Below are positions 1-64,000 of a stretch of 64,000 nt of DNA, piece by piece (within the stretch, counting starts at the first letter, position 1; each line of letters begins with the position of its first letter). The stretch is taken from the NCBI GenBank assembly GCA_964518675.1, contig CAZFGQ010000004.1, positions 3,631 through 67,630 on the forward strand. Direction: 5' to 3'. A model generated the notes under the pieces. The model saw nothing but the letters and a program-made list of their open reading frames with translations. It had not been told where the DNA came from and made no database searches. The translations under genes and the position numbers were made by a program. Source of the stretch: an uncultured Spirochaetota bacterium (GTDB taxonomy: Bacteria > Spirochaetota > B62-G9 > CAZFGQ01).

Positions 1-1599
1 TGTATTATTTTTTTACTGGTCTTTTTGATAAACAATATTTTTTCAAGTGTTTTCCCGGATTCAATAGCATCCTTTGCAAGTAAGTATCCTTCAGATATAC
101 TGTTGCAGGTTCCATATATATAAAGACCTGCACCTGCATTAATGGCAATTGCCTTCTTGAGCCCTTCGTACTTATTTCCTTTTAGCAGATCGATTGCCAT
201 TTTTGCATTTTCCTTGGCACAGCTGCCTTTTATAACAGATAGATCATATTTTTCACCTATTATCTCATCTGGATGTATAATGTAGCTCTTCATTTTCTGA
301 TCGCTGTCCACCTCAACGACATACGTGTCTGCCGAAATGGATATTTCATCAAGTCCGTCCTCGCTATGAACCACCATTACCCGTTTTTTTCCAAGTTTGA
401 TAGCGGCCTCAGCAACAACTTCTATAATGCTTTTATCATAAACACCTATTACCTGATATTCAGCGCCTGCCGGATTTACTAGAGGCCCGAGCAGGTTCAT
501 GACAGTTTTAAATCCAAGTTGTTTTCTTACCTTTGCTGCATATTTCATCGATTGGTGGTAAATTGGTGCAAAAAGAAATGTAAATCCACACTCTTTTAAA
601 AGTTTCTCAGCTTCCTCTGGCATTGTGTCTGTGGGGATCCCGAGCTCCCGGTAAAAATCAGCACTGCCAGAACGTGAGCTAATACCCCTGTTTCCGTGTT
701 TTGCTACCGGAATACCACAGCTGCTGCATACGAGGGCTGCCATTGAGGATATATTGAAACTGTGAGATCCATCACCACCTGTACCACATGTATCAAGCAC
801 AGGCGATTCTGTTTTAATGGATCTCATTTTATTCAGTAATTCTTCTGCAAGTCCGGCCAGCTCATCCGGAGTTGGTTTTTTTGTACTCATTGCAGTGAGA
901 AATGCTGAGATATGAATTTCAGAAAGCTCTCCTTCTGTTAGCTCCTCCATGAAACCCCTGCATTCCTCCCGTTTCAGGTTATTCTTTTCAATTATTTTTT
1001 TAATCAGCTCGGAAACAACGAGGGGTTTCCTTTTATACCTCAGAAAGTTTTTAAGTAATTTTTTGCCATACTGGGATGCTACGGATTCTGGATGAAACTG
1101 GATACCCTCCACTGGATATTCCCTGTGTCTGATTCCCATTATTTCGCCAGAGCTGGAAGTAGCTGAAACTTCAAGCTCTTCGGGCAGAGAGTTTCTATCA
1201 ATTATAAGTGAATGGTAACGTGTAAAGATTGCCGGGTTTGGTATATTTCTGAAGAGTCCCATTCCGTCATGATAGATTTCATCTGTTTTGCCGTGGAGTA
1301 TCTTTGAAGATGGAAGGATTAAGCCACCAAAGGCATAACCTATTGCCTGATGTCCCAGGCAAACACCGAGAATGGGAACTTTCGGGGCAAATCTTTTTAT
1401 CACATCAACGGTAATGCCTGCATCCTCCGGTCTTCCCGGCCCTGGTGATATGATTATTCCCTCAGGATTTAATTTCTCAAGTTGCTCGATGGAGACTTTG
1501 TTGTTTCTAAAAACTCTGATTTCATGATCTGAGATCTGCCTGAAATACTGATAGAGGTTATACGTAAAAGAATCAAAATTATCAATCAAAACAAACATT
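1..1599 (-). CDS. trpGD: Bifunctional anthranilate synthase component II / anthranilate phosphoribosyltransferase (TrpG-TrpD fusion); C-terminus lies beyond the window edge
   Basis: Reverse-strand translation from the ATG at 1597-1599 (GGAGG RBS 8 nt upstream) reads MFVLIDNFDSFTYNLYQYF...GVCLGHQAIGYAFGG (class-I glutamine amidotransferase). It continues without a stop (...HPESVASQYGKKLLKNFLRYKRKPLVVSELIKK...) into a TrpD domain with LDTCGTGGDGSHSFNIS, and runs off position 1. This ORF is absent from the supplied ORF track. Confidence 0.8.
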
Positions 1600-1609
1600 T
1601 TTTACCTCC

Positions 1610-3025
1610 TTAAATCTCAATACCCAGTGAAAGGCATAGAGCTCTCAATTTTTCACATATTTCCTCATATTCTCTTTCGGGCTTTGAGTCGTAGACCACT
1701 CCAGCTCCGGCCTGAAGATAAAGGATATCATCGATCTTCAATGCACTTCTTATTGTGATGCATGTATCGAGTGTTCCTCCGGGCTCAAAATATCCCACAA
1801 TCCCCGCATAAAATCCTCTTTTTACTTCCTCTAGTTTATTGATTATTTCGATTGCTCTGATTTTAGGTGCTCCTGAAACTGTGCCTGCAGGGAAACTCAT
1901 TCGAAGGGCATCCAGACCTGTCTTCCCACTGTCAAGCTCTCCATCAACCTGGGAGACAATATGCATTACATGAGAGTAGTTTTCTATTCCCATGTATTCC
2001 GTAACCTCGACGCTTCCAGGTTTGCATACCCTGCCCAGATCGTTCCTCGCTAGATCAATCAGCATCAGGTGCTCTGCAATCTCTTTTTCATCATTTAAAA
2101 GTTCTTCCTCCAGTTTTTTATCCTCTTCGGGGGTTTTGCCCCTTTTCCTTGTACCTGCAATTGGTCTTATGGTTGCTTTTTTGCCTTTCACCCTGATATG
2201 AACCTCAGGTGAAGACCCAAAAAGCTGAAATCTTTTACAATCAATGTAGAACATATATGGTGAGGGGTTCAAAGATCTGAGTTTCCTGTAGGCCTCAAGA
2301 GCAGGGATTTCTGTTCTGATTTTTATACGATTTGAAAGTACACCCTGAAGCAGGTTCCCCTTGATAATCTCTCTTCTGACCTTTTCGACACCTCTGATAA
2401 ATTTTTCTCTGCCAGAATGGAGATTGAGCGGAATGGATGGATAATCGACCTCAGGTATGTATAGATAGTTAAAATCAAGGTCATGGAGCCTTCTTTCAAG
2501 CTCTTCAATAGCTTTTTCCAGATTGATTGAATGTTCCTTGTAGTTCAGGCCCAGCAATGTAATGGTATCTGTGAAATGGTCGAAGATGAGGAATGTGTGC
2601 CCAAATATAAATAGTGCATCAGGGATTTTTGTCTCATCTGGTTTTTCATCAAGGTTTATCTCATCGAAAAACCTGCAGTATTCGTATCCAATGTATCCTA
2701 TGCCACCCGCAGGGAATGGAAAGCCGGATTCCGGGTTTTTATGCTGGGAGGAGAAATAATCAACAAGTTCGAGAACATCTTTTACCTTTGATCTAAGTCT
2801 GTGGATTCTACCATCCATCTCCAGGTATATATCAGTTCCTGTCTGAAATACCTTAAAAGCTTCTCTTTCCAGTATTATTGAAAACCTGCTCTTACCTCCC
2901 CAGAAAGAGGCGGATTCGAGAAGAGCGGAAGCTTTTAGCTTTTTGCAAAGTGAAAAGGGGGTAAACCTCTCACCATGAATAGTTTTTATTATCAGATTGT
3001 TTGAGATTTTAACTGTTTCATTCAT
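1610..3025 (-). CDS. trpE: Anthranilate synthase component I
   Basis: 471-aa ORF with TrpE-type chorismate-binding core ([10 protein letters not shown]...GYIGYEY...IAGTRKRG...[14 protein letters not shown]). The stop lies 10 nt upstream of the trpG start, so the two are coupled. Confidence 0.92.
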
Positions 3026-3142
3026 ATCTTCCTCCCCAATAACTCATCATTGTTAGAGTTTTTAGATATCTAGCAGAAAAACATCCAAATCTCCTGAAAG
3101 AGATCATTAAACTAACTGTAGCTTTCCGTTATTGAATGTTTG

Positions 3143-3184
3143 AAATAAATAAAAAAGGCCGTAAAACCAAATGGTCTTACGGCC
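3143..3184 (-). terminator. Intrinsic terminator of the trp attenuator (minus-strand transcript)
   Basis: The minus-strand RNA reads GGCCGUAAGACCAUUUGGUUUUACGGCC followed by UUUUUUAUUUAUUU. This is an 8-bp GC-rich stem plus a U-tract, about 118 nt upstream of the trpE ATG. Upstream segments (AAGGCCGUAGGUCCUGGC / GGUCAGGUCCUGCGGCCUU) can pair with each other or with the terminator 5' arm. Confidence 0.7.
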
Positions 3185-3269
3185 TTATAGAGAAAGGCCG
3201 CAGGACCTGACCTAACTTCTGGGTTTAGCCAGGACCTACGGCCTTCAAACTATATGAAGGTGGTTCTGG

Positions 3270-3356
3270 CTAACCCCAGAACCACCACCACCAGCTATAA
3301 TTTTTATGGCTTAATTCTTTTTTCATTACAGATCTCATTATTACAGCTCTTGTCAT
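3270..3356 (-). CDS. trpL: trp operon leader peptide (28 aa, five Trp in the last seven residues)
   Basis: The reverse strand reads atg aca aga gct gta ata atg aga tct gta atg aaa aaa gaa tta agc cat aaa aat tat agc tgg tgg tgg tgg ttc tgg ggt tag, giving MTRAVIMRSVMKKELSHKNYSWWWWFWG*. The Trp-codon stretch GGUGGUUCUGG is complementary to the CCAGAACCACC that immediately follows the stop. The plus-strand ORF 3254-3517 (..TTTT..) is its antisense artefact. Confidence 0.75.
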   Translation of the reverse strand: MTRAVIMRSVMKKELSHKNYSWWWWFWG

Positions 3357-3527
3357 TTTCAATTTTTATCTGTGTTAATTTCCCTGGCACTATATATAAC
3401 TATGGTATTATTATCAAAGATTCAATATATTTCTTTTTACTGACAAAGTGTTCTATTTGTAATTTATATTTAAGTATAAACATCTCGTACAGAAAGTCAA
3501 GCACATTCGATTTTTGAATAGAAGTGA

Positions 3528-4085
3528 TTGTGTTACCGTTTCTCCAAGAAGGGAAAGTTTAGTCGAATGAGAGAGAACCACATCTTTATTAAAGAAACTT
3601 TCAAAATATTTTCTCATATCCATATCTACGTTATCTTTTCTCGATGGTTGGGGCTTGTGGATACTAAAGCGGCTCTTGTTATAGGGTATACAGGATGGCT
3701 TTTGCCAATTTCAGTCTGGATACTGTATGGTTATTTTCAGACAATACCAAAGGACCTTGAGGATGCTGCAAGGATCGATGGATGCACTAGGCTTAAGGCT
3801 CTCTTTCGGGTTGTTATGCCTCTTTCAGCACCAGGCCTTGCGGCAACGGCTATTTATGTTTTTATAAGTTCGACGAACGAGTTTTTATTTGCAATGATAT
3901 TTGCAAGTACTCACCGGTCAAAAACAATTCCTGTTGCTCTTGCCGATATGGTAGGAAAATATCAGATAAGATATGGGGATATGACGGCAGGTGCGGTAAT
4001 TGCAGCAATATTTCCGGTGGTTCTGGCTTTAATATTTCAAAAGTACCTTGTTCGTGGACTTACCGCCGGTAGTGTGAAAGGTTGA
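3528..4085 (+). pseudogene. Truncated MalG/CUT1-type ABC transporter permease (C-terminal half only)
   Basis: Residues about 40-185 match a permease C-terminus, including the EAA loop (EDAARIDGCTRLKALFRVVMPLSAPGLAAT), over roughly 150 aa of the usual 280. The N-terminal 40 aa (MCYRFSKKGKFSRMRENHIF...) look non-native. No upstream partner ORF exists; the trp leader sits there instead. Confidence 0.55.
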
Positions 4086-4128
4086 AAAACATTTAATCTA
4101 AAAATCGCTGAGTGCTTGAGATTACTTC

Positions 4129-4740
4129 TCAGGCTTTCACAAACTCATTGTATTTTTTTTCCTCACCAATGGTTGTATTTTCTCCATGACCTGTGTATAC
4201 AATGGTCTCATCGGGGAGTGTATAGAGTTTTTCTCTGATGCTTTTTTCCAGTTCTTTAAAGGAGCCCATTGGAAGGTCTGTTCTTCCGACCGATCTGAAA
4301 AACAGTGTGTCTCCCGAGAAGAGGGCCTTCCCAACCTTTAAGGATATACTTCCTTTAGTATGTCCTGGAGTATGTAACACTTCTATCGGGATCCCGCCTA
4401 TCTCAAGCTTATCTCCTTCATTGAGTAAAATATCTGGCATGACAGAAATAAACGGCATTTCTACCATTTCTGAAAGATTTAATTCAGGATTGACCAGTAC
4501 CTGGTATTCATCCCTGTGGCATGCAAGTTTTGTATCGTATCTTGATTTGAGATCGTTGTTCGCACCTATGTGGTCGTAGTGCCCATGGGTATTTATAATG
4601 TAAAGGAGCTTTCTTCTTCCAATTACAGGATATATAAGCTCAGGGTTACCACCTGGATCGATAACGACTGCTTCGGTCTCGTTTCTTATTATGTAGCAAT
4701 TTGCACCCAGAAGACCCACAACCTTTTTAATAATCTCCAT
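4129..4740 (-). CDS. MBL-fold metallo-hydrolase (glyoxalase-II-like)
   Basis: THGHYDH metal-binding motif, a downstream HTPGHT, and a GDTLF segment. Confidence 0.88.
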   Translation of the reverse strand: MEIIKKVVGLLGANCYIIRNETEAVVIDPGGNPELIYPVIGRRKLLYIINTHGHYDHIGANNDLKSRYDTKLACHRDEYQVLVNPELNLSEMVEMPFISVMPDILLNEGDKLEIGGIPIEVLHTPGHTKGSISLKVGKALFSGDTLFFRSVGRTDLPMGSFKELEKSIREKLYTLPDETIVYTGHGENTTIGEEKKYNEFVKA

Positions 4741-4832
4741 CTTTTATCTCACCTTCGGATTTCTAAACCATATCTTTTTAAAGTAACAGTATTTGGTAAA
4801 GAGCCAGCACATGAAAAGATATTTCACAGCAG

Positions 4833-5285
4833 CTAGAACTTCTTCTCGGAAGAATCAAGTATTATTGTCACAGGTCCAAAGTTGTTCAGTTTTACCTCCA
4901 TTATTTCACGGAACTTTCCCTCTTTTACCGGAATGTTGTATCTGGATAGCTTCTCTATCACTGACCTGTAAAGATGTACAGCTTTTTCGGGATCAGCTGC
5001 TCTTGTAAAACTTGGCCTTCTTCCTTTTCGGGTATCTGCGAGGAGGGTAAATTGGCTTACTACCAGTATTTCACCATTTATATCAAGCAGAGATCTATTC
5101 ATCTGCCCCTTATCGTCGGGGAAGATTCTTAGATTTGCAACTTTACCTGCAATATATTTTGCATCCTCCTCTTTATCGTCGGTGGATACACCAACAAGTA
5201 GTAGTATACCCTCTCCGATTGCTGAGATTCTTTTCCCATTTACCAGTATCTCTGCTTCTTTGACCCTCTGTACAAGACCGATCAT
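4833..5285 (-). CDS. dtd: D-aminoacyl-tRNA deacylase
   Basis: 150 aa with the SQFTLLAD...KGRRPSF signature of Dtd. Confidence 0.9.
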   Translation of the reverse strand: MIGLVQRVKEAEILVNGKRISAIGEGILLLVGVSTDDKEEDAKYIAGKVANLRIFPDDKGQMNRSLLDINGEILVVSQFTLLADTRKGRRPSFTRAADPEKAVHLYRSVIEKLSRYNIPVKEGKFREIMEVKLNNFGPVTIILDSSEKKF

Positions 5286-5294
5286 TTTTTACTA

Positions 5295-7382
5295 TTATTT
5301 TTCCTTTTCTGCCTGTTCTCGTCTCCGCATTGTTTCCTTTATCACATCTTCCGCTATTTTCCCACTTATTGGTTCATAGTGTGAGAATTCCATCTCGAAT
5401 GAGCCTGTACCTGATGTTAGTGATTTTAACTCTATTGCATATCTCAGTAATTCAGCCTGGGGAACTTTTGCCCTGATAACCTGTAACCCTCCACCCAGGC
5501 TATCCATACCGAGTACTCTTCCCCTTTTGGAGTTCAGATCACTCATTATGTCACCTGTATATTTCTCGTCAACATAAACAGTAAGGTCCATTATTGGTTC
5601 GAGAAGTGTGGGTTTTGCCTTTTCCATGGCAAGCTTAAAAGCCTGTCTCCCTGCTATTTTAAAAGCCAGTTCGGAGGAATCAACCTCGTGATAGCTACCG
5701 AAGACCAGGGAAACTTTTACATCAACTACAGGATATCCAGCTACTACTCCCTCCTCCATCGCTTCTCTAACTCCCTTTTCTACGCCGGGAATGTACTGTT
5801 TGGGGATTACTCCACCGACAATTTTATCTACAAACTCGAATCCTCCGCCTCTTGGCAGCGGTTCTATTTCCAGAAATACCTGCCCGTACTGTCCATGGCC
5901 ACCGGTCTGCTTTTTGTGCTTGTAATCGGCTTTTGCCGGAACGGTTATTGTTTCTCTATAGGCGATCAGAGGTGTGGATGTTACGTAATCGATACCGTAA
6001 TTTTCCTTTATCTTTGAAAGAATGATATTGAGGTGTAGCTCTCCCATGCCAGAGATGACGGTTTCTTTTGTTTCCTTGTTGTATTCTACTTTAAAAGAGA
6101 TGTCTTCCTCGGCTGCTCTCTGAAGAAGGGAGCTCAGTTTATCCTCTTCTTTCTTGTTCTTTGCCTTTATTGCTACACTGTAAACAGGATATGGGAGAAC
6201 CATCTCTGGGAATACGACAGGTCTGTCTGTGGAGGATAGTGTATCTCCTGTTTCTGCATATGGGAGTTTTGTGAGGGCTATAATATCACCTTCTTCAGCA
6301 TCCCTTTCAAGAGGATTCTGGGTTTTGCCAAAGGGTGTAAATATCTTTGAGAGCTTTTCTTTCTTATCTTTTGTTGTATTCATAACCTCCTGTTCTGCCT
6401 TTACTGTGCCTGAAAAAACCCTCACATATGAAATCTTGCCGGCAAATTGATCTATTACTGTTTTAAAAACCAGGCCTGTAAACGATTCATCTTTGCTGCA
6501 TTTTATCTCAACTTCTTTGCTTTTATCGTTGGCATTAAATGCCTTGATTGTTTCCCTGAAATTAGATGGAGGTGCAATTTCCTTTATTATTCTTGTAGCC
6601 TCTGTTATACCAATGTTCATTGCGCAGCTTCCCACAAGTACAGGTACAACCTCCCTCGATTCTATTCTTTTCCTGAGGCCCTCAACTATCTCTTCCTGTG
6701 TTAACTCTTCTCCTTCGAGGTATTTTTCTGTAAGCTCGTCTGTTGATTCCGCACTGATCTCTATAAGATTATTTCTCAGAGACTCAACCTCCGATTTGAG
6801 ATCGTCTGGTACTGGGGATTTTTTACCGGATTTTGATTTTTCTTCATAGATGTAAGCTTCCATACCAAGTATATCTACGACGCCTTTAAAATTATTTTCA
6901 GCACCTATGGGAAGCATTAATGGAACAACGTTTGTTTTGAGATTTTGTTTTATATTTTCAAGAGTATTGTTAAAGTCTGCATGCTCTTTATCCATCTTAT
7001 TAATAAAAATGATTACTGGCAGGTTGAGCTTTTTGGCTCTGTTCCAGTTTTTGGTGGTTTCGATCTCTATCCCTCTTACGGCATCCACAAGCATGAGAGC
7101 TGAATCGACTCCATAGAGACACGATACTACCTCTCCTGCAAAATCTGCAGAGCCAGGTGTATCGATGATAGTAAAGTTTGTGTCCTCATGTTTGAAGTTG
7201 AATATGGTCGATTTAATGGATATTTTCCTCTTTATTTCTTCCTCATCATAATCACTTAGCGATTTTCCATCATCCACCCGTCCCAGTGTATCAACTATCC
7301 CAAGATCATACAGGAGATGGTCAATGAATGATGTCTTGCCAACTGAAGTATGACCGACAAGAGCTAGGTTGATCTTCTTCAT
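5295..7382 (-). CDS. Elongation factor G paralog (EF-G2-like translational GTPase)
   Basis: 695 aa with full EF-G domain architecture. The G1 motif is divergent (GHTSVGKT instead of AHIDAGKT). The C-terminal GGHGQYG...[15 protein letters not shown] motifs are conserved. The canonical fusA is at 22860-24953. Confidence 0.85.
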   Translation of the reverse strand: MKKINLALVGHTSVGKTSFIDHLLYDLGIVDTLGRVDDGKSLSDYDEEEIKRKISIKSTIFNFKHEDTNFTIIDTPGSADFAGEVVSCLYGVDSALMLVDAVRGIEIETTKNWNRAKKLNLPVIIFINKMDKEHADFNNTLENIKQNLKTNVVPLMLPIGAENNFKGVVDILGMEAYIYEEKSKSGKKSPVPDDLKSEVESLRNNLIEISAESTDELTEKYLEGEELTQEEIVEGLRKRIESREVVPVLVGSCAMNIGITEATRIIKEIAPPSNFRETIKAFNANDKSKEVEIKCSKDESFTGLVFKTVIDQFAGKISYVRVFSGTVKAEQEVMNTTKDKKEKLSKIFTPFGKTQNPLERDAEEGDIIALTKLPYAETGDTLSSTDRPVVFPEMVLPYPVYSVAIKAKNKKEEDKLSSLLQRAAEEDISFKVEYNKETKETVISGMGELHLNIILSKIKENYGIDYVTSTPLIAYRETITVPAKADYKHKKQTGGHGQYGQVFLEIEPLPRGGGFEFVDKIVGGVIPKQYIPGVEKGVREAMEEGVVAGYPVVDVKVSLVFGSYHEVDSSELAFKIAGRQAFKLAMEKAKPTLLEPIMDLTVYVDEKYTGDIMSDLNSKRGRVLGMDSLGGGLQVIRAKVPQAELLRYAIELKSLTSGTGSFEMEFSHYEPISGKIAEDVIKETMRRREQAEKEK

Positions 7383-7579
7383 TTTTTACCCCCTGGAGAA
7401 TTAAACGTATCCACACTATACTGTCGCAGCAATCATGTGTCAAGATTTTCATTGTACTGTTGAATGCTGCTTATATCCTGTAAAGCATGTTGAGTGAAAA
7501 GTACGGATAAGTACTTGTTTTAAAAAAACCAGCCATTTTAAAATGGTATGTTTTAAATTTTGCAAAGGCCTTACCCTGG

Positions 7580-9475
7580 TTGAAATTTAACTGGTTGTAT
7601 ATTATTTTATCTTTTATGAAAAAACAATCACTGCATACTTTTCTGCTGATTATTATCAGCCTTTTTGTACTTACCTCATGTGCAACCCTATCCAGTAAAG
7701 ATATAAAAAATATCCAGAAAGTGGATAAAAAAATAGAGGAGGATTTTGAGAGCAGTATCGAAAACCAGGATTTTTTTGATGCATGTAAGAACTTTATCGA
7801 GTATACAAAAAATTTTAAGGATGAAAAAAGATTCGATATGTTTAATAAGGTAAATCTTCTCTATCTCAAAAAACGCGAGGAGCTCGAAAAAAGTCAGAAT
7901 TACCTCGAAGCCCTTTCTTATACATATACCATGATAACTCTAACAAATCTTATCGATGGAAAAGAGGAATTAAAAAAGTATGAAACTTACCTTAAAAATA
8001 AAATAGAAGAATTAATGAGAAGCTATGATGGCTCAGCTGGAGATTTGAGAAAAGGTTCGTTCTATTTGTTTCTCTCTCTTTTTGAACCTGATAATCCATC
8101 CATTTATAAGAATCTTGTTAAAATATTTTTAAAGAGGGGAAATCCATTTATTGCTGATAAATATTTCAGAATTTATCTGGAAAAGTTAAAGGATTGTGAG
8201 CCTGAAAATGCTGAAGAGATTGAGAGTATCGAAAAGGATATAGGTAAACTTAAAAATGAGATAGAGAGTGATAAAGAGCTTCTTCAGAATGCCATTGATA
8301 AGGTTGTAGAAAGCAGTGTGAAGATTATTGTGGACCTGGGGATAAAATCCAGTGGAGGTTTTGGATATCCGGAGAGTGTGATTGGAACTGGTGTTGTCAT
8401 TGATCCTGAAGGGTATATCATAACCAATTACCATGTGATAGAACCTGTGGTTGATCCAGAATATGAAGGGTATGCCAGGGTTTATATTACCCCGGGTGAG
8501 GACGAAAGTGTGAAACTTCTGGCAAAGGTGGTTGGGTATGACCGAGTTTATGATATAGCCCTTTTAAAAGTAGAAAAGAAAATGGTTTCAAATATAAAAT
8601 TAGGGGATTCTGATACGTTAAGAAGGGGGCAGAAAGTATATGCAATTGGAAATCCTGTAGGTTTAACCAATACAGTTACATCGGGTATTATAAGCAGTAT
8701 TGATAGACCTTTTATACAGATAGGGAGTGTGATCCAAATCGATGTACCAATTAATCCTGGAAACAGCGGCGGTGCATTGATAGATGAAAAAGGATACGTA
8801 GTGGGAATTAATTTTGCCGGTTTACCAAACTATAAGGGGTTAAACTTTGCCCTTCCAATAAACCTGATATATTCTGTGATTTTTAAATTGTACGAAGAGG
8901 GTGAGGTTGAGAGAAGCTGGATTGGATGCACGGTCTCAAAATCTTTGGAGAAGCTGAGGGTCGATTATATTATGCCTGAATCTCCTGCTTCAATTTCAGG
9001 AATTATGCCAGGAGACTATATACTCGAAGTTGCAGGAAGGGATGTTTCTGAGATTTTTGATGCGCAGAGGATTGTTTCCCTCATGCCAAGTCCAATTGCT
9101 GTGTCTGTATTAATAGAGAGAAACGGGGAGGAAATTTGTAAAAGTATTCTTCTGGATAAAAGGCCGGAAATTCCATCAGCATACATCTACCAGCATGATG
9201 CTGAAGAGAATATTATAACCCCCATTTTCGGCATCAAGGTTAGAAGGTCTGAAGGATTGGGGAAAAAAACATATATAGTAGAAGGTGTTATTCCAGGGTC
9301 GCCTGCTCAGGAAGCTGGAATATCTGAGGGTGATGAGCTTAAATTAAGAAAGGTTGAATACCTTTCATCTCAGGGTGTATTTATACTTAATATGGAAATA
9401 AAATCCAAAAGGTACGGATACCTTGATAAAAATCTTGTCTTATACGCGGATGAAATAATGAATAATTTTTTATAG
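7580..9475 (+). CDS. HtrA/DegP-family serine protease lipoprotein with an N-terminal ~270-aa helical domain and two PDZ domains
   Basis: Lipoprotein signal (MKKQSLHTFLLIIISLFVLTSC, likely true start at 7616). The trypsin-like core has H (ITNYHV), D and S (GNSGGAL) catalytic residues. Two PDZ-like segments are present (GIMPGDYILEV; GVIPGSPAQEAGISEGDEL). The N-terminal coiled-coil/TPR-like region matched nothing I recognise. Confidence 0.8.
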   Translation: MKFNWLYIILSFMKKQSLHTFLLIIISLFVLTSCATLSSKDIKNIQKVDKKIEEDFESSIENQDFFDACKNFIEYTKNFKDEKRFDMFNKVNLLYLKKREELEKSQNYLEALSYTYTMITLTNLIDGKEELKKYETYLKNKIEELMRSYDGSAGDLRKGSFYLFLSLFEPDNPSIYKNLVKIFLKRGNPFIADKYFRIYLEKLKDCEPENAEEIESIEKDIGKLKNEIESDKELLQNAIDKVVESSVKIIVDLGIKSSGGFGYPESVIGTGVVIDPEGYIITNYHVIEPVVDPEYEGYARVYITPGEDESVKLLAKVVGYDRVYDIALLKVEKKMVSNIKLGDSDTLRRGQKVYAIGNPVGLTNTVTSGIISSIDRPFIQIGSVIQIDVPINPGNSGGALIDEKGYVVGINFAGLPNYKGLNFALPINLIYSVIFKLYEEGEVERSWIGCTVSKSLEKLRVDYIMPESPASISGIMPGDYILEVAGRDVSEIFDAQRIVSLMPSPIAVSVLIERNGEEICKSILLDKRPEIPSAYIYQHDAEENIITPIFGIKVRRSEGLGKKTYIVEGVIPGSPAQEAGISEGDELKLRKVEYLSSQGVFILNMEIKSKRYGYLDKNLVLYADEIMNNFL

Positions 9476-9544
9476 ATCAGTGACATTGGGGAAAGAGCTT
9501 GACTTTTCCATAATATTTAATAAATTAGGTGCGGAAAAAGTTTT

Positions 9545-9617
9545 GCCCACATAGCTCAGTCGGTAGAGCACGTCATTGGTAATGACGAGGTCACCGGTTC
9601 AATTCCGGTTGTGGGCT
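9545..9617 (+). tRNA. tRNA-Thr (anticodon GGU)
   Basis: Cloverleaf readable: acceptor GCCCACA/TGTGGGC, D-arm GCTC-AGTCGGTA-GAGC, anticodon stem CGTCA/TGACG with loop TTGGTAA, T-arm ACCGG-TTCAATT-CCGGT. No encoded CCA. Confidence 0.85.
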
Positions 9618-9652
9618 AAAATCTAGCCTAAAATTAAAAATCGGGAATAAAA

Positions 9653-9808
9653 ATGAGAGAGTTAATAGCTTTAGCATGTCAAGAATGCAAGCGTAAAAAT
9701 TATACGACAACAAAAAATAAGAGAAACACTCCATCAAAGCTGGAGTTAAAAAAATACTGTCCCAGTTGCAGGAAACATACTGTTCATAAAGAAACGAGTA
9801 TTAAATAG
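9653..9808 (+). CDS. rpmG: 50S ribosomal protein L33
   Basis: 51-aa ORF below the track cutoff: [51 protein letters not shown], with the CxxC...CxxC zinc ribbon typical of L33. Confidence 0.85.
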
Positions 9809-9890
9809 TTATCGATTTAAGCCATATTGATTAATTTCACTTTAAATATTATATTATCTTTGTTTGTAAAACATATACGTATAAATTGAT

Positions 9891-9964
9891 AGGCCAGTAG
9901 CTCTAACTGGTAGAGCGCCGGTCTCCAAAACCGGATGTTGCGGGTTCGAATCCTGCCTGGCCTG
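9891..9964 (+). tRNA. tRNA-Trp (anticodon CCA)
   Basis: Acceptor AGGCCAG/CTGGCCT, anticodon stem CCGGT/ACCGG with loop CTCCAAA, T-loop TTCGAAT. Position between rpmG and secE is typical. Confidence 0.85.
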
Positions 9965-9997
9965 AATTTTTTTAATGTCTTCATATCAGGGGGAGGT

Positions 9998-10183
9998 GTG
10001 AAGAAAGTAATAGCATTTTTAAGAGAAGCGAAAGCTGAGCTGAAAAAGGTGAACTGGCCTTCAAGGGAAGAAGTTTTGACCTCAACGAGGATAGTAATAA
10101 TTTCTATTCTAATTATTGGCGCAGTTATTGCGTTGATCGATTTTGTAGTGAAAACAGTAATATTCGCATTGCTCGGTGGGTAA
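9998..10183 (+). CDS. secE: Preprotein translocase subunit SecE
   Basis: GTG start 7 nt after a GGGGGAGG RBS. 61 aa: VKKVIAFLREAKAELKKVNWPSREEVLTSTRIVIISILIIGAVIALIDFVV..., a single C-terminal TM helix. Sits immediately upstream of nusG. Confidence 0.85.
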   Translation: MKKVIAFLREAKAELKKVNWPSREEVLTSTRIVIISILIIGAVIALIDFVVKTVIFALLGG

Positions 10184-10185
10184 GA

Positions 10186-10749
10186 ATGGCAAAAAACTGG
10201 TACGTTCTCCATACATATTCAGGTTATGAGAATAAAGTTGAAAAGGGATTGAAGAATCTCATAAAGAACAGTAATCTTGGTGAAGTTATTACGCAGATAA
10301 AGGTTCCAACGGAAGAGGTTTCTGAGGTAAGGGAGGGTAAAAAAAGGACTACCAGGAAAAAGTATTTTCCGGGATATATACTTCTTGAAATGAATCTGCC
10401 GGATCGATCTGATGCTGAATGGCAGAAGATACTTGCCCAGATAAAAAAAATTCCCGGAGTAACTGGTTTTGTTGGCAGTGGTCCCAATCGAAAACCAGCA
10501 CCTCTGTCGAGTGATGATGTGAAAAATATTCTGCAGCGAATGGGAGAGCTTAAAGGGGAAAAAGTTATTTCTCCAAGGCTGCTTTTTGAAGTTGGGGAAC
10601 AGGTAAGGGTAACAGATGGACCTTTTAAAACTTTCACTGGTATCGTGGAAGAGGTAAATCAGGAGAAGGGTAAAGTAAGAGTGAGGGTTGAGATTTTTGG
10701 AAGGTCAACGCCTGTTGAGTTAGATTTTTTACAGGTAGAGAAACTTTAA
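10186..10749 (+). CDS. nusG: Transcription termination/antitermination factor NusG
   Basis: 187 aa. N-terminal NGN domain (WYVLHTYSGYENKV) and C-terminal KOW domain (FEVGEQVRVTDGPFKTFTGIVEEV). Confidence 0.95.
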   Translation: MAKNWYVLHTYSGYENKVEKGLKNLIKNSNLGEVITQIKVPTEEVSEVREGKKRTTRKKYFPGYILLEMNLPDRSDAEWQKILAQIKKIPGVTGFVGSGPNRKPAPLSSDDVKNILQRMGELKGEKVISPRLLFEVGEQVRVTDGPFKTFTGIVEEVNQEKGKVRVRVEIFGRSTPVELDFLQVEKL

Positions 10750-11037
10750 CAGATTTAGTTTAACAGATTCGATAATAGATTTATTTTTGATAGATCTTTT
10801 ATATATTTTTAATGAAGGGAAGAAAAGGTTAACCATAAAGTAAGCTAATAATCCAGGTAATAGTTGAAGATAATTAGCAACCTGAGATATTTGTTGACCT
10901 GAAATGAATAAAAATATATCTTTTTGATTCCCTTTGAATCAGAATACTTAAATTAAAATTTTTGGAAAAAAGAAATAAAAAGCAAATTAATTTTAATAAA
11001 CTGAATTATTAACAGGGTGTTTTAGTGGAGAGCTATT

Positions 11038-11472
11038 ATGGCAAAGAAGCTTAAAGGAACGATAAAGCTACAGATACCTGCTGGTGAAGCGAGCCCAGCA
11101 CCACCTGTCGGACCAGCTCTTGGCCAGCATGGTGTAAATATAATGGAGTTTTGTAAAGCTTTTAATTCGAAAACAGAATCCCAGAAGGGTACTATTATTC
11201 CCGTAATAATATCTGTATATGAAGATAAATCTTTTACATTTATTACAAAAACACCACCAGCGGCTACTCTTATAAAAAAAGCCCTGGGGCTTGAAAAGGG
11301 TTCTGGAGAACCCAACAAGAATAAGGTTGGGGTTTTAACCCAGAAGCAACTTGAAGAGATAGCAAAAACAAAGATGCCCGATCTTAACGCTAATGATCTG
11401 GAGGCGGCTAAAAAAATTATTGAGGGAACAGCTCGAAGTATGGGAGTAGAAATAGAGGAAGTTGCCAGCTAA
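11038..11472 (+). CDS. rplK: 50S ribosomal protein L11
   Basis: [43 protein letters not shown]... is the canonical L11 N-terminus. Confidence 0.95.
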
Positions 11473-11531
11473 CATGCAATAATTAATTCAATGATTTATT
11501 GATAAGTACTCATTTTTGAGGGAGAACTCAG

Positions 11532-12212
11532 GTGAAGAGGGGTAAAAAATACAGAGCCGCAATGGAAAAAATTGATAGAACAAAAGCATATCCACTTGAG
11601 GAAGCTATAAAGATCTTAAAAGAGATATCTTATGCTAATTTTGACGAAACTGTAGAAATGGCCATAAATCTCAATATACTACAGAAACATACTATTAGGG
11701 ATACTGTTGTTCTTCCACATGGAACTGGAAAGCCTGTAAGGGTTCTGGTGTTTGCCAAGGGGGATAAGGCAAAAGAGGCTGAGGAAGCAGGGGCAGATTA
11801 TGTTGGTGATATAGATTTAATAGAAAAGATTAAATCTGGGTGGCTTGAGTTCGATGTTGCAGTAGCAACACCTGATATGATGAAGGATGTCGGCAAGTTG
11901 GGCCCTATACTTGGCAGAAGGGGACTTATGCCCAATCCAAAAACCCAGACAGTTACAAATGATATTAAGGGAATTGTAAAAGAACTGAAAAGAGGAAGGG
12001 TTGAATTCAGAGCTGATAAAACGAAAATAATCCATCTGGGTGTTGGGAAACTCTCTATGGAAGATGAAAAAATAGCTGAAAATTGCCGTGTACTTTATGA
12101 AACTGTACTCCATAAAAGACCTCCTGATATAAAGGGAGAGTTTATAAAATCGGTTTACCTTTCCTCAACTATGAGTCCGGGATTAAAGATAGACCACAAG
12201 ATGATAGCCTGA
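11532..12212 (+). CDS. rplA: 50S ribosomal protein L1
   Basis: 226 aa. KYRAAMEKIDRTKAYPLEEAIKILKE... matches the L1 family. Confidence 0.95.
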   Translation: MKRGKKYRAAMEKIDRTKAYPLEEAIKILKEISYANFDETVEMAINLNILQKHTIRDTVVLPHGTGKPVRVLVFAKGDKAKEAEEAGADYVGDIDLIEKIKSGWLEFDVAVATPDMMKDVGKLGPILGRRGLMPNPKTQTVTNDIKGIVKELKRGRVEFRADKTKIIHLGVGKLSMEDEKIAENCRVLYETVLHKRPPDIKGEFIKSVYLSSTMSPGLKIDHKMIA

Positions 12213-12299
12213 AGATTTAAATCAATCTCAATTGAAGTTATTTTGAGATGTTGGAGAAGTAATATAAAGAGGTATATATAATAGTGCAGGGAGTAGAAA

Positions 12300-12857
12300 A
12301 TGGTTCACCAGGCAACCACAAAGTTCCAAAGACCAGCACAACAGTGGAAGGTAGAGAGGGTAAGAAAGTTAAAAGAGGAGTTGCAGAGTTCGAGTAGTTT
12401 TATCTTTACAGACTATCGTGGACTGAATGTTCAGCAGATAACTGAATTAAGAAATTCTTTAAGAGAAAAGAAAGCTGAGTTTCATGTTGTTAAGAATAAT
12501 TTTGCAAGAAGAGTATTTGAGGAACTTGGGTACAATGGTCTTGAGGGATTCCTCGTTGGCCCTACTGCTATAGCGTATACAAGCATGGATATATCTGAAA
12601 TAGCGAAGGTTCTTGTAGATACCAGAAAAGAAACTACCCTGACGATCAAGGGTGGTTATGTTGAAGGGTCGGTATTAACGGCGGATCAGATCGAGGAAAT
12701 ATCTAAACTACCATCACGAGATGTTCTTATTGCACAGGCTATTGGATTGATGAACGCTCCCGTGAGAGGATTGGTAATCACACTTAACGAAATCATAGGC
12801 AAGTTTGTGCGTACTTTAAAGGCGATTGAGGATAAGAAAAGAGCAGAAGCTGCTTAA
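12300..12857 (+). CDS. rplJ: 50S ribosomal protein L10
   Basis: 185 aa with the L10 family pattern. Position between rplA and rplL. Confidence 0.9.
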   Translation: MVHQATTKFQRPAQQWKVERVRKLKEELQSSSSFIFTDYRGLNVQQITELRNSLREKKAEFHVVKNNFARRVFEELGYNGLEGFLVGPTAIAYTSMDISEIAKVLVDTRKETTLTIKGGYVEGSVLTADQIEEISKLPSRDVLIAQAIGLMNAPVRGLVITLNEIIGKFVRTLKAIEDKKRAEAA

Positions 12858-12955
12858 GAATAACTTTTAAGAAATAAAGAGGGCAGATGTCTTCCACGTA
12901 TTTGCCTGCATCTGCTCTTTTAAATACTGATAATAGAAATAGAGGAGAAGATAAT

Positions 12956-13357
12956 ATGGCAAAGGAAAACTTAACGAAGGATGATTTGATTGCGGCAATA
13001 GAGAAGATGACCGTGATCGAACTTGCAGAGCTTGTAAAAGCACTCGAGGAAAAGTTCGGTGTTTCAGCAGCAGCTCCTGCGGTCGTGGCTGCAGGTGCAC
13101 CAGGTGCTCCCACAGCTGGTGCTGAGGGCGCAGCAGAGGAAGAGAAAACAGAGTTTTCTGTTTTCTTAACTGCTATTGGTGATAAAAAGATACAGGTCAT
13201 TAAAGAGGTTAGGGCAATAACGAACCTTGGTCTTAAAGAAGCTAAGGAACTTGTTGAGAGTATGTCGAAACCAATAGTAGAGAATGTGGATAAGAAAACT
13301 GCAGAAGAGGTTAAGGCAAAACTGGAAGCTGCAGGAGCCACAGTAGAGCTTAAATGA
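12956..13357 (+). CDS. rplL: 50S ribosomal protein L7/L12
   Basis: In-frame ATG at 12956 after an [49 protein letters not shown], an Ala/Pro hinge, then ...[39 protein letters not shown]. The track's longer ORF begins 69 nt upstream with non-homologous residues. Confidence 0.93.
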
Positions 13358-13807
13358 TGAGCTTAAATGATTTGGAAAAAACATTGTTGTCTAAAAAAAC
13401 ATTTGCGTTAGCTTCAGGATAATATGATATATATTGTTATGATTGAAGGATTGAAAAAAGGGCATATCTCAAGAAACAAATATATCATATCTGGTATTTA
13501 ACCGGGATATGGAGAAAATTGATTACTTTGAAGCTTTGAGTTTTATACTTGTAAAAATTGGTTTCAATCTAAAGAATCATATTCTAAAAGGTGAAATTCC
13601 ATCTAAATTATTTAACAATTGTATATATATTTATTATATTTGTTTAGCCCTCTGTAATATAGGGAGGGATAGGTATGTTCTTCTTGTTGAACCTGTATAA
13701 TGAGAAAAATAGGTTCACTTCTATAAAATGATAAAAAAGGCCAATTTGATAACCTACCCGATAAAAAAAAAGATAATCAGAAAAAAGATATTAAAAAGAG
13801 GTAAAAA

Positions 13808-16800
13808 ATGAGAAAGCTTAGAGAAAGGGTTTTGATGGGAACACCATCAGAACAGATTATTGAAATACCAAATCTTATAGAAATCCAGCTTACCTCATAT
13901 GAGAGATTTCTCCAGAGAAAAAAACTGGAGAACGGGGAACCTCTTGAAAGCGAAGGGCTTCAGGCTGTTTTTGAGTCTACTTTTCCAATAGAGAGCCCTA
14001 ATGGCGATATGGTGCTTCAGTTTGAGAGCTATTCATTTGATGAACCCAAGTATACCGAAGAGGAATGTAAAGAAAAAGGGTTAACATATGCACTTCCGCT
14101 GAAAGCAACTATAGATCTGATTTTTACAGAAACCGGTGAGATAAGAAGAAAAGTTCTCTATATGGGTGATATACCACTGATGACGGAGAGGGGTACATTC
14201 ATTATAAATGGGGCCGAGCGAGTGGTTGTCAGCCAGATACACCGTTCTCCAGGGGTTGTATTTGGCTACGAAGAACGGGATCAGATGCACACTGCGAGGA
14301 TAATTCCAGATAGGGGATCCTGGCTTGAATTCGAACTGGAGGATAAGAAAGAACTGCTGTATATCCGAATTGATAGAAAGAGGAGAATTCTTGCGACCCT
14401 TCTTTTAAGGGCTATTGGGTTTGATACCCGTGAGCAGATTATCAAGCTTTTCTACAAGACGAGGAAGGAAAAGATAACTGAGAGTGTTATAGCTGAAGGT
14501 AAGCTGAACAACCAGTATGTGGCAAAGGATTATTACTCCAAGGAGGAAGAGAATAAGAAACTTGTAAGAGCCGGGGAGAGACTAATTCCCACAACACTTG
14601 ATACCCTGCTTCATGAAGGAATCACAGAGATAGAGATTATAGACTTTGAAGCTGCTGATAGCCTGAACTCAACGGTTATTATAAATTGCCTTGATAAAGA
14701 AGATTTTCCAAAAGACCCGGATAATCCTTTCAAAGATGAACCCACACGAGAAGATGCCATAATCAGAATTTATTCAGTAATACATCCGGGTGAGCCAACT
14801 ACTTTCGAAAATGCTGAGAGGGATATTTCAACTTTGTTCTTTGATCCAAAGAGATATGACCTGGGGCGAGTTGGAAGATACAAACTGAATAAAAAGTTTG
14901 GTTACGATGACAATGTAGAAGAAAGAGTCCTGAGAAAAGATGACATTATAAATACGATGAAATATCTGATAAAGGTCTACATTGGTGAAGGCACTATAGA
15001 TAATATCGATCATCTTGGCAATAGAAGGGTTCGTTCGGTGGGTGAGCTGTTTATGAATCATCTTAAGATAGGTTTTGCCAGGATGGAGCGAATCGCAAAG
15101 GAAAGAATGTCCCTGAAGGAGGCCGATACCCTGAGGCCCCAGGATCTGATAAGCATTAAACCTATAACAGCAGCCATAAAAGAGTTTTTTGGATCAAGTC
15201 AGCTTTCTCAGTTTATGGATCAGGTTAATCCTTTATCAGAGCTAACCCATAAGCGAAGGTTAAATGCGCTTGGTCCGGGAGGACTTTCGAGAGAAAGGGC
15301 AGGATTTGAGGTTCGTGATGTTCATTATAGCCATTATGGCAGGATGTGTCCAATTGAAACCCCTGAGGGACCAAATATCGGGTTGATTGTTTCCCTTGCA
15401 CTTTATGCAAGGGTTAATGAGTTCGGATTCCTCGAGACTCCTTACAGAAAGGTTGAGAATGGAAGAGTAACCAAAAAAATAGAATACCTCACTGCAATGG
15501 ATGAGGAGAAATATAAAATTGCCCAGGCAAATGCCAGAATTGGAAAGGACGGAAGATTTCTCGATAGTTATGTTGCAGCAAGGTTCAGGGGAGAGTTCCT
15601 CCAGGTGCGGCCTGAGGAAATCCAGTATATCGATGTAGCTCCCAGTCAGATAATAAGTGTTTCAACTTCTCTAATTCCGTTTCTCGAGCATGACGATGCA
15701 AACAGAGCACTGATGGGCTCCAATATGCAGAGGCAGGCTGTTCCGCTTGTAAGGCCTCAGGCACCCAGAATTGGAACCGGAATCGAATTGAAAGCGGCTT
15801 ACGATTCGGGTGTTTTGGTAAAGGCAAAGAGATCCGGGAAAGTGGTTTATGTCGATTCGAGGAAGATAGTGATAAAACCCGGTGATGGCGATGAAGAGGA
15901 TGTTTACAGGCTCATTAAGTATAAGCGGACGAACCAGGATACCTGTTTCAATCAGAAACCTCTTGTGAAGGTTGGTGATAGGGTCAATAAGGATGACGTA
16001 ATAGCCGATGGACCTTCTACAGATAAGGGAGAGCTTGCGCTGGGCAGAAATGTGTTAGTTGCATATATGCCGTGGATGGGGTTTAATTTCGAGGATGCAA
16101 TTCTTATAAGCCAGAGAATTGTGAAGGATGATAGCTTTACTTCCATCCATATTGAGGAGTTCGTGGTCGAGGTGAGGGAAACCAAACTTGGAATGGAGAC
16201 AATTACGAGGGATATACCGAATGTAAGTGAAGAAGCTTTCAAGGATCTTGATGAAGAAGGGATAGTTAGAATAGGTGCAAAGGTAAAGCCTGGTTCGATA
16301 CTTGTGGGTAAGGTGACACCTAAAGGAGAAACAGACGTAACACCAGAATACAAGCTTCTTAACTCAATATTTGGAGAAAAGGCGAAGAATGTTAAAGATA
16401 CAAGTCTGAGAGTTCCCCATGGAACCGAAGGAACTGTTATAGATGTGAAACGTTTGAGAAGGGTTGATGGCGATGAACTTCCACCTGGTGTCGAAGAGGT
16501 TGTAAAAGTATATATAGCGGCAAAGAGGAAGTTGCAGGAAGGTGATAAACTCGCAGGAAGACATGGAAATAAAGGTGTTGTTTCCAGGGTTCTGCCAGAG
16601 GAGGATATGCCATTCCTTGAAGATGGAACCCCAATCGATATAGTGCTCAATCCACTTGGTGTTCCATCAAGAATGAACCTGGGTCAGATACTTGAGGCAA
16701 GCCTTGGATGGGTAGCGGATAAGCTTGATGTATACATAAGCACCCCTGTATTTCAGAGTGCTAAGTGGGAACAGATTGAGGAGGCTCTGAAAAAGGCCGG

Positions 16801-17302
16801 TCTTCCTGCAAATGGTAAGGCAAAGCTTTATGACGGTCTGACCGGTGAGCCTTTCAAGAATGAAGTTACGGTTGGTGTTATATATATGCTTAAGCTTGCC
16901 CATCTTGTTGATGACAAGATCCACGCAAGGTCAACTGGTCCTTACTCCCTTGTTACACAGCAACCGCTTGGAGGAAAGGCCCAGTTTGGAGGTCAGAGAC
17001 TTGGGGAGATGGAGGTATGGGCTCTCGAGGCTTATGGAGCAGCCAACAACCTGCAGGAACTCTTAACGGTAAAATCGGATGATATGACTGGAAGGGCCAA
17101 AATGTACGAGGCTATAGTAAAGGGAGAGAATATTGCAATTTCTGGGATTCCAGAATCATTCAACGTACTTGTTCAGGAACTCAGGGGGTTGTGTCTTGAT
17201 CTTACGGTTTACGATGAGGATGGAAATCAAATACCGCTTACAGAGAGAGATGAAGAGCTTATAGAACATAGAAATTACAAAATTCTTGAAACAAACGTTT
17301 AA
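13808..17302 (+). CDS. rpoB: DNA-directed RNA polymerase subunit beta
   Basis: 1164 aa with conserved RpoB blocks (e.g. [64 protein letters not shown]). Confidence 0.97.
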
Positions 17303-17325
17303 AATTTTAGACAAGAGGTAAATAA

Positions 17326-20300
17326 ATGAAAAAGCTCAACGAGTTTTCAAGGATAAAGATAAAACTGGCTTCACCAGACCAGATCAGAAAATGGTCATAC
17401 GGTGAGGTCAAAAAACCTGAAACAATAAATTACAGGACACTTAGACCAGAGAGGGATGGGCTTTTTTGCGAGAAAATATTTGGAACAACAAAGGAATACG
17501 AATGTTACTGTGGAAAGTTCAAGAGCATAAGATATAAGGGAGTTGTATGCGATAGATGTGGAGTTGAGGTTACACATTTCAAAGTTAGAAGAGAAAGAAT
17601 GGGCCACATTGAACTTGCGGCTCCCGTTGCGCATATATGGTTTTACAGAAGTGTGCCATCGAGAATGGGACTTCTTCTAAATCTTTCGATGACTGAGCTC
17701 AGAAGTGTCCTGTATTTTGAGAAATACATCGTGATAGATCCCGGCGATACTGATCTGAAGAAGATGCAACTTCTTACAGAAGAGGAGTATGAAGAATACA
17801 GGGAACGTTTTGGAATGAGTTTCACAGCCGGCATAGGTGCCGATGCGATTAAAACGCTGCTGAAAAATCTGGATCTGGATGCACTTGCAGCTGAGCTTCG
17901 GGCTGAAATGATGGAGAAGGGAACAAAAACTGATAAGAGGATATTAAAGAGATTAGAGATAGTGGAGGATTTCAGGGAATCCGGGAACAGGCCGGAATGG
18001 ATGATCCTTGATGTTATACCTGTGATACCCCCGGAGCTTCGTCCGATGGTTCAGCTTGATGGAGGTAGGTTCGCAACTTCAGATCTAAATGATCTTTATA
18101 GAAGGGTTATAAATAGAAACAACAGGTTAAAAAGACTGATAGCTCTTAATGCGCCTGAAATAATAGTAAGAAATGAAAAGAGAATGCTTCAGGAAGCGGT
18201 AGACGCTCTGTTCGATAACAGCAGAAAGAAGAGAGTTGTCAGAGGGCCGGGAAATAGACCTCTGAAATCGCTTGCTGATATGCTCAAAGGCAAACAGGGT
18301 AGGTTCAGACAGAACCTGCTTGGAAAGAGGGTTGATTACTCTGGTAGATCGGTTATAGTGGTTGGCCCTGAGTTGAAGATGCACCAGTGTGGTCTTCCTG
18401 CGTTAATGGCCATGGAGCTGTTCAAGCCATTTATCATGAAAAAACTGGTTGACAAGGGTATTGTTTACAATATTAAAAGAGCCAAAACAATGGTTGAGCA
18501 GAGAGCGCCCGAGGTATGGTCAGTGCTCGAGGAGGTTGTTTCTGAACATCCTGTTCTGCTTAATAGAGCCCCCACACTCCACAGGATGGGAATCCAGGCC
18601 TTTGAACCTGTGCTCGTAGAAGGAAAGGCCATACGGCTGCATCCTCTTGTATGTCATGCTTTTAATGCTGACTTCGATGGCGATCAGATGGCTGTTCATG
18701 TGCCACTCTCGCTTGAAGCTCAAATTGAATCGTGGATACTTATGCTTTCTTCGAAAAACCTGCTCAATCCAGCAAATGGTCTCCCAATTGTGAGTCCAAC
18801 ACAGGATATGATTCTTGGCATATATTATCTTACAAAAGAAGATCCAACGAAGGATTCCGAGAAAAAGAAGTATTTCGGTTCTCCAGAAGAAGTTCTTGTA
18901 GCAATTGAAAACGGTGTGGTTGATTACCATGAGAAGATAATTCTCAGATTAAATAATGGAAATGGATGGGAGAAAATCGAAACTACACCAGGAAGGGTTG
19001 TTTTTAACTCGGTTCTGCCGAAGGGGATGGAATTTTTGAATTATGCACTTGGAGAAAAAGAACTCAATTCTCTGGTGAGTACCTGTTATGATAAATTTGG
19101 TGCAGCAGTGACAGCTAAGATGCTGGATGAGATTAAGGATCTTGGTTTTAAATATGCCACGTACTTTGGTGTGACAATAGGAATGGAAGATATAAAGATC
19201 CCATCTCAGAAAAAGGTACTTCTAGAGAAAGCGGAAAAAGAAGTAGCTGAAGTTTATGAGCAGTACCGCAATGGACTTATCACAAATGAGGAGAGGTACA
19301 ATAAGGTTGTAGATATATGGACTGCGGTTAACGAGAGAATCGCTGATGTAATGATGGAAGAACTTAAAAAAGATAAGAATGGGTTTAATCCAGTCTATAT
19401 GATGGCTCATTCCGGGGCAAGAGGTTCTAAGACCCAGATAAGGCAGCTTGCCGGAATGCGTGGTTTAATGGCCAAACCTTCCGGTGAGATAATCGAACTT
19501 CCCATTAAATCGAACTTCAAGGAAGGATTGACGGTACTGGAATATTTTAACTCCACTCATGGAGCACGAAAAGGTCTTGCAGATACCGCTCTGAAGACGG
19601 CAGATGCAGGATATCTAACAAGAAGGCTTGTTGATATAGCACAGGATGTGGTTGTAACGGAAGAGGATTGTGGTACGATTAACGGAATAGAGATGAGTGC
19701 TCTGAAAGAAGAGGATAATATAATTGAGTCTCTATACGACAGAATTGTTGGAAGATATACGGTAGACAGGGTGAGGGATCCCAGAACTAAAGAAATAATA
19801 ATAGAGGCGAATCAGGAGATTACAGAGGAGATTGCAAGGCGAATTGAAAACTCCGGGATTGAAAAGGTTAAGGTTAGGACAGTTCTCACATGCGAGTCTC
19901 CCCATGGTGTATGTGTAAAATGTTATGGTAGAAACCTTGCAACAAAAAAGACCGTTGATATTGGTGAGGCTGTTGGAATAGTTGCTGCAGAGTCCATAGG
20001 ACAGCCCGGTACACAGCTTACAATGCGTACATTCCATATAGGTGGTACAGCGGCTCGAAAGACAGAAGAAAACATGATCAGGTTAAATTATCCCGTCTAT
20101 GTTAAAAAGATTGAAGGAAAGTTCATTAAGAGAAAAGATGGAAAAACTGTTATTCCAAGAAGGGGAGTTATTACAGTTCAGAGGATTTATCATCAGTATT
20201 CACTTGATGATTTTGAACCGTTTGTTGAAGATGGTGAGTTTCTTGAACCGGGTCATGTGGTGGCGAGGTCCAAGAAAGAAAGTATGGATGTTGAAACAAC

Positions 20301-21555
20301 AATGAGAGCAAGGGCTAAGATAGTTGATGGAATGCTTCTACTTCTGGGAGATCCATATGAGATTGTAATGAAAACAGGTTCAGAAATACTCGTTAAAGAG
20401 GGAGATATAGTTGATGAGAAAACTCCACTGACGAAATTTGACCCCTTTGCTGAACACATCCTTACTGAGTATTCAGGAAAAGTACAGCTAATGGGCATTA
20501 TCTCCGGTACTACTGTAAAGCAGGAAATAGACGAAGTAACTGGAGTTATAAATAACATCATAATGGATTTTCAGGACGAAGAACTCCAGCCAAAGGTTGT
20601 AATAGTGGATGATGAGGGTAATGAGCTTATCAGTTATAATATACCTGGCGGTGCATACCTGATGGTTGAGGATAATCAGGAGATCAGTGCAGGCGAGGTA
20701 ATTGCGAAGATACCGAGAGGTCAAGCGAAGACAAAAGATATTACGGGAGGTCTGCCAAGGGTAGCAGACCTGTTTGAGGCAAGAAAGCCCAAGGATTCGG
20801 CGGTACTGGCAAAGGTTAATGGAACTGTTAGATTTGGACCAATTGCAAAAGGGAAGAGGGTAATTATTGTCGAGGATGAGCATGGTAATGAGTTCAAACA
20901 TTTTATTCCTCTTGGCAAGCATATTACTGTGAGGGATGGAGATGTTGTTAAGGCTGGTTTCCCACTTTGCGATGGTGCTATGAATCCCCATGATATTCTG
21001 CAAATTCTGGGAGAGCAGGCCCTCCAGAGCTGGCTTGTGAATGAGATACAGGAAGTTTACCGAATGCAGGGAGTAAATATTAACGACAAGCATATAGGTG
21101 TAATTGTAAGACAGATGTTGAGGAAGGTTGAAATAGTGGATGTTGGAGACACTAACTTTATAGTTGGCCAGCAGGTTGACAAGCATGTTTTTAAGCAGGA
21201 GAACGAAAGAGTGGTCAAGCTGGGTGGAAGCCCCGCTATTGCAAAACCGGTACTTCTCGGAATAACAAGGGCAGCGCTCAATATCGATAGTTTTATCTCT
21301 GCGGCCTCATTCCAGGAGACATCCAGAGTACTTACCAACGCAGCGATAAAGGGAAGCGTTGATCATCTAAGAGGGTTGAAAGAGAATGTGATCATTGGTC
21401 ATCTAATTCCGGCCGGGACTGGAATCAAATACTATAAGAATCTTGAATTGTACAGAGAAGAACCAGGTGATATGGAATTCCCGGAGGAGATAAAAGAAAA
21501 GATAGAGGGCGTGGTGGATGTAAAAAAGGAAGAAGTCGGGGGTGCAGTATTCTGA
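17326..21555 (+). CDS. rpoC: DNA-directed RNA polymerase subunit beta'
   Basis: 1409 aa. Zinc-finger [23 protein letters not shown], active-site [14 protein letters not shown], and trigger-loop/bridge-helix regions. Confidence 0.97.
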
Positions 21556-21646
21556 TTTCTGATAATACATTATGCTGATTTGCTAAAAATATTGACTTAA
21601 GATAGATGTTTAATTATCTTTCGCTTAACATTTAGCGGAGCAATAT

Positions 21647-22021
21647 ATGCCGACAATAAATCAGCTTGTCAGAAAGGGAAGAAAAAAGATAGTAAAGAAA
21701 ACCGGTGCACCAGCACTGCAGGGTTGCCCCCAGAAACGTGGGGTGTGCACAAGGGTAATGACTTTTACGCCTAAAAAGCCAAACTCCGCCCTTAGGAAGG
21801 TGGCGAGAGTGAGGCTATCTAATGGTATAGAAGTTACGGCATATATTCCTGGTATTGGACATAACCTTCAGGAACACTCTGTTGTTTTGATAAGGGGTGG
21901 AAGGGTTAAAGATTTACCAGGTGTCAGGTACCACATTATTCGTGGTACTCTTGATACACTTGGCGTAGAAAACAGAAGAAAAGCAAGGTCAAAATACGGG
22001 GTTAAGAAACCCAAAGCCTAG
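21647..22021 (+). CDS. rpsL: 30S ribosomal protein S12
   Basis: [14 protein letters not shown]...[19 protein letters not shown]... is canonical S12. Confidence 0.97.
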
Positions 22022-22379
22022 TTATATATAAATAGAACGAATGTCGAGTTTTCTGAATAATAGAAATCCGAATGCAAAGCAGAACTAGAAATGTCGTAGT
22101 GCCGGCGAACTTCGAACAATTTAAATCAATATTTTTTGATTTCTCTATTTTGTATTAATAATTTGCGGTTCATAATGAAAACTTGAAGTTCGCCCTAAAT
22201 ATAAAGTTTAATACATCAGTTTTCCTGATTTTGTTCAAGGAGAAACCAACGGGTTAGCCCGTAGAGGTCCCTTGAAGGGAGCCGGTTTCTGCTGTAAACC
22301 GGCTAATTTTTTGCCACTTGCTTGTGTTTTACTAATTCGAAATATTCACTATAAGTTTAAGAATTTCAGAGGAGTAAAA

Positions 22380-22850
22380 ATGCCTAGAAGACATTATACG
22401 AGAAAGCAGAAGATAATGCCTGATCCGAAATATGGATCTGTACTGGTATCTAAATTTGTAAATAATCTAATGAAAAATGGTAAGAAGAGTCTGGCTCAGA
22501 GAATACTCTATGGGGCCTTTGACATTATTGAGGCAAAGATGAAGAAGCCACCTCTCGAGGTTTTTAATAAAGCTCTTGATAATGTTAAACCGGAGCTGGA
22601 GGTAAAGTCCAGAAGGGTAGGTGGTGCAACATATCAGGTTCCGGTTGAGGTAAGACCTGAGCGGAAGGTTTCGCTTGCAATAAAGTGGATTATTTTTTAT
22701 GCACGGGCACGGCATGGGAAATCCATGAGTGAGAAACTTGCAGCAGAGCTGATGGATGCATACAACAACACAGGTGGTGCCATCAAGAAAAGGGATGATA
22801 CGAGAAAGATGGCTGAAGCCAATAAAGCTTTTGCGCATTACAGGTGGTAG
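22380..22850 (+). CDS. rpsG: 30S ribosomal protein S7
   Basis: In-frame ATG at 22380 after a [29 protein letters not shown]... is the S7 N-terminus. The track ORF from 22272 adds 36 non-homologous residues. Confidence 0.93.
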
Positions 22851-34108: not shown

Positions 34109-34615
34109 GTGGATGATGTAGCTCTTGAACAGCAGCAAGAGGAATTCACTGAAAAGCTGGTTAAATTAAACCGGGTAGCAAAGGTTGTAAAGGGAGGAAG
34201 AAGGTTCAGTTTTACAGCGCTGGTGGTTGTTGGTGATAAGAAAGGGCATGTCGGAATAGGTTATGGAAAGGCCAATGAGGTTTCTGATGCTATAAGAAAG
34301 GGAGTTGAAAAAGCGAAGAGAAACATAGTGAAAATAAATATAAAGAAGAATACCATTCCTCATGAGGTTATTGGTGAGTTCAAGAGTGCAAAGGTTATAA
34401 TGAAGCCCGCCTCTCCCGGTACTGGAATAATTGCAGGTGGGGCTGTAAGGGCAGTGGTTGAACAGGCTGGAATTAAAGATATTTTAACCAAATCACTCGG
34501 TTCTAATAACCCGATTAACCTTGTAAAGGCAACAATGGATGGATTGATGAAATTGATGGATATTAAGCATATAATGGAATTGAGAGGAAAAACATTTAAA
34601 GAAATACTGGGGTAG
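34109..34615 (+). CDS. rpsE: 30S ribosomal protein S5
   Basis: ...[42 protein letters not shown]... Confidence 0.95.
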
Positions 34616-34621
34616 TTGTAT

Positions 34622-34831
34622 ATGGCCACACGGGAAATGACAAAAGAAGAAATGATAAAAATTACACTGATTAGAAGTCTTATTGGGCGACCTGAGAAGC
34701 ACAGAAGAATTGCGCGTGCTCTTGGACTGAGAAAGCTTAACTCCACAGTGGTTCATCGTGATACACCTTCGATAAGGGGTATGATATCAAAGATAAATCA
34801 TCTGGTAAAAACTGAGAGGTTAGAAAAATGA
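34622..34831 (+). CDS. rpmD: 50S ribosomal protein L30
   Basis: [65 protein letters not shown]. The track begins at a TTG at 34616; the ATG at 34622 is the more likely start. Confidence 0.88.
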
Positions 34832-35265
34832 TACTGAAACCACCTGTTGGTTCAAGAAAGAAGAGGAAAAGGGTTGGCCGTGGTACGGGCAGCGGTCATG
34901 GGTGTACATCCGGTAGAGGAAATAAGGGACAGAAAGCGCGCTCAGGGTTCAGTTTAAAGAGAGGTTTCGAAGGTGGCCAGATGCCTCTGGTGAGAAGAAT
35001 CCCAAAGAGGGGTTTTAATAACAAGAGGTTTGCCGAAGAATACCAGATTATAAATCTTTCTGATCTCAATAGATTTGAGGATGGTCAGAAAGTTGATTTT
35101 GAGACTCTCCGAAAGGCAGGCCTTGTGAGCAAGAAGATTAAAAAGGTGAAACTACTTGGTGATGGAAAACTAGAAAAAAAATTTGAGATTGTTGTAAATG
35201 CTGCTTCGCAAAAAGCTATGGAGGCTGTGGAAAAAGCTGGTGGAACCATTACCATCCAGCCATAA
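34828..35265 (+). CDS. rplO: 50S ribosomal protein L15
   Basis: ...[30 protein letters not shown]... is the L15 glycine-rich N-terminus. Confidence 0.94.
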
Positions 35266-35279
35266 TAAAATTAAAAGGT

Positions 35280-36608
35280 TTGATAATGGCGGAAAGAGGA
35301 AATATTGCACTTAATATTTTCAGGATACCTGAGTTAAGAAGAAGGGTATTTTTTACACTTCTGATGCTTGTGATTTTTAGAATAGGGGCATATATTCCGG
35401 TTCCTGGAATTGATGTTGTGGCTCTTGAACGACTTTTCCAGCAGACGGGAGGCGGATTGCTCGGTTTTCTCGATTTATTTGCGGGAGGAGCTTTGCGGCG
35501 TTTTACAATATTTTCTCTCGGCATCATGCCGTACATAACCTCCTCGATTATTCTTCAGCTTTTAACTGTTGTAATTCCTGCTCTTGAAAGGTTGTCTAAA
35601 GAGGGTGAAGTAGGTAGAAAGAAAATCCAACAGCTTACAAGAGTTGTTACAGTTGGAATATGTGCGGTTCAGTCATATGCTTTAACTGTTTTTATGAAAT
35701 CCAACCCGGGAGTTGTTGTAAATCCAGGTATTGGTTTTACAATAACGGCAATTGTGGGAATAACAGCTGGTACTATATTTTTGATGTGGATAGGTGAGCA
35801 GATAACTGAAAGAGGGATTGGTAATGGGATTTCCCTGCTTATATTTATTGGAATAGTTGCGAGAATTCCCGTTGCCTTTAAGCAGGTATACGATCATTTG
35901 AAGATCGGTGATCTTAATCCAGTTGTACTGATACTCTCGCTTGGTATATTTGTTGTAATAGTTGCATTTGTCATCCTTGAACAGCAGGGGCAGAGAAGAA
36001 TCCCGATCCAGCATGCTAAGAAGATTGTTGGCAGAAAGGTTTACTCAGCTCAGGCTACCTATATTCCATTGAAGATAAACCCATCTGGGGTAATTCCAAT
36101 AATTTTTGCATCTTCTGTTTTACTTTTTCCTGCTCAGATTGCACAATCGTTCGGTGCAAGGATACCTGCTTTTGATAAGCTGGCAGCACTTCTGGCTCCT
36201 GGTAGGGTACTTTACCTGGTGCTTTATGCTCTTTTGATTATCTTTTTTACATATTTTTATACCCAGATCCAGTTGAATCCAATTGATATTGCTGATAATC
36301 TTAAAAAGGTTGGAGGTTATATACCTGGTATAAGGCCTGGAGCCAATACTGCAGCGTATCTACAAAAAGTTTTGAACAGGATTGTTCTTCCGGGTTCAAT
36401 ATTTCTTGCAATGATAGCATTGATTCCTACTATCATACAGCGCTGGTTGAATCTCCCATCTGCAATGGCGTATCTTATGGGAGGAACATCACTGCTGATT
36501 ATGGTTGGAGTAGACCTTGATACGATGAAGCAGATAGAGTCTCATCTTTTGATGAGGCATTACGATGGTTTTATGAAAAGGGGAAAAATAAGGGGTAGGA
36601 ACCTATAG
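35280..36608 (+). CDS. secY: Preprotein translocase subunit SecY
   Basis: 442 aa polytopic membrane protein (GIMPYITSSIILQLL, GEQITERGIGNGISLLIF). Confidence 0.96.
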   Translation: MIMAERGNIALNIFRIPELRRRVFFTLLMLVIFRIGAYIPVPGIDVVALERLFQQTGGGLLGFLDLFAGGALRRFTIFSLGIMPYITSSIILQLLTVVIPALERLSKEGEVGRKKIQQLTRVVTVGICAVQSYALTVFMKSNPGVVVNPGIGFTITAIVGITAGTIFLMWIGEQITERGIGNGISLLIFIGIVARIPVAFKQVYDHLKIGDLNPVVLILSLGIFVVIVAFVILEQQGQRRIPIQHAKKIVGRKVYSAQATYIPLKINPSGVIPIIFASSVLLFPAQIAQSFGARIPAFDKLAALLAPGRVLYLVLYALLIIFFTYFYTQIQLNPIDIADNLKKVGGYIPGIRPGANTAAYLQKVLNRIVLPGSIFLAMIALIPTIIQRWLNLPSAMAYLMGGTSLLIMVGVDLDTMKQIESHLLMRHYDGFMKRGKIRGRNL

Positions 36609-36901
36609 CGGAAAGTTTTATAGAAGAGTTGTTGAACGTTGACAGCGTGTCAGCAAATGAGTAATTAAGTATAATTTTCCTATAACTTAAATGGCTTATT
36701 TGACTAATATCGATTAAAAGGTTATCTTTAGACAGGAAAATTTCTATCTTCTTCTAAGAAGTGTGGGAGTTTTAAGCTTTGCTGTAAGCAACTTTAAGTT
36801 AAATATTGAGTGTTTTATTAGTGATGTTAATTGTTAACTTAAAACCGGTGTGATAAAGCTATAATCTTTTAAATTAAATCTGGACGGGTGTTAAGCGAGC
36901 T

Positions 36902-37120
36902 ATGCCAAAGGAAGATGCCATTGTGGTAAATGGAATAGTTAAAGAACCCCTGCCAAACGCAATGTTCAGAGTTGAACTGGAAAACGGGCATATAGTACTT
37001 GCCCACATCTCAGGAAAAATGAGGATGCATAATATAAGAATTCTTCCGGGAGATAAAGTTAGCGTTGAGCTTTCTCCTTACGATTTGACGAGGGGAAGAA
37101 TAACATACAGGTATAAATAA
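36902..37120 (+). CDS. infA: Translation initiation factor IF-1
   Basis: 72 aa. [72 protein letters not shown]. Confidence 0.96.
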
Positions 37121-37177
37121 TCATATTTGAGCATTGATTATAGAAATACAGCAAGAGGAGAAATACGGAGAAATACA

Positions 37178-37291
37178 ATGAAGGTAAGGGTTTCAGTCAA
37201 ACCAATTTGTGATAAATGCAGGGTAATAAGGAGAAAAGGGGTTGTAAGGATAATCTGTGAAAACCCAAAACATAAACAAAGGCAAAAATAA
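37178..37291 (+). CDS. rpmJ: 50S ribosomal protein L36
   Basis: 37-aa ORF not in the track: [37 protein letters not shown], with the L36 C-x2-C...C-x4-H signature. Confidence 0.9.
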
Positions 37292-37311
37292 GAAAATAGA
37301 GGATTGAGAGA

Positions 37312-37680
37312 ATGGCAAGAATTGCAGGGGTGGATTTACCAAGCAATAAGAAAATTGGTATTGCACTCACGTATATTTATGGTATAGGCAGATCCACAGC
37401 CCAGAAAATTATTGAGGAATCGGGCATAGATTTCGATAAAAGGGTGAATACTCTGACGGATGAGGAAATAGCCAAGCTCAGGGGGATAATAGAAAAGGGT
37501 TACAAGATAGAAGGAGAGTTAAGAACAGAGGTTTCGATGAATATTAAGAGGCTAATCGATATTGGATGTTATAGAGGCATTAGGCATAAAAAAGGTTTGC
37601 CTGTAAGAGGACAGAGAACCAGAACAAATGCCCGTACACGTAAGGGTAAGAGGAAAACTGTGGCCGGCAAGAAGAAATAA
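37312..37680 (+). CDS. rpsM: 30S ribosomal protein S13
   Basis: [34 protein letters not shown]... Confidence 0.96.
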
Positions 37681-37711
37681 TAAAAAATAATAAATAAACT
37701 GGGGGATTGAG

Positions 37712-38104
37712 TTGGCAAAGGCAAAGAAGACTAAAACTAAAAAAAAGGAAAAGAAAAATATAGCAAGTGGGGTAGCCCATATTCAGGCTACATTTAACAA
37801 TACAATAGTTACAATAACCGACAAGCAGGGTAACACAATTTGCTGGTCATCGGCTGGAAGCATGGATTTTAAAGGTGCAAAGAAAAGTACCCCTTTTGCA
37901 GCACAGATAACGGCGGAGAATGCTGCGAAAAAGGCAATTGATCAGGGTGTAAGAGAGGTGGATGTTTATGTAAAAGGACCGGGAAGTGGGCGAGAATCGG
38001 CAATTAGGGCACTACAGGTTGCTGGTTTGAAGATAAATATGATCAAGGATGTTACTCCGATACCTCACAATGGTTGTCGCCCCAGAAAAAAGAGAAGAGT
38101 TTAA
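37712..38104 (+). CDS. rpsK: 30S ribosomal protein S11
   Basis: ...[30 protein letters not shown]... is canonical S11. Confidence 0.96.
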
Positions 38105-38161
38105 ATCATATCAAATCTATATTTATAAAGAAATTTTACACAAGTTGATCTGGAGGATTTA

Positions 38162-38788
38162 ATGGGTAGATATTTAGGGCCGGTATGCAGGCTTTGTAGG
38201 AGAGAAGGAATTAAATTGATGTTGAAGGGCGAGAGATGTCTCTCAGGCAAATGTCCAATTACCAAGAGGAGACTTCCGCCTGGTCAGATGCCCAAAAGAA
38301 GGACGAAACCTTCTGAATATGGAATCCAGTTGAGGGAAAAGCAGAAGGTGAAGAGATACTACGGGATTCTGGAGCGACAGTTCAAGAGATACTTTGAGAT
38401 TGCATCAAAGAAAAAAGGTATTACCGGTGAGTTGCTCCTCACGATGCTGGAACAGAGACTTGATAATGTGGTATACAGAATGCATTTTGCTGCTTCGAGA
38501 AGAATGGCCCGTCAACTGGTAAGACATGGCCATATACTGGTAAATGGTAGGAAGGTGGATATTCCGTCCTATCTGGTGAAGGAAGGTGATGAAATAGAGG
38601 TGAAAGAAAAGAGTAAGAAGATGCTTCCCGTGCTTGAAAGTCTGAAGAATATTTCCCATGTTGGAACTGTGCCCTGGGTTGAGGTTGATCCAGACAATGT
38701 GAAAGGGAAGTTTTTGTATTTACCTAAGAGAGAAGAAATAGACCTACCAGTTAATGAACAGTTAATTGTAGAGTTTTATTCTAAATAA
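38162..38788 (+). CDS. rpsD: 30S ribosomal protein S4
   Basis: [26 protein letters not shown]... zinc-finger N-terminus and an S4 RNA-binding domain. Confidence 0.96.
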
Positions 38789-38806
38789 TTCAGGAGAAAT
38801 ATCGGT

Positions 38807-39850
38807 ATGGCACATAAGAATCTCCTAAAAGGGATGAAGAGACCAAAGTCTCTGGTTATAGAGCATGATAAAACAGATAACACTTTTGGCAGGATTATTG
38901 CGGCCCCCCTTGAGAGGGGGTATGGGGTTACACTTGGGAACTCGTTGAGAAGGGTTTTACTATCAGCCCTTCAGGGTTATGCCATTGTTGCGATTCGAAT
39001 AGAAGCGTTTGATCCGGATGAGGGGAGCAGAAGGTTAATCACTAATGAGTTTGATAACATACCTGGAATGGTTGAGGATACGATCGATTTTATCATTAAC
39101 CTTAAGAATGTCCGTTTAAAGCTGGTTGATGAGTCGGAAAGCAGAACAATTACCATCAATAAAAAAGGACCTGGAGAATTTAAGGCGGGTGATCTAGAAG
39201 TTGATTCAAATATTAAGGTTTTTAACCCGGATTTAAGGCTTGCAACTCTCAGCGAAGGATGTGATTTTACAATAGATTTGCAGATAAACAGAGGACGGGG
39301 ATACCTGCCAGCTGAGGAAAATATTGAAAACATCGAAACAATAGGTACTATTCCTATAGATGCTATATTTACTCCAATTAAAAAGTGCAATTTTAAAGTT
39401 GAAAAAACAAGAGTTGGGCAGAAAGGCGACTATGATAAACTTATTCTTGAAGTGTGGACTGATGGGAGCATTTTGCCTGAAGATGCTGTAGCTGATGCTG
39501 CAAAGATTCTAAAGGATTATCTTTTGCATTTTATCAATTTCAATGAGGAATTTGAAAGCGAAGAAGAAACTGTTGACGAAGAACTGGAGAAACTAAAAGC
39601 TATCCTGGCAACACCCGTGGATGAACTTGAACTTTCTGTAAGATCGAGTAACTGTTTGAGAAATATAAATGTGAAGACGATAGGTGATCTAGCCATGTTG
39701 ACCGAGGAAGAAATATCCAAAACTAAAAACTTTGGTAAAAAGTCTCTCCAGGAAATTAAAGACAAACTTGCTGAGTATGGATTGAGTTTAGGAATGAAAG
39801 AATATATACAGCAAAGACTCGCTGGAAAACAGGTGGAGAAACAGAAATGA
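38807..39850 (+). CDS. rpoA: DNA-directed RNA polymerase subunit alpha
   Basis: 347 aa. [26 protein letters not shown]; [26 protein letters not shown]. Confidence 0.95.
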
Positions 39851-40212
39851 GACATCTGAAAAAGGGAAGAAAACTTAACAGAACTGCAGCTCATAGAAGA
39901 GCAATGTTTGCAAATATGGCTGCATCACTATTCAAACATGAGAGAATTCAAACCACTCTGGCAAAGGCAAAAGAGCTTCGAAGCTTCTGTGAAAAACTAA
40001 TAACCCGTGCTAAGGAAAATACCCTTCATAATAAAAGAATTGTACTTGCCAGAATCAGGGATATGGACGCAGTAGTGAAGCTCTTTGATGAGATAGCTCC
40101 AAGGTATAAGGATGTCCCTGGTGGATACACGAGGATAATAAGGGTAAAACAGAGACACGGAGATGGAGCCAAAATGGCGATCATAGAGCTTGTTCAAAAG
40201 GAAAGTACATAA
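39847..40212 (+). CDS. rplQ: 50S ribosomal protein L17
   Basis: [45 protein letters not shown]... Confidence 0.95.
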
Positions 40213-40402
40213 TTTGTTATTCCATCAATAAGATGTTAGATATTTGGTAAATATAGAAACCTGTTTCCTGCACTTTTAAGAAAAAAATCATGAGAACCCA
40301 CAGGTAATCCTAAAATTTGGGAGCTTTGATTTTTTTATCAACATCAAAATACTTTTAGATGTTTGATGCATCGGGGTTTGTAATTTTAAAAACTTAAATT
40401 TA

Positions 40403-41125
40403 ATGGCTGATAATAATTCAAATAGAAAAGGCAGCTATTTTTTCCAGTTATCACCTTTTCCCCTCTATATTAACACTCTTCATTTTACAGTCCTTGCACT
40501 ATTATCACGATATTTTTTAACACTTTTGCTTCAGTGTATTTTTATACTGATTCTATATATTTTGTTCTCGAAACGTATGAGGCCAGTGAAATTGAAGACT
40601 CTTTTTTCTCTGATTCCCATTCTTTTTTTTATAATTTCTGTAAATTCATTCAGAGGTGGTGGAGAAATAATTTTTGAGATATGGCATTTTAGTGTAATAA
40701 AACAGGGGATTTACAGGGGTTTGTATTTTTCAGGTGTGGTAGTACTGTTATATCTTATGAGCAGGCTGTTGGTTATAATGTTTGACGAAAATGAAATTGT
40801 CTCTTCTGTTATTTTTTTTAGAAATAGAAAAAAGAACGGCAAGTCTGGCGGGATGAGGCTTTTATTAATAATCATGTATGTGATCAAAATATTGAAGTTT
40901 GCATATGAAGAGATGAAGGTGTTTTTCAAAAAAAATGAAGGCCCTGTTAAAAAAAGATTTCTTGAGTTCTTTGTAAATGTTTTTTTCAGGGCTGAATCGG
41001 AGTACAAACATTTAGAGGATATTTGTTTTGTGAGTATAAAGTCGAGGATTGGTGATCCTGTATTAATTCTTGTCCAGGTAGCTATAACGATTTCTGTCAT
41101 GAAATTGAGATTGTGGGGTGTATAG
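40403..41125 (+). CDS. Hypothetical polytopic membrane protein (possibly distantly ECF-transporter T-like); stop abuts the next gene's start
   Basis: 240 aa, about five predicted hydrophobic helices and a K/R-rich C-terminal region. No motif I can assign. Follows rplQ where Firmicutes carry ecfA-ecfA-ecfT, but no ATPase is present here. Confidence 0.45.
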   Translation: MADNNSNRKGSYFFQLSPFPLYINTLHFTVLALLSRYFLTLLLQCIFILILYILFSKRMRPVKLKTLFSLIPILFFIISVNSFRGGGEIIFEIWHFSVIKQGIYRGLYFSGVVVLLYLMSRLLVIMFDENEIVSSVIFFRNRKKNGKSGGMRLLLIIMYVIKILKFAYEEMKVFFKKNEGPVKKRFLEFFVNVFFRAESEYKHLEDICFVSIKSRIGDPVLILVQVAITISVMKLRLWGV

Positions 41126-42751
41126 GTGCTTGAAAAAGAATATCCAAGACTGGTACGGAAAGGACTCGAGGAGGGACTTAGATTCTGGGGGCTTGATGTT
41201 GATACCGATAAGGATACCCTTATATCGTTCATCAGTAATATAAATAACATACTAAAAGGTATATCAAAGCTGGAGGAGGGAGAAAATAGGGTACTAACAT
41301 TCCTTTTAATGAAGAATGGAAAGGCAGAGAAAGATGATTTGAGAAGCATTATCCAGAGTGAAAAAGAGCTTGAGAAGGCTATCACCGGGCTTGAGAAAAA
41401 GTTTTTTATTTATGTCAGGAAAGATAGAAGCACTCTTACCGACAGGCATGATAAACTATACGTTTACCCTGTTATACTTTCGAAACTTACAGAGATTCCC
41501 GTTATTGAAGAAGATAAATTCGGACCTTTTCTGGACAAATATTATGAGCCCCTGTATAAATCATGTAATGTTCCCCGGGCTGTTATTGAAAGCCTGAGAT
41601 ATGGAGGGATCATTTTTGGAGGTGATGTTATTGCAGGGTCCAGTGACTTGAAAAAAACTCCTGACATTTCCGGGTTTTCAACCTATCTCTTGTACTTGCG
41701 CGGTTGTTTTTATCCATTTTACCTTCCGCCAATAACAGAACTGGAATCAGAGCAGGATATCAGAGAGGGAAGCTTCCAAAGAGGTTTCATATTTTCTGAT
41801 TATATAATCAAAGTAATATTGATATGTGATATTTTTCATCACTTCCCGAAAATTAGAAAAGCCGGGATAAAGAAAAGGATGGGGTCTCTGGGATTTAGCA
41901 TTTCTGATGGTGAATATGCTAGTATTCTGGATGACCTGAATATGTCTGGCGTTATTGATGTTTCAGAGAGAAGGGTTAATGTCAGTACGATGTTTCTTTA
42001 TGGAAACTATAGTGAGAAAATAAGGTACTTTGAATCAATACTTGGTGAAGACGAGAGAAACGTTATTGAAGAAGTCAGAAAGAGATCACCTTTAAGGGTT
42101 GATATTCTTACGTCGATTCTTGTTCGAAATTTAAGATTAAAGGAAAGGCGTTTTTCACTAACTGATGAGATTGCCGCTAAGATATACAAAAATTATTCAG
42201 ACAAACTTGAGAGGATTATTACTCTTGGTTTTATCGAACGGGATTTCAGCAGAACTTTTCTCAGAGCTTCTGAGTTGGAGTGCAGGATTCCGGAGAAAAA
42301 ATTTTTACAGATAAATGCAGACGGGGAAATTTTTGTTTATACGGAACTTATGAACGGATATGTATACTACTTACTATGTGGATTCGCCCGTCTTATATCT
42401 GTAGAGAAGATTCTAAAATTTAAACTTGATAAGGATTCGGTTATCAGAGGAGTAGTTTTATTTGCGTCAGCTGATGAGTTTATAGATATGATTAAAAATT
42501 GTTCAATTGGGAAACCAGAACCTTATGTTGTAGAAACTATTAAGGCATGGGCATGTGAAGGGTCGAAGATTAAAATTGGTCAAAGGTATGTTCTAAGAAT
42601 CGATGAGAGATTAAAACTGAAAATTATGGGGAGTGACAAACTCAGGGGAATGGTTGAACTTGTTTCTGGTGATTACATAGTTTTTAAGGAAGATACCGAT
42701 GTGGAACGATTAAAGGGTTACCTGCGTGATGAAAACATCTTTATCGATTGA
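41126..42751 (+). CDS. Hypothetical cytoplasmic protein, 541 aa, no recognisable domain
   Basis: GTG start immediately after the stop of the preceding ORF. Long uninterrupted ORF with no Walker or other motif I can name. Confidence 0.5.
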   Translation: MLEKEYPRLVRKGLEEGLRFWGLDVDTDKDTLISFISNINNILKGISKLEEGENRVLTFLLMKNGKAEKDDLRSIIQSEKELEKAITGLEKKFFIYVRKDRSTLTDRHDKLYVYPVILSKLTEIPVIEEDKFGPFLDKYYEPLYKSCNVPRAVIESLRYGGIIFGGDVIAGSSDLKKTPDISGFSTYLLYLRGCFYPFYLPPITELESEQDIREGSFQRGFIFSDYIIKVILICDIFHHFPKIRKAGIKKRMGSLGFSISDGEYASILDDLNMSGVIDVSERRVNVSTMFLYGNYSEKIRYFESILGEDERNVIEEVRKRSPLRVDILTSILVRNLRLKERRFSLTDEIAAKIYKNYSDKLERIITLGFIERDFSRTFLRASELECRIPEKKFLQINADGEIFVYTELMNGYVYYLLCGFARLISVEKILKFKLDKDSVIRGVVLFASADEFIDMIKNCSIGKPEPYVVETIKAWACEGSKIKIGQRYVLRIDERLKLKIMGSDKLRGMVELVSGDYIVFKEDTDVERLKGYLRDENIFID

Positions 42752-42770
42752 AAGGTACGATAGTTATTGG

Positions 42771-43775
42771 TTACTTCCAGAATCCTTCCGTGTATAGGGA
42801 TTTTCTCTCTCCCCCTTCGTCGTAAATTATGAGTCCTTCTATATCATTTGTCTTTAGAAAATCATACCCCTTTTTGCTTCCCATTACAAAAACAGCTGTT
42901 GCTATTGCATCACCAAATGCGGTATCTTCAGTCAGGACTGTAACACTCTTTATATCACTATCAGGGTACCCGGTTTTTGGATTAAAGAGATGAGTATATC
43001 TTTTGCCATCTTTTATGAAGTATCTCTCATAATTTCCTGAAGTTACTATTGCAATATTGCTTTTCTCGAGTATCCCGGCAAACTTGTTTTTGGAATCTGG
43101 ATCCTGAATGGCTATTCTCCACTTCTGCCCGTTTTTATTATGACCAGCAACATACATATCCCCACCGGCATTGATGAGAAAGTTTTTGAAACCTTCCTCG
43201 AACAGTTTGTCTCTCAAGATATCCACAATCTTCCCCTTTGCAATGCCACTGAGGTCTATCCTGATATTTTCCGGTTTATTGATTATATGGTTGGTTATCT
43301 TTAGTTTCTGGTATCCTGTGTTTTTCAGGATTTTTCTTATTTCCTCTGGATCTGGAAGGTGCGGTGATTCAGTTTCAAAGCCCCATAGTTCAGTAAGTGG
43401 GAGAAGCGTTGGGTCGAAATACCCATCGGTGATATTTGCTATTCTTATTGATTCAACGATTAAATCAAAAAGTTGTTCTGATCCTTTCCTTTCCAGTGTT
43501 GTTGATTTATTGAATTTATGCAGGTTTCCGTTAGATGGCCGGTAATCAAATATTTTTTCGTATTTACTGAGTAATCCAAATAAGGATTCCAGGGTTTTTT
43601 CAGCTTTTTTTGTTTCAGTTTTGGGGACAACGATATTTATCTGAACGTAGGTGCCAAGACCGAAATCTGTTTTTTCAATAGAGACATTTTTAGGTTTACA
43701 ACCAAAGAGTATTATGAGAGTTAAAATAACTGTACATGGTAGGGTGATCAGGGATTTCCATTTCGAAAAAACCAT
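42771..43775 (-). CDS. apbE: FAD:protein FMN transferase (ApbE family) lipoprotein
   Basis: Lipobox (LILFGC). ApbE signatures: LSGIAKGKIVD, FLINAGGDMY, AIVTSGNYERYF, HLFNPKTGYP. Confidence 0.88.
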   Translation of the reverse strand: MVFSKWKSLITLPCTVILTLIILFGCKPKNVSIEKTDFGLGTYVQINIVVPKTETKKAEKTLESLFGLLSKYEKIFDYRPSNGNLHKFNKSTTLERKGSEQLFDLIVESIRIANITDGYFDPTLLPLTELWGFETESPHLPDPEEIRKILKNTGYQKLKITNHIINKPENIRIDLSGIAKGKIVDILRDKLFEEGFKNFLINAGGDMYVAGHNKNGQKWRIAIQDPDSKNKFAGILEKSNIAIVTSGNYERYFIKDGKRYTHLFNPKTGYPDSDIKSVTVLTEDTAFGDAIATAVFVMGSKKGYDFLKTNDIEGLIIYDEGGERKSLYTEGFWK

Positions 43776-44524
43776 TTATCTATCAGTTCCTCCAGCTTTC
43801 CATTTTTTTTGAGTTTTTCAATTCCTGAGTTTATATGTCTTGATACCTGAAGTTTGCCTTTTTTAAATGCCATTACATACTCTGTGGTTGTTAGTGGCTT
43901 GGGATATATCCACAGGAGATTTTCATATTCGGGATTGTAATATGCCATTTGCGCTGCTTCTATCAGATCGGTACAGAATCCATCTATATTACCTTTTATT
44001 ATATCCTCAAATCCATTTTTAGATGACTTGTATTCTATTATCTTTATGCCTTTAATATTTTCAAAGTTTGCTTTAGCCCTTGAACCTTTTAGTAATCCAA
44101 TAGCTTTTCCTGATAATTGTTCAAATGAGGTTATCCCTCTATTTTCCTCCGAGAGTACAAGTACCTCATTTATTGTGAGGTAAGGTATTGAAATCTGGAT
44201 ATTTCGATTTTCGGATACTTCTCTGTCATTTGACTTTAATCCACCTATGGCTATGTCATAGGTTTCATCTATAAGTCCGTAGATGAGATTTTCTCTAAGC
44301 ACAGGAATAATTTTAATATTGAGTTTTTCAATACTGGCGATCTCTTTTATCAGCTCTATTTCAAACCCTACCAACTTTTGTTTTTCGTTGATCATTGAAA
44401 GAGGTGGGGTATCAGGTGCAGAGGCTACTATGTACTTTTCCTTTTTTTTGAATAATGTGCATGTAGATGCGAGTAATACTATAACTAATATCAGCAGAAT
44501 AATTAGAGATAATTTTTTCATCAT
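43748..44524 (-). CDS. Family-3 (amino-acid type) ABC transporter substrate-binding lipoprotein
   Basis: Lipoprotein signal (LLASTC). PBP type-2 fold pattern (GFEIELIKEIA..., ...GFCTDLIEAAQMAYYNPE...). Confidence 0.75.
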   Translation of the reverse strand: MMKKLSLIILLILVIVLLASTCTLFKKKEKYIVASAPDTPPLSMINEKQKLVGFEIELIKEIASIEKLNIKIIPVLRENLIYGLIDETYDIAIGGLKSNDREVSENRNIQISIPYLTINEVLVLSEENRGITSFEQLSGKAIGLLKGSRAKANFENIKGIKIIEYKSSKNGFEDIIKGNIDGFCTDLIEAAQMAYYNPEYENLLWIYPKPLTTTEYVMAFKKGKLQVSRHINSGIEKLKKNGKLEELIDKWFFRNGNP

Positions 44525-44561
44525 TTGTTTTACCTGAGCTGATTAGATAAGTTATACTATT

Positions 44562-45485
44562 CTAAAGTGCATTTAAATCGGATCTCGTATAATAGTGTTT
44601 GAGCAATATGCCTTCCCCAGTAATATACTTCTTTTTTTCCCCATTGATCAAAATACTGACGGTTTTGACTTCATCAAATTCGAAGCACGTGAGAAGTATC
44701 TGTTTAAGTTGAATCTCGATTGCTTTTCTTCCAAGATAGTTATTCTCAAAATTTTCATTAAAATTAAGTGTGAGATGATTATTTTTTAGGGAAGCTGAGA
44801 TTAATTTAGTCCCCTGAGGAATAAATGTTTTAAGCCCTCTTTTTCTTTCTGCTTCTCCAGGACCTTTCAATAGTAGCTGTATGGTTCTTGTGATTGGTGA
44901 ATCTATATATTTGACAGTTTTTTTAATACCGGCAAGAGTCATCTCTCCCGTGGTAGGGTCGACTGTGACATAGTAGATGGTGGAGGTTCGAGTGTTAACT
45001 GCTTTGGATTCTGCTTTTGTTTTTCTCGTGGTTGTTTTTTTACTTTCTACCTTTTTGGCAGTGTCTAACCTTTCTGGTGTTTTTTGTGTTTCCAAACGCC
45101 TTTCTGAACTGGCTGAGGCTGTTTCTTTTTCCTCATTGGTCTTTTCTTCTTTTTTTATCTCCTCTTTTTGTTCAATTTTCTTTTCTTCGATTATTTGTTT
45201 CTCAGGAATTACTTTCTCAGATTTTTCTTCTTTTGTTTCCGGTTTGATTAACGTAATTTCTTCTTTTTTATCTTTTTCCTGAACTTCGTCCTCACTCTTT
45301 GTTTCTTCTTTGACGATGACTTTCAGCTTTTGCTCACCTTTTATAACTGAGACTAATGAATTGATTGTCTCTTTAAACGAACCTTTACCTCTATAGAGGA
45401 ATATTACTGCTATTATAAGCAGTATAAATATCCAGAAGAGACAACCTGTTCTTCTTATTTTTCTGGATTTGCCTCGCCTTGCCAT
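44562..45485 (-). CDS. GerMN-domain protein with N-terminal TM anchor and a K/E-rich low-complexity linker
   Basis: N-terminal TM (CLFWIFILLIIAVIFL). A 150-aa K/E/T-rich linker. The C-terminal region (IDSPITRTIQLLLKGPGEAERKRGLKTFIPQGTKLISASLKNNHLTLNFNENFE...VSILINGE) matches GerMN (sporulation/germination) domains. Confidence 0.65.
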   Translation of the reverse strand: MARRGKSRKIRRTGCLFWIFILLIIAVIFLYRGKGSFKETINSLVSVIKGEQKLKVIVKEETKSEDEVQEKDKKEEITLIKPETKEEKSEKVIPEKQIIEEKKIEQKEEIKKEEKTNEEKETASASSERRLETQKTPERLDTAKKVESKKTTTRKTKAESKAVNTRTSTIYYVTVDPTTGEMTLAGIKKTVKYIDSPITRTIQLLLKGPGEAERKRGLKTFIPQGTKLISASLKNNHLTLNFNENFENNYLGRKAIEIQLKQILLTCFEFDEVKTVSILINGEKKKYITGEGILLKHYYTRSDLNAL

Positions 45486-45565
45486 CTAAAGCAATATAGG
45501 TTTATCAATATCATTTGTCAAGCCAATACGTTTTAGGTTAAAATATTGTATAGCAGGAGTTTTGG

Positions 45566-45991
45566 ATGAAGCGGATAAAGTTATTGGTAGTTTTGATTCA
45601 GGTATTGTTCCTCCTTTCATGTTCAAAGGAGCCGGAAAAACTTATATTAAGTATAAATGGTCGTTACCTTGAAGTGGAGGTCGCACGTACTGAGAAGGAG
45701 AGAGAGAAGGGCCTGATGAATCGTAAGTCTCTTGGCTGGAATGAAGGGATGCTCTTTATTTTTGATGATGATCAATACCTCTCTTTCTGGATGAAAAATA
45801 CTAGCATTCCGCTTTCGATCGCTTTTCTGGATAAAAATGGTATTGTGACCGATATATACAGTATGAAGCCTTTTTCGCTAGAACCTGTTGTATCTTCGCG
45901 TAAATGTAGATATGCTATTGAGGTCAATGATGGTTTTTTTGAAGAATGTGGACTAAAAATTGGAGACAGAATTGAGATTAACATCCAGTAG
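45566..45991 (+). CDS. DUF192-family lipoprotein
   Basis: Lipobox (LFLLSC). DUF192 pattern: EVARTEKEREKGLMNRKSLGWNEGMLFIFDDDQYLSFWMKNTSIPLSIAFLDKNGIV...YAIEVNDG. Confidence 0.75.
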   Translation: MKRIKLLVVLIQVLFLLSCSKEPEKLILSINGRYLEVEVARTEKEREKGLMNRKSLGWNEGMLFIFDDDQYLSFWMKNTSIPLSIAFLDKNGIVTDIYSMKPFSLEPVVSSRKCRYAIEVNDGFFEECGLKIGDRIEINIQ

Positions 45992-47030
45992 GTACTTTGG
46001 GATATTAATTAAATTATTTTTCTTTCTCTTTATACTTTACAGTCCCGCCAGGATGCTACTGGCGGAGGATAAAATACTGATTTACTATTTTAAGAATATC
46101 ACTGGGGATGATAGATACAACGATCTTGAATATAAAATCTCTGTCTGTCTGTATAGAGAGCTCAGGGCAAGGATTGGAAAAAAAGGGGTTTATCTCATTA
46201 GACCCGATACTTTTGAAAAATATTCAATTGGCAGGGATGAATATTTTAATGAGAATTTCCTCATAAACCTGTTTAGCAGGGAGAAAATTGATAAGGTTTT
46301 ATTCGGTTATTTTTTTCTACTTGACGGTAGGATTGAAATGAGAGGTAGGCTCCTCTCTGTAGATAGTGGGGTTATAATTGATATAACGGAGGCGCAGAAA
46401 GAACTGTACGAGGCTATTAGAAAAGTTGAGGGGATCGTGAAGGAGTTACAGGGTAGATGTGAACTTGATAAAAAAACAAAATATTTTTCGCCTGGTAAGA
46501 AAGCCAGAAAAGTGGCCATAAAAGAGGAAAATGCGAAAACAGGTTTGCTGGTTTTGTCAGGTGTTATTTTCCCAGTTTTTGAGTGGGGGAAATATTATGA
46601 TCCGGGAATTTTTGGGAGTTTTAATTTTTACTACACGCCGAAACCAATGACATTCCCACTTGGTTTTGGGACCCAATTTTTCTACTACTATTTGGAAAAA
46701 TCGGAGGATTTGTACCTTGGCTCAAAATTAAATGGTTTGGGCGTGCAACCAATGTTGACATACATCAAGGAAAGAAGTGGCTTTTTCAGTGGTTATGGTT
46801 TTCTTTTTGGTGTTGGCGGAGGGCTGAGTATGTTATTTGTTAACGAAGCAGATTATCTCTCAATTGATCCCTCAGTTAGTGCAAGCTTTTTTCTAATAAT
46901 TTCACCTTTTAAGGGACTTAAGATGACATTAAATGCGGGTGCCTATTCAGTAATATATAAATCTTATCCTTTTACAACCTATACTTTATCTATTGGAGTT
47001 AAATCAGGAACTTTGAAGGTAAAGAAATAA
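45960..47030 (+). CDS. Hypothetical secreted / outer-membrane-like protein: N-terminal FxNxTG (CsgG/FlgO/TolB-N-like) domain plus an aromatic-rich beta-strand C-terminal half
   Basis: Signal-like N-terminus. YYFKNITGDDRYNDLEYKISVCLYRELRA resembles the FxNxTG motif of CsgG-like and TolB-N-like lipoproteins. The C-terminal half alternates aromatic residues (FGTQFFYYYLEK, GFFSGYGFLFGVGGG). Overlaps DUF192 by 32 nt. Confidence 0.55.
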   Translation: METELRLTSSRYFGILIKLFFFLFILYSPARMLLAEDKILIYYFKNITGDDRYNDLEYKISVCLYRELRARIGKKGVYLIRPDTFEKYSIGRDEYFNENFLINLFSREKIDKVLFGYFFLLDGRIEMRGRLLSVDSGVIIDITEAQKELYEAIRKVEGIVKELQGRCELDKKTKYFSPGKKARKVAIKEENAKTGLLVLSGVIFPVFEWGKYYDPGIFGSFNFYYTPKPMTFPLGFGTQFFYYYLEKSEDLYLGSKLNGLGVQPMLTYIKERSGFFSGYGFLFGVGGGLSMLFVNEADYLSIDPSVSASFFLIISPFKGLKMTLNAGAYSVIYKSYPFTTYTLSIGVKSGTLKVKK

Positions 47031-47032
47031 CC

Positions 47033-48340
47033 ATGTTTAATAATGTTAAAAAGTTTATAATCCTTTTTTTCCTGCTGTTTCCTGGTATCTGTTCGGCTGA
47101 TTTTCATGAAGTTTTTATCAACACAGAGCCAGTTGGTGCTGAGGTTAAACTGGATTATCAACCTCTTGGTAAAACCCCTGTTCGGGTTGTTCTTGAGCAG
47201 AAAAAGAAATATCTGATGGAGATAGAAGCAGAGGGATATCATCAGTTTAGCACAGAGAAGTTCCTTGGTGAAAAAAGAAGAGAGGTTCTCTTTTTTACTC
47301 TGAAACCAGAGAAGGTAAATATCGTAATCGAGCACAAAAATGAGGAATTATACATAAATGGCGTGACAGCAGGAAAAACACCTGTAATGATTACAGGTCT
47401 TCCCGATGGGTTTTATAGGATTGAATCGAATGAAAGTGGGATTCATCTATGGGTTGGAGATGGATGGGAAACAAGAAGAGAATCGCTTGTTGATTTGTTT
47501 TTCAGTTCTTCAATTCTTGGATTGTCTGTGACAGGATTTGTACTCAACGATGACAGAGACTATGAAAAAGAAATATTTTTTAAATCCTCGGCGCTGATAT
47601 TTGGAATAATCTCAGGCTATAATTTTATGAAGTTCCTCAAGTCACATTTTGAGTATCGATCACAGTTTAATGATTTCTATAATGTGGATGTAAAACCCTA
47701 TAATGTCAACGATGCGAAGAGTAATTTTGTAAAAGGGATGGAATTACTGGGCAACGGAAATTATAAAGAAGCAATACCCTATTTTAATTTAATATCTGAA
47801 CTCTATCCTGATTCTGAATACCTGCCAATTTCTATTTATGAAATAGGGTATTGTTACTACATGCTGGATGATCCTAAAGGAATTGAATATCTCAAGAGGT
47901 ATGTTGAAGAGTATCCACAGCCAGATCTTTTTCAATTAGCAGTAATGATGCTTCTGGAGTACCAGTTAAAGAGAAATCTTGTCTACGATGCTCTCGTAAC
48001 ATATCAAAAAGTTCGGCCGGTTATAATTCACGATTCGGATGGAGAAATAATTGTTTCTTACTATCGTATCCTGACGGATATATACAAACGAACGGGTAAG
48101 GTATATAACATTATAATCAGAGATATTCTGAGAGAGATAAATTATTTTTTGACCAATTATAAGGATGTACCGAAGTATCCGGATATACTCCTATTAAAGG
48201 GTAAACTTCATTATAAGTATCTTGATAAAGAGCTTGGTGAAAAAATCTTTAAGAGGATTCTTGATGAATATACTCACAGAGATGATTTAAAAAAGGAGAT
48301 CAGGGCTATCAGTGAATATGGAAAAGGTACTTTGCTTTGA
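47033..48340 (+). CDS. PEGA-domain protein with a C-terminal TPR-like region
   Basis: Signal peptide. Two PEGA-like repeats (INTEPVGAEVKLDYQPLGKTPV; LYINGVTAGKTPVMITGLPDGFYRIE). A TM segment, then a TPR-like helical C-terminus (NYKEAIPYFNLISELYPDSEY...). Confidence 0.65.
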   Translation: MFNNVKKFIILFFLLFPGICSADFHEVFINTEPVGAEVKLDYQPLGKTPVRVVLEQKKKYLMEIEAEGYHQFSTEKFLGEKRREVLFFTLKPEKVNIVIEHKNEELYINGVTAGKTPVMITGLPDGFYRIESNESGIHLWVGDGWETRRESLVDLFFSSSILGLSVTGFVLNDDRDYEKEIFFKSSALIFGIISGYNFMKFLKSHFEYRSQFNDFYNVDVKPYNVNDAKSNFVKGMELLGNGNYKEAIPYFNLISELYPDSEYLPISIYEIGYCYYMLDDPKGIEYLKRYVEEYPQPDLFQLAVMMLLEYQLKRNLVYDALVTYQKVRPVIIHDSDGEIIVSYYRILTDIYKRTGKVYNIIIRDILREINYFLTNYKDVPKYPDILLLKGKLHYKYLDKELGEKIFKRILDEYTHRDDLKKEIRAISEYGKGTLL

Positions 48341-50555
48341 ACTGAGGGGTTTTATCCTTGGGGTGGACTCCTCACAGGTAGAAAAGGTACTTGTTAATAA
48401 AAATCCCAGCAGGGAGAGCTTTACACTCGCTACAGGGGTTGAAATAAAGCCATTATGGGAATATATCCCACTTCCTGAAAGAGCAGAAAAAATATCAGAA
48501 AACATAATTTTCATTAAGGATCAGAAGGACTCTTACGGGTTTACTGTGGATAGGGTAAGGGGATATGTGAATGTAAGAGCATCTGAAAGGCAACACCAGA
48601 AAATGGAGCAGGGCCCCATAAGATACTATATAAAAATTGATGGGGATCTGATCCCGGTTCTGGATCTTGCTTTTATTACCAATAATAAAGGTTCTGTTGG
48701 AGAGGAACATATAAAAGAAATTGTTGAAATGAGCAGAGGCATTTCTCAGGATGGAGGGGAGGTTGAAGAGGAGCCTTCTCTTACTGTAAGCAAAGAGGAG
48801 GTGTTCAGAAGCATTGAAGAGGAGATAAAGAGAAGCAAGAAGGATTTTTCTGAAACGGTAATCAAAAGTGAAAGAAAAGGTTTTCTTTTTCCCGTTTTGA
48901 TAAATGCGGGAATAGTTCTTTTGTTTGGAGCTGGTCTATTATACTTCATTATGACAAACAGAGAAAGCCTATCAATGGCCTATATGGGGGGTGTTGTTAC
49001 TGGAGTTGAGGAAGAGGTTATCAAGGAGATTAAGAGGAGATCTGAGGAAGAGTTAAGTCAGCAGAGGAAAAAGCTTGAGGAAGCAAAAAGGAGACTTGAA
49101 GCTCTTCGAAGGGAAAAAGAGTTTTTCGAAAAGAATCAGGATAAAATTTTAGCAGAGAAGGAGAAAAAACTCAGGGAAGAGTATAACAGGAAACTTGAGG
49201 AAATAAGAAAGAGACTTGAAGCGAGTGGTGTTGCAAATGTTGAGGAGGCATTCCAGGCAGAGAAACAGAAGCTTTACCAGGAATACCTTGCTTCTCTTCA
49301 GGCGACCAGGAGCGAGATTGAAAAGGTAAAAAGGCAGTATGAAGAGGCACTGAAACAGAAAGAGGCCGAGATAAAAAAGGAGGTGAATATTTACTCCCGG
49401 AGATTGGCAGAGATGGAAGCCCAACTTGAGTCAGAACAGAGTAAATTAAGGAAGGTTGAAGAACAGTTCAAGAGTGTTGCAGCAAAGCAAAAAGAATACG
49501 AAGCTTTTAGGAACCAGCTAAATCTGATTTATGATAGAGCTCTTAAATATCTGGAAAAAGGAAATACTTCTAGAGGACTTGAAACACTGCGAAATGCAAT
49601 AAGCATCCTCAATGAGGCAGAAAAAAGAGGGCTCACAGATCCCTTTGGCCTCAGTGTTGAAAAGGAACTTATAAACAGGATGATATATATTACTGAAAGA
49701 GAAAGGGCCAAGGTTGATGTAAACGAACTTGCCCGCAAAACATTGCTTTCAGCGAATACACTGGAAGCTGCCGGTAAAGAGAGGGAGGCTCTTTATAAAT
49801 ATTTTACCGTTTACACAATAGCAAAAGACCAGAATTTGCGTGAGAGAGCTTATAAAAAGGCCCAGGATATAATGAATAGAATATATGCTGAAATCTCTTC
49901 AGAAGAAAAAGCCAGATTGGAGTCGGAAGCAAGCGACCTGATCAAAAAGGCCGGAAAGATGATCGATAGTGGAGATTATGATAGGGCTGTAGAGCTCCTG
50001 TATGCTTCTCTATCGACACTAACTGACCCTGCTATTGCAAAGGATGTCTTGAATAAAATAGCCTATATAAAAGAAATGAAGCTGGAGGAAGAGCAACAGA
50101 GAGCAGTGCAGGAACGGGAGAAAAATGCCAGTGTTTTGATGGCAAAGGCAGATGAGCTTTATAAAAAGGGATTTTTTAGCGAAGCAATTGATTACTACAG
50201 AGAGATTGCCACAAACTTCAGCGGTACGAGGAGTGCCGATATTGCTATTGATAGACTTATAAGTATTAGCGAAAAAATGAAGGAATATAAGGTAGCATCA
50301 AGGGGAAGAATAGAGGTTACAGGTAAGGATACCTCGGTGGTTATTCAAAAGCTTGGTACCTCGCAGGTTATAATTGGTCTCGGAGGAAATGATGGTGTGA
50401 AATCCGGAGACACACTTCAGGTCTACCGTAAGATCGGGTCCGAGTTTCAATTTGTATGTACTTTAAGGGTTTTTGAGGTGTATCCAACCAGCTCCAAAGC
50501 GTCTGTAACCTATTTTGAGCGGAGCGTTAAGGTAGGGGATATAGTTACTTATTAG
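48312..50555 (+). CDS. CheW-like-domain protein with a single TM helix, ~450 aa of coiled coil/TPR-like repeats, and a small C-terminal beta domain
   Basis: The N-terminal 130 aa match the CheW fold (LCFELRGFILGVDSSQVEKVL...IIFIKDQKDSYGFTVDRVRGYVNV...IPVLDLAFI). TM helix (GFLFPVLINAGIVLLFGAGLLYFI). Long EK-rich heptad region. The C-terminus is GDTLQVYRKIGSEFQFVCTLRVFEVYPTSSKASVTYFERSVKVGDIV. Overlaps the PEGA gene by 29 nt. Confidence 0.7.
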   Translation: MNMEKVLCFELRGFILGVDSSQVEKVLVNKNPSRESFTLATGVEIKPLWEYIPLPERAEKISENIIFIKDQKDSYGFTVDRVRGYVNVRASERQHQKMEQGPIRYYIKIDGDLIPVLDLAFITNNKGSVGEEHIKEIVEMSRGISQDGGEVEEEPSLTVSKEEVFRSIEEEIKRSKKDFSETVIKSERKGFLFPVLINAGIVLLFGAGLLYFIMTNRESLSMAYMGGVVTGVEEEVIKEIKRRSEEELSQQRKKLEEAKRRLEALRREKEFFEKNQDKILAEKEKKLREEYNRKLEEIRKRLEASGVANVEEAFQAEKQKLYQEYLASLQATRSEIEKVKRQYEEALKQKEAEIKKEVNIYSRRLAEMEAQLESEQSKLRKVEEQFKSVAAKQKEYEAFRNQLNLIYDRALKYLEKGNTSRGLETLRNAISILNEAEKRGLTDPFGLSVEKELINRMIYITERERAKVDVNELARKTLLSANTLEAAGKEREALYKYFTVYTIAKDQNLRERAYKKAQDIMNRIYAEISSEEKARLESEASDLIKKAGKMIDSGDYDRAVELLYASLSTLTDPAIAKDVLNKIAYIKEMKLEEEQQRAVQEREKNASVLMAKADELYKKGFFSEAIDYYREIATNFSGTRSADIAIDRLISISEKMKEYKVASRGRIEVTGKDTSVVIQKLGTSQVIIGLGGNDGVKSGDTLQVYRKIGSEFQFVCTLRVFEVYPTSSKASVTYFERSVKVGDIVTY

Positions 50556-50563
50556 TTTGAAAT

Positions 50564-51160
50564 TTATGGAAGGAATGGAATTGGAAATCTTGTCCTTATA
50601 AAGTAGAAGGTGCTGCTGTCCAGCCTTCCGGAATATAGAATACCCACATCACATTTAATCCTGAAATAGCTATTTTTAAGGATTTTTCTTCTTACTTCCA
50701 GACCTGTTAAAAGATAAAAGTGTAAGGGTGAAAGAACATTCTCAAAATCCAGATAGGTTAATGAGAATCCTATTCCTGAAAATGGAATTATTTTAAGTTT
50801 CTTTGTTATTTTAAGGGGATAACCAACAGCTGCTGAAAAAGGAACTGTTATAAGAATGCTGCTGGAGTTCTCGATAAGGTTTGTTGCCATTCCTAACTCA
50901 TAGATTGAAATACATTTTGAAGAATCGAAAAAAAACTTTATCATGGGGCTTATCATACTTATGTAGCCACCCAGGTAAACTCCCTGTTCTGGCTTTTTGA
51001 ACTCTGATAAGTTTTTAAGATCGGATTTGATAAAGAGGTAATTGAAGGTACCAAAGGATATGTCGACCTGAGGTTTGTAGTCAACCATCCCTGCCAGGAT
51101 TGATCCAGGAATGAGGGCAACAGTGAGCAAAAGCAGAAGTTTATATTTTACCGGTTTCAT
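50564..51160 (-). CDS. Hypothetical secreted protein (possible small beta-barrel OMP)
   Basis: 198 aa with an N-terminal signal (LLLLLTVALIPGSILAG) and alternating hydrophobic strands. Lies 16 nt downstream of the cyclase gene on the same strand. Confidence 0.5.
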   Translation of the reverse strand: MKPVKYKLLLLLTVALIPGSILAGMVDYKPQVDISFGTFNYLFIKSDLKNLSEFKKPEQGVYLGGYISMISPMIKFFFDSSKCISIYELGMATNLIENSSSILITVPFSAAVGYPLKITKKLKIIPFSGIGFSLTYLDFENVLSPLHFYLLTGLEVRRKILKNSYFRIKCDVGILYSGRLDSSTFYFIRTRFPIPFLP

Positions 51161-51175
51161 TACAATTTCACTTTA

Positions 51176-52831
51176 CTATTTTATGGCTGCTGTGTACACT
51201 CCATCCCAGTCTTCTGGTGGAGGATTCTTTATAAGTTCGGTACATCTATCTATGTACATAGATGTGGGTATATCCTCTGGGAGCATATCTCTGCACTCCC
51301 TGAATGCTTCCAGTGCTTCTTTAAATTTTCTATTTCTGTAGAGTTCGATTGCACTGTTAAATATGTTAAAAGCTTTTTCCATTTCTCCTGAGTCTGGAAT
51401 GAATGGCTGATAGATTTTTACTGGTTTCAACTTGCCCATAACTCGAACTGAGTCGAGTTCTCTTACCTTTATTTGCCCATTCATGGCTCTGTGTGTATGT
51501 TCGCTGATTATTATTGGAACCCTGTACAGTTTTGTGAGCCCTTCCAGCCTCGAGGCAAGGTTCACAGTATCACCAACACAGGTATAATCTAGTTTTTGTG
51601 TTGAACCAATATTACCTACAACAACCTCTCCAGTATTGATTCCAATTCCTATTCTGAATGGAGGTCTCCCGAGTTTGGTCTGCCTTTTATTGAAAGATTT
51701 TAATGACTGAAGCATTTCAAGGCCGGTAATAGTAGCCTGAAAGGGATCATCGTCGTGTTTTGCTGGGGCACCAAATATGGCCATTATGGCATCACCTATG
51801 AACTTATCTATTGTGCCTTTGTGTTGAATAATGATTCCGACCATAAGGTTGAAGTATGTGTTCAGTGAGGTTACAAGCTCCTCAGCAGAAAGGCTCTCAG
51901 AAATTGTTGTGAAGCTTCTGATGTCGGAAAACAGAATAGTGACAATCTGTTTTTTCCCAATCAACAGGTCTTTACCGCTGGATTTCATTACCTCGTCAAT
52001 TACCTCTGCCGGGACATATTTCTGGAATATCTGTCTGATCCTCTCTTCATTATTTTTAGCCAGTACTGATTTATAAGCATATTCCTTGATTTTATTATAC
52101 GCAATCTCAAGATCTTCAATCATATAGTTAAACCAGGTTGCCAGGTATCCGATTTCATCATCGTATTCAACATTTACTCTTTTTGAAAGGTCGTTTGTTG
52201 TGATGATTTCTTTCATAGTAGATACTACATTGCCAATTGGGTCTGTTATCTTTTTAATCGAGAAGAGGATGAATATTACAGCAATTACCAGGGTGATACC
52301 CATAATGAAGGCCACCTGCTTTTTAATGCTATTTGCATTTTCATAGAATACTTCTTCTTTTTCACTCAGCAGGAGATACCAGTCCCATGGCTCAAAATAC
52401 ATGAAGTACCCTATTCGTGAGCCATCGATAAAAGTAAAGTTAACCAGGCCGTTTATTTTACCCTTTATATTTTTAAAAAAACTATTATCTGATATATTCG
52501 TAATTTCGAGTTTTGGGAATATGATTTCACCGGAAGAATTAAAGGCCATGAAGTATCCGGTTTCTGATAAGCCTATGGTTTTTGCATATTCTTCAGCTGA
52601 CTTTTTTGCGAGCTCGCGATAATTTTCTTCTTCGGCAAGACCGGTTTCAACGAGGATATCTTCCTGCCTACGGCAGTATTTGTACATCTCTGCAACTTTA
52701 TAGCTCAAAAACTCTCTTGTAACCTTGGTTATGCCCTGCCTTGCTGAGAAGTAGGAAGTAAAGCCAACGAGGATTAAGGGTAAAATGAGAATGGGAAGGA
52801 TTACTACAAGGACTTTTGTTCTTATTTTCAT
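51176..52831 (-). CDS. Sensor adenylate/guanylate cyclase (periplasmic sensor, HAMP, class III cyclase)
   Basis: Two TM helices flank a ~150-aa periplasmic region. HAMP-like linker. Cyclase core TILFSDIRSFTTISESL...IDKFIGDAIMAIFGAP...GINTGEVVVGNIG...VGDTVNLASRLE. C-terminal helical (TPR-like) tail. Confidence 0.88.
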   Translation of the reverse strand: MKIRTKVLVVILPILILPLILVGFTSYFSARQGITKVTREFLSYKVAEMYKYCRRQEDILVETGLAEEENYRELAKKSAEEYAKTIGLSETGYFMAFNSSGEIIFPKLEITNISDNSFFKNIKGKINGLVNFTFIDGSRIGYFMYFEPWDWYLLLSEKEEVFYENANSIKKQVAFIMGITLVIAVIFILFSIKKITDPIGNVVSTMKEIITTNDLSKRVNVEYDDEIGYLATWFNYMIEDLEIAYNKIKEYAYKSVLAKNNEERIRQIFQKYVPAEVIDEVMKSSGKDLLIGKKQIVTILFSDIRSFTTISESLSAEELVTSLNTYFNLMVGIIIQHKGTIDKFIGDAIMAIFGAPAKHDDDPFQATITGLEMLQSLKSFNKRQTKLGRPPFRIGIGINTGEVVVGNIGSTQKLDYTCVGDTVNLASRLEGLTKLYRVPIIISEHTHRAMNGQIKVRELDSVRVMGKLKPVKIYQPFIPDSGEMEKAFNIFNSAIELYRNRKFKEALEAFRECRDMLPEDIPTSMYIDRCTELIKNPPPEDWDGVYTAAIK

Positions 52832-52931
52832 TATTTATCCTTATTTATTTCCTTATTTATCCTCTATGGCCCTGTCCTTTCAGCGGGAAGCACAAATCAG
52901 CTCTAAATTCTAAATATTACTTCTAGGAGTT

Positions 52932-53165
52932 TTACTCTTCGAGACCCTCAAATAGTTCGAGCACATCCTCTCCATTTTTACCCTTTCTTAAAATTTCTAT
53001 TTTTTTCTCTATCTTTGCAAGTTTTTTTGCGCAGATTCTCGTAAGCTTTGTACCTTCTTCGAATAGGCTGAGTGCTTTCTCAATTTCAATTTCACCGCTC
53101 TCCAGCTCCCGTACTATTTCCTCCAGCCTCTTGATAGCCTGTTCAAAACTAATAGAGGTATCCAT
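52932..53165 (-). CDS. xseB: Exodeoxyribonuclease VII small subunit
   Basis: 77 aa helical. FEQAIKRLEEIVRELESGEIEIEKALSLFEEGTKLTRICAKKL is the XseB pattern. Start overlaps the xseA stop. Confidence 0.85.
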   Translation of the reverse strand: MDTSISFEQAIKRLEEIVRELESGEIEIEKALSLFEEGTKLTRICAKKLAKIEKKIEILRKGKNGEDVLELFEGLEE

Positions 53166-54406
53166 TACCCTTTAAGCCTCCTGATTTCTTTATCGACCCT
53201 TGTAACTCTGCTTTCAAATTCTCCATCTGCCAGTAGTGTTAACACTAAATCACCGGGGGAAATGAATCTTATGCTCTTTATGGGGGTTTTTTTGGGTGGT
53301 TTTGTGACAATTGAGTATCCTCTTGCAAGGGTTGAAAGTGGACTGAGAGATTCGAGCTTTGCTACCCCCTGTTTAAATCTATTTTTATAATTGTTTATGA
53401 TATTTTCAAAAGAGTTATCAAGAGCCTTGGAGATATCATCGAATATCATTGTTTTGTTGACAATAATGTTTTTAATTCGCCTTTCAAGGATTTCTTCTGA
53501 ATAATGGGACAGAGTATCCTTTTTTTGATTTACAATTGATGTCATTCGGTTCAGCATTCTTTGAACGAGGTCTTTAAAGTGTGTTGCAAGTTCGCTTTTA
53601 TTTTTGACAACGAGTTCTGCAGCAGCCGATGGAGTGGGTGCACGAAGGTCAGCCACAAGGTCACTTATTGTTGTGTCAATTTCATGTCCAACGGCGCTTA
53701 TAATTGGTATTTCTGAAGAGTATATTGCTCTTGCCACTTTTTCTTCGTTAAAGGCCCATAAATCTTCTATGGATCCTCCACCTCTGGCGAGAATAAGTAC
53801 ATCCACCTCTTTTCTCTCATTTGCCGTATTAATAGCCGAGACTATTTCCTCTGCAGCTCCTTCTCCCTGAACCAGGGTCGGGTAAATAATAATGTGTACT
53901 CCACGATATCTTCTATTAATCACATTCAGTATGTCCCTTATTGCAGCTCCTGTGGGAGATGTTATTACACCTATTTTTTCAGGGAATGGAGGAATTGGCA
54001 TTTTGTGTTCAGGTGAAAATAAGCCTTCCTTTTCAAGTTTTTCTTTTAGTTGCTGGAAAGCGATCTGAAGGGCGCCTATGCCTTCCGGTTCAATATAGTC
54101 TACAATAACCTGATACTCACCTCTCTTTTCGTATATGTCGAGCTCACCATGTACGATTACCTTCATTCCATCTTCCAGGTCGAATTTTATCTCATTGTGA
54201 AATTTCTTGAAAAAAACTGCCTTTATTACTGAGTATTCATCTTTCAGGGTAAAATATATGTGTCCGGAATGAGCTGTTCTGCAGTTTGAAAGCTCGCCCC
54301 TTATCCAAATGTCGTAAAAGTTGTCTACTATAAGGAGCTTAATTTCCTTTGTTATTTCAGAAACGGTGTATATTTTTTTCTTGCTGAGAAGTGATTCAAG
54401 ATCCAT
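53165..54406 (-). CDS. xseA: Exodeoxyribonuclease VII large subunit
   Basis: 413 aa. N-terminal OB fold (YTVSEITKEIKLLIVDNFYDIWIRGELSNCRTAHSGHIYFTLKD) and an ExoVII catalytic region (GVITSPTGAAIRDIL...ILARGGGSIEDLWAFNEE). Confidence 0.9.
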   Translation of the reverse strand: MDLESLLSKKKIYTVSEITKEIKLLIVDNFYDIWIRGELSNCRTAHSGHIYFTLKDEYSVIKAVFFKKFHNEIKFDLEDGMKVIVHGELDIYEKRGEYQVIVDYIEPEGIGALQIAFQQLKEKLEKEGLFSPEHKMPIPPFPEKIGVITSPTGAAIRDILNVINRRYRGVHIIIYPTLVQGEGAAEEIVSAINTANERKEVDVLILARGGGSIEDLWAFNEEKVARAIYSSEIPIISAVGHEIDTTISDLVADLRAPTPSAAAELVVKNKSELATHFKDLVQRMLNRMTSIVNQKKDTLSHYSEEILERRIKNIIVNKTMIFDDISKALDNSFENIINNYKNRFKQGVAKLESLSPLSTLARGYSIVTKPPKKTPIKSIRFISPGDLVLTLLADGEFESRVTRVDKEIRRLKG

Positions 54407-54485
54407 ATCTAAAGAGTAAATAATAAGCTCTCTCTGGTCAATTATTAAGTTTGACGCAGTAGATTTTTTGGATTAGTATAAGCAC

Positions 54486-56018
54486 ATGAAAAATTGCTGT
54501 ATTGTTAATCTGCTGCTTCCGGGAGAATGGTGGGTTCGAGAAATCTCGGGAGTAAGCCCGGTAAAAGTTATTCTGGAAAAGAGCAAGAAATTATTCAGGG
54601 CTGATGAAATACTGTGCCTTATTGATGATAAAATACCGGATGATTTGCTTTCCATTGTGCGTTCTTGCATTTCGGGAGAAAATATTGTCTCTGTCGAGAA
54701 TAGAAAATTTTCGACAGTGATCAAAAAACTGTTCAATGAATTGAGTAAGGTTAAAAATTGTGAAAATCTTGTATTTGTCCATGGAGATTCCCCTCTTATA
54801 GACCTGGACCTTATTTCTCGAATGCTTGCAATACATAGTGATCAACTTGCCGAATACACCCATGGCGAGGGATATCCAGCCGGGTTCCTTCCGGAAATCC
54901 TCAGGATAGAGATTATTCCGAGATTATTAAAACTTTCTGAGAGCTTTGATCCGGATTTTGACAGATCAGCTATTTTTAAGGTTATTTCAAAGGAGGTAAA
55001 TTCGTTTGATATAGAGACCCTTTTTGCTGATGAGGATCTAAAACTTAGAAGAATTGAGGCTATAACATCCAGCTGGAGAGAACGTTTGATTGTGGAAAAT
55101 GTTATTAGATCTACGGGGAAGAAGGAGCTTGATATCTCTTATAAAGAGTTTTGTGAGCTCATCAGGAGAGAACCTTTGATTTTAAGACCCACTCCCACGT
55201 ACTGTCAGGTAGAGATTACGAGTCTTCGAAATGATGAATGTATATATTACCCCATTGAATTTATGGAGAGACGACCGGGCCAGATGAAACTTGACGATTA
55301 TCTTAGAATTCTTGATAAGCTTGTCACGATAAATCCAGAGATGTATATAGAGATATCCTATCTCGGTGAGCCGTTACTGCATCCAAACTTTCAGACAATT
55401 ATTAAGAAAACTCTCGAAAATCCTTGGGTGAAGTTGATTGTTCTTACAAATGGCCTGCTCTGGACTCCGGGGATGTCTGAGGATATTGTTAAAAATTATG
55501 GTGAGAATGATAGATTGTTTATAATATTTGAACTTGATGCTGTAGAAGAGAAAACCTATGCAAAAATAAGGCGGGGAGACCTCTTTAAGGTTGAAAGGAA
55601 CATCAGGTATCTTCATTCTCTTGGTTTTAAGAATCTCTTTGTTCAGTTTACAAGAATTGATCTAAATGAGGATGAGATGATCAGGTTTTACCAGAGCTGG
55701 GAAAAGGAGGGCGTAAAGCCTGTAATTCAGAAGTTTAACAGTTTTTCGGGATTATTACCGGGGTTCTCGGATTATGATATTACCCCACTTGAGCGCTGGC
55801 CATGTTATCACCTGGAAAGGGAGATGGTTATCTTTTACAATGGAGATGTCCCGAAATGCAAACAGGACATCAATTTGCGGTATCCTCTGGGAAATCTTAT
55901 TACCGACTCTGTTGCAGATGTATGGAAAAATGGGAATAAATATTATCTTGAACATGTAGCAGAAAAGTACGATGATCTGTGTTCTGAGTGTGACGAGTAC
56001 TTTACCTTTAATTTTTAG
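54486..56018 (+). CDS. Fusion protein: N-terminal nucleotidyltransferase-like region plus C-terminal radical-SAM-like/SPASM-like domain with a degenerate Cys motif
   Basis: N-terminal region has LVFVHGDSPLIDLDLISRM (DxP-type NTP-transferase motif) but no glycine-rich loop. C-terminal region has GEPLL (ISYLGEPLLHP) and TNG (LIVLTNGLLW) radical-SAM motifs. The cluster loop reads PTPTYCQVEITSLRNDECIYY, only two Cys instead of CxxxCxxC. Cys-rich tail: CYHLE...PKCKQD...CSECDEY. Confidence 0.6.
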   Translation: MKNCCIVNLLLPGEWWVREISGVSPVKVILEKSKKLFRADEILCLIDDKIPDDLLSIVRSCISGENIVSVENRKFSTVIKKLFNELSKVKNCENLVFVHGDSPLIDLDLISRMLAIHSDQLAEYTHGEGYPAGFLPEILRIEIIPRLLKLSESFDPDFDRSAIFKVISKEVNSFDIETLFADEDLKLRRIEAITSSWRERLIVENVIRSTGKKELDISYKEFCELIRREPLILRPTPTYCQVEITSLRNDECIYYPIEFMERRPGQMKLDDYLRILDKLVTINPEMYIEISYLGEPLLHPNFQTIIKKTLENPWVKLIVLTNGLLWTPGMSEDIVKNYGENDRLFIIFELDAVEEKTYAKIRRGDLFKVERNIRYLHSLGFKNLFVQFTRIDLNEDEMIRFYQSWEKEGVKPVIQKFNSFSGLLPGFSDYDITPLERWPCYHLEREMVIFYNGDVPKCKQDINLRYPLGNLITDSVADVWKNGNKYYLEHVAEKYDDLCSECDEYFTFNF

Positions 56019-56178
56019 AGCTTCCGATGTAGGTTGCTGTGCCCTTTATTTGTCCCGGTACAATCTGACGGTGTGAAGTCATCGGTTATTGGTAATAAGA
56101 TGTTTTTTGTAATATGATTTGGGTCTATCTTATTATGGTTTCAGGAGCTGTGTTTAAAATAATAATTTTTAAAATATT

Positions 56179-56868
56179 GTGATGGGCAGATCTATAGTTA
56201 TTCTACAGGCAAGATTAGCCTCTAAAAGACTACCTCTAAAATTGTTACTTCCACTAAGTGGTTATTCCATTCTGGAACATATCATTATGAGGATTAAAAA
56301 GGCAAGTAGGCCGGATGGATTCGTGATTGCGACGACTGAAGATACTGCAAAGGCCATAAGGCACATTGCGGACTTCTATGATGTCAGAATTATTACAGGT
56401 GATGAAAAAGATGTTCTTGGGCGTTTTGTCAAGGCTGCAATCGATGCACAGGCAGAGCATATTGTGAGAACAACAGGTGATAATCCTCTGGTTTCAATAA
56501 AATATATAGATAGAACCCTTGAACTTCACCTTGAATCCGGTGCCGATCTCACTACCTATCCCCTCCTTCCTCTGGGCACAGGAGTTGAGGTTATAAAAAG
56601 AGAAGCACTTATAAAGGCACACAGGGAGGCTGAGGAGGATTTTGAAAGAGAGCATATTACTCAGTACATCTACAGGAATGAGAATGATTTTAAAATAATA
56701 AGGGGGGTTCCGGATTCTCCCTATCTTTTTCCTGAACTTAGGCTTACCGTTGATAATGAGATGGACTATCGATTTTTAAAGCATATCTACTCCAATCTTT
56801 TTAAAGGTAGTGTGCTGAATCTTAAAGAGGTTATCTCATTTGTTCTTAAAACCGAGAATTATTCATAA
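56179..56868 (+). CDS. Acylneuraminate/CMP-sugar cytidylyltransferase family protein (SpsF/PseF-like)
   Basis: SIVILQARLASKRLPLKLLLPLSGYSILEHIIMRI (N-terminal nucleotide loop) and VRTTGDNPLV (DxP motif), as in SpsF/NeuA/PseF-type enzymes. Confidence 0.8.
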   Translation: MMGRSIVILQARLASKRLPLKLLLPLSGYSILEHIIMRIKKASRPDGFVIATTEDTAKAIRHIADFYDVRIITGDEKDVLGRFVKAAIDAQAEHIVRTTGDNPLVSIKYIDRTLELHLESGADLTTYPLLPLGTGVEVIKREALIKAHREAEEDFEREHITQYIYRNENDFKIIRGVPDSPYLFPELRLTVDNEMDYRFLKHIYSNLFKGSVLNLKEVISFVLKTENYS

Positions 56869-56965
56869 GGGATATGGTATTTTCTCCGGACATGTCAGAT
56901 TAATTGAAGAGTTACTTTTGCTCTATTTAAAGAGTATTTTATTGGTAAAGATTTTCGGATGGTAA

Positions 56966-58750
56966 GTGTTTGATATGAATAAACTCAATGTTCTTTTTTA
57001 TACAGTTTGCGGCGGAAAGTTTGGAATGGGGCATTTTATCAGATGTCTGGCTCTTGCCCTCAAAGGAAATAATTTTATTGAAGGCTTCTTTTATCTTAGG
57101 AAATCAGGTGGTTCTCGGAAAAAACTTGCCGGGGGAAGGATTCCGCTTCCGAATAACTCAAGATATATTAATGAAATTGATGATTTGGAAGATGTTAATC
57201 TGGTGGTTTCAGATGTAAGGAATACATCCCCAAAGGAGATGAGAAAACTGACGAAAATTGCTCCTGTTATTTCGTTTGATGACTGGGGAGCTGGCATGGA
57301 CTATGCTCATGTTACCATTTATCCTCTTCCTACACTCCGTGAGATAAGCGGAAATCTTTTTGGACTGGAATACCTGATTCTTAACCCTGCGGTTACAGCT
57401 ACTAGTCCTTTATCAATTAAGGATAAGAAAGGTGTGCTTGTATGTTTTGGCGGTTCAGATCCATATAATCTGAGCCCAGTTGTAGCCAGGGCCCTCAATC
57501 AAATTGGTATAAGGCCTTTAGTCGTTGCTGGACCTTTTTCTGAGATTAACAAGGATGAGTTCGATGGTCAGCTTGTAAGAGATTTTTCAATTCTGCCTGA
57601 GTTGTTGAACAAGTCCAGGTTAGTAATTACCAGCTTTGGAATAACTTTATTTGAAGCTATGTACCTTCAGACTCCAGTTATATTGTTCAACAACACTGCA
57701 TATCATAACAAACTTGCAGAAAAGTTTGATGTTATTAGCCTTGGTTATAGAAACAGAAAAATCATTCCAAAATTACCAAAATTACTTGAGAGAACCATTG
57801 GGGGCGAAGATGTTCTTATTGAAAGAGCGGAGATGAACAAAAAACTCATTGACGGGAAAGCTGCTGAGAGAATACTGGAGCTGATGAAGAAAACGGCGTT
57901 TAGCGGAAGGAGAAGGTGTCTTTTTAACCATCAGAAATACTATTCGGTAAAAAGAGGAACGAAGAATACATTATTTAGATGTCGGAAATGTGGGGATCTT
58001 TTTAATTTTTTGTTTGATTCAGAGGGAGATAATTATGACTCTCCTTCCTACTTTCTTTCAAATTACAGAGCACAGTATGGAAAGACGTACATCGCCGATA
58101 GAGAAAACATAGAGAGGATGGCTGGGTTGAGACTTGAAAGGATAGAAAATATTTTGGGCAGACATGGAAAATTGCTGGATGTCGGCAGTGCCCTTGGTTT
58201 CCTTGTGAAAGTTGCGAGAGATAGAGGATGGGATGCTGAAGGAGTTGAAATTTCAGCCTATGCAGTTGAGTGGTCAAGGCGGAGACTTGGAATTAATGTC
58301 CACAGAGGCTCTTTTTTCGATGTGGAGCTGGATAAAGATGGTTACGATGTTATAACATTTTTTTATGTTCTTGAACATTTTAAGGAACTTGATAGGGTAA
58401 TTGAAAAAGTAAAGAGTGTTCTGAAAAGTGGTGGAATTTTAGCTATAGCAATGCCCAACCGTGGCGGTATAAGCTTCAGGTTTAATCGCAGGGATTATCT
58501 CAGGGATCATCCAAATGATCATTATATTGATACTACACACCGTAATCTGAGAAAATACCTGAGGAATTATGGATTTGGAAAGTTCTATACTATCTCTACT
58601 GGAATCCATCCTGAGAGATTTTTTTCTATTTTGAGATTGAATAAGCTGGGATTGAATGAAAAAAGAGAACTGTTGTACCGAATATATTGTACAGCAGCGA
58701 AGAAATTAAATCTTGGGGATACATTTGAGCTCTATGCAGTTAAAAATTAA
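56966..58750 (+). CDS. Fusion of a PseG/SpsG-like UDP-sugar hydrolase domain with a class-I SAM-dependent methyltransferase domain
   Basis: N-terminal ~310 aa: NVLFYTVCGGKFGMGHFIRCLALA... (PseG-like G-x-GH-x-x-R) and a GT-B C-lobe. Linker has a CRKCGDLF zinc-ribbon-like element. C-terminal ~220 aa: LLDVGSALGFLV...DVITFFYVLEHF...GGILAIAMPN (Rossmann methyltransferase motifs I-III). Confidence 0.7.
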   Translation: MFDMNKLNVLFYTVCGGKFGMGHFIRCLALALKGNNFIEGFFYLRKSGGSRKKLAGGRIPLPNNSRYINEIDDLEDVNLVVSDVRNTSPKEMRKLTKIAPVISFDDWGAGMDYAHVTIYPLPTLREISGNLFGLEYLILNPAVTATSPLSIKDKKGVLVCFGGSDPYNLSPVVARALNQIGIRPLVVAGPFSEINKDEFDGQLVRDFSILPELLNKSRLVITSFGITLFEAMYLQTPVILFNNTAYHNKLAEKFDVISLGYRNRKIIPKLPKLLERTIGGEDVLIERAEMNKKLIDGKAAERILELMKKTAFSGRRRCLFNHQKYYSVKRGTKNTLFRCRKCGDLFNFLFDSEGDNYDSPSYFLSNYRAQYGKTYIADRENIERMAGLRLERIENILGRHGKLLDVGSALGFLVKVARDRGWDAEGVEISAYAVEWSRRRLGINVHRGSFFDVELDKDGYDVITFFYVLEHFKELDRVIEKVKSVLKSGGILAIAMPNRGGISFRFNRRDYLRDHPNDHYIDTTHRNLRKYLRNYGFGKFYTISTGIHPERFFSILRLNKLGLNEKRELLYRIYCTAAKKLNLGDTFELYAVKN

Positions 58751-59927
58751 AGTTCTTATTAAAATACTTCTAATAATAGCAGTACTTATTACAGGATATT
58801 TGTCGTCTGTCCAGGATGCTTTTTCTGCTGGGACACCTTCAGAAACAGGTGCAGCTAAAACCGGGTATGTGAATATTATCCAGGTTATTGATTATTTTAA
58901 TCTTGATTATGAATTTGATGAATTGGCAGGTGTTTTAGTTTTAAAGAAAGGTACTCAGACTTTAATCCTTCATGCTGGTAGCAAAGCATATTATTACGGT
59001 GACAGAACCTACTTTTCCAGCTTACCTGTACGTATTGAAACTGGCAGGATCTTTGTGAGCAGTGAAATTGTTGATTTCATTATTAAAAGGTTTGTTAGGA
59101 AGAGAGTAAAATGGGAGGTTGTAAATGGCAATTTTGTTGTTAGTGGAAGGACTCTGAGAGAAAAAGAAGTGGTGTCAGGGAGAAAGGGTACAGAATTAAC
59201 CACTCCCAGAAGGAGAATAGATATAATAATTATTGATCCAGGCCATGGAGGTAAAGATCCGGGTGGTATTGGCTATGGCGGAATCAAAGAAAAAGACATT
59301 GTTCTCGATATTTCCAAGTTATTGCAGAAAGAGCTGAGGAGGAGCTCCAATAAAAAGGTAATAATGACAAGAAAAGAGGATGTTTTTGTTTCACTTGAAG
59401 AAAGAAGCAAAATTGCCAATGGTAATAACAATGGGGGAAATAGTATTTTTGTCAGTATTCATGCAAATGTGGCTTTGGACAAGTCATCTAAAGGATTTGA
59501 GAGCTACTATTTATCTCTCCATCCGTTTGGAGAAAATGCAAGGGATGTTTCAGAGATTGAAAATGCTGTTATTACATATGAGGAGAAACCGTATGCTGAT
59601 TATCTCAAGGAAGTTTTGAATCGAGTTGTGGATGTTGAATATAGAAAAGAGAGCATGAAGCTGGCCAGCTATATAAATCAGGGTATTGCTCAGATGGTAA
59701 ACCAGGCAATGCCAAATAGGGGTGTGAAAGGTGCATTCTTTTATGTTTTGAAAGAATCCAAAATGGTAGCTGTACTGGTTGAAATTGGGTTTATAACAAA
59801 TAAAAAGGAGGCAGAATTGCTTAAAAGCAAGGAGTATCAAACAAAGCTTGCAAAGGGAATAGCTTCTGGTATAATAAGTTTTATAGTTGAATTTGAAAGA
59901 ACAAATGGTTTTACCGAAGGGTATTAA
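58713..59927 (+). CDS. N-acetylmuramoyl-L-alanine amidase (Amidase_3, AmiC-like) with an N-terminal AMIN-like domain
   Basis: Signal/TM. Amidase_3 catalytic region IIIDPGHGGKDPGGIG...VSIHANV...GFESYY...RGVKGAFFYVLKESKMVAVLVEIGFITNKKE. Likely true start at the ATG at 58734. Confidence 0.85.
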   Translation: MGIHLSSMQLKIKVLIKILLIIAVLITGYLSSVQDAFSAGTPSETGAAKTGYVNIIQVIDYFNLDYEFDELAGVLVLKKGTQTLILHAGSKAYYYGDRTYFSSLPVRIETGRIFVSSEIVDFIIKRFVRKRVKWEVVNGNFVVSGRTLREKEVVSGRKGTELTTPRRRIDIIIIDPGHGGKDPGGIGYGGIKEKDIVLDISKLLQKELRRSSNKKVIMTRKEDVFVSLEERSKIANGNNNGGNSIFVSIHANVALDKSSKGFESYYLSLHPFGENARDVSEIENAVITYEEKPYADYLKEVLNRVVDVEYRKESMKLASYINQGIAQMVNQAMPNRGVKGAFFYVLKESKMVAVLVEIGFITNKKEAELLKSKEYQTKLAKGIASGIISFIVEFERTNGFTEGY

Positions 59928-59928
59928 T

Positions 59929-60420
59929 ATGAAATATCGTAGTGCTACGTCTGGATTTAATGCAAAATTATATGTTTTCATGATTTTTTCATTTGTTATT
60001 ACTCTGATATTTCTTATATATATCGAAAATAAAAAATATGTTCGAATTAATATTTATCTTCCCCATATTAACTCAGCAGAGTTATCAAAAGAGGTCCGTT
60101 TTATTCCTAAAAGTGGTTCGAGAATTGAGAAGATCAGATGGATAATGGGCGAACTTATCTCGGGACCTCTCAATTCTGAACATCTCAGGGTCTTTAATCC
60201 TGATACCAAAATAAGGGATATATTTATTGAAAAGGGAGTTATGTACATAAATTTTGACTGGATGATAGTTGAGGCCTTTCATAAGAATTATTCCCAGGTA
60301 GTCAGCTCAATAAAGAAAACAATAGCCGATAATTTTTCTGGAATAAGAGAGGTGAGGCTTCTTATTGATGGGGTTGAACCCATTCTGTACAAAGGACCTA
60401 TTGTATTGAAGCTCAGGTGA
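59929..60420 (+). CDS. GerMN-domain protein downstream of the amidase
   Basis: Start ATG overlaps the amidase stop (TAATATG). N-terminal TM (LYVFMIFSFVITLIFLIYI). GerMN-like region (EVRFIPKSGSRIEKIRWIMGELISGP...IREVRLLIDGVEPI). The track ORF starts 42 nt earlier at 59887. Confidence 0.65.
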   Translation: MKYRSATSGFNAKLYVFMIFSFVITLIFLIYIENKKYVRINIYLPHINSAELSKEVRFIPKSGSRIEKIRWIMGELISGPLNSEHLRVFNPDTKIRDIFIEKGVMYINFDWMIVEAFHKNYSQVVSSIKKTIADNFSGIREVRLLIDGVEPILYKGPIVLKLR

Positions 60421-60822
60421 TTTGTCACCAAGGAGCTTTATAATTTTACCAAGGATATATTAGTATAGATAGGCCGCAGGTTATTTCTCTCCTATTTTTT
60501 TAATAAGGCGAACTTCGAGTTTTCAATTTGAAATGTGAATTATTGGATACAAATTGATACAGGATGGAGAAATCAATAAATATTTTTTAAGTTGTTCGTA
60601 ATTCGCCGGCACTGCAACATTTTTAATTCTATTATGCATTCAGATTTCTATATTTCAGAAATTTCCACATTCATTTTAATATTTATTAAAGATACGCTAA
60701 TGGATTTCCGATAAGAAAAGAGAACCATATTTATAATCTCAGCCCTGAAAATTTTTTTGACAGGGCTAGATTAATGAATATACTTATAATTAATAAAGAT
60801 TTGAGCGAAAGGAGCCTGAACA

Positions 60823-61767
60823 ATGAAAAAGGTCTTATTAGTGATTGTTTCTCTAATAATTCTACCTCTATCAGGGGTTGTATTTGCGCAGGAACAAAAG
60901 ATCCAGGGAGGACCACAGGTTTTAATTGATTTTTCAAATCTTAGCGATACTGAGATTGACTTTTCTAAATTTCCGGGTGGTATCGCCGAGGGAATAACCG
61001 AATTGAAGGTGGATCTCAGTATTGAAAACTGGATGGTTAAACTCGCCCCCTCTTCTGCATCCATAAAAAATAGGGTCCTTTCATACTGTAAACCGGTTAA
61101 GAGCAGAAAGATGAATGCTGATGTACTCGGAGTAAGGGTACATTTTCCGACAGCACCATTTAATTCCTGGGCAAAGATTCTGCCTCCGTTTGAAATCCCA
61201 TTTTATGAGGACAAAGAAGGGGAGGAAGGTCAGGGAACAAAGTTCATCAATAAAGGTGTTCTGAGAAATGTGGGTACGATCAAATCCATCTCTGTAAGGG
61301 TAACCGGAAGAAACTTTCCACATGGGCTTTCCATCTCTCTAAAGGATTCGAGAGATACTGTCAGGGAGATGTTCCTCGGTTATCTTGATTTTGATGGTTG
61401 GAGAACCCTTACATGGAAGAATCCTAATTACATCTCTGATGTGAAGCAGAGAGATCTCCGGAAGATCCCTCTCTATCCACAATTAGAGCCATCAGTTAAG
61501 TTTGATTCATTCACGATTTACAGGCATGGCAGCCAGATAGGTGGAGATTTTGTGACATACATAAAGGATGTTCAGATGGTTTATGACCTTGCCATCCTCG
61601 AAACGGAAAGAGATATTGATGATGAGGCTGTATGGGGAATATTAAAGGCCAGAAAGGAAGCCAAGAGAGCGGCTGAGATCAGAAGGCTGGGTATGTTACA
61701 GTTACTGAGACAGCAGGAACTCATTAAGATGCAGCATGCAGTAACAGAGGCGCCTCCAGCTCAGTAA
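60823..61767 (+). CDS. flaA: Flagellar filament outer-layer (sheath) protein FlaA homologue
   Basis: Signal peptide (LSGVVFAQEQ). From memory the sequence aligns along its length with spirochaete FlaA: VLGVRVHFPTAPFNSWAKILPPFEIPFYE; GVLRNVGTIKSISVRVTGRNFPHGLSISLKD; FLGYLDFDGWRTLTWKNPNYISDVKQRDLR; GGDFVTYIKDVQMVYD. Confidence 0.7.
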   Translation: MKKVLLVIVSLIILPLSGVVFAQEQKIQGGPQVLIDFSNLSDTEIDFSKFPGGIAEGITELKVDLSIENWMVKLAPSSASIKNRVLSYCKPVKSRKMNADVLGVRVHFPTAPFNSWAKILPPFEIPFYEDKEGEEGQGTKFINKGVLRNVGTIKSISVRVTGRNFPHGLSISLKDSRDTVREMFLGYLDFDGWRTLTWKNPNYISDVKQRDLRKIPLYPQLEPSVKFDSFTIYRHGSQIGGDFVTYIKDVQMVYDLAILETERDIDDEAVWGILKARKEAKRAAEIRRLGMLQLLRQQELIKMQHAVTEAPPAQ

Positions 61768-61915
61768 TATAAAGTATCGTGATAGGGAAAAACCCCTTCA
61801 TCGGAGTTAGAGAGTGTACGATTCTCTTCCCGATGGAGGGGTTTTTATTAGGAATTATAAAAAATTATTTACGATACGATTCAAAATTGTTAAATTAGTC
61901 GCAGAAATTAATGGT

Positions 61916-61988
<73 letters not shown>

Positions 61989-61997
61989 AAATTATCT

Positions 61998-62070
61998 GCC
62001 ACCCTAGCTCAGCCGGTAGAGCAACGCATTCGTAATGCGTGGGTTATCGGTTCGACTCCGATGGGTGGCT
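61998..62070 (+). tRNA. tRNA-Thr (anticodon CGU)
   Basis: Acceptor GCCACCC/GGGTGGC, anticodon stem ACGCA/TGCGT with loop TTCGTAA, T-arm ATCGG-TTCGACT-CCGAT. Lies 9 nt after tRNA-Phe. Confidence 0.85.
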
Positions 62071-62196
62071 ATTTTATTAAATTTTATCCACAATTACTCT
62101 GCTCTGTTTATCTTCTTGCTTCTCAACACATACAGCTAATTAACTTGATTTTGGAAAAAAATATAATTATCTTTGGAACGAAAAAAATCCTAGTGA

Positions 62197-63834
<1,638 letters not shown>

Positions 63835-64000
63835 GCGACAGGGACCGTGGGTTTTAAGGTAATACATATGAGAGGAGAGAGCATAAAAGCTCTCTCCTCT
63901 TTTTTTGTATTGATGGGCAATTTTTATTTTAGACAGGTTGACTAAAGGCAAAAAACTACATAAAATCGTATTGTGTATTTTATTTCAACCAACTTATGGA

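Follow-up and report, generated by a model that had tools for sequence, protein, structure and literature searches.

How transcription into the tryptophan operon of an uncultured member of the Spirochaetota is controlled is the question raised by the sequence in front of its trpE gene. The window (the whole stretch of 64,000 nucleotides that was analyzed; 39% G+C) carries, on its minus strand, a short tryptophan-rich open reading frame, a series of hairpins, and an intrinsic terminator, followed by trpE. A Trp-codon-sensing attenuator had been proposed here in the preliminary description, and the present analysis leads to the same prediction: the element is very probably a functional ribosome-mediated (leader-peptide) transcription attenuator of a spirochaete trpE-trpGD-... 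operon. This reading is supported by the anatomy of the leader, by covariation of both of its folds in 18 sequences, and by folding with a masked ribosome; we infer from these that the leader is translated, that one of its helices is kinetically trapped, and that the operon responds to tryptophan in vivo. The genes and the main parts of the leader are as follows.

3356..3270, minus strand: trpL-like leader ORF, 28 codons plus UAG
3293..3276, minus strand: Trp-codon block UGG UGG UGG UGG UUC UGG (four Trp, Phe, Trp)
3186..3155, minus strand: stem of the intrinsic terminator, 14 pairs (7 G-C) with a 4-nt loop, from the terminator scan
3156..3143, minus strand: U-tract UUUUUUAUUUAUUU (U6AU3AU3), the first two U of which pair at the stem base
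3025..1610, minus strand: trpE, encoding anthranilate synthase component I (471 aa), first of the regulated genes
1..1598, minus strand: fused trpG-trpD, the next operon gene, identified from its translation and running off the window start

The trpE product scored 525.9 bits against TIGR00564 (cutoff, 517.7), which marks it as a genuine trpE, and a GGAGG Shine-Dalgarno sequence lies immediately 5′ of the gene. The syntenic gene in relatives of this locus encodes GATase and Glycos_transf_3 domains. The leader ORF lies on the operon strand, between the candidate promoter and the first structural gene, likewise in 18 relatives, and its translation is MTRAVIMRSVMKKELSHKNYSWWWWFWG. It ends in UGG UGG UGG UGG UUC UGG GGU UAG, with the cluster WWWWFW, and hence Trp at five positions, within the final seven codons. 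Translation bore out both the 28-residue peptide on the trpE strand and its Trp density, as originally claimed, and the density was also upheld by a shuffle test; with two mismatches tolerated, the block TGGTGGTGGTGGTTCTGG occurs once in the 64-kb window and in none of 100 dinucleotide-preserving shuffles. In-frame alternative ATGs are present at codons 7 and 11, and no clear Shine-Dalgarno sequence was seen ahead of the window's leader ATG.

On the opposite strand, an 87-aa ORF (3254..3517, plus strand) that contains RTTTTS overlaps the leader. It is the frame that the ORF track reports here, already regarded as an antisense artefact, and it was rejected as a gene, being without conservation in the low-GC relatives.

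The intrinsic terminator, which is kept in the relatives, separates the leader ORF from the structural gene, and the U-rich tail 3′ of its stem reads TTTTATTTAT in the terminator scan. From the end of the U-tract, at 3143, it is 118 nt to the trpE ATG (3025), the distance first estimated. The scan also flagged a weak terminator-like site at 3208..3195.

Between the Trp codons and the U-tract, an inverted-repeat finder that was run unguided recovered every pairing of a chain of six segments, 1:2 through 5:6. The segments are the following.

3286..3276, minus strand: segment 1, inside the Trp-codon block (repeat finder)
3273..3259, minus strand: segment 2, (U)UAGCCAGAACCACC, including the leader stop codon (repeat finder)
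3246..3225, minus strand: segment 3, AAGGCCGUAGGUCCUGGCUA, 5′ arm of the central hairpin, partner of segment 2 or 4
3212..3193, minus strand: segment 4, GGUCAGGUCCUGCGGCCUU, 3′ arm of the central hairpin (repeat finder and folding)
3186..3173, minus strand: segment 5, AAGGCCGUAAGACC, 5′ arm of the terminator, partner of segment 4 or 6
3168..3155, minus strand: segment 6, GGUUUUACGGCCUU, which forms the intrinsic terminator with segment 5

Segment 2 can pair with segment 1 (through 3269..3259) or with segment 3 (through 3273..3262), and segment 4 forms an anti-antiterminator with segment 3 or an antiterminator with segment 5. The 1:2 pairing (GGUGGUUCUGG with CCAGAACCACC) extends over 11 nt with 100% complementarity, in agreement with the earlier statement that the Trp-codon block is complementary to the sequence just after the stop. 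The 2:3 pairing brings the end of the ORF and the post-stop sequence together with the 5′ strand of the hairpin that follows (20 nt, 90% complementary); its core is UAGCCAGAACC (3272..3262, the stop codon and segment 2) with GGUCCUGGCUA (3236..3226, segment 3). The remaining pairings are the central hairpin 3:4 (23 nt, 78%), the 4:5 helix with GGUCUUACGGCCUU-type arms (14 nt, 86%), and the terminator 5:6 (15 nt, 93%). Folded as a whole, the 226-nt leader forms three hairpins in succession with an energy of -96 kcal/mol, compared with -53.3 ± 4.2 kcal/mol in shuffles (z = -10.2), and the energies of the individual helices in the window are -22.9 (1:2), -21.4 (2:3), -36.6 (3:4), -22.0 (4:5), and -23.1 kcal/mol (5:6).

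These data support an RNA layout of six segments, in which 1:2, 3:4, and 5:6 make up the terminating fold, and 2:3 and 4:5 the read-through fold. Of the logic initially ascribed to the locus, which was that of trpL (1:2/2:3/3:4), ribosome-mediated attenuation stands, whereas the four-segment layout does not. The alternative partners proposed for the downstream segments and the terminator 5′ arm were recovered as 3:4, 4:5, and 5:6; the pairings listed at that time (1:2, 3:4, 4:5, and 5:6, as numbered here) lacked the contact between UAGCCAGAACC and GGUCCUGGCUA. That omission matters, as the 2:3 contact couples the position of the ribosome to the remainder of the relay.

The way in which ribosome position selects between the two folds was modeled with the ribosome as a hard mask, extending to 13 nt past the first base of the A-site codon. 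The decision point was defined as the RNA exposed through segment 5, with the 3′ arm of the terminator not yet made. With no ribosome, 1:2, 3:4, and 5:6 fold in all 18 sequences. With the mask on any of Trp codons 1-3, the minimum-energy fold of the window at the decision point consists of 2:3 and 4:5, and when the stall is placed on the second Trp codon, 14 of the 18 sequences have the antiterminator as their minimum-energy fold (the exceptions being L082, L085, L136, and L212). When the mask is moved to the stop codon, no sequence forms 2:3, and 3:4 is dominant in 16/18. If the ribosome stalls at Trp codon 4 or 5, part of segment 2 is already covered, and the outcome resembles that of a ribosome at the stop codon. 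The fold thus depends on the masked ribosome position, and folding with and without masking of the Trp codons, the check suggested at the outset, yielded mutually exclusive terminator and antiterminator structures.

A scan over transcript length in the window under stall added a temporal dimension. The 2:3 helix forms first, at 72-92 nt exposed, and the combination of 2:3 and 4:5 is the minimum at 124-130 nt, while the terminating fold takes over when segment 6 becomes exposed. The weak point of the model is the interval with 104-118 nt exposed (segments 2-4 only), in which the 3:4 helix surpasses an already formed 2:3 in stability. Read-through would therefore depend on kinetic trapping of 2:3, as it does in the classical systems. 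For the full-length RNA at equilibrium, the terminating fold is preferred even with a stalled ribosome.

The sequence of events that we propose would begin with a transcript initiated about 25 nt ahead of the leader ATG. When charged tRNA-Trp is plentiful, the ribosome would reach the UAG, where its footprint would cover segment 2, because the stop codon itself belongs to that segment; 3:4 and 5:6 would then pair, and RNA polymerase would terminate at the U-tract, 118 nt before trpE. If no ribosome were present at all, 1:2, 3:4, and 5:6 would form, and termination would ensue as well. When tRNA-Trp is scarce, the ribosome would stall while its A site holds Trp codon 1, 2, or 3, so masking segment 1 and leaving segment 2 free. 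Segment 2 would capture segment 3 as it emerges, which would leave segment 4 free for segment 5; no terminator would form, and trpE would be transcribed.

Comparative evidence for this switch came from relatives of the locus. Leaders were collected from contigs encoding TrpE homologues and by scanning metagenome contigs for TGGTGGTGGTTYNNNNNNTAGCC. The pattern scan returned 120 stretches, 11 of which have a leader upstream of a trpE homologue; this total counts the window's own locus and a duplicate of L086, leaving nine new members. Twelve of the other pattern matches were inspected and rejected as further leader families, because they arise by chance within unrelated coding sequences (among them IYTWWWFFI, QVWWWFCR, and TATCGWWWFTV, each followed by a stop). 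In all, 18 distinct leader sequences, the window included, were found directly upstream of trpE homologues, over a range of 39-70% GC. Four additional loci (L207 and L214-L216) are identical copies of the window locus in other assemblies and offer no micro-variation, and the contig carrying a 98%-identical TrpE (L081) ends 88 nt upstream of trpE.

The leader peptides of the relatives are 14-30 aa long, with an N-terminal part that is free in length and sequence. They end in W-W-W-F-(W/R)-x-stop in 17 of the 18 sequences and in W-W-W-W-T-stop in L212. The Trp run is invariant across the alignment, with five Trp codons in the window and three or four in the relatives. The stop codon is located at the start of segment 2 in every member, two codons past the Phe codon in 17/18, and the codon between F-W/R and the stop is variable at all three positions. 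Past the peptide end, the RNA reads UA(G/A)CC(A/G)G(A/G)ACC, followed by a long hairpin and then by the terminator hairpin and its U-tract. The window shows each of these defining features of the family: the peptide end, the post-stop motif, the three hairpins, and the position upstream of trpE.

The 18 sequences were aligned with MAFFT (alignment A2, 186 columns). Run unguided on this alignment, RNAalifold returned the same three hairpins, with compensatory changes at 18 of 37 pairs; in the terminator stem, 8 of the 14 pairs carry compensatory changes across the relatives. Both folds were then scored as structures specified by the analyst. In the terminating fold (1:2, 3:4, 5:6), 90.1% of cells were paired, compared with 31-53% when the partner columns were slid by 1-3 positions, and 18 pairs were changed on both sides, values reached by none of 500 shuffles. 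The read-through fold (2:3, 4:5) was paired in 89.9% of cells, compared with 26-50% when slid, and eight of its pairs were changed on both sides. Alignment columns 65, 112, 140, and 176 change together across three helices: 3:4 appears as G-C, A-U, or G-U, 4:5 as C-G, U-A, or U-G, and 5:6 as G-C, A-U, or G-U. The leader stop of L210 is UAA rather than UAG; correspondingly, the partner base in segment 3 has gone from C to U, and the base in segment 4 that pairs with it from G to A. The joint change of the four columns and the stop change in L210 would be difficult to account for if selection did not act on both folds. The conservation of the Phe codon and of the Trp or Arg codon after it can be explained by RNA constraints, because GGUUCUGG is common to segments 1 and 3, both of which must pair with CCAGAACC.

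The promoter of the leader is less sharply defined, and two sites on the operon strand resemble sigma-70-type promoters.

3417..3389, minus strand: candidate promoter P1, TTGATA (3417..3412), 17-nt spacer, TATAGT (3394..3389), 10/12 matches
3500..3473, minus strand: promoter-like site P2, TTGACT, 16-nt spacer, TATACT, 10/12 matches, with a score equal to that of P1

Transcription from P1 is predicted to start about 25 nt 5′ of the leader ATG, and P2 lies about 110 nt 5′ of that codon. In most relatives, a cTTGAC hexamer is followed by a TAnnnT hexamer, and the -35 element sits 80-90 nt ahead of the first Trp codon. P1 fits this family geometry, because the 61 nt from its -35 hexamer to the leader ATG are close to the 57-59 nt found in four low-GC relatives (L082, L085, L086, and L209); in another low-GC relative, L083, the spacing is 72 nt. 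The -35 of P2 agrees with the family cTTGACt, but P2 stands at a distance from the leader that is out of keeping with the relatives. The TTGATA-17-TATAGT promoter of the preliminary description is thus present, with a spacing that suits the family, although the number of sites that the promoter scan counted in this AT-rich stretch (four) is within chance expectation (2.9 ± 1.6). Judged from its sequence and spacing, P1 is a plausible candidate for the promoter of the leader.

Other readings of the same RNA were weighed against ribosome-mediated attenuation. One of them retains only four regulatory segments, with 3:4 as the regulated terminator under the control of 2:3, as in E. coli trpL, and 5:6 as a back-up. 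In six of the 17 relatives (L082, L085, L098, L151, L176, and L210), the 3:4 stem is indeed followed at once by 6-8 U per 8 nt, and in the window the weak terminator-like site at 3208..3195 would also favor 3:4 as a terminator. However, only three of the eight bases past the 3:4 stem of the window are U (CUCUAUAA), compared with the canonical U6AU3AU3 tail of 5:6, which makes 3:4 a poor terminator there, and covariation of 4:5 would be expected only if 5:6 were regulated too. As a description of the element this reading is improbable; tandem terminators are better seen as a refinement that may apply to some members than as a different mechanism. Roughly one relative in three may use 3:4 as an initial terminator ahead of 5:6, while in the window 3:4 most likely works only as an anti-antiterminator.

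The possibility that the RNA acts without translation, as a TRAP- or T-box-type leader, a constitutive terminator, or a processing signal in which the Trp-rich ORF is incidental, gains from the fact that we infer leader translation for an ATG with no strong Shine-Dalgarno sequence in the window. It is nevertheless very unlikely. All 18 sequences retain the frame, the Trp run, and a stop where segment 2 begins, while the N-terminal peptide is free to vary, and the variability of the codon that separates F-W/R from the stop is consistent with a hairpin loop within the ORF. A TRAP site was rejected, as the longest (G/U)AG chain in 3420..3025 (minus strand) is a single triplet, compared with about 9-11 triplets spaced 2-3 nt apart in such sites; a T-box was rejected as well, with no Rfam T-box match in the window or in 12 relatives and no match to a T-box or other Rfam leader even at E-values up to 10. 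The peptide ...(N)YWWWF(W/R) might, in addition to or in place of codon counting, be functional in itself, as a nascent arrest peptide or as a trans-acting product like Sinorhizobium peTrpL. Its C-terminal motif is strongly conserved, and a trans role of a trp leader peptide is documented in S. meliloti (PMC7298713). Against such a function, RNA pairing already accounts for the conservation of F and the following W/R (GGUUCUGG in segments 1 and 3 with CCAGAACC), and the N-Y of the motif is lost in the high-GC members, contrary to a peptide-specific role; we consider it extremely unlikely. Ribosome-mediated attenuation remains the preferred reading.

Among known systems, E. coli trpL has four segments and two Trp codons. 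With the trpL of E. coli and Salmonella (RF00513), the spirochaete element shares Trp codons placed before the leader stop, in segment 1 and upstream of trpE, a segment 2 at or after the stop, mutually exclusive folds, an intrinsic terminator, and the distinction between a stalled and a released ribosome. It differs from E. coli trpL in having six segments, three hairpins, and five Trp codons, in its spirochaete host, and in an antiterminator (4:5) that is one step removed from the ribosome-sensed segment; it has no sequence or structure match to Trp_leader RF00513 (cmscan, E-values up to 10). The enterobacterial his leader alternates between A:B, C:D, E:F and B:C, D:E, and contains seven consecutive His codons. 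By analogy with that system as it is commonly described, the six-segment relay resembles the his leader rather than the four-segment E. coli trpL: the two share the relay itself, regulatory codons in the first segment, a central hairpin that switches partners, a terminal terminator, and termination also when translation does not occur. The his leader differs in that it senses His, belongs to another operon, and is unrelated in sequence. The Bacteroid-trp leader, an Rfam family for a predicted Bacteroidetes trp attenuator, is likewise a computational leader-peptide trp attenuator from outside the Proteobacteria and Actinobacteria; no match to it above the Rfam threshold was found in the window or in 12 relatives.

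In S. meliloti, trpL/rnTrpL upstream of trpE(G) contains consecutive Trp codons and directs ribosome-dependent transcription attenuation (PMC6614838). It is an alphaproteobacterial element with four segments and a trans-acting RNA and peptide, and homology to the spirochaete element is undetectable. The trpE leaders of Corynebacterium glutamicum and Streptomyces venezuelae contain Trp runs, with experimental support for Trp-dependent attenuation, as cited in PMC4833913; these actinobacterial leaders come from another phylum and are unrelated in sequence. According to a 2010 paper (PMC2965389), leader-peptide systems have been described in the Proteobacteria and Actinobacteria, those of the Firmicutes being a finding of that paper itself. 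No description of a spirochaete trp leader was found in the literature searched. At the gathering threshold, Rfam 15 gave no family match across the whole window or in 12 relatives (Trp_leader RF00513 and T-box included), and at E-values up to 10 on 2950..3550 it gave no leader family and chance matches only, of which IS102, Spd-sr07, and sau-41 align with the terminator hairpin alone. The element is therefore regarded as new, being absent from Rfam 15 and the searched literature; its mechanism class is textbook.

The extent of the family was examined at the level of TrpE and of the RNA. The named TrpE homologues of the window's protein are all from Spirochaetota MAGs (Spirochaetia, Spirochaetales, Sediminispirochaetaceae, and Alkalispirochaeta), those found with the TrpE of a 68% G+C member as the query are from Spirochaetia only, and the closest TrpE after the 98%-identical P0001 has about 66% identity. 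Scanning genome contigs with the single window TrpE protein found no relative, and scanning them with an alignment of universal TrpE motifs (A1) gave, among the matches listed, mostly unrelated phyla; the spirochaetes among those listed are L001-L004 only, none of which carries the leader. A covariance model (R1) was built from alignment A2 with a rough, shortened calibration. It found one copy in the window at 121.9 bits, a circular result given that the window is in the seed alignment, and scored 40.5 bits against a divergent nineteenth locus outside the seed (L213), whose peptide ends in SWHWRE. Upstream of trpE in the Treponema-type loci L001-L004, R1 found no leader. In the other phyla fetched, it found nothing upstream of trpE besides a weak match in an actinobacterium (L017; 18.9 bits, E about 0.007), compared with at least 40 bits in family members.

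On balance, and with somewhat better than even confidence in the claim taken as a whole, the leaders would make up a previously undescribed family of leader-peptide trp attenuators, widespread among Spirochaetia other than Treponema (39-70% GC) and of an origin independent of the proteobacterial and actinobacterial trp leaders. Its own features would be a six-segment relay of the his type, a switching helix that incorporates the stop codon, terminators in tandem in some members, and, where GC is high, leader-peptide mRNAs that appear to be leaderless.

The mechanism itself is ordinary; it raises no new mechanistic question and holds no surprise for the specialist, and it makes a good example of a two-state RNA. 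The comparative set (18 sequences spanning 30 points of GC, with covariation in both of the mutually exclusive folds) could serve as an Rfam seed. Annotation of spirochaete MAGs could improve as well, the leader being unannotated at present and gene callers giving spurious small or antisense ORFs in its place. For the organisms, the element extends classical ribosome-mediated attenuation to the Spirochaetota. Operator-like palindromes are found at the same operon in Treponema-type genomes, whereas the clade of the window has the attenuator, so that related spirochaetes appear to solve the control of one operon in different ways.

The gene order surrounding the trp leader, namely EF-G, D-aminoacyl-tRNA deacylase, MBL-fold hydrolase, trp leader, trpE and trpGD, was found to be kept in two relatives (L082 and L083). 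In the other members of the leader family the upstream neighbours differ, and the leader therefore travels with trpE rather than with the upstream genes. The elements flanking the leader in the window are:

4129..7382, minus strand: upstream gene block of conserved order
3528..4085, plus strand: 185-aa ORF with a TTG start and a partial match to MalG/GlcU-type sugar ABC permeases
3018..3107, minus strand: 29-aa ORF overlapping the trpE start
3075..3093, minus strand: small hairpin, GAUCUCUUUCAGGAGAUU, within the terminator-trpE spacer

The 185-aa ORF occupies the opposite strand in the interval that separates the trp leader from the MBL-fold hydrolase gene (4129..4740), and its match covers the C-terminal half only of the permeases (profile positions about 125-270). 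No gene was found at its place in the syntenic relatives L082 and L083; it is probably a gene fragment. The identical copies of the window locus (L214-L216) have the same fragment called. On the other side of the leader, the 118-nt spacer between terminator and trpE holds the 29-aa ORF and the small hairpin. Relatives differ widely in the length of this spacer (about 25-160 nt), and no conservation was seen.

The central hairpin of the leader (3:4) is followed directly by 6-8 U in 8 nt in 6 of the 17 relatives (L082, L085, L098, L151, L176 and L210), so that in these leaders it resembles an intrinsic terminator in its own right, the first of a tandem pair. In the window this U-tract has been lost, with U retained at 3 of the 8 corresponding positions (3192..3185).

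Two further sets of regions concern the leaders of high-GC members and of the divergent member L213:

L113, L136, L151 and L171, some 40-50 nt 5′ of the Trp codons: leader ATG and -10-like hexamer
L213:832-972: divergent leader, with the peptide MSTVTAYRNIVHFTHSWHWRE before the stop

In these high-GC members the ATG lies just 6-9 nt 3′ of the -10-like hexamer, so that their leader peptide mRNA is probably leaderless or nearly so; in low-GC members the 5′ UTR is approximately 22-25 nt. The L213 peptide contains only two Trp codons, which are non-adjacent. L213 retains the UAG followed by a GC-rich segment 2, as well as a terminator, and scores 40.5 bits with the covariance model of the family (R1).

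Neither leader ORF nor terminator was found upstream of trpE (at 1501) in the Treponema-type genomes L001-L004, whose TrpE identity is 47-53%. Their promoter regions contain repeated palindromes, such as GTTACTATAA(A/G)TAG(T/A)AAC and GTTTCTATTGACAG(T/A)AAC:

L001:1330-1500, L002:1400-1500, L003:1380-1500 and L004:1390-1500, upstream of trpE: palindrome-bearing promoter regions

These palindromes resemble operator sites of a DNA-binding repressor. If they are, this operon would be regulated in a different way in another part of the phylum.

Follow-up and report, generated by a model that had tools for sequence, protein, structure and literature searches.

The alpha operon of an uncultured Spirochaetota lineage carries a two-gene tail, ORF1 and ORF2, directly after rplQ. 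An earlier note, made from the sequence alone, had described a 240-aa membrane ORF followed on the same strand by an abutting 541-aa ORF with a GTG start, and these coordinates are confirmed. The window is the whole stretch of DNA that was analysed (64,000 nucleotides), and its relevant features are as follows.

39847..40212, + strand: rplQ (ribosomal protein L17), the last canonical gene of the alpha operon; ORF call with 59-89% identity to the L17 proteins of related loci, and the L001 orthologue carries Pfam Ribosomal_L17
40213..40402, + strand: AT-rich spacer of 190 nt between rplQ and ORF1, with no terminator-like site and no Rfam match
40403..41125, + strand: ORF1, 240 aa, ATG start, a divergent membrane protein of the EcfT/CbiQ fold without both Ala-Arg-Gly signatures
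40643..40720, + strand: ORF1 residues 81-106, invariant hairpin segment, from invariant columns, the model hairpin and the charge count
40787..41017, + strand: ORF1 residues 129-205, cytoplasmic coupling-helix region (CH1-CH3 equivalents), with both Ala-Arg-Gly segments deleted
41126..42751, + strand: ORF2, 541 aa, GTG start, a soluble p52/Tfb2-like protein with a winged-helix array and a C-terminal clutch domain
41204..42274, + strand: ORF2 residues ~27-383, about four winged-helix-like modules
42311..42637, + strand: ORF2 residues 396-504, clutch domain (Pfam Helicase_C_3, PF13625; the fold of the XPB N-terminal domain and the p52 clutch)
42771..43775, - strand: apbE (FAD:protein FMN transferase; Pfam ApbE 3e-76), a convergent neighbour given for context only

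The junction between the two genes reads ...GGGGTGTATAG|GTG, with the stop codon TAG at 41123-41125 and the GTG start at 41126. This start is backed by the orthologue P0002 (MMIEKEYPRL vs MLEKEYPRL). The spacer upstream of ORF1 ranges from -4 to ~200 nt in relatives, and ORF1 abuts or overlaps rplQ in L009 (0 nt), L005 (-4 nt) and L046 (TGATG overlap). A terminator scan of the spacer found no terminator-like site, and an Rfam search of positions 40100-42900 gave no match at E<=1. An RNA element in the spacer was ruled out by this empty search and by poor conservation relative to L001. The composition of the ORF1/ORF2 region resembles that of its flanks, and the PADLOC defence-system models matched neither ORF1 nor ORF2 at E<=0.1. 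Together these results also rule out a mobile-element or defence insertion.

ORF1, a divergent EcfT/CbiQ homologue

ORF1 is full length and, though divergent, homologous to EcfT/CbiQ, the scaffold or T subunit of ECF transporters, with which it shares the fold, the order of helices and profile-profile homology. When the ORF1 family profile was aligned by hhalign with five canonical T units, including Listeria FmnA, the match covered 231 columns (95.5%, E 1.4e-8), and a PDB profile search matched EcfT 5d3m_D. The AF2 model of ORF1 is of only moderate quality (pLDDT 72). The 12 best Foldseek matches to this model in the PDB are all EcfT/CbiQ chains, with E-values from 1e-5 to 0.18 (seven below 2e-4) and TM-scores of 0.48-0.66 over ~250 columns. 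The EcfT fold is present in the model as TM1-3, a hairpin, TM4, three cytoplasmic coupling helices and a C-terminal TM. The Pfam model CbiQ (PF02361) matches the ORF1 of the window below threshold (E 8e-4, 19.5 bits vs a gathering cutoff of 25) and is matched by 7 of 12 family members, the best at 1.2e-6. Additionally, four database members of the family carry a precomputed PF02361 match, and two members were named EcfT by JGI. Hydropathy agrees with the assignment of ORF1 to the membrane in the earlier note: the protein is polytopic, with five hydrophobic helices and amphipathic cytoplasmic helices, and its K/R residues obey the positive-inside rule.

According to the literature (PMC3246461), no feature is more conserved across all T units than the two Ala-Arg-Gly/Ser signatures, which lie where the coupling helices end, make contact with the A units and dock them. 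In contrast, the ORF1 family lacks both. Specifically, the hhalign alignment places 8-residue gaps in the family opposite MARGVDFT and AVAMEARG of the canonical T units. The motif [AS]RG is found in the C-terminal half of none of 19 ORF1 family sequences, while four of the five canonical T units possess two copies and the fifth possesses one. In a few family members an xRG is present close to the CH2 end, but it is not conserved. Unlike EcfT/CbiQ, the family instead carries a new motif, N..RGGGE...QG..RG, whose invariant residues N81, R84, G85, G87, E88 ... Q101, G102, R105 and G106 lie in the beta-hairpin between TM3 and TM4 (E89-93/E96-99 in the AF2 model) and at the start of TM4. Based on the topology and the positive-inside charge count, this hairpin probably faces the periplasm. 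In total, 18 residues are invariant in the family at ~30% overall identity.

The genomic context of ORF1 also differs from that of a canonical T unit. The earlier note had reported no Walker A motif, and a six-frame scan of the whole 64-kb window indeed found neither GxxGxGK[ST] nor the LSGGQ signature. Likewise, among the window ORFs scanned there is no EcfA/EcfA' ATPase, S component or EetB/RibU-like gene. ORF1 appears to be an ATPase-independent membrane scaffold and not part of the canonical ECF motor. The position of the gene is shared with ecfAA'T of Firmicutes, as the earlier note had pointed out: the order is rplQ-ecfA-ecfA'-ecfT-truA in Bacillus subtilis, and ecfA-ecfA'-ecfT-truA was seen in three other Firmicutes. 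Because the ecfT family sits 3' of rplQ in that phylum, the simplest view of ORF1 is that it descends, as a lineage-specific form, from an ecfT that ancestrally occupied this locus. Unlike the Firmicutes gene, however, ORF1 belongs to a diderm phylum and is followed by a p52-like gene and not by truA.

ORF2, a p52/Tfb2-like protein

ORF2 is cytoplasmic and has the build of TFIIH p52/Tfb2, in which N-terminal winged-helix domains are followed by a clutch/HubA domain. It is full length, has a confident fold in structure prediction and contains no transmembrane segment (maximum KD19 1.54), consistent with its earlier description as soluble. The first wing holds the most conserved motif of the family, Y96-x-R98-K99-x-R101-x-x-L104-x-D106-x-x-D109-K110-x-Y112. 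Helicase_C_3 (PF13625) is sub-threshold in the ORF2 of the window (22.2 bits vs a gathering cutoff of 34.2), but it is matched by 11 of 19 family members (best 3.2e-12) and clearly by the distant relatives P0019-P0032. The profile match of the family to p52 chains is local, falling in the clutch region (E 0.002), and the NCBIfam matches are to winged-HTH models only, all sub-threshold. ORF2 had been called domain-less and both proteins unassignable, a view that is not borne out. Structure and profile searches assign both at the superfamily level, which is an outcome that the earlier note itself had named as evidence against its proposal.

The ORF2 subfamily is small, comprising 28 cluster representatives out of 1.84 billion in an exhaustive profile search, and most of its members score under the Pfam threshold. 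Single-sequence word-indexed homologue searches gave only 2-3 matches, so the exhaustive profile search and locus scans were needed. The former connects the family to bacterial stand-alone Helicase_C_3 proteins, some of which are encoded beside XPB/ERCC3-type helicases. ORF2 shares with these proteins the C-terminal Helicase_C_3 domain and an overall length of 540-690 aa, but its neighbours are rplQ and an EcfT-like gene and not a helicase. One distant family member lies directly 3' of an XPB helicase gene (L041). Other relatives are found away from rplQ and any ORF1-like gene, with short overlaps with aroB.

The p52/Tfb2 subunit binds p8 through its C-terminal domain. ORF2 is bacterial and lies in a ribosomal-operon context, with no p8, p34 or XPB partner encoded nearby, and XPB and p8-like genes are absent from the window and from every clade locus. 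Its sequence identity to p52/Tfb2 (GTF2H4) is ~10%, and no match to the Pfam Tfb2 model was found in any of the 19 family members at E<=0.01. The global TM-score against p52 is only ~0.2 because the domain orientations differ. In TFIIH, the p52 clutch and the equivalent N-terminal domain of XPB pair via a beta-sheet as a pseudo-symmetric dimer (PMC6422496), and XPB has been reported in most spirochaetes (PMC3353954).

Conservation and selection of the pair

Related MAG loci were found by scanning genome contigs with RpoA, and a metagenome scan used an 8-sequence alignment. A scan of the genome contigs with the ORF2 alignment, in which only N-terminal patterns were used, gave no match. In all related loci with sequence beyond rplQ, ORF1 lies 3' of this gene and is intact. 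ORF2 lies directly 3' of ORF1 in 24 clade loci, a count made up of the window, six loci (L001, L007, L008, L013, L017 and the P0006 contig), twelve further loci and L044/L045, counting three near-identical re-samplings. Orthologues of both ORFs at 61% and 53% identity occur in a matching layout. Despite only ~25% identity, 13 of the 17 junctions read have between -4 and +2 nt separating the stop of ORF1 from the start of ORF2. In the L046 lineage, in which RpoA is 56% identical and the downstream genes differ, the order rplQ, membrane protein, p52-like protein recurs. The membrane protein of this lineage (226 aa) compares with ORF1/EcfT at E 0.054 and 0.0054, values that do not establish homology statistically, and its putative likeness rests on position, size and hydropathy. 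The pair is probably also kept beside rplQ in a second lineage.

The pair is conserved together and linked to rplQ at these 24 loci, but not throughout. ORF2 is missing from at least nine interleaved relatives that retain ORF1, and relatives of ORF2 occur elsewhere without ORF1. CP070841.1 is one MAG without ORF2. The conserved core of ORF1 is identical whether or not ORF2 is in the genome, and no ORF1 residues worth noting are specific to ORF2-positive genomes. The unchanged core and the persistence of ORF1 alone indicate that ORF1 can do without ORF2. The two genes do not form an obligate module; ORF1 is best seen as the core gene of the clade and ORF2 as an accessory partner with repeated losses.

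Both ORFs are real genes under purifying selection, as confirmed by dN/dS values between L013 and L033 of 0.29 for ORF1 and 0.24 for ORF2, compared with 0.16 for apbE and 0.11 for rplQ. In a mirror-tree analysis, ORF1 and ORF2 showed the highest distance correlation of the genes compared (r 0.85; partial 0.70), a suggestive result, but from a weak test that is too small and too phylogeny-confounded to serve as evidence. Gene order is conserved across the whole region in the clade, so the adjacency of ORF1 and ORF2 may simply be inherited. The earlier note had proposed a housekeeping-linked module. Conserved genes co-oriented with rplQ, with no terminator-like site between, agree with this idea, but since the families are assignable and the pair is not obligate, such a module is still hypothetical.

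Explanations for the pairing and their significance

Based on the current evidence, each protein is a divergent member of a known superfamily, their pairing is undescribed, and a physical or functional link between them is suspected. On balance, and with moderate confidence, the whole is best explained as an EcfT-derived scaffold and a p52-like adaptor encoded on a coupled tail of the alpha operon. ORF1 would serve as a membrane scaffold working without an ATPase, and the translation of ORF2 would be coupled to that of ORF1. ORF2 would be an adaptor whose clutch domain mediates dimerisation, with a second ORF2 molecule or with an XPB-type helicase that bears Helicase_C_3 and is encoded elsewhere, while its winged helices would bind nucleic acid or partner proteins. 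In the favoured reading, which is still rather less than even in likelihood, the remodelled cytoplasmic helices of ORF1 would form the membrane platform for ORF2.

The two genes may instead be passengers, each independent of the other, at the end of the ribosomal/RNAP super-operon, sharing transcription without interacting. ORF1 would then have a role of its own as a T-like membrane protein, and ORF2 would be a DNA- or helicase-associated p52-like factor. This alternative is a serious one, although it seems rather less than even in likelihood. The loss of ORF2 from relatives that kept ORF1 and the sameness of the conserved ORF1 residues in ORF2-positive and ORF2-negative genomes agree with it, as do the links of ORF2 relatives to aroB or XPB in other lineages and the short overlaps with aroB. 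Moreover, with gene order conserved region-wide, the adjacency itself carries little information. The passenger explanation accounts less readily for the position of the clade ORF2, which is always immediately 3' of ORF1 with a close junction maintained at low identity, for the recurrence of the order in L046 among different flanking genes, and for the top-ranking distance correlation.

The neighbouring apbE gene suggests another function for ORF1. The ECF-T paralogue FmnA of Listeria acts with EetB and EcfA/A' to export FAD for FmnB, an ApbE-like protein, and genes of ECF exporters are frequently found beside apbE (PMC9973259; locus L021). A T subunit of the FmnA type works with EetB (PF07456) and EcfA/A' and is required for flavinylation that depends on ApbE/FmnB. 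An apbE neighbourhood like that of fmnA/fmnB is likewise found at ORF1. ORF1 could accordingly act like FmnA, as the T subunit of an exporter providing FAD to the periplasmic ApbE next door, with S and A subunits encoded elsewhere and ORF2 irrelevant. In most clade loci reaching past ORF1, ORF1 (with or without ORF2) is convergent with apbE; the N-terminal hydrophobic leader of the window ApbE ends in LFGC, making it a likely lipoprotein; and the invariant residues of ORF1 appear to face the periplasm. However, deletion of both ATPase-docking signatures makes canonical ECF energisation unlikely, and the window scans described above revealed no transporter partner or ABC motif. ORF1 and apbE are convergent rather than co-transcribed, and their adjacency is broken in L010, L011 and L012 and absent in the L046 lineage. 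Overall, this function is unlikely. Far less probable still is that ORF1 is a decaying ecfT remnant left after the loss of ecfA/ecfA' and ORF2 a recent insertion, neither with a maintained function. ORF1 has lost its signature motifs and is ~23-25 residues shorter than canonical T units, dN/dS is higher than in the neighbouring genes, and the presence of ORF2 is patchy. Nevertheless, ORF1 is intact in every clade locus past rplQ and keeps its invariant residues, dN/dS values in the range of 0.16-0.29 are far under 1, ORF2 is full length with a confident fold, and the region has flank-like composition and no mobile-element or defence signatures. The pseudogene reading was rejected on the basis of purifying selection.

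The favoured reading of a scaffold and an adaptor can be extended further. The EcfT-derived scaffold, having shed its ABC ATPases, might anchor a p52-like adaptor that holds an XPB-type DNA translocase at the inner membrane via clutch-clutch pairing. This extension is quite improbable, but if true it would mean that the tail of the rpoA operon encodes a new kind of membrane-tethered machine for handling nucleic acids, and that the TFIIH XPB-p52 module has a prokaryotic antecedent.

No description of a pairing of EcfT-like and p52-like proteins on the rpoA/rplQ operon was found in the literature searched. In 2012, bacteria were reported as having no p52 homologues found up to then (PMC3353954). 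The full-length p52-like architecture seen here in spirochaetes, and the distant relative beside an XPB gene, are relevant to a prokaryotic origin of the TFIIH XPB-p52 clutch, and they make the ORF2 family a candidate partner for bacterial XPB. T units are defined by two arginine signatures, and a conserved homologue that selection maintains without them, and with no ATPases nearby, would show that uses of the EcfT fold are not confined to ATP-driven vitamin transport.

Gene layout after rplQ

Two open reading frames follow rplQ, and the coordinates, strand, starts and lengths described for them in the earlier note were all reproduced exactly.

39847-40212, + strand, rplQ, same strand as ORF1 and ORF2
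40403-41125, + strand, ORF1, ATG start, 240 aa
41126-42751, + strand, ORF2, GTG start, 541 aa

The GTG of ORF2 begins directly after the TAG stop of ORF1, and the start residue matches that of a 53%-identical orthologue. The 190-nt spacer between rplQ and ORF1 shows low sequence conservation, with no terminator-like site found and no match in Rfam. There is no break in base composition from the flanks. The window RpoA is 73-81% identical to RpoA of uncultured Spirochaetota MAGs originating from sediments, vents and springs.

Upstream (35280-37120), infA comes next after secY, with neither adk nor map between them, and no ORF of at least 60 aa lies in the 293-nt gap (36609-36901). The L17 ORF has 121 aa in the window but, through long C-terminal extensions, reaches 319 aa in the related locus L007 (2747-3706), 190 aa in L005 (11041-11613) and 181 aa in L046 (2669-3214); the L007 extension reads as lysine/arginine-rich repeats in an overlapping frame.

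ORF1, an EcfT/CbiQ homologue

Profile comparisons and structure prediction show ORF1 to be an EcfT/CbiQ homologue in superfamily and predicted fold. The window protein matches Pfam CbiQ below threshold (E 8e-4), 7 of 12 orthologues match it (best 1.2e-6), and some database members of the family carry the PF02361 annotation or the JGI name 'EcfT'. Searched against the PDB, the family profile aligns with EcfT 5d3m_D in register across the N-terminal half. Profile-profile alignment (hhalign) with five canonical T units from annotated records (EcfT of B. subtilis, E. faecalis, L. fermentum and Monoglobus, and Listeria FmnA) gave 95.5% probability and E 1.4e-8 over 231 columns. The AF2 model (pLDDT 72) has the helix order of EcfT, and its best 12 Foldseek matches in the PDB are all EcfT/CbiQ chains. 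Annotated Firmicutes records bear out the earlier statement that ecfA-ecfA'-ecfT follows rplQ there; the membrane protein then called unknown instead belongs to the same family as that ecfT. B. subtilis has the canonical ecfA-ecfA'-ecfT just after rplQ, and a Listeria monocytogenes record (L021:3802-7413) has fmnA, a FAD-export ECF-T paralogue, just upstream of rpsJ, so Firmicutes ECF-T genes can flank either end of the ribosomal-protein supercluster.

Published work describes the two Ala-Arg-Gly signatures as more conserved than any other feature of T units and as the contact sites for the A-unit ATPases (PMC3246461). In the hhalign alignment, ORF1 has 8-residue gaps exactly opposite both canonical segments. 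The motif [AS]RG occurs in the C-terminal half of none of 19 distinct ORF1-family sequences; four of the five canonical T units have two there and one has one. These comparisons show that ORF1 has lost the ATPase-coupling signatures. A six-frame scan detected no ABC ATPase motif anywhere in the 64-kb window, and no ECF A or S genes were present among the scanned neighbour genes. The residues invariant in the family (N81, R84, G85, G87, E88, Q101, G102, R105 and G106) map to the hairpin linking TM3 to TM4 and to the first part of TM4, and the positive-inside charge distribution suggests that this region is periplasmic.

ORF2, a p52/Tfb2-like protein

By the same kinds of evidence, ORF2 is shown to be p52/Tfb2-like in superfamily and predicted fold. 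AF2 models the protein confidently (pLDDT 87, pTM 0.76), and the top 20 Foldseek matches of the model in the PDB are all p52/Tfb2 chains of TFIIH structures (E 1e-11 to 9e-5). Most of these alignments span ~550 columns. Global TM is low, in line with a flexible protein of several domains. Pfam Helicase_C_3 is matched by 11 of 19 family members (best 3.2e-12), and a search with the family profile picks up the clutch region of p52 chains (E 0.002). In TFIIH, the p52 clutch domain and the homologous XPB N-terminal domain form a pseudo-symmetric dimer (PMC6422496). Conservation in the ORF2 family peaks in the first winged helix, at its basic wing (Y96-x-RK-x-R-x-x-L-x-D-x-x-DK-x-Y). Neither ORF1 nor ORF2 matched the PADLOC defence models.

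Both proteins are rare. A word-indexed search of 5.8 billion proteins returned two matches for ORF2 and three for ORF1, and only 28 ORF2 relatives turned up when 1.84 billion representatives were searched exhaustively with a profile. More distant relatives of 572-578 aa with clear Helicase_C_3 matches (L018, L019, L020 and L048) lack an ORF1-like neighbour; at the three loci with an identifiable downstream gene, this is aroB (3-dehydroquinate synthase), whose start lies within the 3' end of the ORF2 relative, a separate conserved linkage of the superfamily. On contig L041, an ERCC3/RAD25/XPB-type helicase gene cut by the contig end (1-900, C-terminal half only) directly precedes a gene for a 686-aa distant ORF2 relative with a C-terminal Helicase_C_3 (1007-3067), a bacterial pair of XPB and p52-like genes.

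Linkage, neighbours and possible roles

ORF1 comes after rplQ in every related locus extending past rplQ, sometimes abutting or overlapping it. ORF2 follows ORF1 in 24 loci, a count that includes near-identical re-samplings (the window, L001, L007, L008, L013, L017, the P0006 contig, L026-L033, L035-L038 and L044/L045, with L026, L028 and L029 near-identical to the window and L008). The coupling is tight: at 13 of 17 junctions read, the ORF1 stop and the ORF2 start are -4 to +2 nt apart, although protein identity is only ~25%. The distribution of ORF2 is patchy, and it is absent from at least nine relatives (L003, L005, L006, L009-L012, L014 and L015) that are interleaved with ORF2-positive loci in an RpoA+L17 tree, indicating repeated loss. 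The conserved core of ORF1 is the same with and without ORF2. For an unsaturated pair, dN/dS was 0.29 for ORF1, 0.24 for ORF2, 0.16 for apbE and 0.11 for rplQ. In L011 (12309-14714, - strand) and L012 (12288-14690, - strand), an 801-aa penicillin amidase gene has been inserted on the opposite strand; it separates apbE from the ORF1 homologue and so occupies the position that ORF2 has elsewhere.

In a lineage whose RpoA is only 56% identical (L046:2669-5648, also L047), an ORF2 relative also follows rplQ and a membrane-protein gene. The stop of rplQ and the start of the latter overlap as TGATG, and the ORF2 relative begins 101 nt beyond it. The 226-aa product has a hydropathy profile that superimposes on that of ORF1; its homology to ORF1 or EcfT is weakly indicated. 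Further downstream the gene content is different (TPR, TP0873_N domain), and apbE is absent.

In the window, the apbE product (42771-43775, - strand) carries at its N terminus a hydrophobic leader that ends in LFGC and is likely a lipoprotein. The gene shares 28 nt with the start region of the upstream SBP_bac_3 solute-binding protein gene (43748-44524), with which it is probably co-transcribed. In relatives, nadE (NAD synthase) separates the SBP_bac_3 and Germane-domain genes (e.g. L017:9682-10479); the window has a mere 37-nt gap there (44524-44562), so nadE was lost or moved in this lineage. The Germane-domain protein (44562-45485, - strand) has a long lysine/glutamate-rich low-complexity linker; this region gives rise to the strong AT skew at ~44750-45500. 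A 356-aa protein without a Pfam match (45960-47030, + strand), upstream of a PEGA/TPR YfiO-like gene, is uncharacterised and clade-conserved, occurring at the same position in relatives at 338-347 aa.

ORF1 may act as an ATPase-independent scaffold. ORF2 may be an adaptor that uses its clutch to pair with a second copy of itself or with an XPB-type helicase; most spirochaetes are reported to have XPB (PMC3353954). The favoured hypothesis is that ORF2 docks onto the remodelled cytoplasmic helices of ORF1, and its chief rival is that the genes share no more than an operon. A second rival draws on Listeria, in which FAD for the ApbE-like FmnB is exported by the T paralogue FmnA (PMC9973259): ORF1 could serve the convergently encoded ApbE. 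That role is opposed by the missing coupling motifs, the lack of S and A genes among scanned neighbours, the convergent orientation itself and the L046 context.

In 2012, p52 homologues were described as 'not found in bacteria' (PMC3353954). The searchable literature yielded no description of a T-unit homologue without both signatures, of a bacterial full-length p52-like protein, or of an EcfT-like and p52-like pairing on the alpha operon. Both ORF1 and ORF2 are divergent variants of known superfamilies.

Follow-up and report, generated by a model that had tools for sequence, protein, structure and literature searches.

What do four closely packed genes on the forward strand of an uncultured Spirochaetota bacterium build together in the cell envelope? 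The genes, called g1 to g4 here, were analysed within a 64,000-nucleotide stretch of DNA (the window), and a sequence-only reading had taken them for an operon encoding an envelope-spanning assembly that uses a CheW fold. Our results suggest a hitherto undescribed scaffold across the cell envelope. We put at roughly two in five the probability that the operon encodes a lineage-specific scaffold of this kind, with a CheW-fold domain for docking a partner in the cytoplasm, perhaps chemoreceptor arrays.

Gene arrangement and neighbourhood

An ORF scan of the window recovered all four genes on the plus strand at 45566-50555 (Table 1), overlapping or abutting as had been described, with junctions of 32, 2 and 29 nt. 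The listed ORF of g2 starts from TTG 45960 (356 aa) and overlaps g1 by 32 nt. We prefer TTG 45972, which shortens the overlap to 20 nt, because GGAG is positioned 7 nt upstream and the signal peptide is normal from this start. The gap between g2 and g3 is 2 nt, and g3 overlaps g4 by 29 nt (GTG 48312) or 23 nt (ATG 48318). The four are genuine genes, since tblastn recovered them all in the order g1-g2-g3-g4 in 18/18 loci of other Spirochaetota MAGs, wherever the contig extends far enough.

Table 1 Features of the g1-g4 locus in window coordinates
Feature	Position	Strand	Description
Candidate sigma-70-type promoter	45515..45544	+	TTGTCA-18-TAAAAT; 10/12 consensus match
g1	45566..45991	+	DUF192 (COG1430) periplasmic lipoprotein; 141 aa; lipobox LLSC
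g2	45972..47030	+	Orphan-family secreted protein; 352 aa from preferred TTG start
g2 N-domain (res 33-157)	46068..46442	+	Opens with conserved VLIYYFKNITGD strand-loop; LpoB/TolB-N/PelC/CsgG-type alpha/beta fold (low confidence)
g2 C-half (res ~195-345)	46554..47006	+	Probable outer-membrane beta-barrel, about 8 strands
g3	47033..48340	+	Signal peptide, 2 PEGA domains, putative hydrophobic hairpin, TPR domain; 435 aa
g3 tandem PEGA domains (res 26-150)	47108..47482	+	PF08308 E 1.5e-16, two stretches
g3 conserved hydrophobic helix pair (res 152-203)	47486..47641	+	Putative inner-membrane hairpin
g3 TPR domain (res 225-430)	47705..48322	+	YbgF/CpoB- and BamD-like
g4	48312..50555	+	Bitopic inner-membrane protein; 747 aa
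g4 cytoplasmic CheW-fold domain (res 1-125)	48312..48686	+	No signal peptide
g4 TM helix (res 191-215)	48882..48956	+	Hydropathy 2.32; invariant P194, N198
g4 periplasmic coiled-coil-like region (res 244-410)	49041..49541	+	Heptad-like a/d hydrophobicity
g4 TPR-like helical repeats (res 412-670)	49545..50321	+	TPR_2, TPR_6, YfiO in 3-6 of 20 relatives
g4 C-terminal small beta domain (res 671-747)	50322..50552	+	FlgT-C/TsaP-like

The g3/g4 overlap is retained at 4-11 nt in 16 of 17 loci, and insertions flank the block on either side (L004, L012), with none inside it in the loci compared. The best sigma-70-like sites of a 7-kb scan are confined to the 80-bp intergenic region common to g1 and the divergent GerMN gene: the top two are the site upstream of g1 and a mirror site on the minus strand, which scores 11/12. 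In total, such sites are no more numerous than expected from shuffling, and the site in Table 1 is therefore a consensus match only. Judged by the tight junctions, the kept overlap, the insertion-free block and promoter-like sites only upstream of g1, the four genes likely form a single operon, as had been proposed.

The adjacency itself is only moderately informative, because the entire 12-kb neighbourhood ApbE-GerMN-g1..g4-g5-cyclase-xseBA is syntenic throughout the clade. Since this block includes the plainly unrelated ApbE, cyclase and xseAB, g1 to g4 might be functionally unrelated envelope genes that inherited synteny keeps together, forming no complex and carrying the CheW fold as a degenerate remnant. 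The gap between g2 and g3 is wider in L011 (about 120 nt) and L008 (about 325 nt), which fits this explanation, and so does a solitary, well-covered distant homologue of g4 (L020), near which no g1-g3 were found. The co-conservation expected of the four families thus holds within one clade (18 loci) but does not extend to this homologue. We nevertheless consider inherited synteny a quite unlikely explanation: the start-stop overlaps of g3 and g4 are conserved, insertions occur beside the block and not within it, the envelope is the destination of all four products, and the CheW domain is the best-conserved part of g4, unlike a degenerating remnant.

The GerMN, amidase and cyclase genes named by the sequence-only reading are indeed nearby; the gene diverging from g1 codes for a membrane protein with a GerMN domain, and an amidase_3/GerMN pair is close by. 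FlaA, named with them, follows 10 kb downstream, beyond xseAB, genes of the radical-SAM and sugar-nucleotide types, and an amidase gene. No flagellar gene adjoins g1-g4, and the window and the compared loci contain no che genes. The CheW fold does occur outside a che operon, and the suggested role in motility or at the cell pole has no supporting link from adjoining che or flagellar genes.

The CheW-fold protein g4

The bitopic product of g4 crosses the inner membrane, with a CheW fold on the cytoplasmic side and a large arm of coil, TPR and FlgT-C/TsaP-like parts in the periplasm. It has 33 full-length relatives of 744-753 aa, and all source names given for them are Spirochaetota or Spirochaetes. 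The AF2 model of the N-terminal domain (pLDDT 88.8, pTM 0.84) has two subdomains, as in the CheW/CheA-P5/ParP-AIF family (PF01584), with TM-scores of 0.57-0.69 to CheW and P5 structures. Foldseek gave 18 matches at E<=1e-3, each of them CheW or CheA-P5; the best match after these has an E of 0.5. The profile of the domain aligns with T. maritima CheW across its entire length (E 2.7e-6). Checked against the PF01584 profile, the CheW-like call passes at family level, with 12/20 relatives matching (best E 8.7e-6) and the window protein just under the Pfam cut-off (20.9 versus 23.5 bits). On the evidence of the model and profiles, we regard the predicted CheW fold as genuine.

Conservation within g4 peaks in the CheW-fold domain (59% versus 47% overall). 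Residues L14, I30 and V33 belong to the hydrophobic groove by which T. maritima CheW binds the receptor tip (PMC5706961); they align with the conserved L7, V/I23 and V/I26 of g4, so that 3/4 groove positions are kept. The domain differs from CheW in being joined to a TM helix and roughly 530 aa of periplasmic sequence, in its shortened loops, and in the absence of a neighbouring che operon and of a conserved Arg (E. coli R62 / T. maritima R56), which aligns with the invariant LeTG. The linker to the TM helix is also only about 65 residues long. Array baseplates are said to lie about 21-31 nm off the inner membrane, a distance attributed to Briegel et al. in 2009, and the g4 linker would thus be nearly fully stretched at a canonical baseplate.

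The TM helix follows a conserved amphipathic helix (residues ~161-185), and Lys/Arg residues are on its N-terminal side. The next part of the protein (residues 216-400) consists of 52% E/K/R/Q and 2% Gly/Pro, and its coiled coil is interrupted in the alignment by a conserved break, SGVxNVD, at 303-312. The layout described previously is correct for the CheW-like domain and the TM helix, but the coiled coil, a heptad-like stretch free of Pro and Gly, spans about 165 aa (244-410) and not about 450. The PDB profile matches of the TPR-like repeats are designed helical repeats, BamD and CpoB. The C-terminal domain matches PF16538 FlgT_C in 7/20 relatives (best E 1.5e-5; window 22 bits versus a cut-off of 27), and its profile gave four PDB matches at E<10, all TsaP or FlgT (TsaP E 1.7e-3). 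This terminal FlgT-C/TsaP-like barrel was absent from the earlier description.

The core family of g4 has 1034 matches at E<=1e-3, mostly to positions ~150-655 only. All phylum-labelled sources among those looked up are Spirochaetota, and a few are labelled just 'MAG: [bacterium]'. No CheW likeness is detectable in the N-domains of distant g4 homologues. Many spirochaete relatives have the helix-TM-coil-TPR core only, which makes the CheW domain an addition specific to this lineage.

The proteins g1, g2 and g3

Hydropathy confirmed the signal peptide or TM anchor expected of each product: g1-g3 have N-terminal hydrophobic segments, and g4 has one internal TM helix at 191-215. The signal peptides, lipobox and TM segments support the assignment of all four products as envelope proteins. 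The product of g1 is the DUF192 lipoprotein that it had been taken for (Pfam PF02643, E 7e-34; PDB relatives 3pjy and 3m7a, E 1e-16). Its identity across loci is 54-70%, and a lipobox-like Cys is present in most homologues.

The g2 family is only 24-32% identical across loci, yet its position between g1 and g3 is constant. No Pfam domain was found in 17/17 members scanned, and a search for PDB sequence relatives found none. The lipoprotein-type F-x-N-x-TG signature claimed for g2 is present as YYFKNITGD in the best-conserved part of the family (consensus VLIYYFKNITGD; Y38 and F40 invariant), but the homologues carry type I signal peptides without a lipobox Cys. The model of g2 has a pLDDT of 44, and the N-domain fold is a low-confidence assignment. 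The C-terminal half is probably an outer-membrane barrel, as indicated by an alternating hydrophobic pattern with 11-21% aromatic residues and about 12% Gly in the alignment, and by a C-terminal F/Y in 10/17 homologues; AF2 predicts strands only (pLDDT <35). A periplasmic LpoB/TolB-N/PelC-type domain joined to a C-terminal outer-membrane barrel is thus supported for g2, more weakly than the architectures of the other proteins.

In the product of g3, a tandem of PEGA domains is accompanied by a TPR domain of YbgF/BamD type, in agreement with the sequence-only reading. The TPR domain matches TPR_6 (E 1.5e-9) and YfiO (7e-7) in Pfam, and in NCBIfam TIGR02795 tol_pal_ybgF (E 2e-11, the best match) and BamD (5e-10), both below the cut-offs. 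Hydropathy peaks at residues 152-170, and the motifs E[TS]LFSAGLFGLS..G and SSxIFGGLLGYNLLKLxK are conserved in 15 homologues; the two helices may form a hairpin in the inner membrane.

The tol_pal_ybgF match raises the alternative of a system like Tol-Pal/CpoB-LpoB, coordinating the outer membrane, peptidoglycan and inner membrane. In such a system, g4 would be a TolA-like inner-membrane anchor with a long helical arm, g3 would correspond to CpoB, and the LpoB/TolB-N-like domain of g2 would hang from the outer membrane. The layout of g4 is TolA-like, with a weak TIGR02794 match (E 2.5e-4), and the divergent GerMN gene and the nearby amidase_3/GerMN pair also favour this alternative. CpoB, LpoB and TolA reportedly cooperate in E. 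coli, a finding ascribed to Gray et al. in 2015. However, the TolA match falls in a low-complexity E/K-rich region, and the TM helix of g4 lacks His and the TolA SHLS motif. The four genes and their neighbours encode no TolQ/TolR motor (MotA/ExbB-type), no TolB beta-propeller and no Pal/OmpA-type domain for binding peptidoglycan. Furthermore, the anchor of g2 is a putative barrel and not a lipid, and nothing in Tol corresponds to the PEGA, DUF192 and FlgT-C-like parts or to the CheW fold, which is left unexplained. A Tol-like function is therefore unlikely.

A possible scaffold across the envelope

The scaffold could alternatively be an accessory of the flagellar motor in the periplasm, either corresponding to the spirochaete collar or adding to it. 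The TPR, coiled-coil and FlgT-like parts would then encircle the motor or stator, and the CheW fold would touch a motor or chemotaxis component in the cytoplasm. The known collar proteins are spirochaete-restricted inner-membrane-anchored or periplasmic scaffolds with TPR or coiled coil: in FlcA, a TM helix connects the cytoplasmic N-terminus with a periplasmic TPR domain, FlbB combines its TM helix with a coiled coil, and FlcB and FlcE are TPR proteins (PMC11750108, PMC8609358, bioRxiv 10.64898/2026.05.29.728556). The helix-TM-coil-TPR core family is apparently Spirochaetota-specific too, and FlcA shares the overall layout of g4 (PMC11750108). Some collar density lacks an assigned protein (PMC11750108), and FlgT, the H-ring protein of Vibrio, has domains to which the C-domain of g4 and the N-domain of g2 are similar. 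Against a place in the collar, FlaA is separated from g1-g4 by unrelated genes and no flagellar gene adjoins them, an outer-membrane barrel is unexpected in a motor with a periplasmic filament, and the cited collar literature reports no CheW, PEGA, DUF192 or outer-membrane barrel. We hold a collar function to be improbable.

In the periplasm, TsaP and FlgT form rings or spokes that surround machines of the outer membrane (bioRxiv 10.1101/2020.05.29.123786). Unlike in the Vibrio FlgT/FlgO/FlgP H-ring and the TsaP of type IV pili, the C-domain of g4 and the N-domain of g2 are on separate proteins here, all scores are under the family cut-offs, and there is no LysM and no flagellar or pilus gene nearby. 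Resemblance to the exopolysaccharide exporter PelBC is limited to parts: the g2 domain and barrel share one chain, and the g1-g4 operon lacks glycosyltransferase and polymer-synthesis genes.

For the preferred reading, a lineage-specific scaffold spanning the envelope, the following arrangement can be proposed. The hydrophobic hairpin would hold g3 in the inner membrane, paired with g4; the pairing is suggested by the translational coupling of the two genes and by conserved polar residues in or beside the hydrophobic helices of both proteins. The periplasmic arm of g4 would extend to the g2 domain hanging from the outer membrane, and g1 may be an accessory subunit in the periplasm. The helix-TM-coil-TPR core, common to many other spirochaete proteins, would perform the basic scaffolding. 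We speculate that the CheW-fold domain added in this clade docks a cytoplasmic partner whose surface resembles an MCP tip or that of CheW/P5. Such docking might anchor chemosensory complexes at a defined site of the envelope, by analogy with ParP, in which a CheW-like AIF domain on a non-signalling part serves as the tether of Vibrio arrays to a polar anchor (PMC5706961).

Gene layout and conservation of the block

The module consists of four co-oriented, tightly packed envelope-protein genes, g1–g4, and the open reading frames read in the window are at exactly the positions of the sequence-only reading. The stop codon of g1 (45989–45991, read directly) is within g2 for either start of g2. The TTG at 45972 is the preferred start, since a GGAG precedes it by 7 nt and translation from it provides a normal signal peptide (MRLTSSRYFGILIK...), and the resulting g1/g2 overlap is 20 nt, versus 32 nt from 45960. 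The gap between g2 and g3 is 2 nt, and g3 overlaps g4 by 29 nt (GTG 48312) or 23 nt (ATG 48318). The two top sigma-70-like matches of a 7-kb scan point in opposite directions within the 80 bp that separate g1 from the GerMN gene; the same scan contained no outstanding sigma-70-like site inside the g1–g4 block, and terminator-like sites were no commoner than chance.

Positions of the module genes and their nearest neighbours in the window
Feature	Length	Position	Strand	Description
GerMN protein	307 aa	44562-45485	-	N-terminal TM helix, long K/E-rich linker, GerMN domain (E 1.7e-19)
g1		45566-45991	+	ORF
g2		45960-47030 (listed ORF); TTG 45972 preferred start	+	ORF
g3		47033-48340	+	ORF
g4		48312-50555	+	ORF
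g5	198 aa	50564-51160	-	secreted, beta-rich; converges on g4, 8 nt between the two stops
Cache-HAMP adenylate cyclase gene		51176-52831	-	16 nt upstream of g5

The GerMN gene is divergent from g1, with which it shares the 80-bp promoter region, and it adjoins g1 in nearly all related loci. Its product could be a fifth, co-regulated envelope component. The gene g5 was left out of the operon because of its convergent orientation and its position 16 nt downstream of the cyclase gene. Its product has no Pfam, NCBIfam or PADLOC match, is kept at the same position in the clade at 26–37% identity, and resembles a small barrel of the outer membrane. An anti-phage defence system was considered and rejected, as no PADLOC model matches g1–g4, g5 or the GerMN gene.

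The search with g4 identified 33 full-length relatives of 744–753 aa and ~40% identity, and all source names given for them are Spirochaetota or Spirochaetes. All full-length members found so far come from uncultured metagenome-assembled genomes (MAGs). The scan of species-representative genomes provided 18 loci, all from Spirochaetota MAGs of sediments, springs and vents. The order g1-g2-g3-g4 is kept in each locus whose contig reaches far enough, with cross-locus identities of ~61% for g1, ~29% for g2, ~34% for g3 and ~41% for g4 (tblastn with the window proteins). In open reading frames extracted from the loci, the end of g3 runs 4–11 nt into g4 in 16 of 17 cases. In most loci, g1 and g2 overlap or are at most 45 nt apart, and g2 and g3 are separated by 2–50 nt, but L011 (~120 nt) and L008 (325 nt) have wider spacings. 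Insertions flank the block: L004, a locus on the complete MAG chromosome CP070841.1, has 2 kb between the GerMN gene and g1, and L012 has 4.6 kb separating g4 from g5. None is present within g1–g4 in the loci compared. The entire ApbE-(SBP)-GerMN, g1–g4 and g5-cyclase-xseBA-radical-SAM block is syntenic in this clade. Therefore, the adjacency of g1–g4 alone is only moderate evidence of a common function, and the genes might represent inherited synteny without forming a complex. This explanation is less likely because of the conserved coupling of g3 to g4 and the strong constraint on the CheW-fold domain of g4.

The rpoBC and ribosomal-protein operons are located upstream of the module. Past g5 and the cyclase gene follow xseBA, a radical-SAM/SPASM gene, sugar-nucleotide genes, an amidase_3/GerMN pair, FlaA and GroEL. 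The GerMN/amidase, adenylate cyclase and FlaA genes noticed earlier as neighbours are thus present, but FlaA is 10 kb off. Because of this distance and the unrelated genes in between, its proximity was rejected as evidence of motility. No che or flagellar-motor gene adjoins the module. The segment 56179–61767 encodes a CTP_transf_3 cytidylyltransferase and a methyltransferase/Epimerase_2 fusion, followed by amidase_3, the second GerMN gene and FlaA, and may encode a sugar-nucleotide pathway close to the gene of a flagellar sheath protein. The window has a strong positive GC skew of 0.2–0.4 over 8000–50000, which includes rpoBC, the ribosomal-protein operons and g1–g4, and fits leading-strand co-orientation with replication. 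A 541-aa open reading frame (41126–42751) with a weak Helicase_C_3 match (E 1.5e-4) is preceded by a 240-aa CbiQ-like membrane open reading frame, and several related loci partly retain this pair upstream of ApbE.

Products of g1, g2 and g3

The g1 product is a DUF192 (PF02643) protein (E 7e-34; 116.3 bits versus a cut-off of 27) with a lipobox, LLSC, which is retained by most homologues. The relatives with solved structures, 3pjy and 3m7a, came from structural genomics and have no assigned function, and we found no function in the DUF192 literature.

In the g3 product, a signal peptide is followed by two PEGA stretches and, further on, a TPR domain. The tandem PEGA and TPR composition proposed from the sequence was borne out by profile scores above the cut-offs: PEGA (PF08308) at E 1.5e-16 and 60.5 bits versus 20.8, TPR_6 at 38.3 bits versus 26.3, and YfiO at 29.7 bits versus 25. 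The best matches of the TPR domain are TPR_6, YfiO/BamD and the YbgF/CpoB model TIGR02795, the last at E 2e-11 and 44.5 bits versus a cut-off of 90. Two hydrophobic helices between PEGA and TPR, E[TS]LFSAGLFGLS..G and SSxIFGGLLGYNLLKLxK, are kept in 15 homologues. They probably form an inner-membrane hairpin, which would place both soluble parts in the periplasm.

The g2 protein has no Pfam or NCBIfam match. Seventeen members of its family lack a Pfam match even at E≤1, including any to Pfam outer-membrane proteins. It has no sequence relative in the PDB, and no chain with a TolB-N/LpoB/PelC/CsgG fold was among the PDB matches at E≤10. Word-index searches for homologues, with the single sequence and then with the 17-sequence alignment, found just 2–3 proteins, because the family is too divergent for this type of search. 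The mature protein starts with VLIYYFKNITG[DE], the best-conserved stretch of the family, which is the YYFKNITGD motif recognized previously. The protein itself is no lipoprotein, since the homologues have a type I signal peptide and no conserved cysteine before YYFKN. LpoB, CsgG and PelC are anchored to the outer membrane by a lipobox cysteine, whereas g2 is without one. The AlphaFold2 model calculated from a 4-sequence alignment was poor; in it, the N-terminal domain has a TolB-N/LpoB/PelC/CsgG-type fold, which is a supported but weaker prediction. The C-terminal 150 residues of g2 have an alternating hydrophobic pattern, with 11–21% aromatic residues and ~12% glycine, and the protein ends in F/Y in 10 of 17 homologues. 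The AlphaFold2 model of this half contains strands only, with pLDDT below 35. The C-terminal half is likely an 8-stranded outer-membrane barrel, as predicted from these features. A short basic extension, ...GVKSGTLKVKK, takes the place of an aromatic end in the g2 protein of the window (46990–47030) and in its two nearest relatives, P0034 and P0035. Most other family members have the aromatic C-terminal residue typical of outer-membrane barrels.

The membrane-tethered CheW fold of g4

The N-terminal 125 residues of g4 match the CheW profile PF01584 just below the threshold (20.9 bits versus a cut-off of 23.5, E 2.9e-4). The same profile matches 12 of 20 relatives at E≤0.01, with a best value of 8.7e-6, and one relative, P0026, carries a precomputed PF01584 match. 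A profile of the domain aligned to T. maritima CheW over the whole domain (E 2.7e-6, residues 4–124). The AlphaFold2 model calculated from 33 sequences has a pLDDT of 88.8 and a pTM of 0.84. All 18 Foldseek matches of this model at E≤1e-3 were CheW or CheA-P5 (TM-scores 0.57–0.69), and the next match had an E of 0.5. The modelled two-subdomain SH3-like β-barrel fold of the CheW/P5 type is considered real. The earlier CheW-like call is thus upheld by family-level matches to PF01584 and a confident model, while the window protein itself is under the cut-off. The domain is the most conserved region of g4, with 59% mean pairwise identity versus 47% overall.

The receptor-tip groove of T. maritima CheW includes residues L14, V27, I30 and V33 (PMC5706961). 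Three of these positions (L14, I30, V33) align in the HMM alignment with conserved L7, V/I23 and V/I26 of g4, and the fourth is Ser/Pro. The arginine of the INLRG motif (E. coli R62, T. maritima R56) is missing from g4, which has a family-invariant L-x-T-G (T41 G42) there and no arginine at or beside this position in the alignment. Two loops of the domain are shortened in this alignment. CheW proper is a soluble single-domain protein encoded together with cheA/MCP genes, whereas g4 is 747 aa long with a TM helix, and its annotated neighbours, in the window as in the loci, include no che gene. Soluble chemotaxis proteins (CheW, CheA, CheV, ParP) are nearly the sole known carriers of CheW-like domains.

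The g4 protein has no signal peptide and a single strong TM helix (191–215) with Lys/Arg on its N-terminal side, and its CheW fold is on the cytoplasmic end. An acidic linker leads from the domain to a conserved amphipathic helix, and the TM helix comes next, with P194 and N198 invariant in the alignment. Residues 244–410 are Pro/Gly-free, heptad-like and highly charged, with a conserved break, SGVxNVD, at 303–312. The ~450-aa coiled coil reported initially is reduced to ~165 aa, and the remainder consists of TPR-like repeats (412–670) followed by a putative barrel, the C-terminal 75-residue β-domain. FlgT_C (PF16538) matches 7 of 20 relatives of g4 (best E 1.5e-5), and the window protein reaches 22 bits versus a cut-off of 27 over 23 residues. 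A profile of the domain had only four matches in the PDB at E<10, all to TsaP or FlgT: M. xanthus TsaP (1.7e-3), Vibrio FlgT twice (0.17–0.18) and P. aeruginosa TsaP (1.1). The C-terminal domains of TsaP are FlgT-C-like β-rolls, which form spokes around the PilQ secretin (bioRxiv 10.1101/2020.05.29.123786). The terminal domain of g4 is putatively of the FlgT-C/TsaP type, a supported but weaker assignment based on profile matches.

Proposed scaffold and the wider g4 family

With its PEGA, TPR and DUF192 domains and the membrane-tethered CheW fold, the module matches no known system among those whose defining features were tested. Known building blocks of envelope scaffolds are newly arranged in it, and the tethered CheW fold is the unusual element. 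A scaffold across the envelope is proposed as the most likely arrangement. The g3 and g4 proteins would pair within the inner membrane, the periplasmic arm of g4 would meet a g2 domain hung from the outer membrane, and g1 would be an accessory subunit. We speculate that a partner exposing an MCP-tip-like or CheW/P5-like surface docks onto the CheW-fold domain, which may thus tie chemosensory complexes to the envelope. An analogous connection is that of the CheW-like AIF domain of ParP, which ties Vibrio arrays to ParC (PMC5706961). We assign a probability of about 15% to g1–g4 being an undescribed trans-envelope complex in which the membrane-tethered CheW-fold subunit physically joins the cytoplasmic chemosensory apparatus to a scaffold in the periplasm and outer membrane. 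The missing INLRG arginine, the absence of che context and the tethering of the CheW domain to the membrane by only ~65 residues argue against chemosensory docking. As Briegel et al. reportedly found in 2009, array baseplates are roughly 21–31 nm below the membrane. The proposal in the sequence-only reading of an envelope assembly that is possibly related to motility or the cell pole is partly supported: it stands for the envelope products and the CheW fold, but a tie to motility or the cell pole has no support from the setting, in which no che or flagellar-motor gene adjoins the module.

A less probable alternative is that the module is a collar-like accessory of the periplasmic flagellar motor. 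The Borrelia collar protein FlcA, BB0326, has the same overall layout as g4, when compared by described domain layout only, and not all density of the collar has been assigned (PMC11750108); the layouts used are those described in PMC11750108, PMC8609358 and bioRxiv 10.64898/2026.05.29.728556. The parts of the scaffold also recall the ring and tether systems Tol-Pal/CpoB/LpoB, FlgT/TsaP and PelBC, and an envelope coordination system of the Tol/CpoB/LpoB kind is likewise a less probable role. A canonical Tol-Pal system was rejected, as no TolQ/TolR motor, TolB β-propeller or Pal OmpA-like domain is encoded in g1–g4 or their neighbours. The TM helix of g4 is without histidine, in contrast to the His motif of TolA, and g4 reaches 20 bits versus a cut-off of 59 with the tolA_full model.

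If the trans-envelope chemosensory coupling is true, arrays or a related signalling lattice would be fixed at a defined site of the envelope, without a cytoplasmic anchor of the ParC/ParP type, in very thin, highly curved cells. A CheW fold at the cytoplasmic end of a membrane protein that is otherwise an extensive scaffold in the periplasm suggests that chemosensory complexes are in direct structural contact with the envelope, a matter relevant to the placement and stability of spirochaete arrays and motors in such cells. Two families are now defined and can be sought in cultivable spirochaetes: the Spirochaetota-wide helix-TM-coiled-coil-TPR family with varying N-terminal domains, and the orphan predicted outer-membrane family of g2 with its putative LpoB/PelC-type domain.

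An exhaustive profile search with g4 provided 1034 matches at E≤1e-3, 17 of them at E≤1e-30, and the full-length family corresponds to about five representatives at 50% identity. Three remoter proteins, P0048, P0052 (Spirochaetes MAG) and P0055 (Exilispira sp.), keep the whole layout of g4, with N-terminal domains diverged beyond recognition; hhalign of the CheW-domain profile with those of P0048 and P0052 gave no match. Most other matches, 650–1236 aa long, cover only positions ~150–655 (amphipathic helix, TM, coiled coil and TPR). Their N-terminal extension is absent or different. Across the large family with this core (P0039–P0183), the N-terminal part varies: none, a Lar_N-like domain (P0040), or 150–460 aa. 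Some members (P0045–P0047 and P0051) also share the TPR and putative terminal barrel with g4. Core-family members with phylum-level names are Spirochaetota, and the names of 30 distant relatives contain nothing beyond Spirochaetota, Spirochaetia or Exilispira. No functional designation is given to any member of the family. The helix-TM-coil-TPR family is apparently specific to Spirochaetota. The core-only matches in spirochaetes suggest that the core of g4 is a spirochaete-wide type of periplasmic scaffold, to which the CheW fold was added in this clade.

One well-covered locus, L020, came from a scan of metagenomes that started from the distant group; in it, UvrB is upstream of the g4-like gene and g1, g2 and g3 are absent nearby. 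The g4-like gene is followed by one for a secreted 232-aa protein with two CBM48/AMPK1_CBM β-sandwich domains, both in L020 (8756–9454) and in L021 (2272–2970). No such two-domain gene of the CBM48 type is present in the window or in L001–L019. The tandem-PEGA g3 precedes g4 in the clade of the window, and g3 and the CBM48-type protein may be analogous tandem β-sandwich partners of g4.

Follow-up and report, generated by a model that had tools for sequence, protein, structure and literature searches.

A predicted bitopic inner-membrane scaffold with a CheW-like head, encoded beside a sensory adenylate cyclase in an uncultured Spirochaetota bacterium

Results

Gene organization at the locus

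The window, the whole 64-kb stretch of DNA that was analysed, carries a four-gene cluster on the plus strand that includes the target gene (Table 1). The boundaries of this open reading frame had been given exactly in the preliminary description. It starts with GTG, with a Shine-Dalgarno sequence, AAGGAG, 13 nt upstream; an in-frame ATG two codons 3' of the GTG serves as start in some database copies, resulting in a product of 745 aa. The product is predicted to be a bitopic inner-membrane scaffold, and its AF2 model has a mean pLDDT of 75.9. Full-length homologs (n = 33, 38–44% identity) were obtained from Spirochaetota MAGs. Comparison with NCBIfam yielded no score near any cutoff, and cluster look-ups for these proteins returned mostly nameless entries, the remainder being listed as hypothetical protein, TPR protein or mis-annotations (BamD, SbcCD).

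Table 1. Coordinates of the genes at the locus and of the parts of the target protein.
Feature	Position	Strand	Remarks
DUF192 protein, secreted; first of the four-gene cluster	45566..45991	+	PF02643 E = 7e-34; N-terminal hydrophobic signal; position conserved
Probable outer-membrane protein, operon member	45960..47030	+	Signal peptide; position kept in all clade loci
PEGA-TPR upstream partner	47033..48340	+	Signal peptide, two PEGA domains, TM segment(s), YbgF/BamD-like TPR
Target gene	48312..50555	+	747-aa predicted bitopic inner-membrane protein; in order CheW-like head, tether, TM helix, periplasmic stalk, TPR-like region, beta-barrel
Cytoplasmic CheW-like head, residues 1–125	48312..48686	+	Best conserved part of the protein
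Tether, residues 126–190	48687..48881	+	Acidic low-confidence linker, conserved juxtamembrane helix (161–178), SEKKG motif
Single TM helix, residues 191–214	48882..48953	+	N-in/C-out
Periplasmic juxtamembrane motif GVEEEVIxEIxRRSE	48993..49049	+	Invariant G231, E233, E234, I237, E239, R242, S244
Periplasmic helical stalk, residues 232–415	49005..49556	+	Conserved break at S305-G306
TPR-like helical-hairpin region, residues 419–657	49566..50282	+	
C-terminal small beta-barrel, residues 674–746	50331..50549	+	FlgT_C / F1-ATPase N-terminal type
198-aa signal-peptide, beta-rich protein	50564..51160	-	Between target and cyclase, 3' of cyclase
Sensory class-III adenylate cyclase	51176..52831	-	TM 7–25, Cache-like periplasmic domain, TM 174–192, HAMP, cyclase

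The PEGA-TPR gene overlaps the target start by 29 nt and adjoins or overlaps the target in all clade loci; its product matched PEGA (E = 1.5e-16), TPR_6 (1.5e-9) and YfiO (6.9e-7). The gene preceding it probably encodes an outer-membrane protein, as suggested by an ortholog alignment with a conserved alpha/beta N-domain ('VLIYYFKNITGDE'), a beta-rich C-half and an aromatic final residue. No Pfam or PDB match was obtained for this protein, and its profile gave only chance-level matches to the PDB. Downstream, the 198-aa beta-rich protein has a signal-like N-terminus and is conserved in the clade, with no significant family match in Pfam or NCBIfam. The cyclase gene is convergent with the target and not co-transcribed with it. 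Its product has two TM helices, intact catalytic motifs and a Guanylate_cyc match (E = 3.4e-29), while its Cache and HAMP matches are below the Pfam threshold.

An intact cyclase gene was observed beside the target 3' end in 14 of the 15 clade loci extending far enough; L003 (CP070841.1) keeps the scaffold but only a 47-aa cyclase remnant. However, gene order is collinear throughout the clade over the whole region, from L17 to the genes downstream. We therefore counted the clade as a single independent observation and gave the synteny of the partner operon correspondingly less weight as evidence.

As had been described, no che gene is adjacent to the target: none was found in the 64-kb window among the Pfam-scanned open reading frames of at least 150 aa, a set that included all but a few of those inside the ribosomal-protein block. 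Genes for TolQ, TolR, TolB and Pal were likewise not found nearby in the window. FlaA is encoded 10 kb 3' of the target, marking the organism as a flagellated spirochaete.

The CheW-like head

In the structural model, residues 1–125 adopt the double-barrel fold of CheW and CheA-P5 on the cytoplasmic side of the membrane; structural and profile comparisons both matched the head to this fold of two intertwined five-stranded beta-barrels. Against PF01584 the target protein scored 20.9 bits (E = 2.9e-4), below the Pfam gathering threshold of 23.5 bits, so that the HMM search proposed in the preliminary description formally gave no significant hit for this one protein. Of 30 relatives, 19 matched with E≤0.01 (the best at 8.7e-6), and a precomputed PF01584 call was present on a few. 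Based on the family-level and structural evidence we concluded that, despite the sub-threshold Pfam score, the N-terminal similarity to CheW proposed in the preliminary description is real and not coincidental. The conservation value of the head (0.72) is the highest of all regions of the protein, and strong purifying selection acts on the head.

The roles of individual CheW residues have been described, including the pairing of Arg62 with Glu38 and the 'RG' turn (PMC3828127), and the residues of the interface-1 hairpin that docks CheA-P5 (T46–P67 in E. coli) have been listed (PMC13098124). We mapped the head onto these positions through Thermotoga maritima CheW. Direct hhalign comparison of the head profile with the single E. 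coli CheW sequence was unusable, as it locked onto the internal pseudo-repeat of CheW (query 72–119 against CheW 27–72, probability 1.7%). Arg62 (E. coli numbering) is absent from all 20 aligned heads, being replaced by Glu (17), Ser (2) or Ala (1). Gly63 is retained as G42, G99 is also retained, and the acidic E24 lies within one position of CheW Glu38. In comparison with CheW, about 11 residues are missing from the interface-1 hairpin, with no column aligned to E. coli G57, V58, N60 and I65, both being indicative readings of an alignment at the limit of profile sensitivity. In place of the CheW hairpin the family has an invariant motif of its own (N29, K30, P32, F37, L39, T41, G42, V43, E44, K46, L48 and P53). 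Core hydrophobic positions lining the receptor-binding groove are retained; these are residues of the fold core as well. When 5.8 billion proteins were searched with the head alone, all matches were truncated fragments from this same family, and neither a free-standing head nor a different architecture was found.

Membrane topology and periplasmic region

Residues 191–214 are the sole hydrophobic peak of the protein (KD 2.3), in agreement with the TM helix that had been placed after the head. An N-terminal signal peptide was not found in the target protein. The N-flank of the helix holds five Lys and Arg residues compared to one on the C-flank, and we therefore predict an N-in orientation, which places the approximately 530 residues C-terminal to the helix in the periplasm. 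The tether between head and membrane has a constant length of 64–69 aa in 30 members, and its juxtamembrane part is common to headless relatives. In the AF2 model pLDDT is below 50 across residues 143–194. The reach of the tether was estimated at approximately 17 nm with the predicted helices and at approximately 23 nm only when fully stretched. Published membrane-to-baseplate distances of chemoreceptor arrays are 22–25 nm and 35–40 nm.

The periplasmic helical part comprises about 430 aa, divided into a 184-aa stalk and TPR-like hairpins. In the AF2 model, helices at 232–305 and 310–415 are followed by about ten shorter helices up to residue 657, and the stalk would be approximately 27.6 nm long, assuming one continuous helix. 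The region had been described as an EK-rich heptad-repeat coiled coil. Long charged helices were indeed predicted, with E, K, R, Q and D making up 53% of residues 225–410, but a strict 3.5-residue heptad periodicity was not significant, its power being no higher than in shuffled sequences. Instead, the stalk helices have a periodicity of 3.58–3.64 residues, which is significant for 232–305 (z = 3.3, reached by about 0.7% of shuffles) and borderline for 310–415 (z = 1.8).

TPR similarity in the target protein itself was limited to a sub-threshold Pfam match to TPR_1 (E = 0.89). TPR_2, TPR_6 and YfiO were matched in up to 10 of 30 relatives (best E = 1.4e-7), PDB matches were to designed TPR or helical-repeat proteins (E = 7e-4 to 7e-3), and helical hairpins are depicted by AF2. 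The C-terminal barrel scored 22 bits against FlgT_C (Pfam cutoff 27); its fold matches that of FlgT_C and equally the N-terminal barrels of F1-ATPase and FliI.

A wider scaffold family and its linkage to sensors

A profile search with the target family yielded 284 proteins at E≤1e-10, most of which aligned to profile positions ~150–655 only. Local domain HMMs distinguished 34 N-J-T-C, 11 -JTC and 187 J-only proteins; the JMTM HMM matched about 240 of 288 fetched relatives, the 187 through the juxtamembrane-TM module alone. Profile comparison thus places the membrane and periplasmic core in a far larger family, in which most proteins lack a CheW head and a few carry other heads. Family hallmarks, all of them present in the target, are the juxtamembrane helix, a TM segment with SEKKG..P..N, the periplasmic [G]xEExxIxEIxRxSE motif, a long helix and a TPR-like region. 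The periplasmic motif is recognisable even in distant headless relatives, and the family motifs are visible in P0045, P0049, P0051 and P0070. The headed clade comprises about 34 proteins, all from uncultured Spirochaetota; outside it, a beta-rich head occurs only in the group of Exilispira-like orthologs P0049 and P0045. As judged from these comparisons, the CheW-like head is the cytoplasmic head of one clade of a wider family of TM, coiled-coil, TPR scaffolds. This uncharacterised family, defined here, appears to be confined to Spirochaetota as far as the taxonomy of its members is known.

Of 12 independent gene contexts, eight have the scaffold gene next to a gene for a TM sensor that contains HAMP and a Cache-like periplasmic domain. 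The output domain is a class-III cyclase in seven of these, including the window, and a PP2C phosphatase in one. The latter is found with P0037, after which come RsbW-like, STAS and Cache-HAMP-SpoIIE genes; in the sensor half, the P0037-linked phosphatase is 35% identical to the window cyclase (E = 1.5e-45). No adjacent Cache/HAMP sensor was found in the remaining four contexts (P0040, P0049/P0045, P0051 and P0036). An adjacent che gene occurs in none of the 12 related contexts, nor in the window. Two MCP genes lie 5–7 kb from P0049 and are not adjacent to it. A homolog of the PEGA-TPR partner is located directly 5' of the distant relative P0036 (E = 5e-27) and another near P0047 (E = 1.6e-10).

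Six headless relatives with differing flanks share a cassette in which the scaffold gene is followed, after 0–45 nt or with overlap, by a HAMP-cyclase gene and then by a gene for a protein of about 170 aa. The six cyclases are 45–48% identical to the window cyclase over the full length (E = 1e-153 to 1e-165). The ~170-aa protein carries an invariant KYKDxPENIF motif, has no Pfam or PDB match, is encoded neither in the window nor at the clade loci, and is unrelated to the 198-aa beta-rich protein of the window. We also considered the head as a fused copy of this third cassette protein, a relationship that was not supported (hhalign probability 1.3%).

Discussion

Taken together, we tentatively favour, at slightly less than even confidence, a role of the target protein as an accessory, envelope-spanning scaffold of the sensory adenylate cyclase, with the head as a repurposed cytoplasmic adaptor. 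The functional evidence for a partnership between scaffold and sensor is gene neighbourhood throughout, from which we infer that the scaffold may be an accessory partner of the Cache-like/HAMP sensor. Contact would probably be made at the periplasmic or membrane part of the sensor, since the sensor module is conserved while the output varies. The stalk, TPR region and barrel may link the sensor to envelope proteins, namely the PEGA-TPR protein and the probable outer-membrane protein of the same operon. The head would serve as a cytoplasmic docking module kept within about 17 nm of the membrane, its most plausible target being the cytoplasmic part of the cyclase close to the membrane, or a factor that acts on the cyclase, and envelope contacts would thereby tune cAMP synthesis. 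Known partners of the CheW fold are receptor tips and P5/CheW domains, and we know of no precedent for its binding to a cyclase or HAMP module. A precedent for a bitopic TPR scaffold controlling a class-III cyclase is FimV of Pseudomonas aeruginosa, a large protein of the HubP family that links the envelope to the adenylate cyclase CyaB and to a chemosensory-type pathway (PMC6855561). The parallel is confined to function: FimV/HubP has a periplasmic LysM domain, a TM helix and a cytoplasmic acidic TPR region, whereas the target has no LysM match and an inverted topology.

The preliminary description had suggested a non-canonical chemotaxis or scaffold component. A bitopic, periplasm-spanning helical/TPR-like protein encoded in a conserved operon with envelope proteins bears out the scaffold part, while nothing beyond the fold speaks positively for chemotaxis. 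Canonical CheW is soluble or part of CheA or CheV and encoded with che genes; in contrast, the head described here is tethered to the membrane and fused to a periplasmic region of ~530 residues, an arrangement outside the 16 common architectures to which about 94% of CheW-like domains belong (bioRxiv 10.1101/2022.05.07.491035). We consider the chemotaxis reading weak because Arg62 is lost, the hairpin is shortened, the score is below threshold, the tether is short and che genes are lacking. In its specific form, the head would insert into the CheA/CheW baseplate, like Vibrio ParP or CheV, and the protein would anchor or position arrays with respect to landmarks in the periplasm or outer membrane, or feed envelope information to CheA. 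The genuine CheW/P5 fold, the retained groove hydrophobics together with G63 and G99, the purifying selection on the head, the flagellated host and the MCP genes near the Exilispira-like ortholog would all fit such an integrator. Nevertheless, we regard it as unlikely: Arg62 is replaced in all 20 aligned heads, the hairpin is shortened and has unmatched positions, the hydrophobics double as core residues, a reach of ~17 nm (23 nm stretched) compares poorly with baseplates at 22–25 nm and 35–40 nm, none of the 12 contexts has an adjacent che gene, the MCP genes near P0049 are not adjacent, and in most relatives the scaffold core works without a CheW head.

Two further readings dispense with arrays. 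A periplasmic accessory of the flagellar motor, of collar or H-ring type with the head contacting cytoplasmic motor parts, would account for the FlgT_C-like barrel and the apparent restriction of the family to Spirochaetota. Known collar proteins are built from TM, coiled-coil and TPR elements and much collar density lacks an assignment (PMC11750108; bioRxiv 10.64898/2026.05.29.728556). Borrelia burgdorferi FlbB and FlcA-E are likewise spirochaete-specific, anchored in the inner membrane and project into the periplasm, with globular heads, TPR solenoids, a TM helix and a long coiled coil; the architectural likeness noted is to the TM, coiled-coil and globular-head plan of FlbB (PMC11750108). 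However, no described collar protein, FlbB/FlcA-E included, has a CheW-like domain, no context has an adjacent flagellar gene, and the stalk of ~27 nm, if extended, exceeds the collar height of ~20 nm. The barrel fold is generic and matches F1-ATPase and FliI equally, and Vibrio FlgT is a soluble secreted protein with TolB-like N and M domains and a flagellar gene context, neither of which was found for the membrane-anchored target. We therefore judge a motor role quite improbable. Slightly less credit still is given to a generic envelope tether like TolA, with the head as a structural cap lacking a specific signalling partner and an incidental cyclase adjacency. The TM anchor, long charged periplasmic helix and C-terminal globular domain do resemble TolA, TIGR02794 is weakly matched (E = 2.5e-4), and the operon encodes the probable outer-membrane protein and an upstream partner with TPRs of the YbgF/CpoB and BamD kind. 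Yet the TolA score is 20.4 bits against a cutoff of 59.45, far below it like the other NCBIfam scores for this system, and the match falls within the low-complexity helix. TolQRB-Pal genes are missing nearby, the cytoplasmic head is additional to the Tol-Pal plan and its conservation is unexpected for an inert cap, and the linkage to cyclase or PP2C sensors recurs amid unrelated flanks.

The favoured role as an accessory scaffold of the sensory cyclase can be extended to the more specific claim that a CheW-fold domain has left the array and couples a Cache-like/HAMP sensor with adenylate cyclase output to envelope-anchored partners. We consider this doubtful; if true, an array-style coupling module would be reused for cAMP signalling, possibly in envelope or mechanical sensing. 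That the headless cassettes would use the ~170-aa protein for the cytoplasmic role of the head is pure speculation. CheW-like domains are taken to mark chemosensory arrays. A tethered, conserved CheW fold that lacks the array-coupling residues and tracks a sensory cyclase would, if confirmed, represent reuse of the adaptor fold outside arrays and advise caution against taking each PF01584-like match as chemotaxis. A second outcome is a conserved and entirely uncharacterised signalling cassette, which comes from Spirochaetota MAGs in the cases of known taxonomy. It consists of the scaffold, the small KYKDxPENIF protein and a Cache-like/HAMP sensor whose output is a cyclase or PP2C. Since class-III cyclases are abundant in spirochaetes and their control is poorly understood, an accessory scaffold would provide a concrete, testable handle.

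Architecture and topology of the scaffold protein

The target gene starts with a GTG codon, carries the Shine-Dalgarno sequence AAGGAG 13 nt 5' of it, and shares 29 nt with the 3' end of the upstream gene. The 747-aa product contains one strongly hydrophobic segment (residues 191–214), preceded by five K/R residues and followed by one, and no N-terminal signal peptide, which places the first 190 residues in the cytoplasm and the final ~530 in the periplasm. In an AlphaFold2 model (mean pLDDT 75.9), for which 30 family sequences were aligned, a beta-rich head and a low-confidence linker are followed by two very long helices, about ten shorter helices and a beta domain. The helical region is high in E, K and R, and TPR-type matches were significant in relatives. 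The long helices displayed a periodicity of 3.58–3.64 residues (z=3.3 for the first, z=1.8 for the second) and not a strict 3.5, so the term 'heptad' used in the preliminary description has to be revised. The C-terminal barrel resembles Vibrio FlgT and the LPHT-ring structure; since F1-ATPase and FliI have N-terminal barrels that match it equally well, we regard it as a generic type.

The cytoplasmic head has a CheW fold

The Pfam CheW match of the target alone was below threshold (E=2.9e-4, 20.9 bits versus a cutoff of 23.5), but 19 of 30 relatives matched Pfam CheW independently, and T. maritima CheW was the sole significant PDB match of a head-only profile (E=7.9e-5), spanning the full domain. 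The head of the target has a CheW fold. A membrane-anchored CheW-fold protein, as recognised in the preliminary description, is thus confirmed by the ORF, the TM segment and the fold, even though the profile HMM check suggested there falls short for the target by itself and succeeds through its relatives and the PDB match. When the head alone was searched against 5.8 billion proteins, nothing beyond fragments of the target's own family was retrieved. A membrane-anchored class is likewise missing from a published survey of architectures with CheW domains (bioRxiv 10.1101/2022.05.07.491035).

CheW contact residues known from E. coli (PMC13098124) were transferred to the family via T. maritima CheW. 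According to this mapping, for which the profile alignment reaches only E ~1e-4, the heads retain the fold-core hydrophobics and structural glycines, the position of Arg62, which forms a salt bridge with Glu38 in CheW (PMC3828127), is occupied by Glu, Ser or Ala in 20/20 aligned heads, and the beta-hairpin with most of the interface-1 CheA-P5 contacts is shortened by ~11 residues. In place of this hairpin stands an invariant motif specific to the family. Judged by these residues, the head probably does not act as a canonical CheW. Conservation is nevertheless highest in the head (0.72 versus 0.57–0.64 in the periplasmic parts).

Distribution of the family

Full-length homologs (~745–753 aa, 38–44% identity) were found only in uncultured Spirochaetota MAGs, with no names in the source annotations. 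An exhaustive profile search returned 1010 proteins at E<=1e-3, 284 at E<=1e-10, and just 17 at E<=1e-30; most of them align only from profile position ~150 on, a stretch that comprises the juxtamembrane helix, the TM helix, the periplasmic motif, the long helix and the TPR region. When local domain HMMs were applied to 288 fetched proteins, head, core, TPR region and barrel occurred together in 34, core, TPR region and barrel with merely ~40 residues ahead of the TM helix in 11, while 187 had the core alone in common with the target. A few relatives bear other cytoplasmic heads (an uncharacterised 340-aa region in one, a Lar_N-like domain in one), and Exilispira-like orthologs have a divergent beta-rich head that is no longer caught by the head HMM. 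Within this periplasmic scaffold family, which is older than the head, the CheW-like head is thus limited to one clade and perhaps the Exilispira-like orthologs, a distribution compatible both with gain in the clade and with loss elsewhere. At least three scaffold paralogs are encoded in one unclassified MAG, GCA_052744975.1 (loci L024, L030 and L031). They differ in their cytoplasmic heads (none in P0040, the uncharacterised 340-aa region in P0036, a Lar_N-like domain in P0037) and in their gene contexts.

Gene context links the scaffold to a sensor module

Within the clade, the gene order is invariant: DUF192, a 356-aa probable outer-membrane protein, the PEGA-TPR protein and the target, the last two genes overlapping or abutting throughout. 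As collinearity in the clade extends over the entire region, this cluster represents one observation only. For the PEGA-TPR protein, the weakness of the second hydrophobic segment makes the topology uncertain. The window cyclase, which has two TM helices, a ~150-residue periplasmic domain and intact catalytic motifs, lies tail-to-tail with the target gene, with a 198-aa secreted protein encoded in between, and is intact in 14 of the 15 clade loci long enough to cover its position. On the complete MAG chromosome CP070841.1 (L003), all that is left of the cyclase by the scaffold operon is a 47-aa C-terminal remnant (57% identity), which suggests that one lineage has lost or pseudogenised it, or else an artefact of assembly.

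More informative are the distant relatives, because their flanking genes are mutually unrelated. Of seven headless relatives sampled, six have a gene for a HAMP class-III cyclase (556–566 aa) directly downstream on the same strand, at a gap of 0–45 nt or overlapping; these cyclases share 45–48% identity with the window cyclase over the full length. In all six, the cyclase gene is followed by that of a conserved ~170-aa protein. This protein, always third in the headless cassette, is cytoplasmic, carries the invariant motif KYKDxPENIF...Y..F...L.L.IEK and has no Pfam or PDB match; it was not found in the window clade, whose scaffold bears the CheW-like head instead. Next to the relative with the Lar_N-like head follow genes for RsbW-like, STAS and Cache-HAMP-SpoIIE proteins. 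The sensor half of the latter is 35% identical to that of the window cyclase (E=1.5e-45, ~240 aa), so that the sensor module is combined with either of two outputs. PEGA-TPR homologs are encoded directly upstream of one further relative (E=5e-27) and in the vicinity of a third. Altogether, the scaffold gene adjoins this sensor type in 8 of 12 independent contexts, the sensor being absent from the other 4, and in none of the 12 are che or flagellar genes adjacent. The earlier remark that no che genes are adjacent holds for the window as well, where none was detected among the ORFs scanned with Pfam.

Other features of the window

The spirochaete flagellar sheath protein FlaA is encoded 10 kb downstream of the target. 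The run of genes from radical SAM/SPASM to FlaA (54486–61767) may represent a nonulosonic-acid or glycan modification cluster beside the flagellar filament gene. Of two GerMN ('Germane') domain proteins, one is TM-anchored and contains a long linker rich in E/K, and the other is encoded by a gene overlapping the end of an N-acetylmuramoyl-L-alanine amidase gene. Two full-length EF-G paralogs are located on opposite strands, one in str-operon position. An HtrA-type protease (Trypsin_2 + PDZ) has an unusually long N-terminal extension of ~255 aa without a family match. A clade-conserved 541-aa protein gave a weak Helicase_C_3 match only (E=1.5e-4); ahead of its gene lies that of a 240-aa multi-pass membrane protein with no family match. 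Within positions 1–10000, GC and AT skew turn from negative to strongly positive at ~8 kb, where the genes change from minus to plus; GC skew is positive across most of the remaining 56 kb and dips only near 52–54 kb. The switch most likely reflects gene-strand bias and, less probably, a replication landmark.

Features of the target protein, the window and related loci (L0xx, gene loci of relatives)
Feature	Position	Strand	Remark
Target gene	48312-50555	+	747-aa ORF
Beta-rich head	residues 4-117		AlphaFold2
Low-confidence linker	after head		AlphaFold2
Two very long helices	residues 232-305 and 310-415		AlphaFold2
About ten shorter helices	reaching residue 657		AlphaFold2
Beta domain	residues 674-746		AlphaFold2
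PEGA-TPR protein	47033-48340	+	
Window cyclase	51176-52831	-	class III
Cyclase remnant	L003:10943-11083		
~170-aa third-gene protein	L022:11742-12257		
~170-aa third-gene protein	L025:11197-11727		
~170-aa third-gene protein	L026:11848-12363		
~170-aa third-gene protein	L027:11522-12028		
~170-aa third-gene protein	L028:10708-11220		
~170-aa third-gene protein	L029:9137-9658		
TM + Cache-like + HAMP sensor fused to SpoIIE/PP2C phosphatase	L031:10532-12412 (with L031:9495-10466)		
EF-G paralog	5295-7382	-	
HtrA-type protease	7580-9475	+	
EF-G paralog	22860-24953	+	
240-aa membrane protein	40403-41125		
541-aa protein	41126-42751	+	
GerMN protein	44562-45485	-	TM anchor
Radical SAM/SPASM	54486-56018		
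CMP-sugar-type cytidylyltransferase	56179-56868		
Epimerase_2-like + methyltransferase fusion	56966-58750		
Amidase_3	58713-59927		
GerMN protein	59887-60420	+	
FlaA flagellar sheath protein	60823-61767		E=1e-61

Possible role of the scaffold

Several roles are conceivable for a protein of this kind. A head that tethers chemoreceptor arrays would agree with the CheW fold and its strong conservation, but the canonical coupling residues are lost, che linkage is missing, and the tether, kept within 64–69 residues across the family, is short: it reaches ~17 nm with the predicted helices intact and ~23 nm only at full stretch, compared to membrane-to-baseplate distances of ~22–25 nm in short arrays and 35–40 nm in tall ones (PMC7184735). 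We therefore consider array tethering unlikely. An accessory function in the flagellar collar or H-ring appears more doubtful still, as the barrel type is generic and flagellar genes are not adjacent, despite the FlgT_C-like barrel, the partly unassigned collar density, and known collar proteins that also combine TM, coiled-coil and TPR segments, a resemblance by make-up (PMC8609358, PMC11750108, bioRxiv 10.64898/2026.05.29.728556). Least probable is a TolA-like tether with an inert head: the NCBIfam score is far under the cutoff, and no other region is as well conserved as the head.

Given the established architecture, topology, CheW fold, lost canonical coupling residues, modular heads and sensor neighbourhood with varying output, we tentatively favour, at somewhat less than even confidence, an accessory partner of a sensory cyclase whose CheW-like head docks a cytoplasmic target. 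The scaffold would associate with the Cache-like/HAMP sensor. Since it is the sensor module that stays conserved and the output domain that varies, contact in the periplasm or the membrane is the most probable. The stalk, together with the TPR region and the barrel, would join the sensor to other envelope proteins, and the clade's CheW-like head would dock a membrane-proximal cytoplasmic target, the cytoplasmic portion of the cyclase being the most economical candidate. In P. aeruginosa, the bitopic TPR scaffold FimV controls the class-III cyclase CyaB, with a link to a chemosensory pathway (PMC6855561); however, its topology is inverted relative to that of the target, and the two share no homology. 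Of the 'non-canonical chemotaxis or scaffold component' suggested in the preliminary description, the scaffold part is supported by the TM, helical and TPR architecture, whereas chemotaxis is unsupported, with Arg62 lost and no che linkage. The target presents the CheW-like domain in a new architecture, placed on an uncharacterised family of putative sensor-accessory scaffolds.

Follow-up and report, generated by a model that had tools for sequence, protein, structure and literature searches.

Does a radical-SAM-like protein without the cysteine motif of its family still carry out radical chemistry, and if it does not, what is it kept for? The question is raised by a 510-residue protein encoded at 54486–56018 on the forward (+) strand of the window, the 64,000-nucleotide stretch of DNA analysed here; its domains and the neighbouring genes given below with coordinates lie on that strand. 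The protein scores 409 bits with the TIGR04321 profile ('spiro-SPASM protein'; cutoff 250), its residues 21–510 covering model positions 20–510 of 510. It is a full-length member of an already known, uncharacterised Spirochaetota family, from which nothing sets it apart: architecture and operon neighbours are the same. Close relatives with the same cluster-less loop already carry the name 'spiro-SPASM protein' at NCBI and JGI, and the literature searched contained no use of that name. Nearly all matches in a profile search of the protein database came from the same uncultured clade. Among ten sequence clusters whose members were looked up, one returned names (Treponema sp.). By title, 77 of the best 80 genome loci belong to Spirochaetota lineages, one to a spirochaete endosymbiont and two to an 'uncultured bacterium'. 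In keeping with a Spirochaetota origin, the window also encodes FlaA, the sheath protein of the periplasmic flagellum (PF04620, 208.8 bits). No informative fusions emerged when exceptionally long members of the family were scanned with Pfam.

The protein consists of three parts: an N-terminus with a cytidylyltransferase fold, a radical-SAM barrel in the middle and a four-cysteine C-terminus of the Twitch type, that is, a truncated SPASM domain. An AlphaFold model of the whole chain has a mean pLDDT of 89.7 and a pTM of 0.86. In fold comparisons, the N-terminal half matches the cytidylyltransferase 6oew, and with Foldseek the C-terminal half resembles BtrN, SuiB, SkfB and anSME. By both sequence and Foldseek, the nearest solved relative is BtrN (PDB 4m7t/4m7s), a Twitch-domain radical-SAM dehydrogenase of butirosin biosynthesis that acts on a sugar-like substrate; the identity between the two proteins is only about 18–21%.

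The partial TIM barrel (residues 238–397; 55197–55676) is matched by PF04055 with 44.9 bits (gathering score 29.5, E = 1.8e-11). Its homology to radical SAM is far beyond chance, and the homologous barrel core is present. A cluster held by three cysteines is the defining trait of radical-SAM enzymes, and the full set of these cysteines is what the protein lacks. A sequence-only reading had described a radical-SAM homologue without CxxxCxxC, and all the strings that it quoted are found in the ORF: the loop string PTPTYCQVEITSLRNDECIYYP at residues 235–256, YLGEPLL at 292–298, TNG at 321–323 and the cysteine-rich tail. From the BtrN alignment, family alignments and loop column frequencies, the degenerate cluster loop extends from E243 to I257 (55212–55256). 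The ligands of the radical-SAM cluster in BtrN are C16, C20 and C23 (PMC9012708), and they pair with R248 (55227–55229), C252 (55239–55241) and Y255 (55248–55250) of the window protein; one of the three canonical cysteines, the middle one, is therefore kept. Of the two cysteines assigned to the loop, C252 belongs there, but C240 pairs with BtrN Ile8 in strand β1, outside the cluster loop, and the C-x12-C spacing is in fact 11 residues. Two other features of the superfamily, the GGE-type motif and the cluster-loop aromatic, both of which contact SAM in radical-SAM proteins, are present. The GGE counterpart is G294-E295-P296 (55365–55373), invariant in one of the family alignments; the aromatic is Y254, kept in the degenerate loop together with P256. 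We predict that the protein does not cleave SAM to the 5'-deoxyadenosyl radical.

The C-terminal domain (55803–55994), defined by a PF13186 match and the BtrN alignment, contains C440, C458, C499 and C502 in the strings C440-YHLE, C458-KQD and C499-SE-C502-DEY. It had been called a SPASM-like tail. The cysteine-rich tail is real, as PF13186 (SPASM) matches residues 440–503 with 33 bits against a gathering score of 21.5, but it is not a full SPASM domain: TIGR04085, which has a cutoff of 27, reaches 20.9 bits and covers only model positions 1–65 of 93, and the seven cysteines for two auxiliary clusters are reduced to these four. [quoted passage not shown] Given the partial, sub-cutoff TIGR04085 match and a four-cysteine tail that ends 8 residues past C502, at residue 510, we class the domain as Twitch-like, having a single auxiliary site. 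As in BtrN, the domain is short and, by sequence, has one site, made up of four near-invariant cysteines; C458, C499 and C502 align with cysteines of BtrN. The SPASM maturases anSME, SuiB, SkfB and PqqE differ in having seven cysteines, and the peptide-substrate context of these enzymes is missing here.

BtrN has no counterpart of the N-terminal domain (residues 1–228; 54486–55169). The proposed fusion to a nucleotidyltransferase-like region is borne out by a profile comparison with the neighbouring CTP_transf_3 family (hhalign probability 98.3%, E = 1.7e-14), which places the domain in the SpsF/KdsB/NeuA nucleotidyltransferase fold; a direct PF02348 search of the domain gave no match at E ≤ 1. 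The neighbour itself, an SpsF-like cytidylyltransferase at 56179–56868 (PF02348, 94 bits), has an intact phosphate-binding signature (R-x-x-S-x-R-x-P-x-K). Its R-L-x-S-x-R-L-P-x-K falls opposite a stretch of the spiro-SPASM N-terminal domain in which no arginine or lysine is conserved, and the signature is absent family-wide. This distinguishes the domain from cytidylyltransferases of the SpsF/KdsB/NeuA type (PF02348, for example 6oew of Leptospira), and the domain appears to be a catalytically stripped paralogue of the adjacent enzyme. GMPPA, an inactive paralogue, regulates GMPPB. Chains of GMPPA/GMPPB and of eIF2B occur among the fold matches of the window protein, and the arrangement resembles that of GMPPA/GMPPB and of eIF2B gamma/epsilon in that a stripped nucleotidyltransferase-fold domain is encoded beside an active paralogue. 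Neither system has a radical-SAM or Twitch module, and the likeness would be one of mechanism only.

The missing motif is not peculiar to the window protein. Among 148 spiro-SPASM representatives at 50% identity, 69 retain CxxxCxxC and 79 do not, whereas all four C-terminal cysteines are kept in 143. In the Treponema group, the triad is missing in 108 of 119 proteins (in 85 of them none of the three positions is a cysteine) and kept in 11, and the Twitch cysteines are present in 118. A 2015 survey lists TPASS_0285 of T. pallidum only as a SPASM iron-sulfur protein. A neighbour-joining tree implies at least six independent losses of the triad; the tree is rough, and four basal loss lineages may group by long-branch attraction. 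In the clade of the window protein, the first and third cysteines are absent from all 34 members tested. Both were lost in the common ancestor of the clade, and the middle cysteine is a relic, missing in its turn from several members.

Loss of the triad has left little other trace. Motif-bearing and motif-less members do not differ in their signature residues or in mean pairwise identity. Compared with motif-bearing proteins, the strictly conserved positions that the window clade has lost outright are the cysteines at positions 248 and 255; most of its few remaining differences are conservative substitutions. Purifying selection acts on everything else in the protein, including the polar residues of the barrel, the GGE-type motif, the loop aromatic and the four Twitch cysteines.

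The genomic context points to sugar activation. In 72 of 80 related loci, a CTP_transf_3 gene lies directly downstream of the spiro-SPASM gene. In the window, where the gene order is the same, it is followed by a gene whose product joins a PseG-like GT-B domain to a class I SAM methyltransferase (56966–58750; TIGR03590 PseG, 49 bits, below cutoff; PF13489, 69.7 bits). This fusion gene is syntenic in 65 of the 80 loci. An Amidase_3 gene for an N-acetylmuramoyl-L-alanine amidase comes next (58713–59927; PF01520, 177 bits) and is syntenic in 51; its consistent placement could point to peptidoglycan rather than to a CMP-sugar pathway. The cytidylyltransferase and the PseG-like fusion both fall well short of the PseF/PseG/KdsB equivalog cutoffs, and core nonulosonic-acid genes of the PseB/C/I or NeuB types were not found within the 64 kb window. 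Outside the spirochaetes, the closest stand-alone relatives reside in sugar or polysaccharide clusters. SpsG of B. subtilis is, we presume, PseG-like. In that organism, the legionaminic acid pathway uses SpsG as a further enzyme beside the cytidylyltransferase SpsF (PMC7439481), and the nonulosonic acid attached to the flagellins of T. denticola is methoxylated and acylated (PMC13439194).

To account for these observations, we favour a reading to which we give about an even chance: the window protein would be a cluster-less, non-radical binding, scaffolding or regulatory partner in a CMP-sugar operon, retaining one auxiliary cluster and a ligand. As no three-cysteine site is left, a SAM-activating [4Fe-4S] cluster and the generation of a 5'-deoxyadenosyl radical would be impossible. 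One auxiliary [4Fe-4S] cluster is probably still bound by the four C-terminal cysteines, by analogy with the BtrN variant C16A/C20A/C23A, which keeps its auxiliary cluster (PMC9012708), and the barrel probably still holds a ligand. Because the triad was lost repeatedly without other decay, a selected function would predate the loss, exist in motif-bearing members as well and be independent of radicals. The most parsimonious role would be that of a partner of the adjacent cytidylyltransferase and of the PseG-like/methyltransferase protein. Their pathway probably makes a CMP-activated sugar, for which a nonulosonic-acid-type glycan, such as that of spirochaete flagellin, is a candidate. Relatives that keep the motif may use the radical step as an optional tailoring of the same substrate. 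With respect to the sequence-only reading, which left open a cluster-less pseudo-enzyme or scaffold and a non-canonically ligated cluster, the comparative cysteine data favour the former, and we infer pseudo-enzyme or scaffold status. The named family, the recurrent loss in about half of it, the Twitch-like character of the tail and the missing catalytic signature of the N-terminal domain go beyond what that reading had noticed.

The retained GGE motif, loop aromatic and polar barrel residues fit non-radical catalysis as well as they fit binding. It is conceivable, and we hold it a tentative possibility, that the window protein is a non-radical enzyme whose barrel binds a nucleotide-sugar-like substrate, possibly with SAM, and performs acid/base or redox chemistry with the Twitch cluster and the side chains of conserved Glu, Asp, Gln, Arg, Lys, His and Tyr. 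Conserved polar residues of the barrel (E320, conserved across the family, and D351, Y358, Q387, R390, Q415, K416, R437, H442 and R445) are retained to the same degree whether or not the motif is present. The conservation of Y254 even rises once the motif is gone, from frequencies of 0.49–0.79 to 0.86–1.00, and the clade of the window protein has gained and conserved a motif of its own, E370-R-N-x-R-Y375. However, an enzymatic role would need a second activity to have pre-existed in the same pocket of motif-bearing members to explain at least six losses with nothing else changed. In addition, an auxiliary cluster bound by four cysteines, as in BtrN, offers no free iron site at which a substrate could be activated (PMC9012708). 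A further reading, which we consider doubtful, sees a radical-independent core function throughout the family and repeated conversions from radical-SAM to non-radical proteins: in the cluster-less forms, the old SAM pocket with its GGE motif, Y254 and polar barrel residues would still bind SAM or a cytidine nucleotide-sugar, and the four-cysteine Twitch cluster would serve as the functional cofactor, a redox partner or sensor for a glycan pathway found throughout the spirochaetes, Treponema among them.

A protein that is still a radical-SAM enzyme, with C240, C252 and a further residue as non-canonical ligands of its SAM cluster, is very improbable. Both cysteines lie near the loop in the window protein, and the GGE motif and loop aromatic are still there, but the two-cysteine loop is not conserved in orthologues. 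Apart from the window protein, only a 97%-identical relative has C240, the remaining clade members having Ala, Ile or Val, and C252 is absent from about a third of the clade, including several close relatives. The only conserved cysteine columns in the clade are the four of the Twitch domain, and family-wide all three canonical positions are devoid of cysteine in 61 of the 148 representatives.

We give just as little credence to the radical-SAM half being a decaying relic, with this half or the whole protein on its way to a pseudogene. The triad is gone, and members without it are a little less strict in the GGE motif: glycine and glutamate frequencies of 0.99 and 0.97 in motif-bearing members fall to 0.84 and 0.81, with Asp at 0.19 in place of Glu. 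Yet the ORF is full length in hundreds of species, mean pairwise identity is indifferent to motif status and many residues are conserved solely within the window clade. Comparison with a close relative gives a dN/dS of 0.26; in the C-terminal half, the two differ by 5 synonymous changes and 1 non-synonymous change. A genuine CxxxCxxC hidden by a frameshift or by a sequencing or assembly error has a negligible probability, and we reject it: the motif is absent from all six frames of the gene, the same loop occurs in the 97%-identical relative on an independent metagenome contig and the state is clade-wide.

With about half of its members lacking the triad through at least six losses, and with the Twitch cysteines and the active-site shell kept, the family would constitute a natural 'cluster-knockout' series. 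It suggests that a barrel with an auxiliary-cluster domain can be selected for something besides radical initiation, which bears on the role of Twitch and SPASM auxiliary clusters. The family is Spirochaetota-wide, and cluster-less forms predominate in the Treponema group; automatic radical-SAM annotation is likely wrong for the family's proteins in many spirochaetes. Because the operon with sugar-activating enzymes is conserved, the role of the family could reveal a spirochaete-specific glycoconjugate pathway.

We also considered whether loss of the cluster is coupled to loss of two further operon genes present in other clades, one encoding a 319-residue protein of no family and one an ATP-grasp ligase, and rejected this, as other motif-less lineages keep both. 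The gene for the 319-residue protein, located between the spiro-SPASM and cytidylyltransferase genes, is already missing in the motif-bearing sister group of the window clade, a comparison that concerns this gene alone since the ATP-grasp gene is not scorable in the sister group's short loci. Operon reduction probably preceded cluster loss, the two events being uncoupled. Rfam gave no match within 52800–60500, and a promoter and terminator scan returned just a weak hairpin at 56069–56084, in the 160-nt gap before the cytidylyltransferase gene.

The whole of the finding lies within a single 510-residue ORF (54486–56018, forward strand), in which every string quoted by the sequence-only reading is present. 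Its claim of radical-SAM homology holds: Pfam Radical_SAM matches residues 238–397 with 44.9 bits (gathering score 29.5), and Pfam SPASM matches residues 440–503 with 33 bits (gathering score 21.5). The NCBIfam model TIGR04321, 'spiro-SPASM protein', matches the whole protein end to end with 409 bits (cutoff 250), so that by profile the window protein belongs to a family already named but uncharacterised. A literature search on the name 'spiro-SPASM' found no paper using it; public records already label relatives with the same loop 'spiro-SPASM protein'. An AlphaFold model built from 25 input sequences has a mean pLDDT of 89.7 and a pTM of 0.86. Foldseek matches its N-terminal half to the Leptospira cytidylyltransferase 6oew (TM-score 0.75), and the top match of the C-terminal half is BtrN (TM-score 0.69, normalised to target). 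Fold tests recognize both radical SAM and PF02348 cytidylyltransferase in the window protein, which also fits the definition of a Twitch protein.

BtrN, the sole solved structure retrieved by sequence, ligates its radical-SAM cluster through C16, C20 and C23 (PMC9012708). The window segment EITSLRNDECIYYP aligns opposite BtrN EVNSQCNRTCWYCP, placing R248, C252 and Y255 opposite these three cysteines. The tyrosine proposed for the third cysteine position is borne out, and the first position is an arginine. C240, previously counted as the other loop cysteine, pairs with an isoleucine of BtrN in strand β1, outside the loop, and is separated from C252 by 11 residues, not by the 12 of the proposed C-x12-C spacing. 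The reported absence of the cluster-ligating CxxxCxxC motif is correct, as none was found in any of the six frames of the gene. Since a protein with 97% identity, encoded on an independent metagenome contig, has an identical loop, a true motif misread through a frameshift or sequencing error is excluded. As judged by alignment, the three-cysteine site is demonstrably absent from the window protein.

Among the cysteines of the protein (residues 4, 5, 44, 61, 92, 223, 240, 252, 440, 458, 499 and 502), only the last four are invariant in relatives. They form the pattern C440-x12-G453-x4-C458 ... C499-x2-C502, and the protein ends eight residues after C502. Cysteines of BtrN lie opposite C458, C499 and C502, and the single auxiliary cluster of BtrN has four cysteine ligands (PMC9012708). 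The SPASM model TIGR04085 is covered over positions 1–65 of 93 only and scores 20.9, below its cutoff of 27. The four-cysteine pattern, this partial match and the BtrN alignment identify the tail, at the level of sequence, as Twitch-like rather than a seven-cysteine SPASM domain: it is a truncated SPASM with a single auxiliary site. The SPASM-like tail described earlier is thus cysteine-rich and matches Pfam SPASM, but is not a full SPASM domain.

Loss of the triad extends well beyond the window. With each GTDB species represented by one genome, a scan gave 584 confirmed relatives, the best 80 of which carry 77 Spirochaetota titles, one of a spirochaete endosymbiont and two of an 'uncultured bacterium'; when 1.84 billion representatives were searched exhaustively with a profile, 760 matched at E ≤ 1e-30. 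In 105 relatives (80 genome loci and 25 database proteins, with no separate count of proteins devoid of cysteine at the three positions), CxxxCxxC is complete in 61 and incomplete in 44, and 104 keep the four Twitch cysteines. In the 148 best representatives at 50% identity, the motif is complete in 69 and incomplete in 79; 61 have no cysteine at the three positions, and 143 keep the Twitch cysteines. The corresponding counts for 119 Treponema-group proteins, which take in cultured T. zioleckii, are 11, 108, 85 and 118. The one exception to the Twitch cysteines in this group, P0320 from the cultured species Treponema parvum, has D/C/S/Y at the four columns in a quick alignment, which may reflect local misalignment or real loss of the auxiliary site.

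In a neighbour-joining tree, the first and third cysteines are missing from all 39 sequences of the window's clade. Several of its sub-lineages have in turn lost the middle cysteine. Other separate losses occur in the database proteins P0021 and P0023/P0025 (first cysteine only) and at the genome loci L033/L035, L029/L026 and L070, L080, L072 and L022; the tree is only approximate, and long branches may account for the grouping of the last four. The distribution points to at least six losses, possibly about ten. We found no earlier description of triad loss on this scale and with this recurrence, combined with no drop in conservation of the rest of the protein; the curators of TIGR04321 may already have recorded the split.

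We compared conservation between 69 representatives with the motif and 80 without it, the window protein being counted among the latter. Mean pairwise identity is 0.34 versus 0.34 in the N-terminal domain, 0.33 versus 0.32 in the barrel and 0.45 versus 0.44 in the Twitch domain. D101, P103, N172, R189, E320, T321, G323, D351, Y358, Q387, R390, Q415, K416, R437, H442 and R445 are kept equally in both sets. Only the GGE motif is slightly relaxed without the triad (G from 0.99 to 0.84; E from 0.97 to 0.81, with D at 0.19). Y254, the aromatic residue before the third cysteine position, is tyrosine in 0.86–1.00 of proteins without the motif against 0.49–0.79 with it. Among positions strictly conserved in motif-bearing members, the window's clade has lost outright C248 and C255; the few other differences are for the most part conservative replacements (D128E and F126Y, for example). 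The clade also has conserved positions of its own, for example E370-R-N-x-R-Y375 (55593–55610), which is 94–100% conserved there against a top residue of 20–56% in motif-keeping clades, and which may mark a surface that came under constraint around the time of cluster loss or after it. Against the 97%-identical relative (L081:3001-4533), dN/dS is 0.26. The radical-SAM/Twitch half differs by five synonymous and one non-synonymous change (V448L), and the N-terminal half by 10 and 15 (15 of the 16 amino-acid changes), small counts which suggest weaker constraint on the N-terminal domain than on the rest. On these comparisons, the rest of the protein is demonstrably under selection despite the missing three-cysteine site.

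The proposed fusion to a nucleotidyltransferase-like region is confirmed. The N-terminal domain is paralogous to the product of the gene directly downstream, a PF02348 cytidylyltransferase (56179–56868, forward strand; BLASTP E 1e-9), and profile–profile comparison with that family gives 98.3% probability (E 1.7e-14, 199 columns). The phosphate-binding signature of the neighbour's family is R-L-x-S-x-R-L-P-x-K; the matching spiro-SPASM segment has no conserved arginine or lysine in any clade, and a D-x-P-L motif is retained. The domain thus looks like a nucleotidyltransferase fold minus part of its catalytic apparatus, family-wide.

The gene order is divergent xseB-xseA, spiro-SPASM, cytidylyltransferase, a 594-residue ORF fusing a PseG-like GT-B domain to a class I SAM methyltransferase (56966–58750, forward strand; weak TIGR03590 and Epimerase_2 matches), and Amidase_3. 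Among the best 80 of 584 loci, the cytidylyltransferase follows in 72, the PseG-like/methyltransferase gene in 65 and Amidase_3 in 51, and the PseG-like/methyltransferase fusion is conserved across operons of the family. At L070 and L080, cytidylyltransferase and PseG-like/methyltransferase matches fall inside one ORF, which suggests a larger fusion. Most operons outside the window's clade contain two additional genes, located in Marispirochaeta associata between the spiro-SPASM and cytidylyltransferase genes (a 319-residue protein, L016:7466-8425, with no family match in Pfam or NCBIfam) and after the PseG-like/methyltransferase gene (an L-amino-acid-ligase-like ATP-grasp ligase, L016:10707-12464). 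Neither was found anywhere in the 64 kb window, nor at this locus in any member of its clade with sufficient downstream sequence. The motif-bearing sister group also has no 319-residue gene at that place, and both genes persist in other motif-loss lineages, so that the reduction of the operon is not coupled to the loss of the cluster. Outside the spirochaetes, the nearest relatives are stand-alone radical-SAM/SPASM proteins (~330–350 residues) in Brocadiaceae and Omnitrophota, surrounded by sugar-modifying and polysaccharide genes (DegT aminotransferase, GFO/IDH oxidoreductase, carbamoyltransferase, methyltransferases, flippase, glycosyltransferases and B12 radical-SAM enzymes).

We propose that the window protein would neither bind a SAM-activating cluster nor start radical chemistry, and would still hold one four-cysteine [4Fe-4S] cluster. 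The triple Cys-to-Ala variant of BtrN, a Twitch protein, is a laboratory precedent, having kept its auxiliary cluster without the radical-SAM cluster (PMC9012708). A ligand would still be bound in the barrel, because the GGE motif, Y254 and polar residues are retained. Since many independent losses left all else unchanged, the selected function would already exist in motif-bearing members, independent of the triad. A binding, scaffolding or regulatory role would explain this more simply than would another catalytic activity sharing the pocket, and would be mediated in part by the inactive cytidylyltransferase-like domain, which may pair with its active adjacent paralogue or sense the product of that paralogue. 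The main alternative is possible but doubtful: the protein would be an enzyme that works without radicals, through its conserved barrel residues and Twitch cluster. Non-canonical cluster ligation, offered by the sequence-only reading, is very improbable, because conservation extends to no other cysteine and many members lack any in the vicinity of the loop. Degeneration into a pseudogene is just as implausible, being contradicted by the conservation data. Triad-less members call for caution in annotation, and the family offers a useful natural experiment on the role of auxiliary clusters.

The cytidylyltransferase and PseG-like pair is reminiscent of nonulosonic-acid pathways and their PseF/PseG and SpsF/SpsG steps (PMC7439481). 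Flagellins of T. denticola carry a methoxylated, acylated nonulosonic acid (PMC13439194), which the methyltransferase and ATP-grasp genes would suit. The assignment should be taken as a lead rather than as a result: the neighbour enzymes score far below the PseF, PseG and KdsB cutoffs, the window contains no NeuB- or PseI-type gene, and the conserved amidase might indicate peptidoglycan instead. In a 2015 survey, T. pallidum TPASS_0285 is entered only as a SPASM iron-sulfur protein, and TPASS_0289 is given as a SAM methyltransferase; these entries are consistent with the same operon in the syphilis agent, possibly with the same triad loss.

Between the spiro-SPASM and cytidylyltransferase genes lie 160 nt (56019–56178) in which only a weak terminator-like hairpin (56069–56084) and several weak promoter-like matches occur, and some related loci have the two genes end to end; an Rfam scan around the operon found no element. 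The listed TTG start of Amidase_3 (58713–59927) overlaps the methyltransferase gene end. A small Germane (GerMN) domain protein follows (59887–60420), and a second lies 14 kb upstream (44565–45485, reverse strand). The remainder of the window is core genome, including ribosomal protein S4 and rpoA among the ORFs scanned with Pfam. FlaA, a periplasmic-flagellum sheath protein (60823–61767; PF04620, 208.8 bits), and GroEL (62206–63834) lie shortly downstream, FlaA synteny being found mainly in the window's clade (10 loci). Four ORFs, 40367–41122, 41126–42748, 45957–47027 and 48291–50552 (252, 541, 357 and 754 residues), have no Pfam match at E ≤ 1e-5, and the position of the last is kept in five loci of the clade. 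Upstream of xseB/xseA, a 551-residue adenylate/guanylate cyclase-domain protein (Guanylate_cyc; 51176–52831, reverse strand), whose counterpart on the near-identical contig L081 has weak Cache matches, is syntenic in the window's clade only.

Follow-up and report, generated by a model that had tools for sequence, protein, structure and literature searches.

On the forward strand of the window, the whole 64-kb stretch of DNA from an uncultured Spirochaetota bacterium that was analysed here, lies an open reading frame at 60823–61767 which encodes a protein of 314 aa belonging to the FlaA family of spirochaete flagellar sheath proteins. Upstream of it, on the same strand, are an Amidase_3 gene (58713–59927) and a Germane-domain gene (59887–60420), both assigned with Pfam. 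The translation of 60823–61767 includes VLGVRVHFPTAPFNSWAKILPPFEIPFYE, NFPHGLSISLKD and FLGYLDFDGWRTLTWKNPNYISDVKQRDLR, and all of the peptides quoted by the first-pass annotation, which had proposed a FlaA homologue here from the sequence letters, were found in it. The profile search that it had suggested was carried out, and PF04620 (Pfam) matched the product with 208.8 bits (E 1.2e-61; profile positions 24–229 of 230) against a gathering cutoff of 25 bits. A sequence search of the PDB returned as its top matches chains named “Flagellar filament outer layer protein” (349 and 326 aa; entries 9PIM and 10PL), to which the query aligned over residues 43–303 with E 7e-54 and 43% identity. Entry 10PL is the sheathed filament of Treponema denticola, in which the major sheath protein is FlaA, TDE1712 (PMC13439194). 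With the PF04620 match, and with spirochaete sheath proteins as the closest solved structures, the proposal is supported: 60823–61767 is flaA and its product a bona fide member of the family. The gene was thus correctly recognised; its product adds to a well-known family, and neither the gene nor its location is surprising. From the evidence as a whole we consider it very probable that this is the flaA gene of an uncultured member of the Spirochaetota, coding for the major sheath protein and forming a monocistronic unit with sigma-70-type and sigma-28-type elements in front of it.

The 3′ boundary of the gene is marked by a predicted intrinsic terminator at 61789–61846 (forward strand), a long GC-rich hairpin beginning 22 nt past the flaA stop codon with an A-run and UUUUUAUU on its flanks. 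A terminator scan matched the inner part of this hairpin, and the RNA fold of 61765–61860 reached −39.3 kcal/mol (z −6.10), with none of 200 shuffles as stable. Genes for tRNA-Phe and tRNA-Thr follow on the 3′ side, and then groEL. At the other end, a Shine-Dalgarno sequence, AAAGGAG (60808–60814, forward strand), stands 8 nt 5′ of the ATG, and its AAGGAG is invariant in the ten flaA upstream regions which were aligned. Because of the strong terminator, flaA is predicted to be a monocistronic unit with its own Shine-Dalgarno sequence. This would differ from T. denticola, in which a distal promoter serves flaA together with four ORFs upstream of it (PMC9481697), whereas the flaA of the window has its own adjacent pair of predicted promoters, one of them a sigma-28-type element.

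The downstream member of this pair is a sigma-70-type promoter at 60757–60784 (forward strand), comprised of TTGACA (60757–60762), a 16-nt spacer and TATACT (60779–60784), and agreeing with the consensus at 11 of 12 positions. When the 64-kb window was searched for TTGACA-N16-18-TATAMT this was the single match, with 0.05 expected. TTGACA-N16-TATA[AC]T was found at 16 of 17 close flaA orthologues, the exception being one with a variant −10 (L005), and distant Spirochaetia flaA loci carry TTGACA-N16/17-TATAAT; across ten aligned upstream regions neither TTTGACA nor TG-N2-TATAnT varies. A sigma-70-type promoter is also a feature in common with T. denticola flaA. The first-pass annotation had paired the same TTGACA with a TATAAT-like hexamer, and both hexamers are present (60757–60762 and 60785–60790, 22 nt apart), but the TATAAT is the wrong −10 and is unconserved; the 22-nt pairing was rejected for TTGACA-16 nt-TATACT on the basis of consensus scoring and conservation in the orthologues.

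The −35 box of this promoter is overlapped by an inverted repeat at 60734–60773 (forward strand), with a 13-bp interrupted stem (TAATCT-c-AGCCCTG / CAGGGCT-AGATTA) and a 13-nt loop which contains the TTGA of the −35 box. The stem-loop AGCCCTG-N13-CAGGGCT reported earlier therefore does exist, although its arms are at 60741–60747 and 60761–60767, approximately 8 nt to the left of the interval 60749–60775 in which it had been placed. A 62-nt segment containing the hairpin folds as RNA with −17.4 kcal/mol (z = −4.25 against dinucleotide shuffles), and compared with the orthologues from metagenome-assembled genomes (MAGs) the hairpin across the −35 box is particularly stable in the window. Hairpins in the same register, with other arm sequences, occur at four orthologous loci (L007, with GGGGCAT/ATGCCCC; L009; L037, with 10 bp; and L028), and at three more (L005, L036 and L031) a hairpin is positioned slightly upstream of the −35. 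However, when the same region was folded in 16 orthologues z was −2 or lower in only four of them and the mean z was −1.0; thus the hairpin is real in this sequence, but it is not conserved in general. A conserved RNA element was rejected on these figures, together with an Rfam scan of the hairpin region which gave no match.

A second promoter-like element, which is absent from the first-pass annotation, was found approximately 45 nt upstream of the sigma-70-type promoter. It is of the sigma-28 (FliA) type and occupies 60687–60714 on the forward strand, with TAAAG at 60687–60691, 16 nt, and CCGATAA at 60708–60714; the FliA consensus used for the comparison was TAAA-N15/16-(G)CCGATAA, and CCGATAA is also the −10 of the sigma-28 promoter of flaB2 (PMC9481697). 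All 17 distinct close orthologues have TAAAG-N16-CCGATA(A/G) ahead of flaA, allowing for a 15-nt spacer in one (L028) and a variant, TCAAG...GCCGATG, in another (L006). In the alignment of ten flaA upstream regions TAAAG and CCGATA form invariant islands between which the spacer diverges. The complete genome CP070841.1 has both the sigma-28-type and the sigma-70-type motif at flaA, whilst Spirochaetia loci with 43–52% FlaA identity have the sigma-70-type motif only, and a single locus (L046) the sigma-28-type only. The conserved tandem arrangement appears to be a feature of the clade. There is a precedent for a sigma-28-type flaA promoter, as a sigma-28 motif has been reported upstream of Leptospira interrogans flaA1 from a map of transcription start sites (PMC12655853).

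We tentatively propose, with slightly less than even confidence, that flaA in this clade is controlled by a tandem pair, with a FliA (sigma-28) promoter lying upstream of a sigma-70 promoter, and that the hairpin on the sigma-28 transcript could modulate the stability of that transcript. Only the transcript from the sigma-28 promoter, were this promoter active, would include the hairpin, at approximately +14 to +53. The alternative, which we regard as less likely than not, is that flaA is driven by the sigma-70-type promoter only and that TAAAG-N16-CCGATA serves another purpose, such as protein binding or the production of a short non-coding transcript ending at the hairpin, or is simply a remnant. 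Such an explanation would be in keeping with the sigma-70-dependence of flaA in T. denticola and B. hyodysenteriae (PMC9481697) and with the distant Spirochaetia orthologues which have the sigma-70-type motif alone, yet against these stands the motif at Leptospira flaA1. TAAA-N15-17-CCGATA, for which this is the sole match in the window, is non-significant when taken alone (0.47 expected), but in 243 kb of clade DNA, searched on both strands, there were 17 matches, of which 15 immediately precede flaA in the sense orientation, making the element almost exclusive to this position. A short transcript would suit those orthologues in which a hairpin is found 3′ of the element, but the hairpin of the window is without a U-tract and is unconserved, and Rfam gives no RNA family there. 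Finally, the half-sites fit the sigma-28 consensus, and their spacing is kept (16 nt, once 15) between diverging spacer sequences, which argues against this alternative. If the tandem promoters are real, the arrangement would be one that is undescribed for flaA in the cultured models, in which there is either sigma-70 only (T. denticola and B. hyodysenteriae) or the sigma-28 motif (Leptospira flaA1). Two seemingly tandem promoters, of sigma-28 and sigma-70 type, are the one mildly new detail at flaA, and the paired motifs suggest a modest hypothesis, open to testing, for the coordination of sheath and core synthesis.

The protein itself has the features of an exported sheath component. By inspection, its N-terminus, MKKVLLVIVSLIILPLSGVVFA (aa 1–22; 60823–60888, forward strand), is composed of a basic n-region, a hydrophobic core and a c-region of small residues and is without a lipobox Cys; it reads as a predicted type I Sec signal peptide, with SPase I cleavage predicted before QEQ. 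An FAQ(E/Q) cleavage motif is kept at the equivalent place in the FlaA orthologues, in which A22 is at least 90% conserved, and according to the literature FlaA is exported via Sec and loses its N-terminus by cleavage (PMC9481697). An AlphaFold2 model built on an alignment of 45 homologues (mean pLDDT 80.4, pTM 0.74) consists of a beta-sandwich and then a long C-terminal helix, 273–309. The top Foldseek match to this model was Leptospira FlaA1 (9cyn; E 3.9e-13, TM (target) 0.65) in a PDB copy older than the Treponema entries, and the other matches were generic CBM-like beta-sandwiches. T. denticola FlaA (TDE1712; 10PL/9PIM) is alike in its PF04620 domain, signal peptide, beta-sandwich and C-terminal helical extension, with which goes the 43% identity, counted over 261 aligned residues; the protein of the window differs in being 35 aa shorter and in having loop deletions around residues 97–100 and 130–140.

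The residues by which T. denticola FlaA is packed into the sheath have been published, and comprise longitudinal contacts (D293, D220 and D271 with R104, R292 and R306), lateral contacts (K109, K280 and R239 with E328, E342 and E345) and contacts between FlaA and FlaB1 (S86 and K317). These were carried over to the protein of the window via the HMMER alignment, within which 12 of them fall. Ten of the 12 are identical (S77, R95, K96, D191, R210, D242, R263, D264, R277 and E299), one is changed from K to R (K317 to R288) and one, in a lateral contact, from K to Q (K280 to Q251), which gives a binomial P of 0.005 at a background identity of 43%. S77 and R288 are the counterparts of the FlaB1-contacting S86 and K317, and R210, D242, R277 and E299 are invariant in the alignment of 45 homologues. 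Because of the Q in place of K280, and because the lateral contacts E342 and E345 fall beyond the aligned region, the lattice may deviate in detail from that of T. denticola.

Several PF04620 proteins per spirochaete are common, and the part of this genome seen so far amounts to approximately 71 kb; the gene could in principle encode a paralogue within the FlaA family whose part in the sheath is minor or specialised, as with FlaA1/FlaA2 of T. denticola, on the concave side, or those of Leptospira. We consider this improbable, since length, C-terminal helical extension and similarity all fit the major T. denticola FlaA, matched with the E value of 7e-54 given above, and not the minor FlaA1 and FlaA2 (236 and 246 aa; E 0.37 and 1e-5, respectively). 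Leptospira FlaA1/FlaA2 (9cyn, 10lk) share the Pfam family and the fold, and flaA1 the upstream sigma-28 motif, but they are only approximately 20% identical to the FlaA of the window and act in an asymmetric sheath containing FcpA/FcpB. An identity of the Leptospira type was rejected, as the NCBIfam equivalogs NF047845 and NF047846 scored 26.9 bits (cutoff 500) and 42.6 bits (cutoff 440), far under their cutoffs. Judged by the strong match to 9PIM/10PL, set against the weak matches to T. denticola FlaA1/FlaA2 and to the Leptospira equivalogs, the protein is a long FlaA orthologue of the major-sheath type, and in addition the lattice residues of the major sheath are conserved in it and its gene occupies the conserved position after the amidase gene.

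Three contigs encode an identical protein: a 70.9-kb metagenome contig in ENA (ERZ27248458 k141_202168), one from JGI and one from Logan. A total of 1026 FlaA homologues were found, of which the named ones are “Spirochaetes/Spirochaetota bacterium” MAGs such as DG_61, at 75% identity; FlaA of cultured Spirochaeta and Alkalispirochaeta is approximately 47% identical. The nearest named relatives are “Spirochaetes bacterium DG_61”, B62_G9 and HyVt-370, MAGs from sediments and vents. The FlaA proteins of these MAGs and of CP070841.1 are 68–82% identical to that of the window and share its synteny, tandem motifs and cleavage motif, with species-level differences only, one of which is a longer intergenic region (approximately 265 nt) 5′ of the sigma-28 element in the window.

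The gene neighbourhood is also conserved. In the close clade (68–82% FlaA identity) xseA, on the opposite strand, is followed by radical-SAM/SPASM, CTP_transf_3, Epimerase_2/methyltransferase, Amidase_3 and Germane genes, and then by flaA, groEL, FapA_N and FapA; the Germane-domain gene is thus syntenic with flaA across the clade, and the Amidase_3 gene in distant Spirochaetia MAGs as well. The 3.53-Mb complete genome CP070841.1 shares the order upstream of flaA but has genes for an Mrp-type antiporter downstream instead of groEL, and in Spirochaetia MAGs with 43–51% FlaA identity the block from radical-SAM to Amidase_3, followed by flaA, is kept. There is no groES with groEL in the region, no CIRCE operator was found before groEL, and two EF-G paralogues are present in the window. 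A groEL without groES and two EF-G paralogues are typical of spirochaetes.

The spirochaete-like lineage put forward by the first-pass annotation is hence borne out, all 18 of the 18 loci with FlaA relatives in a collection of species-representative genomes being Spirochaetota MAGs, and its alternative of horizontal acquisition is without support because the neighbourhood is syntenic across these MAGs, including those of distant Spirochaetia. A FlaA-domain protein acquired by a non-spirochaete, with a role other than in the periplasmic flagellum, would agree with a window devoid of any other flagellar structural gene and had been raised as a possibility, but is extremely improbable given the Spirochaetota-only taxonomy of related loci, the clade-wide gene order on both flanks of flaA (and upstream of it in distant Spirochaetia), an adjoining GroEL which is 85–91% identical in the same MAGs, and the spirochaete-typical groEL and EF-G complement. 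Horizontal transfer was rejected on this synteny and taxonomy, and flaA is, as judged from gene order and relatives, vertically inherited.

Further flagellar genes were looked for around flaA. A tblastn search with a T. pallidum FlaB probe gave no match in the window or in 51 loci, and Pfam scans of large ORFs found no flagellin or basal-body genes in the approximately 71 kb of this genome, from which fliA is absent as well. Pfam scans of 29 additional ORFs, located in the window and its flanks, likewise detected no other flagellar gene; the other large ORFs are trpE-like, EF-G (two), HtrA-like, transporters, ApbE and similar, with only sub-threshold traces of FlgT_C and CheW on a 747-aa ORF at 48312–50552. 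The two FapA-family genes just beyond the end of the window are the only flagellum-associated neighbours of flaA in the approximately 71 kb; FapA has been found to be co-conserved with the sigma-28 flagellar sub-module (PMC11607428). That this organism builds a flagellum is suggested by homology, by the adjacent FapA genes and by the conservation of FlaA. As FlaA is 68–82% identical within the clade and its lattice contacts are intact, the genes for flagellin and the rest of the apparatus very likely lie elsewhere in this genome.

By homology to T. denticola, the FlaA precursor would cross the inner membrane via the Sec pathway and be processed after Ala22, and the mature protein, a beta-sandwich with a C-terminal helix, would then polymerise around a core of FlaB flagellin, assembling through longitudinal and lateral salt-bridge contacts as in the T. 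denticola cryo-EM structure. The resulting sheath would thicken and stiffen the filament so that its rotation deforms the cell body. Basal expression of flaA might be provided by the sigma-70 promoter, and the sigma-28 promoter would tie synthesis of the sheath to the late flagellar (FliA) regulon. We infer export, sheath assembly and promoter activity, whereas the membership of the FlaA family, the lineage, the synteny and the conservation of the motifs are what the present analysis establishes.

The gene confirms that the contig comes from a spirochaete with the hardware of the periplasmic flagellum, which in itself is of little import beyond annotation. In addition, the lattice residues of the T. 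denticola filament structure of 2026 are conserved in a deep, uncultured lineage from marine sediments, supporting the generality of this sheath architecture. As a separate observation, nonulosonate-type sugar genes are linked to flaA and the linkage is conserved; these may mark genes for the glycosylation of spirochaete flagellins.

Throughout the clade of close relatives, flaA is directly adjoined on its upstream side by a block of genes running from a radical-SAM/SPASM gene through CTP_transf_3, Epimerase_2 plus methyltransferase and Amidase_3 genes to a Germane-domain gene (54486-60420 in the window). The block is also found upstream of flaA in distant Spirochaetia MAGs, minus the Germane gene; besides the window, close and distant loci taken together, the database loci concerned are L005, L007, L010, L012-L018, L021 and L052. 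Its CTP_transf_3 gene resembles a nonulosonate cytidylyltransferase. As the glycan present on the FlaB flagellins of Treponema denticola is a nonulosonic acid, and four upstream ORFs are co-transcribed with flaA in that organism (PMC9481697), it may be that the block comprises flagellin-glycan genes.

The last two members of the block, the Amidase_3 gene (58713-59927) and the Germane-domain gene (59887-60420), overlap by 41 nt when the longest-ORF coordinates are taken, thus suggesting that the two are translationally coupled. Another Germane-domain protein, of 306 aa, is encoded on the opposite strand 15 kb upstream (44562-45485, minus strand).

The type of promoter motif upstream of flaA is not uniform across the Spirochaetota loci listed for this comparison (L046, upstream of position 5743; L012-L021, L041, L043 and L049). 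Loci of the window's clade carry both the sigma-28-type and the sigma-70-type motifs, the flaA of L046 has the sigma-28-type motif alone, and the distant Spirochaetia loci have TTGACA-N16/17-TATAAT alone.

Downstream of flaA, the public gene calls include a 73-aa ORF (61814-62035; 10992-11213 in L001, the contig which reaches past the window end). This call is almost certainly spurious, judging from its layout, as it starts within the flaA terminator hairpin, crosses the tRNA-Phe gene (61915-61989) and enters the tRNA-Thr gene (61998-62070). In the stretch that follows (62070-63834) groEL is solitary: no groES separates it from the tRNA genes, and with up to three mismatches allowed no CIRCE operator was found in front of it. 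Its start is likely to be the ATG at 62212 rather than the GTG at 62206, the former matching the public call of 540 aa; a promoter-like site, TTAACT-N16-TATAAT, lies nearby at 62140-62167.

Just past the window end and 3' of groEL are two neighbouring FapA-family genes (L001 13187-15681), encoding a 221-aa protein with FapA_N only and a 595-aa protein with both FapA_N and FapA; the pair is kept in most clade loci that reach past groEL. FapA has been reported as co-conserved with the flagellar sub-module of sigma-28 (PMC11607428).

Elsewhere in the window, a 747-aa ORF (48312-50552) gave only sub-threshold Pfam matches (FlgT_C, 22 bits against 27; CheW, 20.9 against 23.5). The first-pass annotation had remarked upon an EF-G2 paralogue, and this was borne out by two full-length EF-G paralogues (5295-7382, minus strand; 22860-24953, plus strand), each with all five EF-G domains. 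Spirochaetes are known to possess an EF-G1/EF-G2 pair, with which these two genes are consistent.
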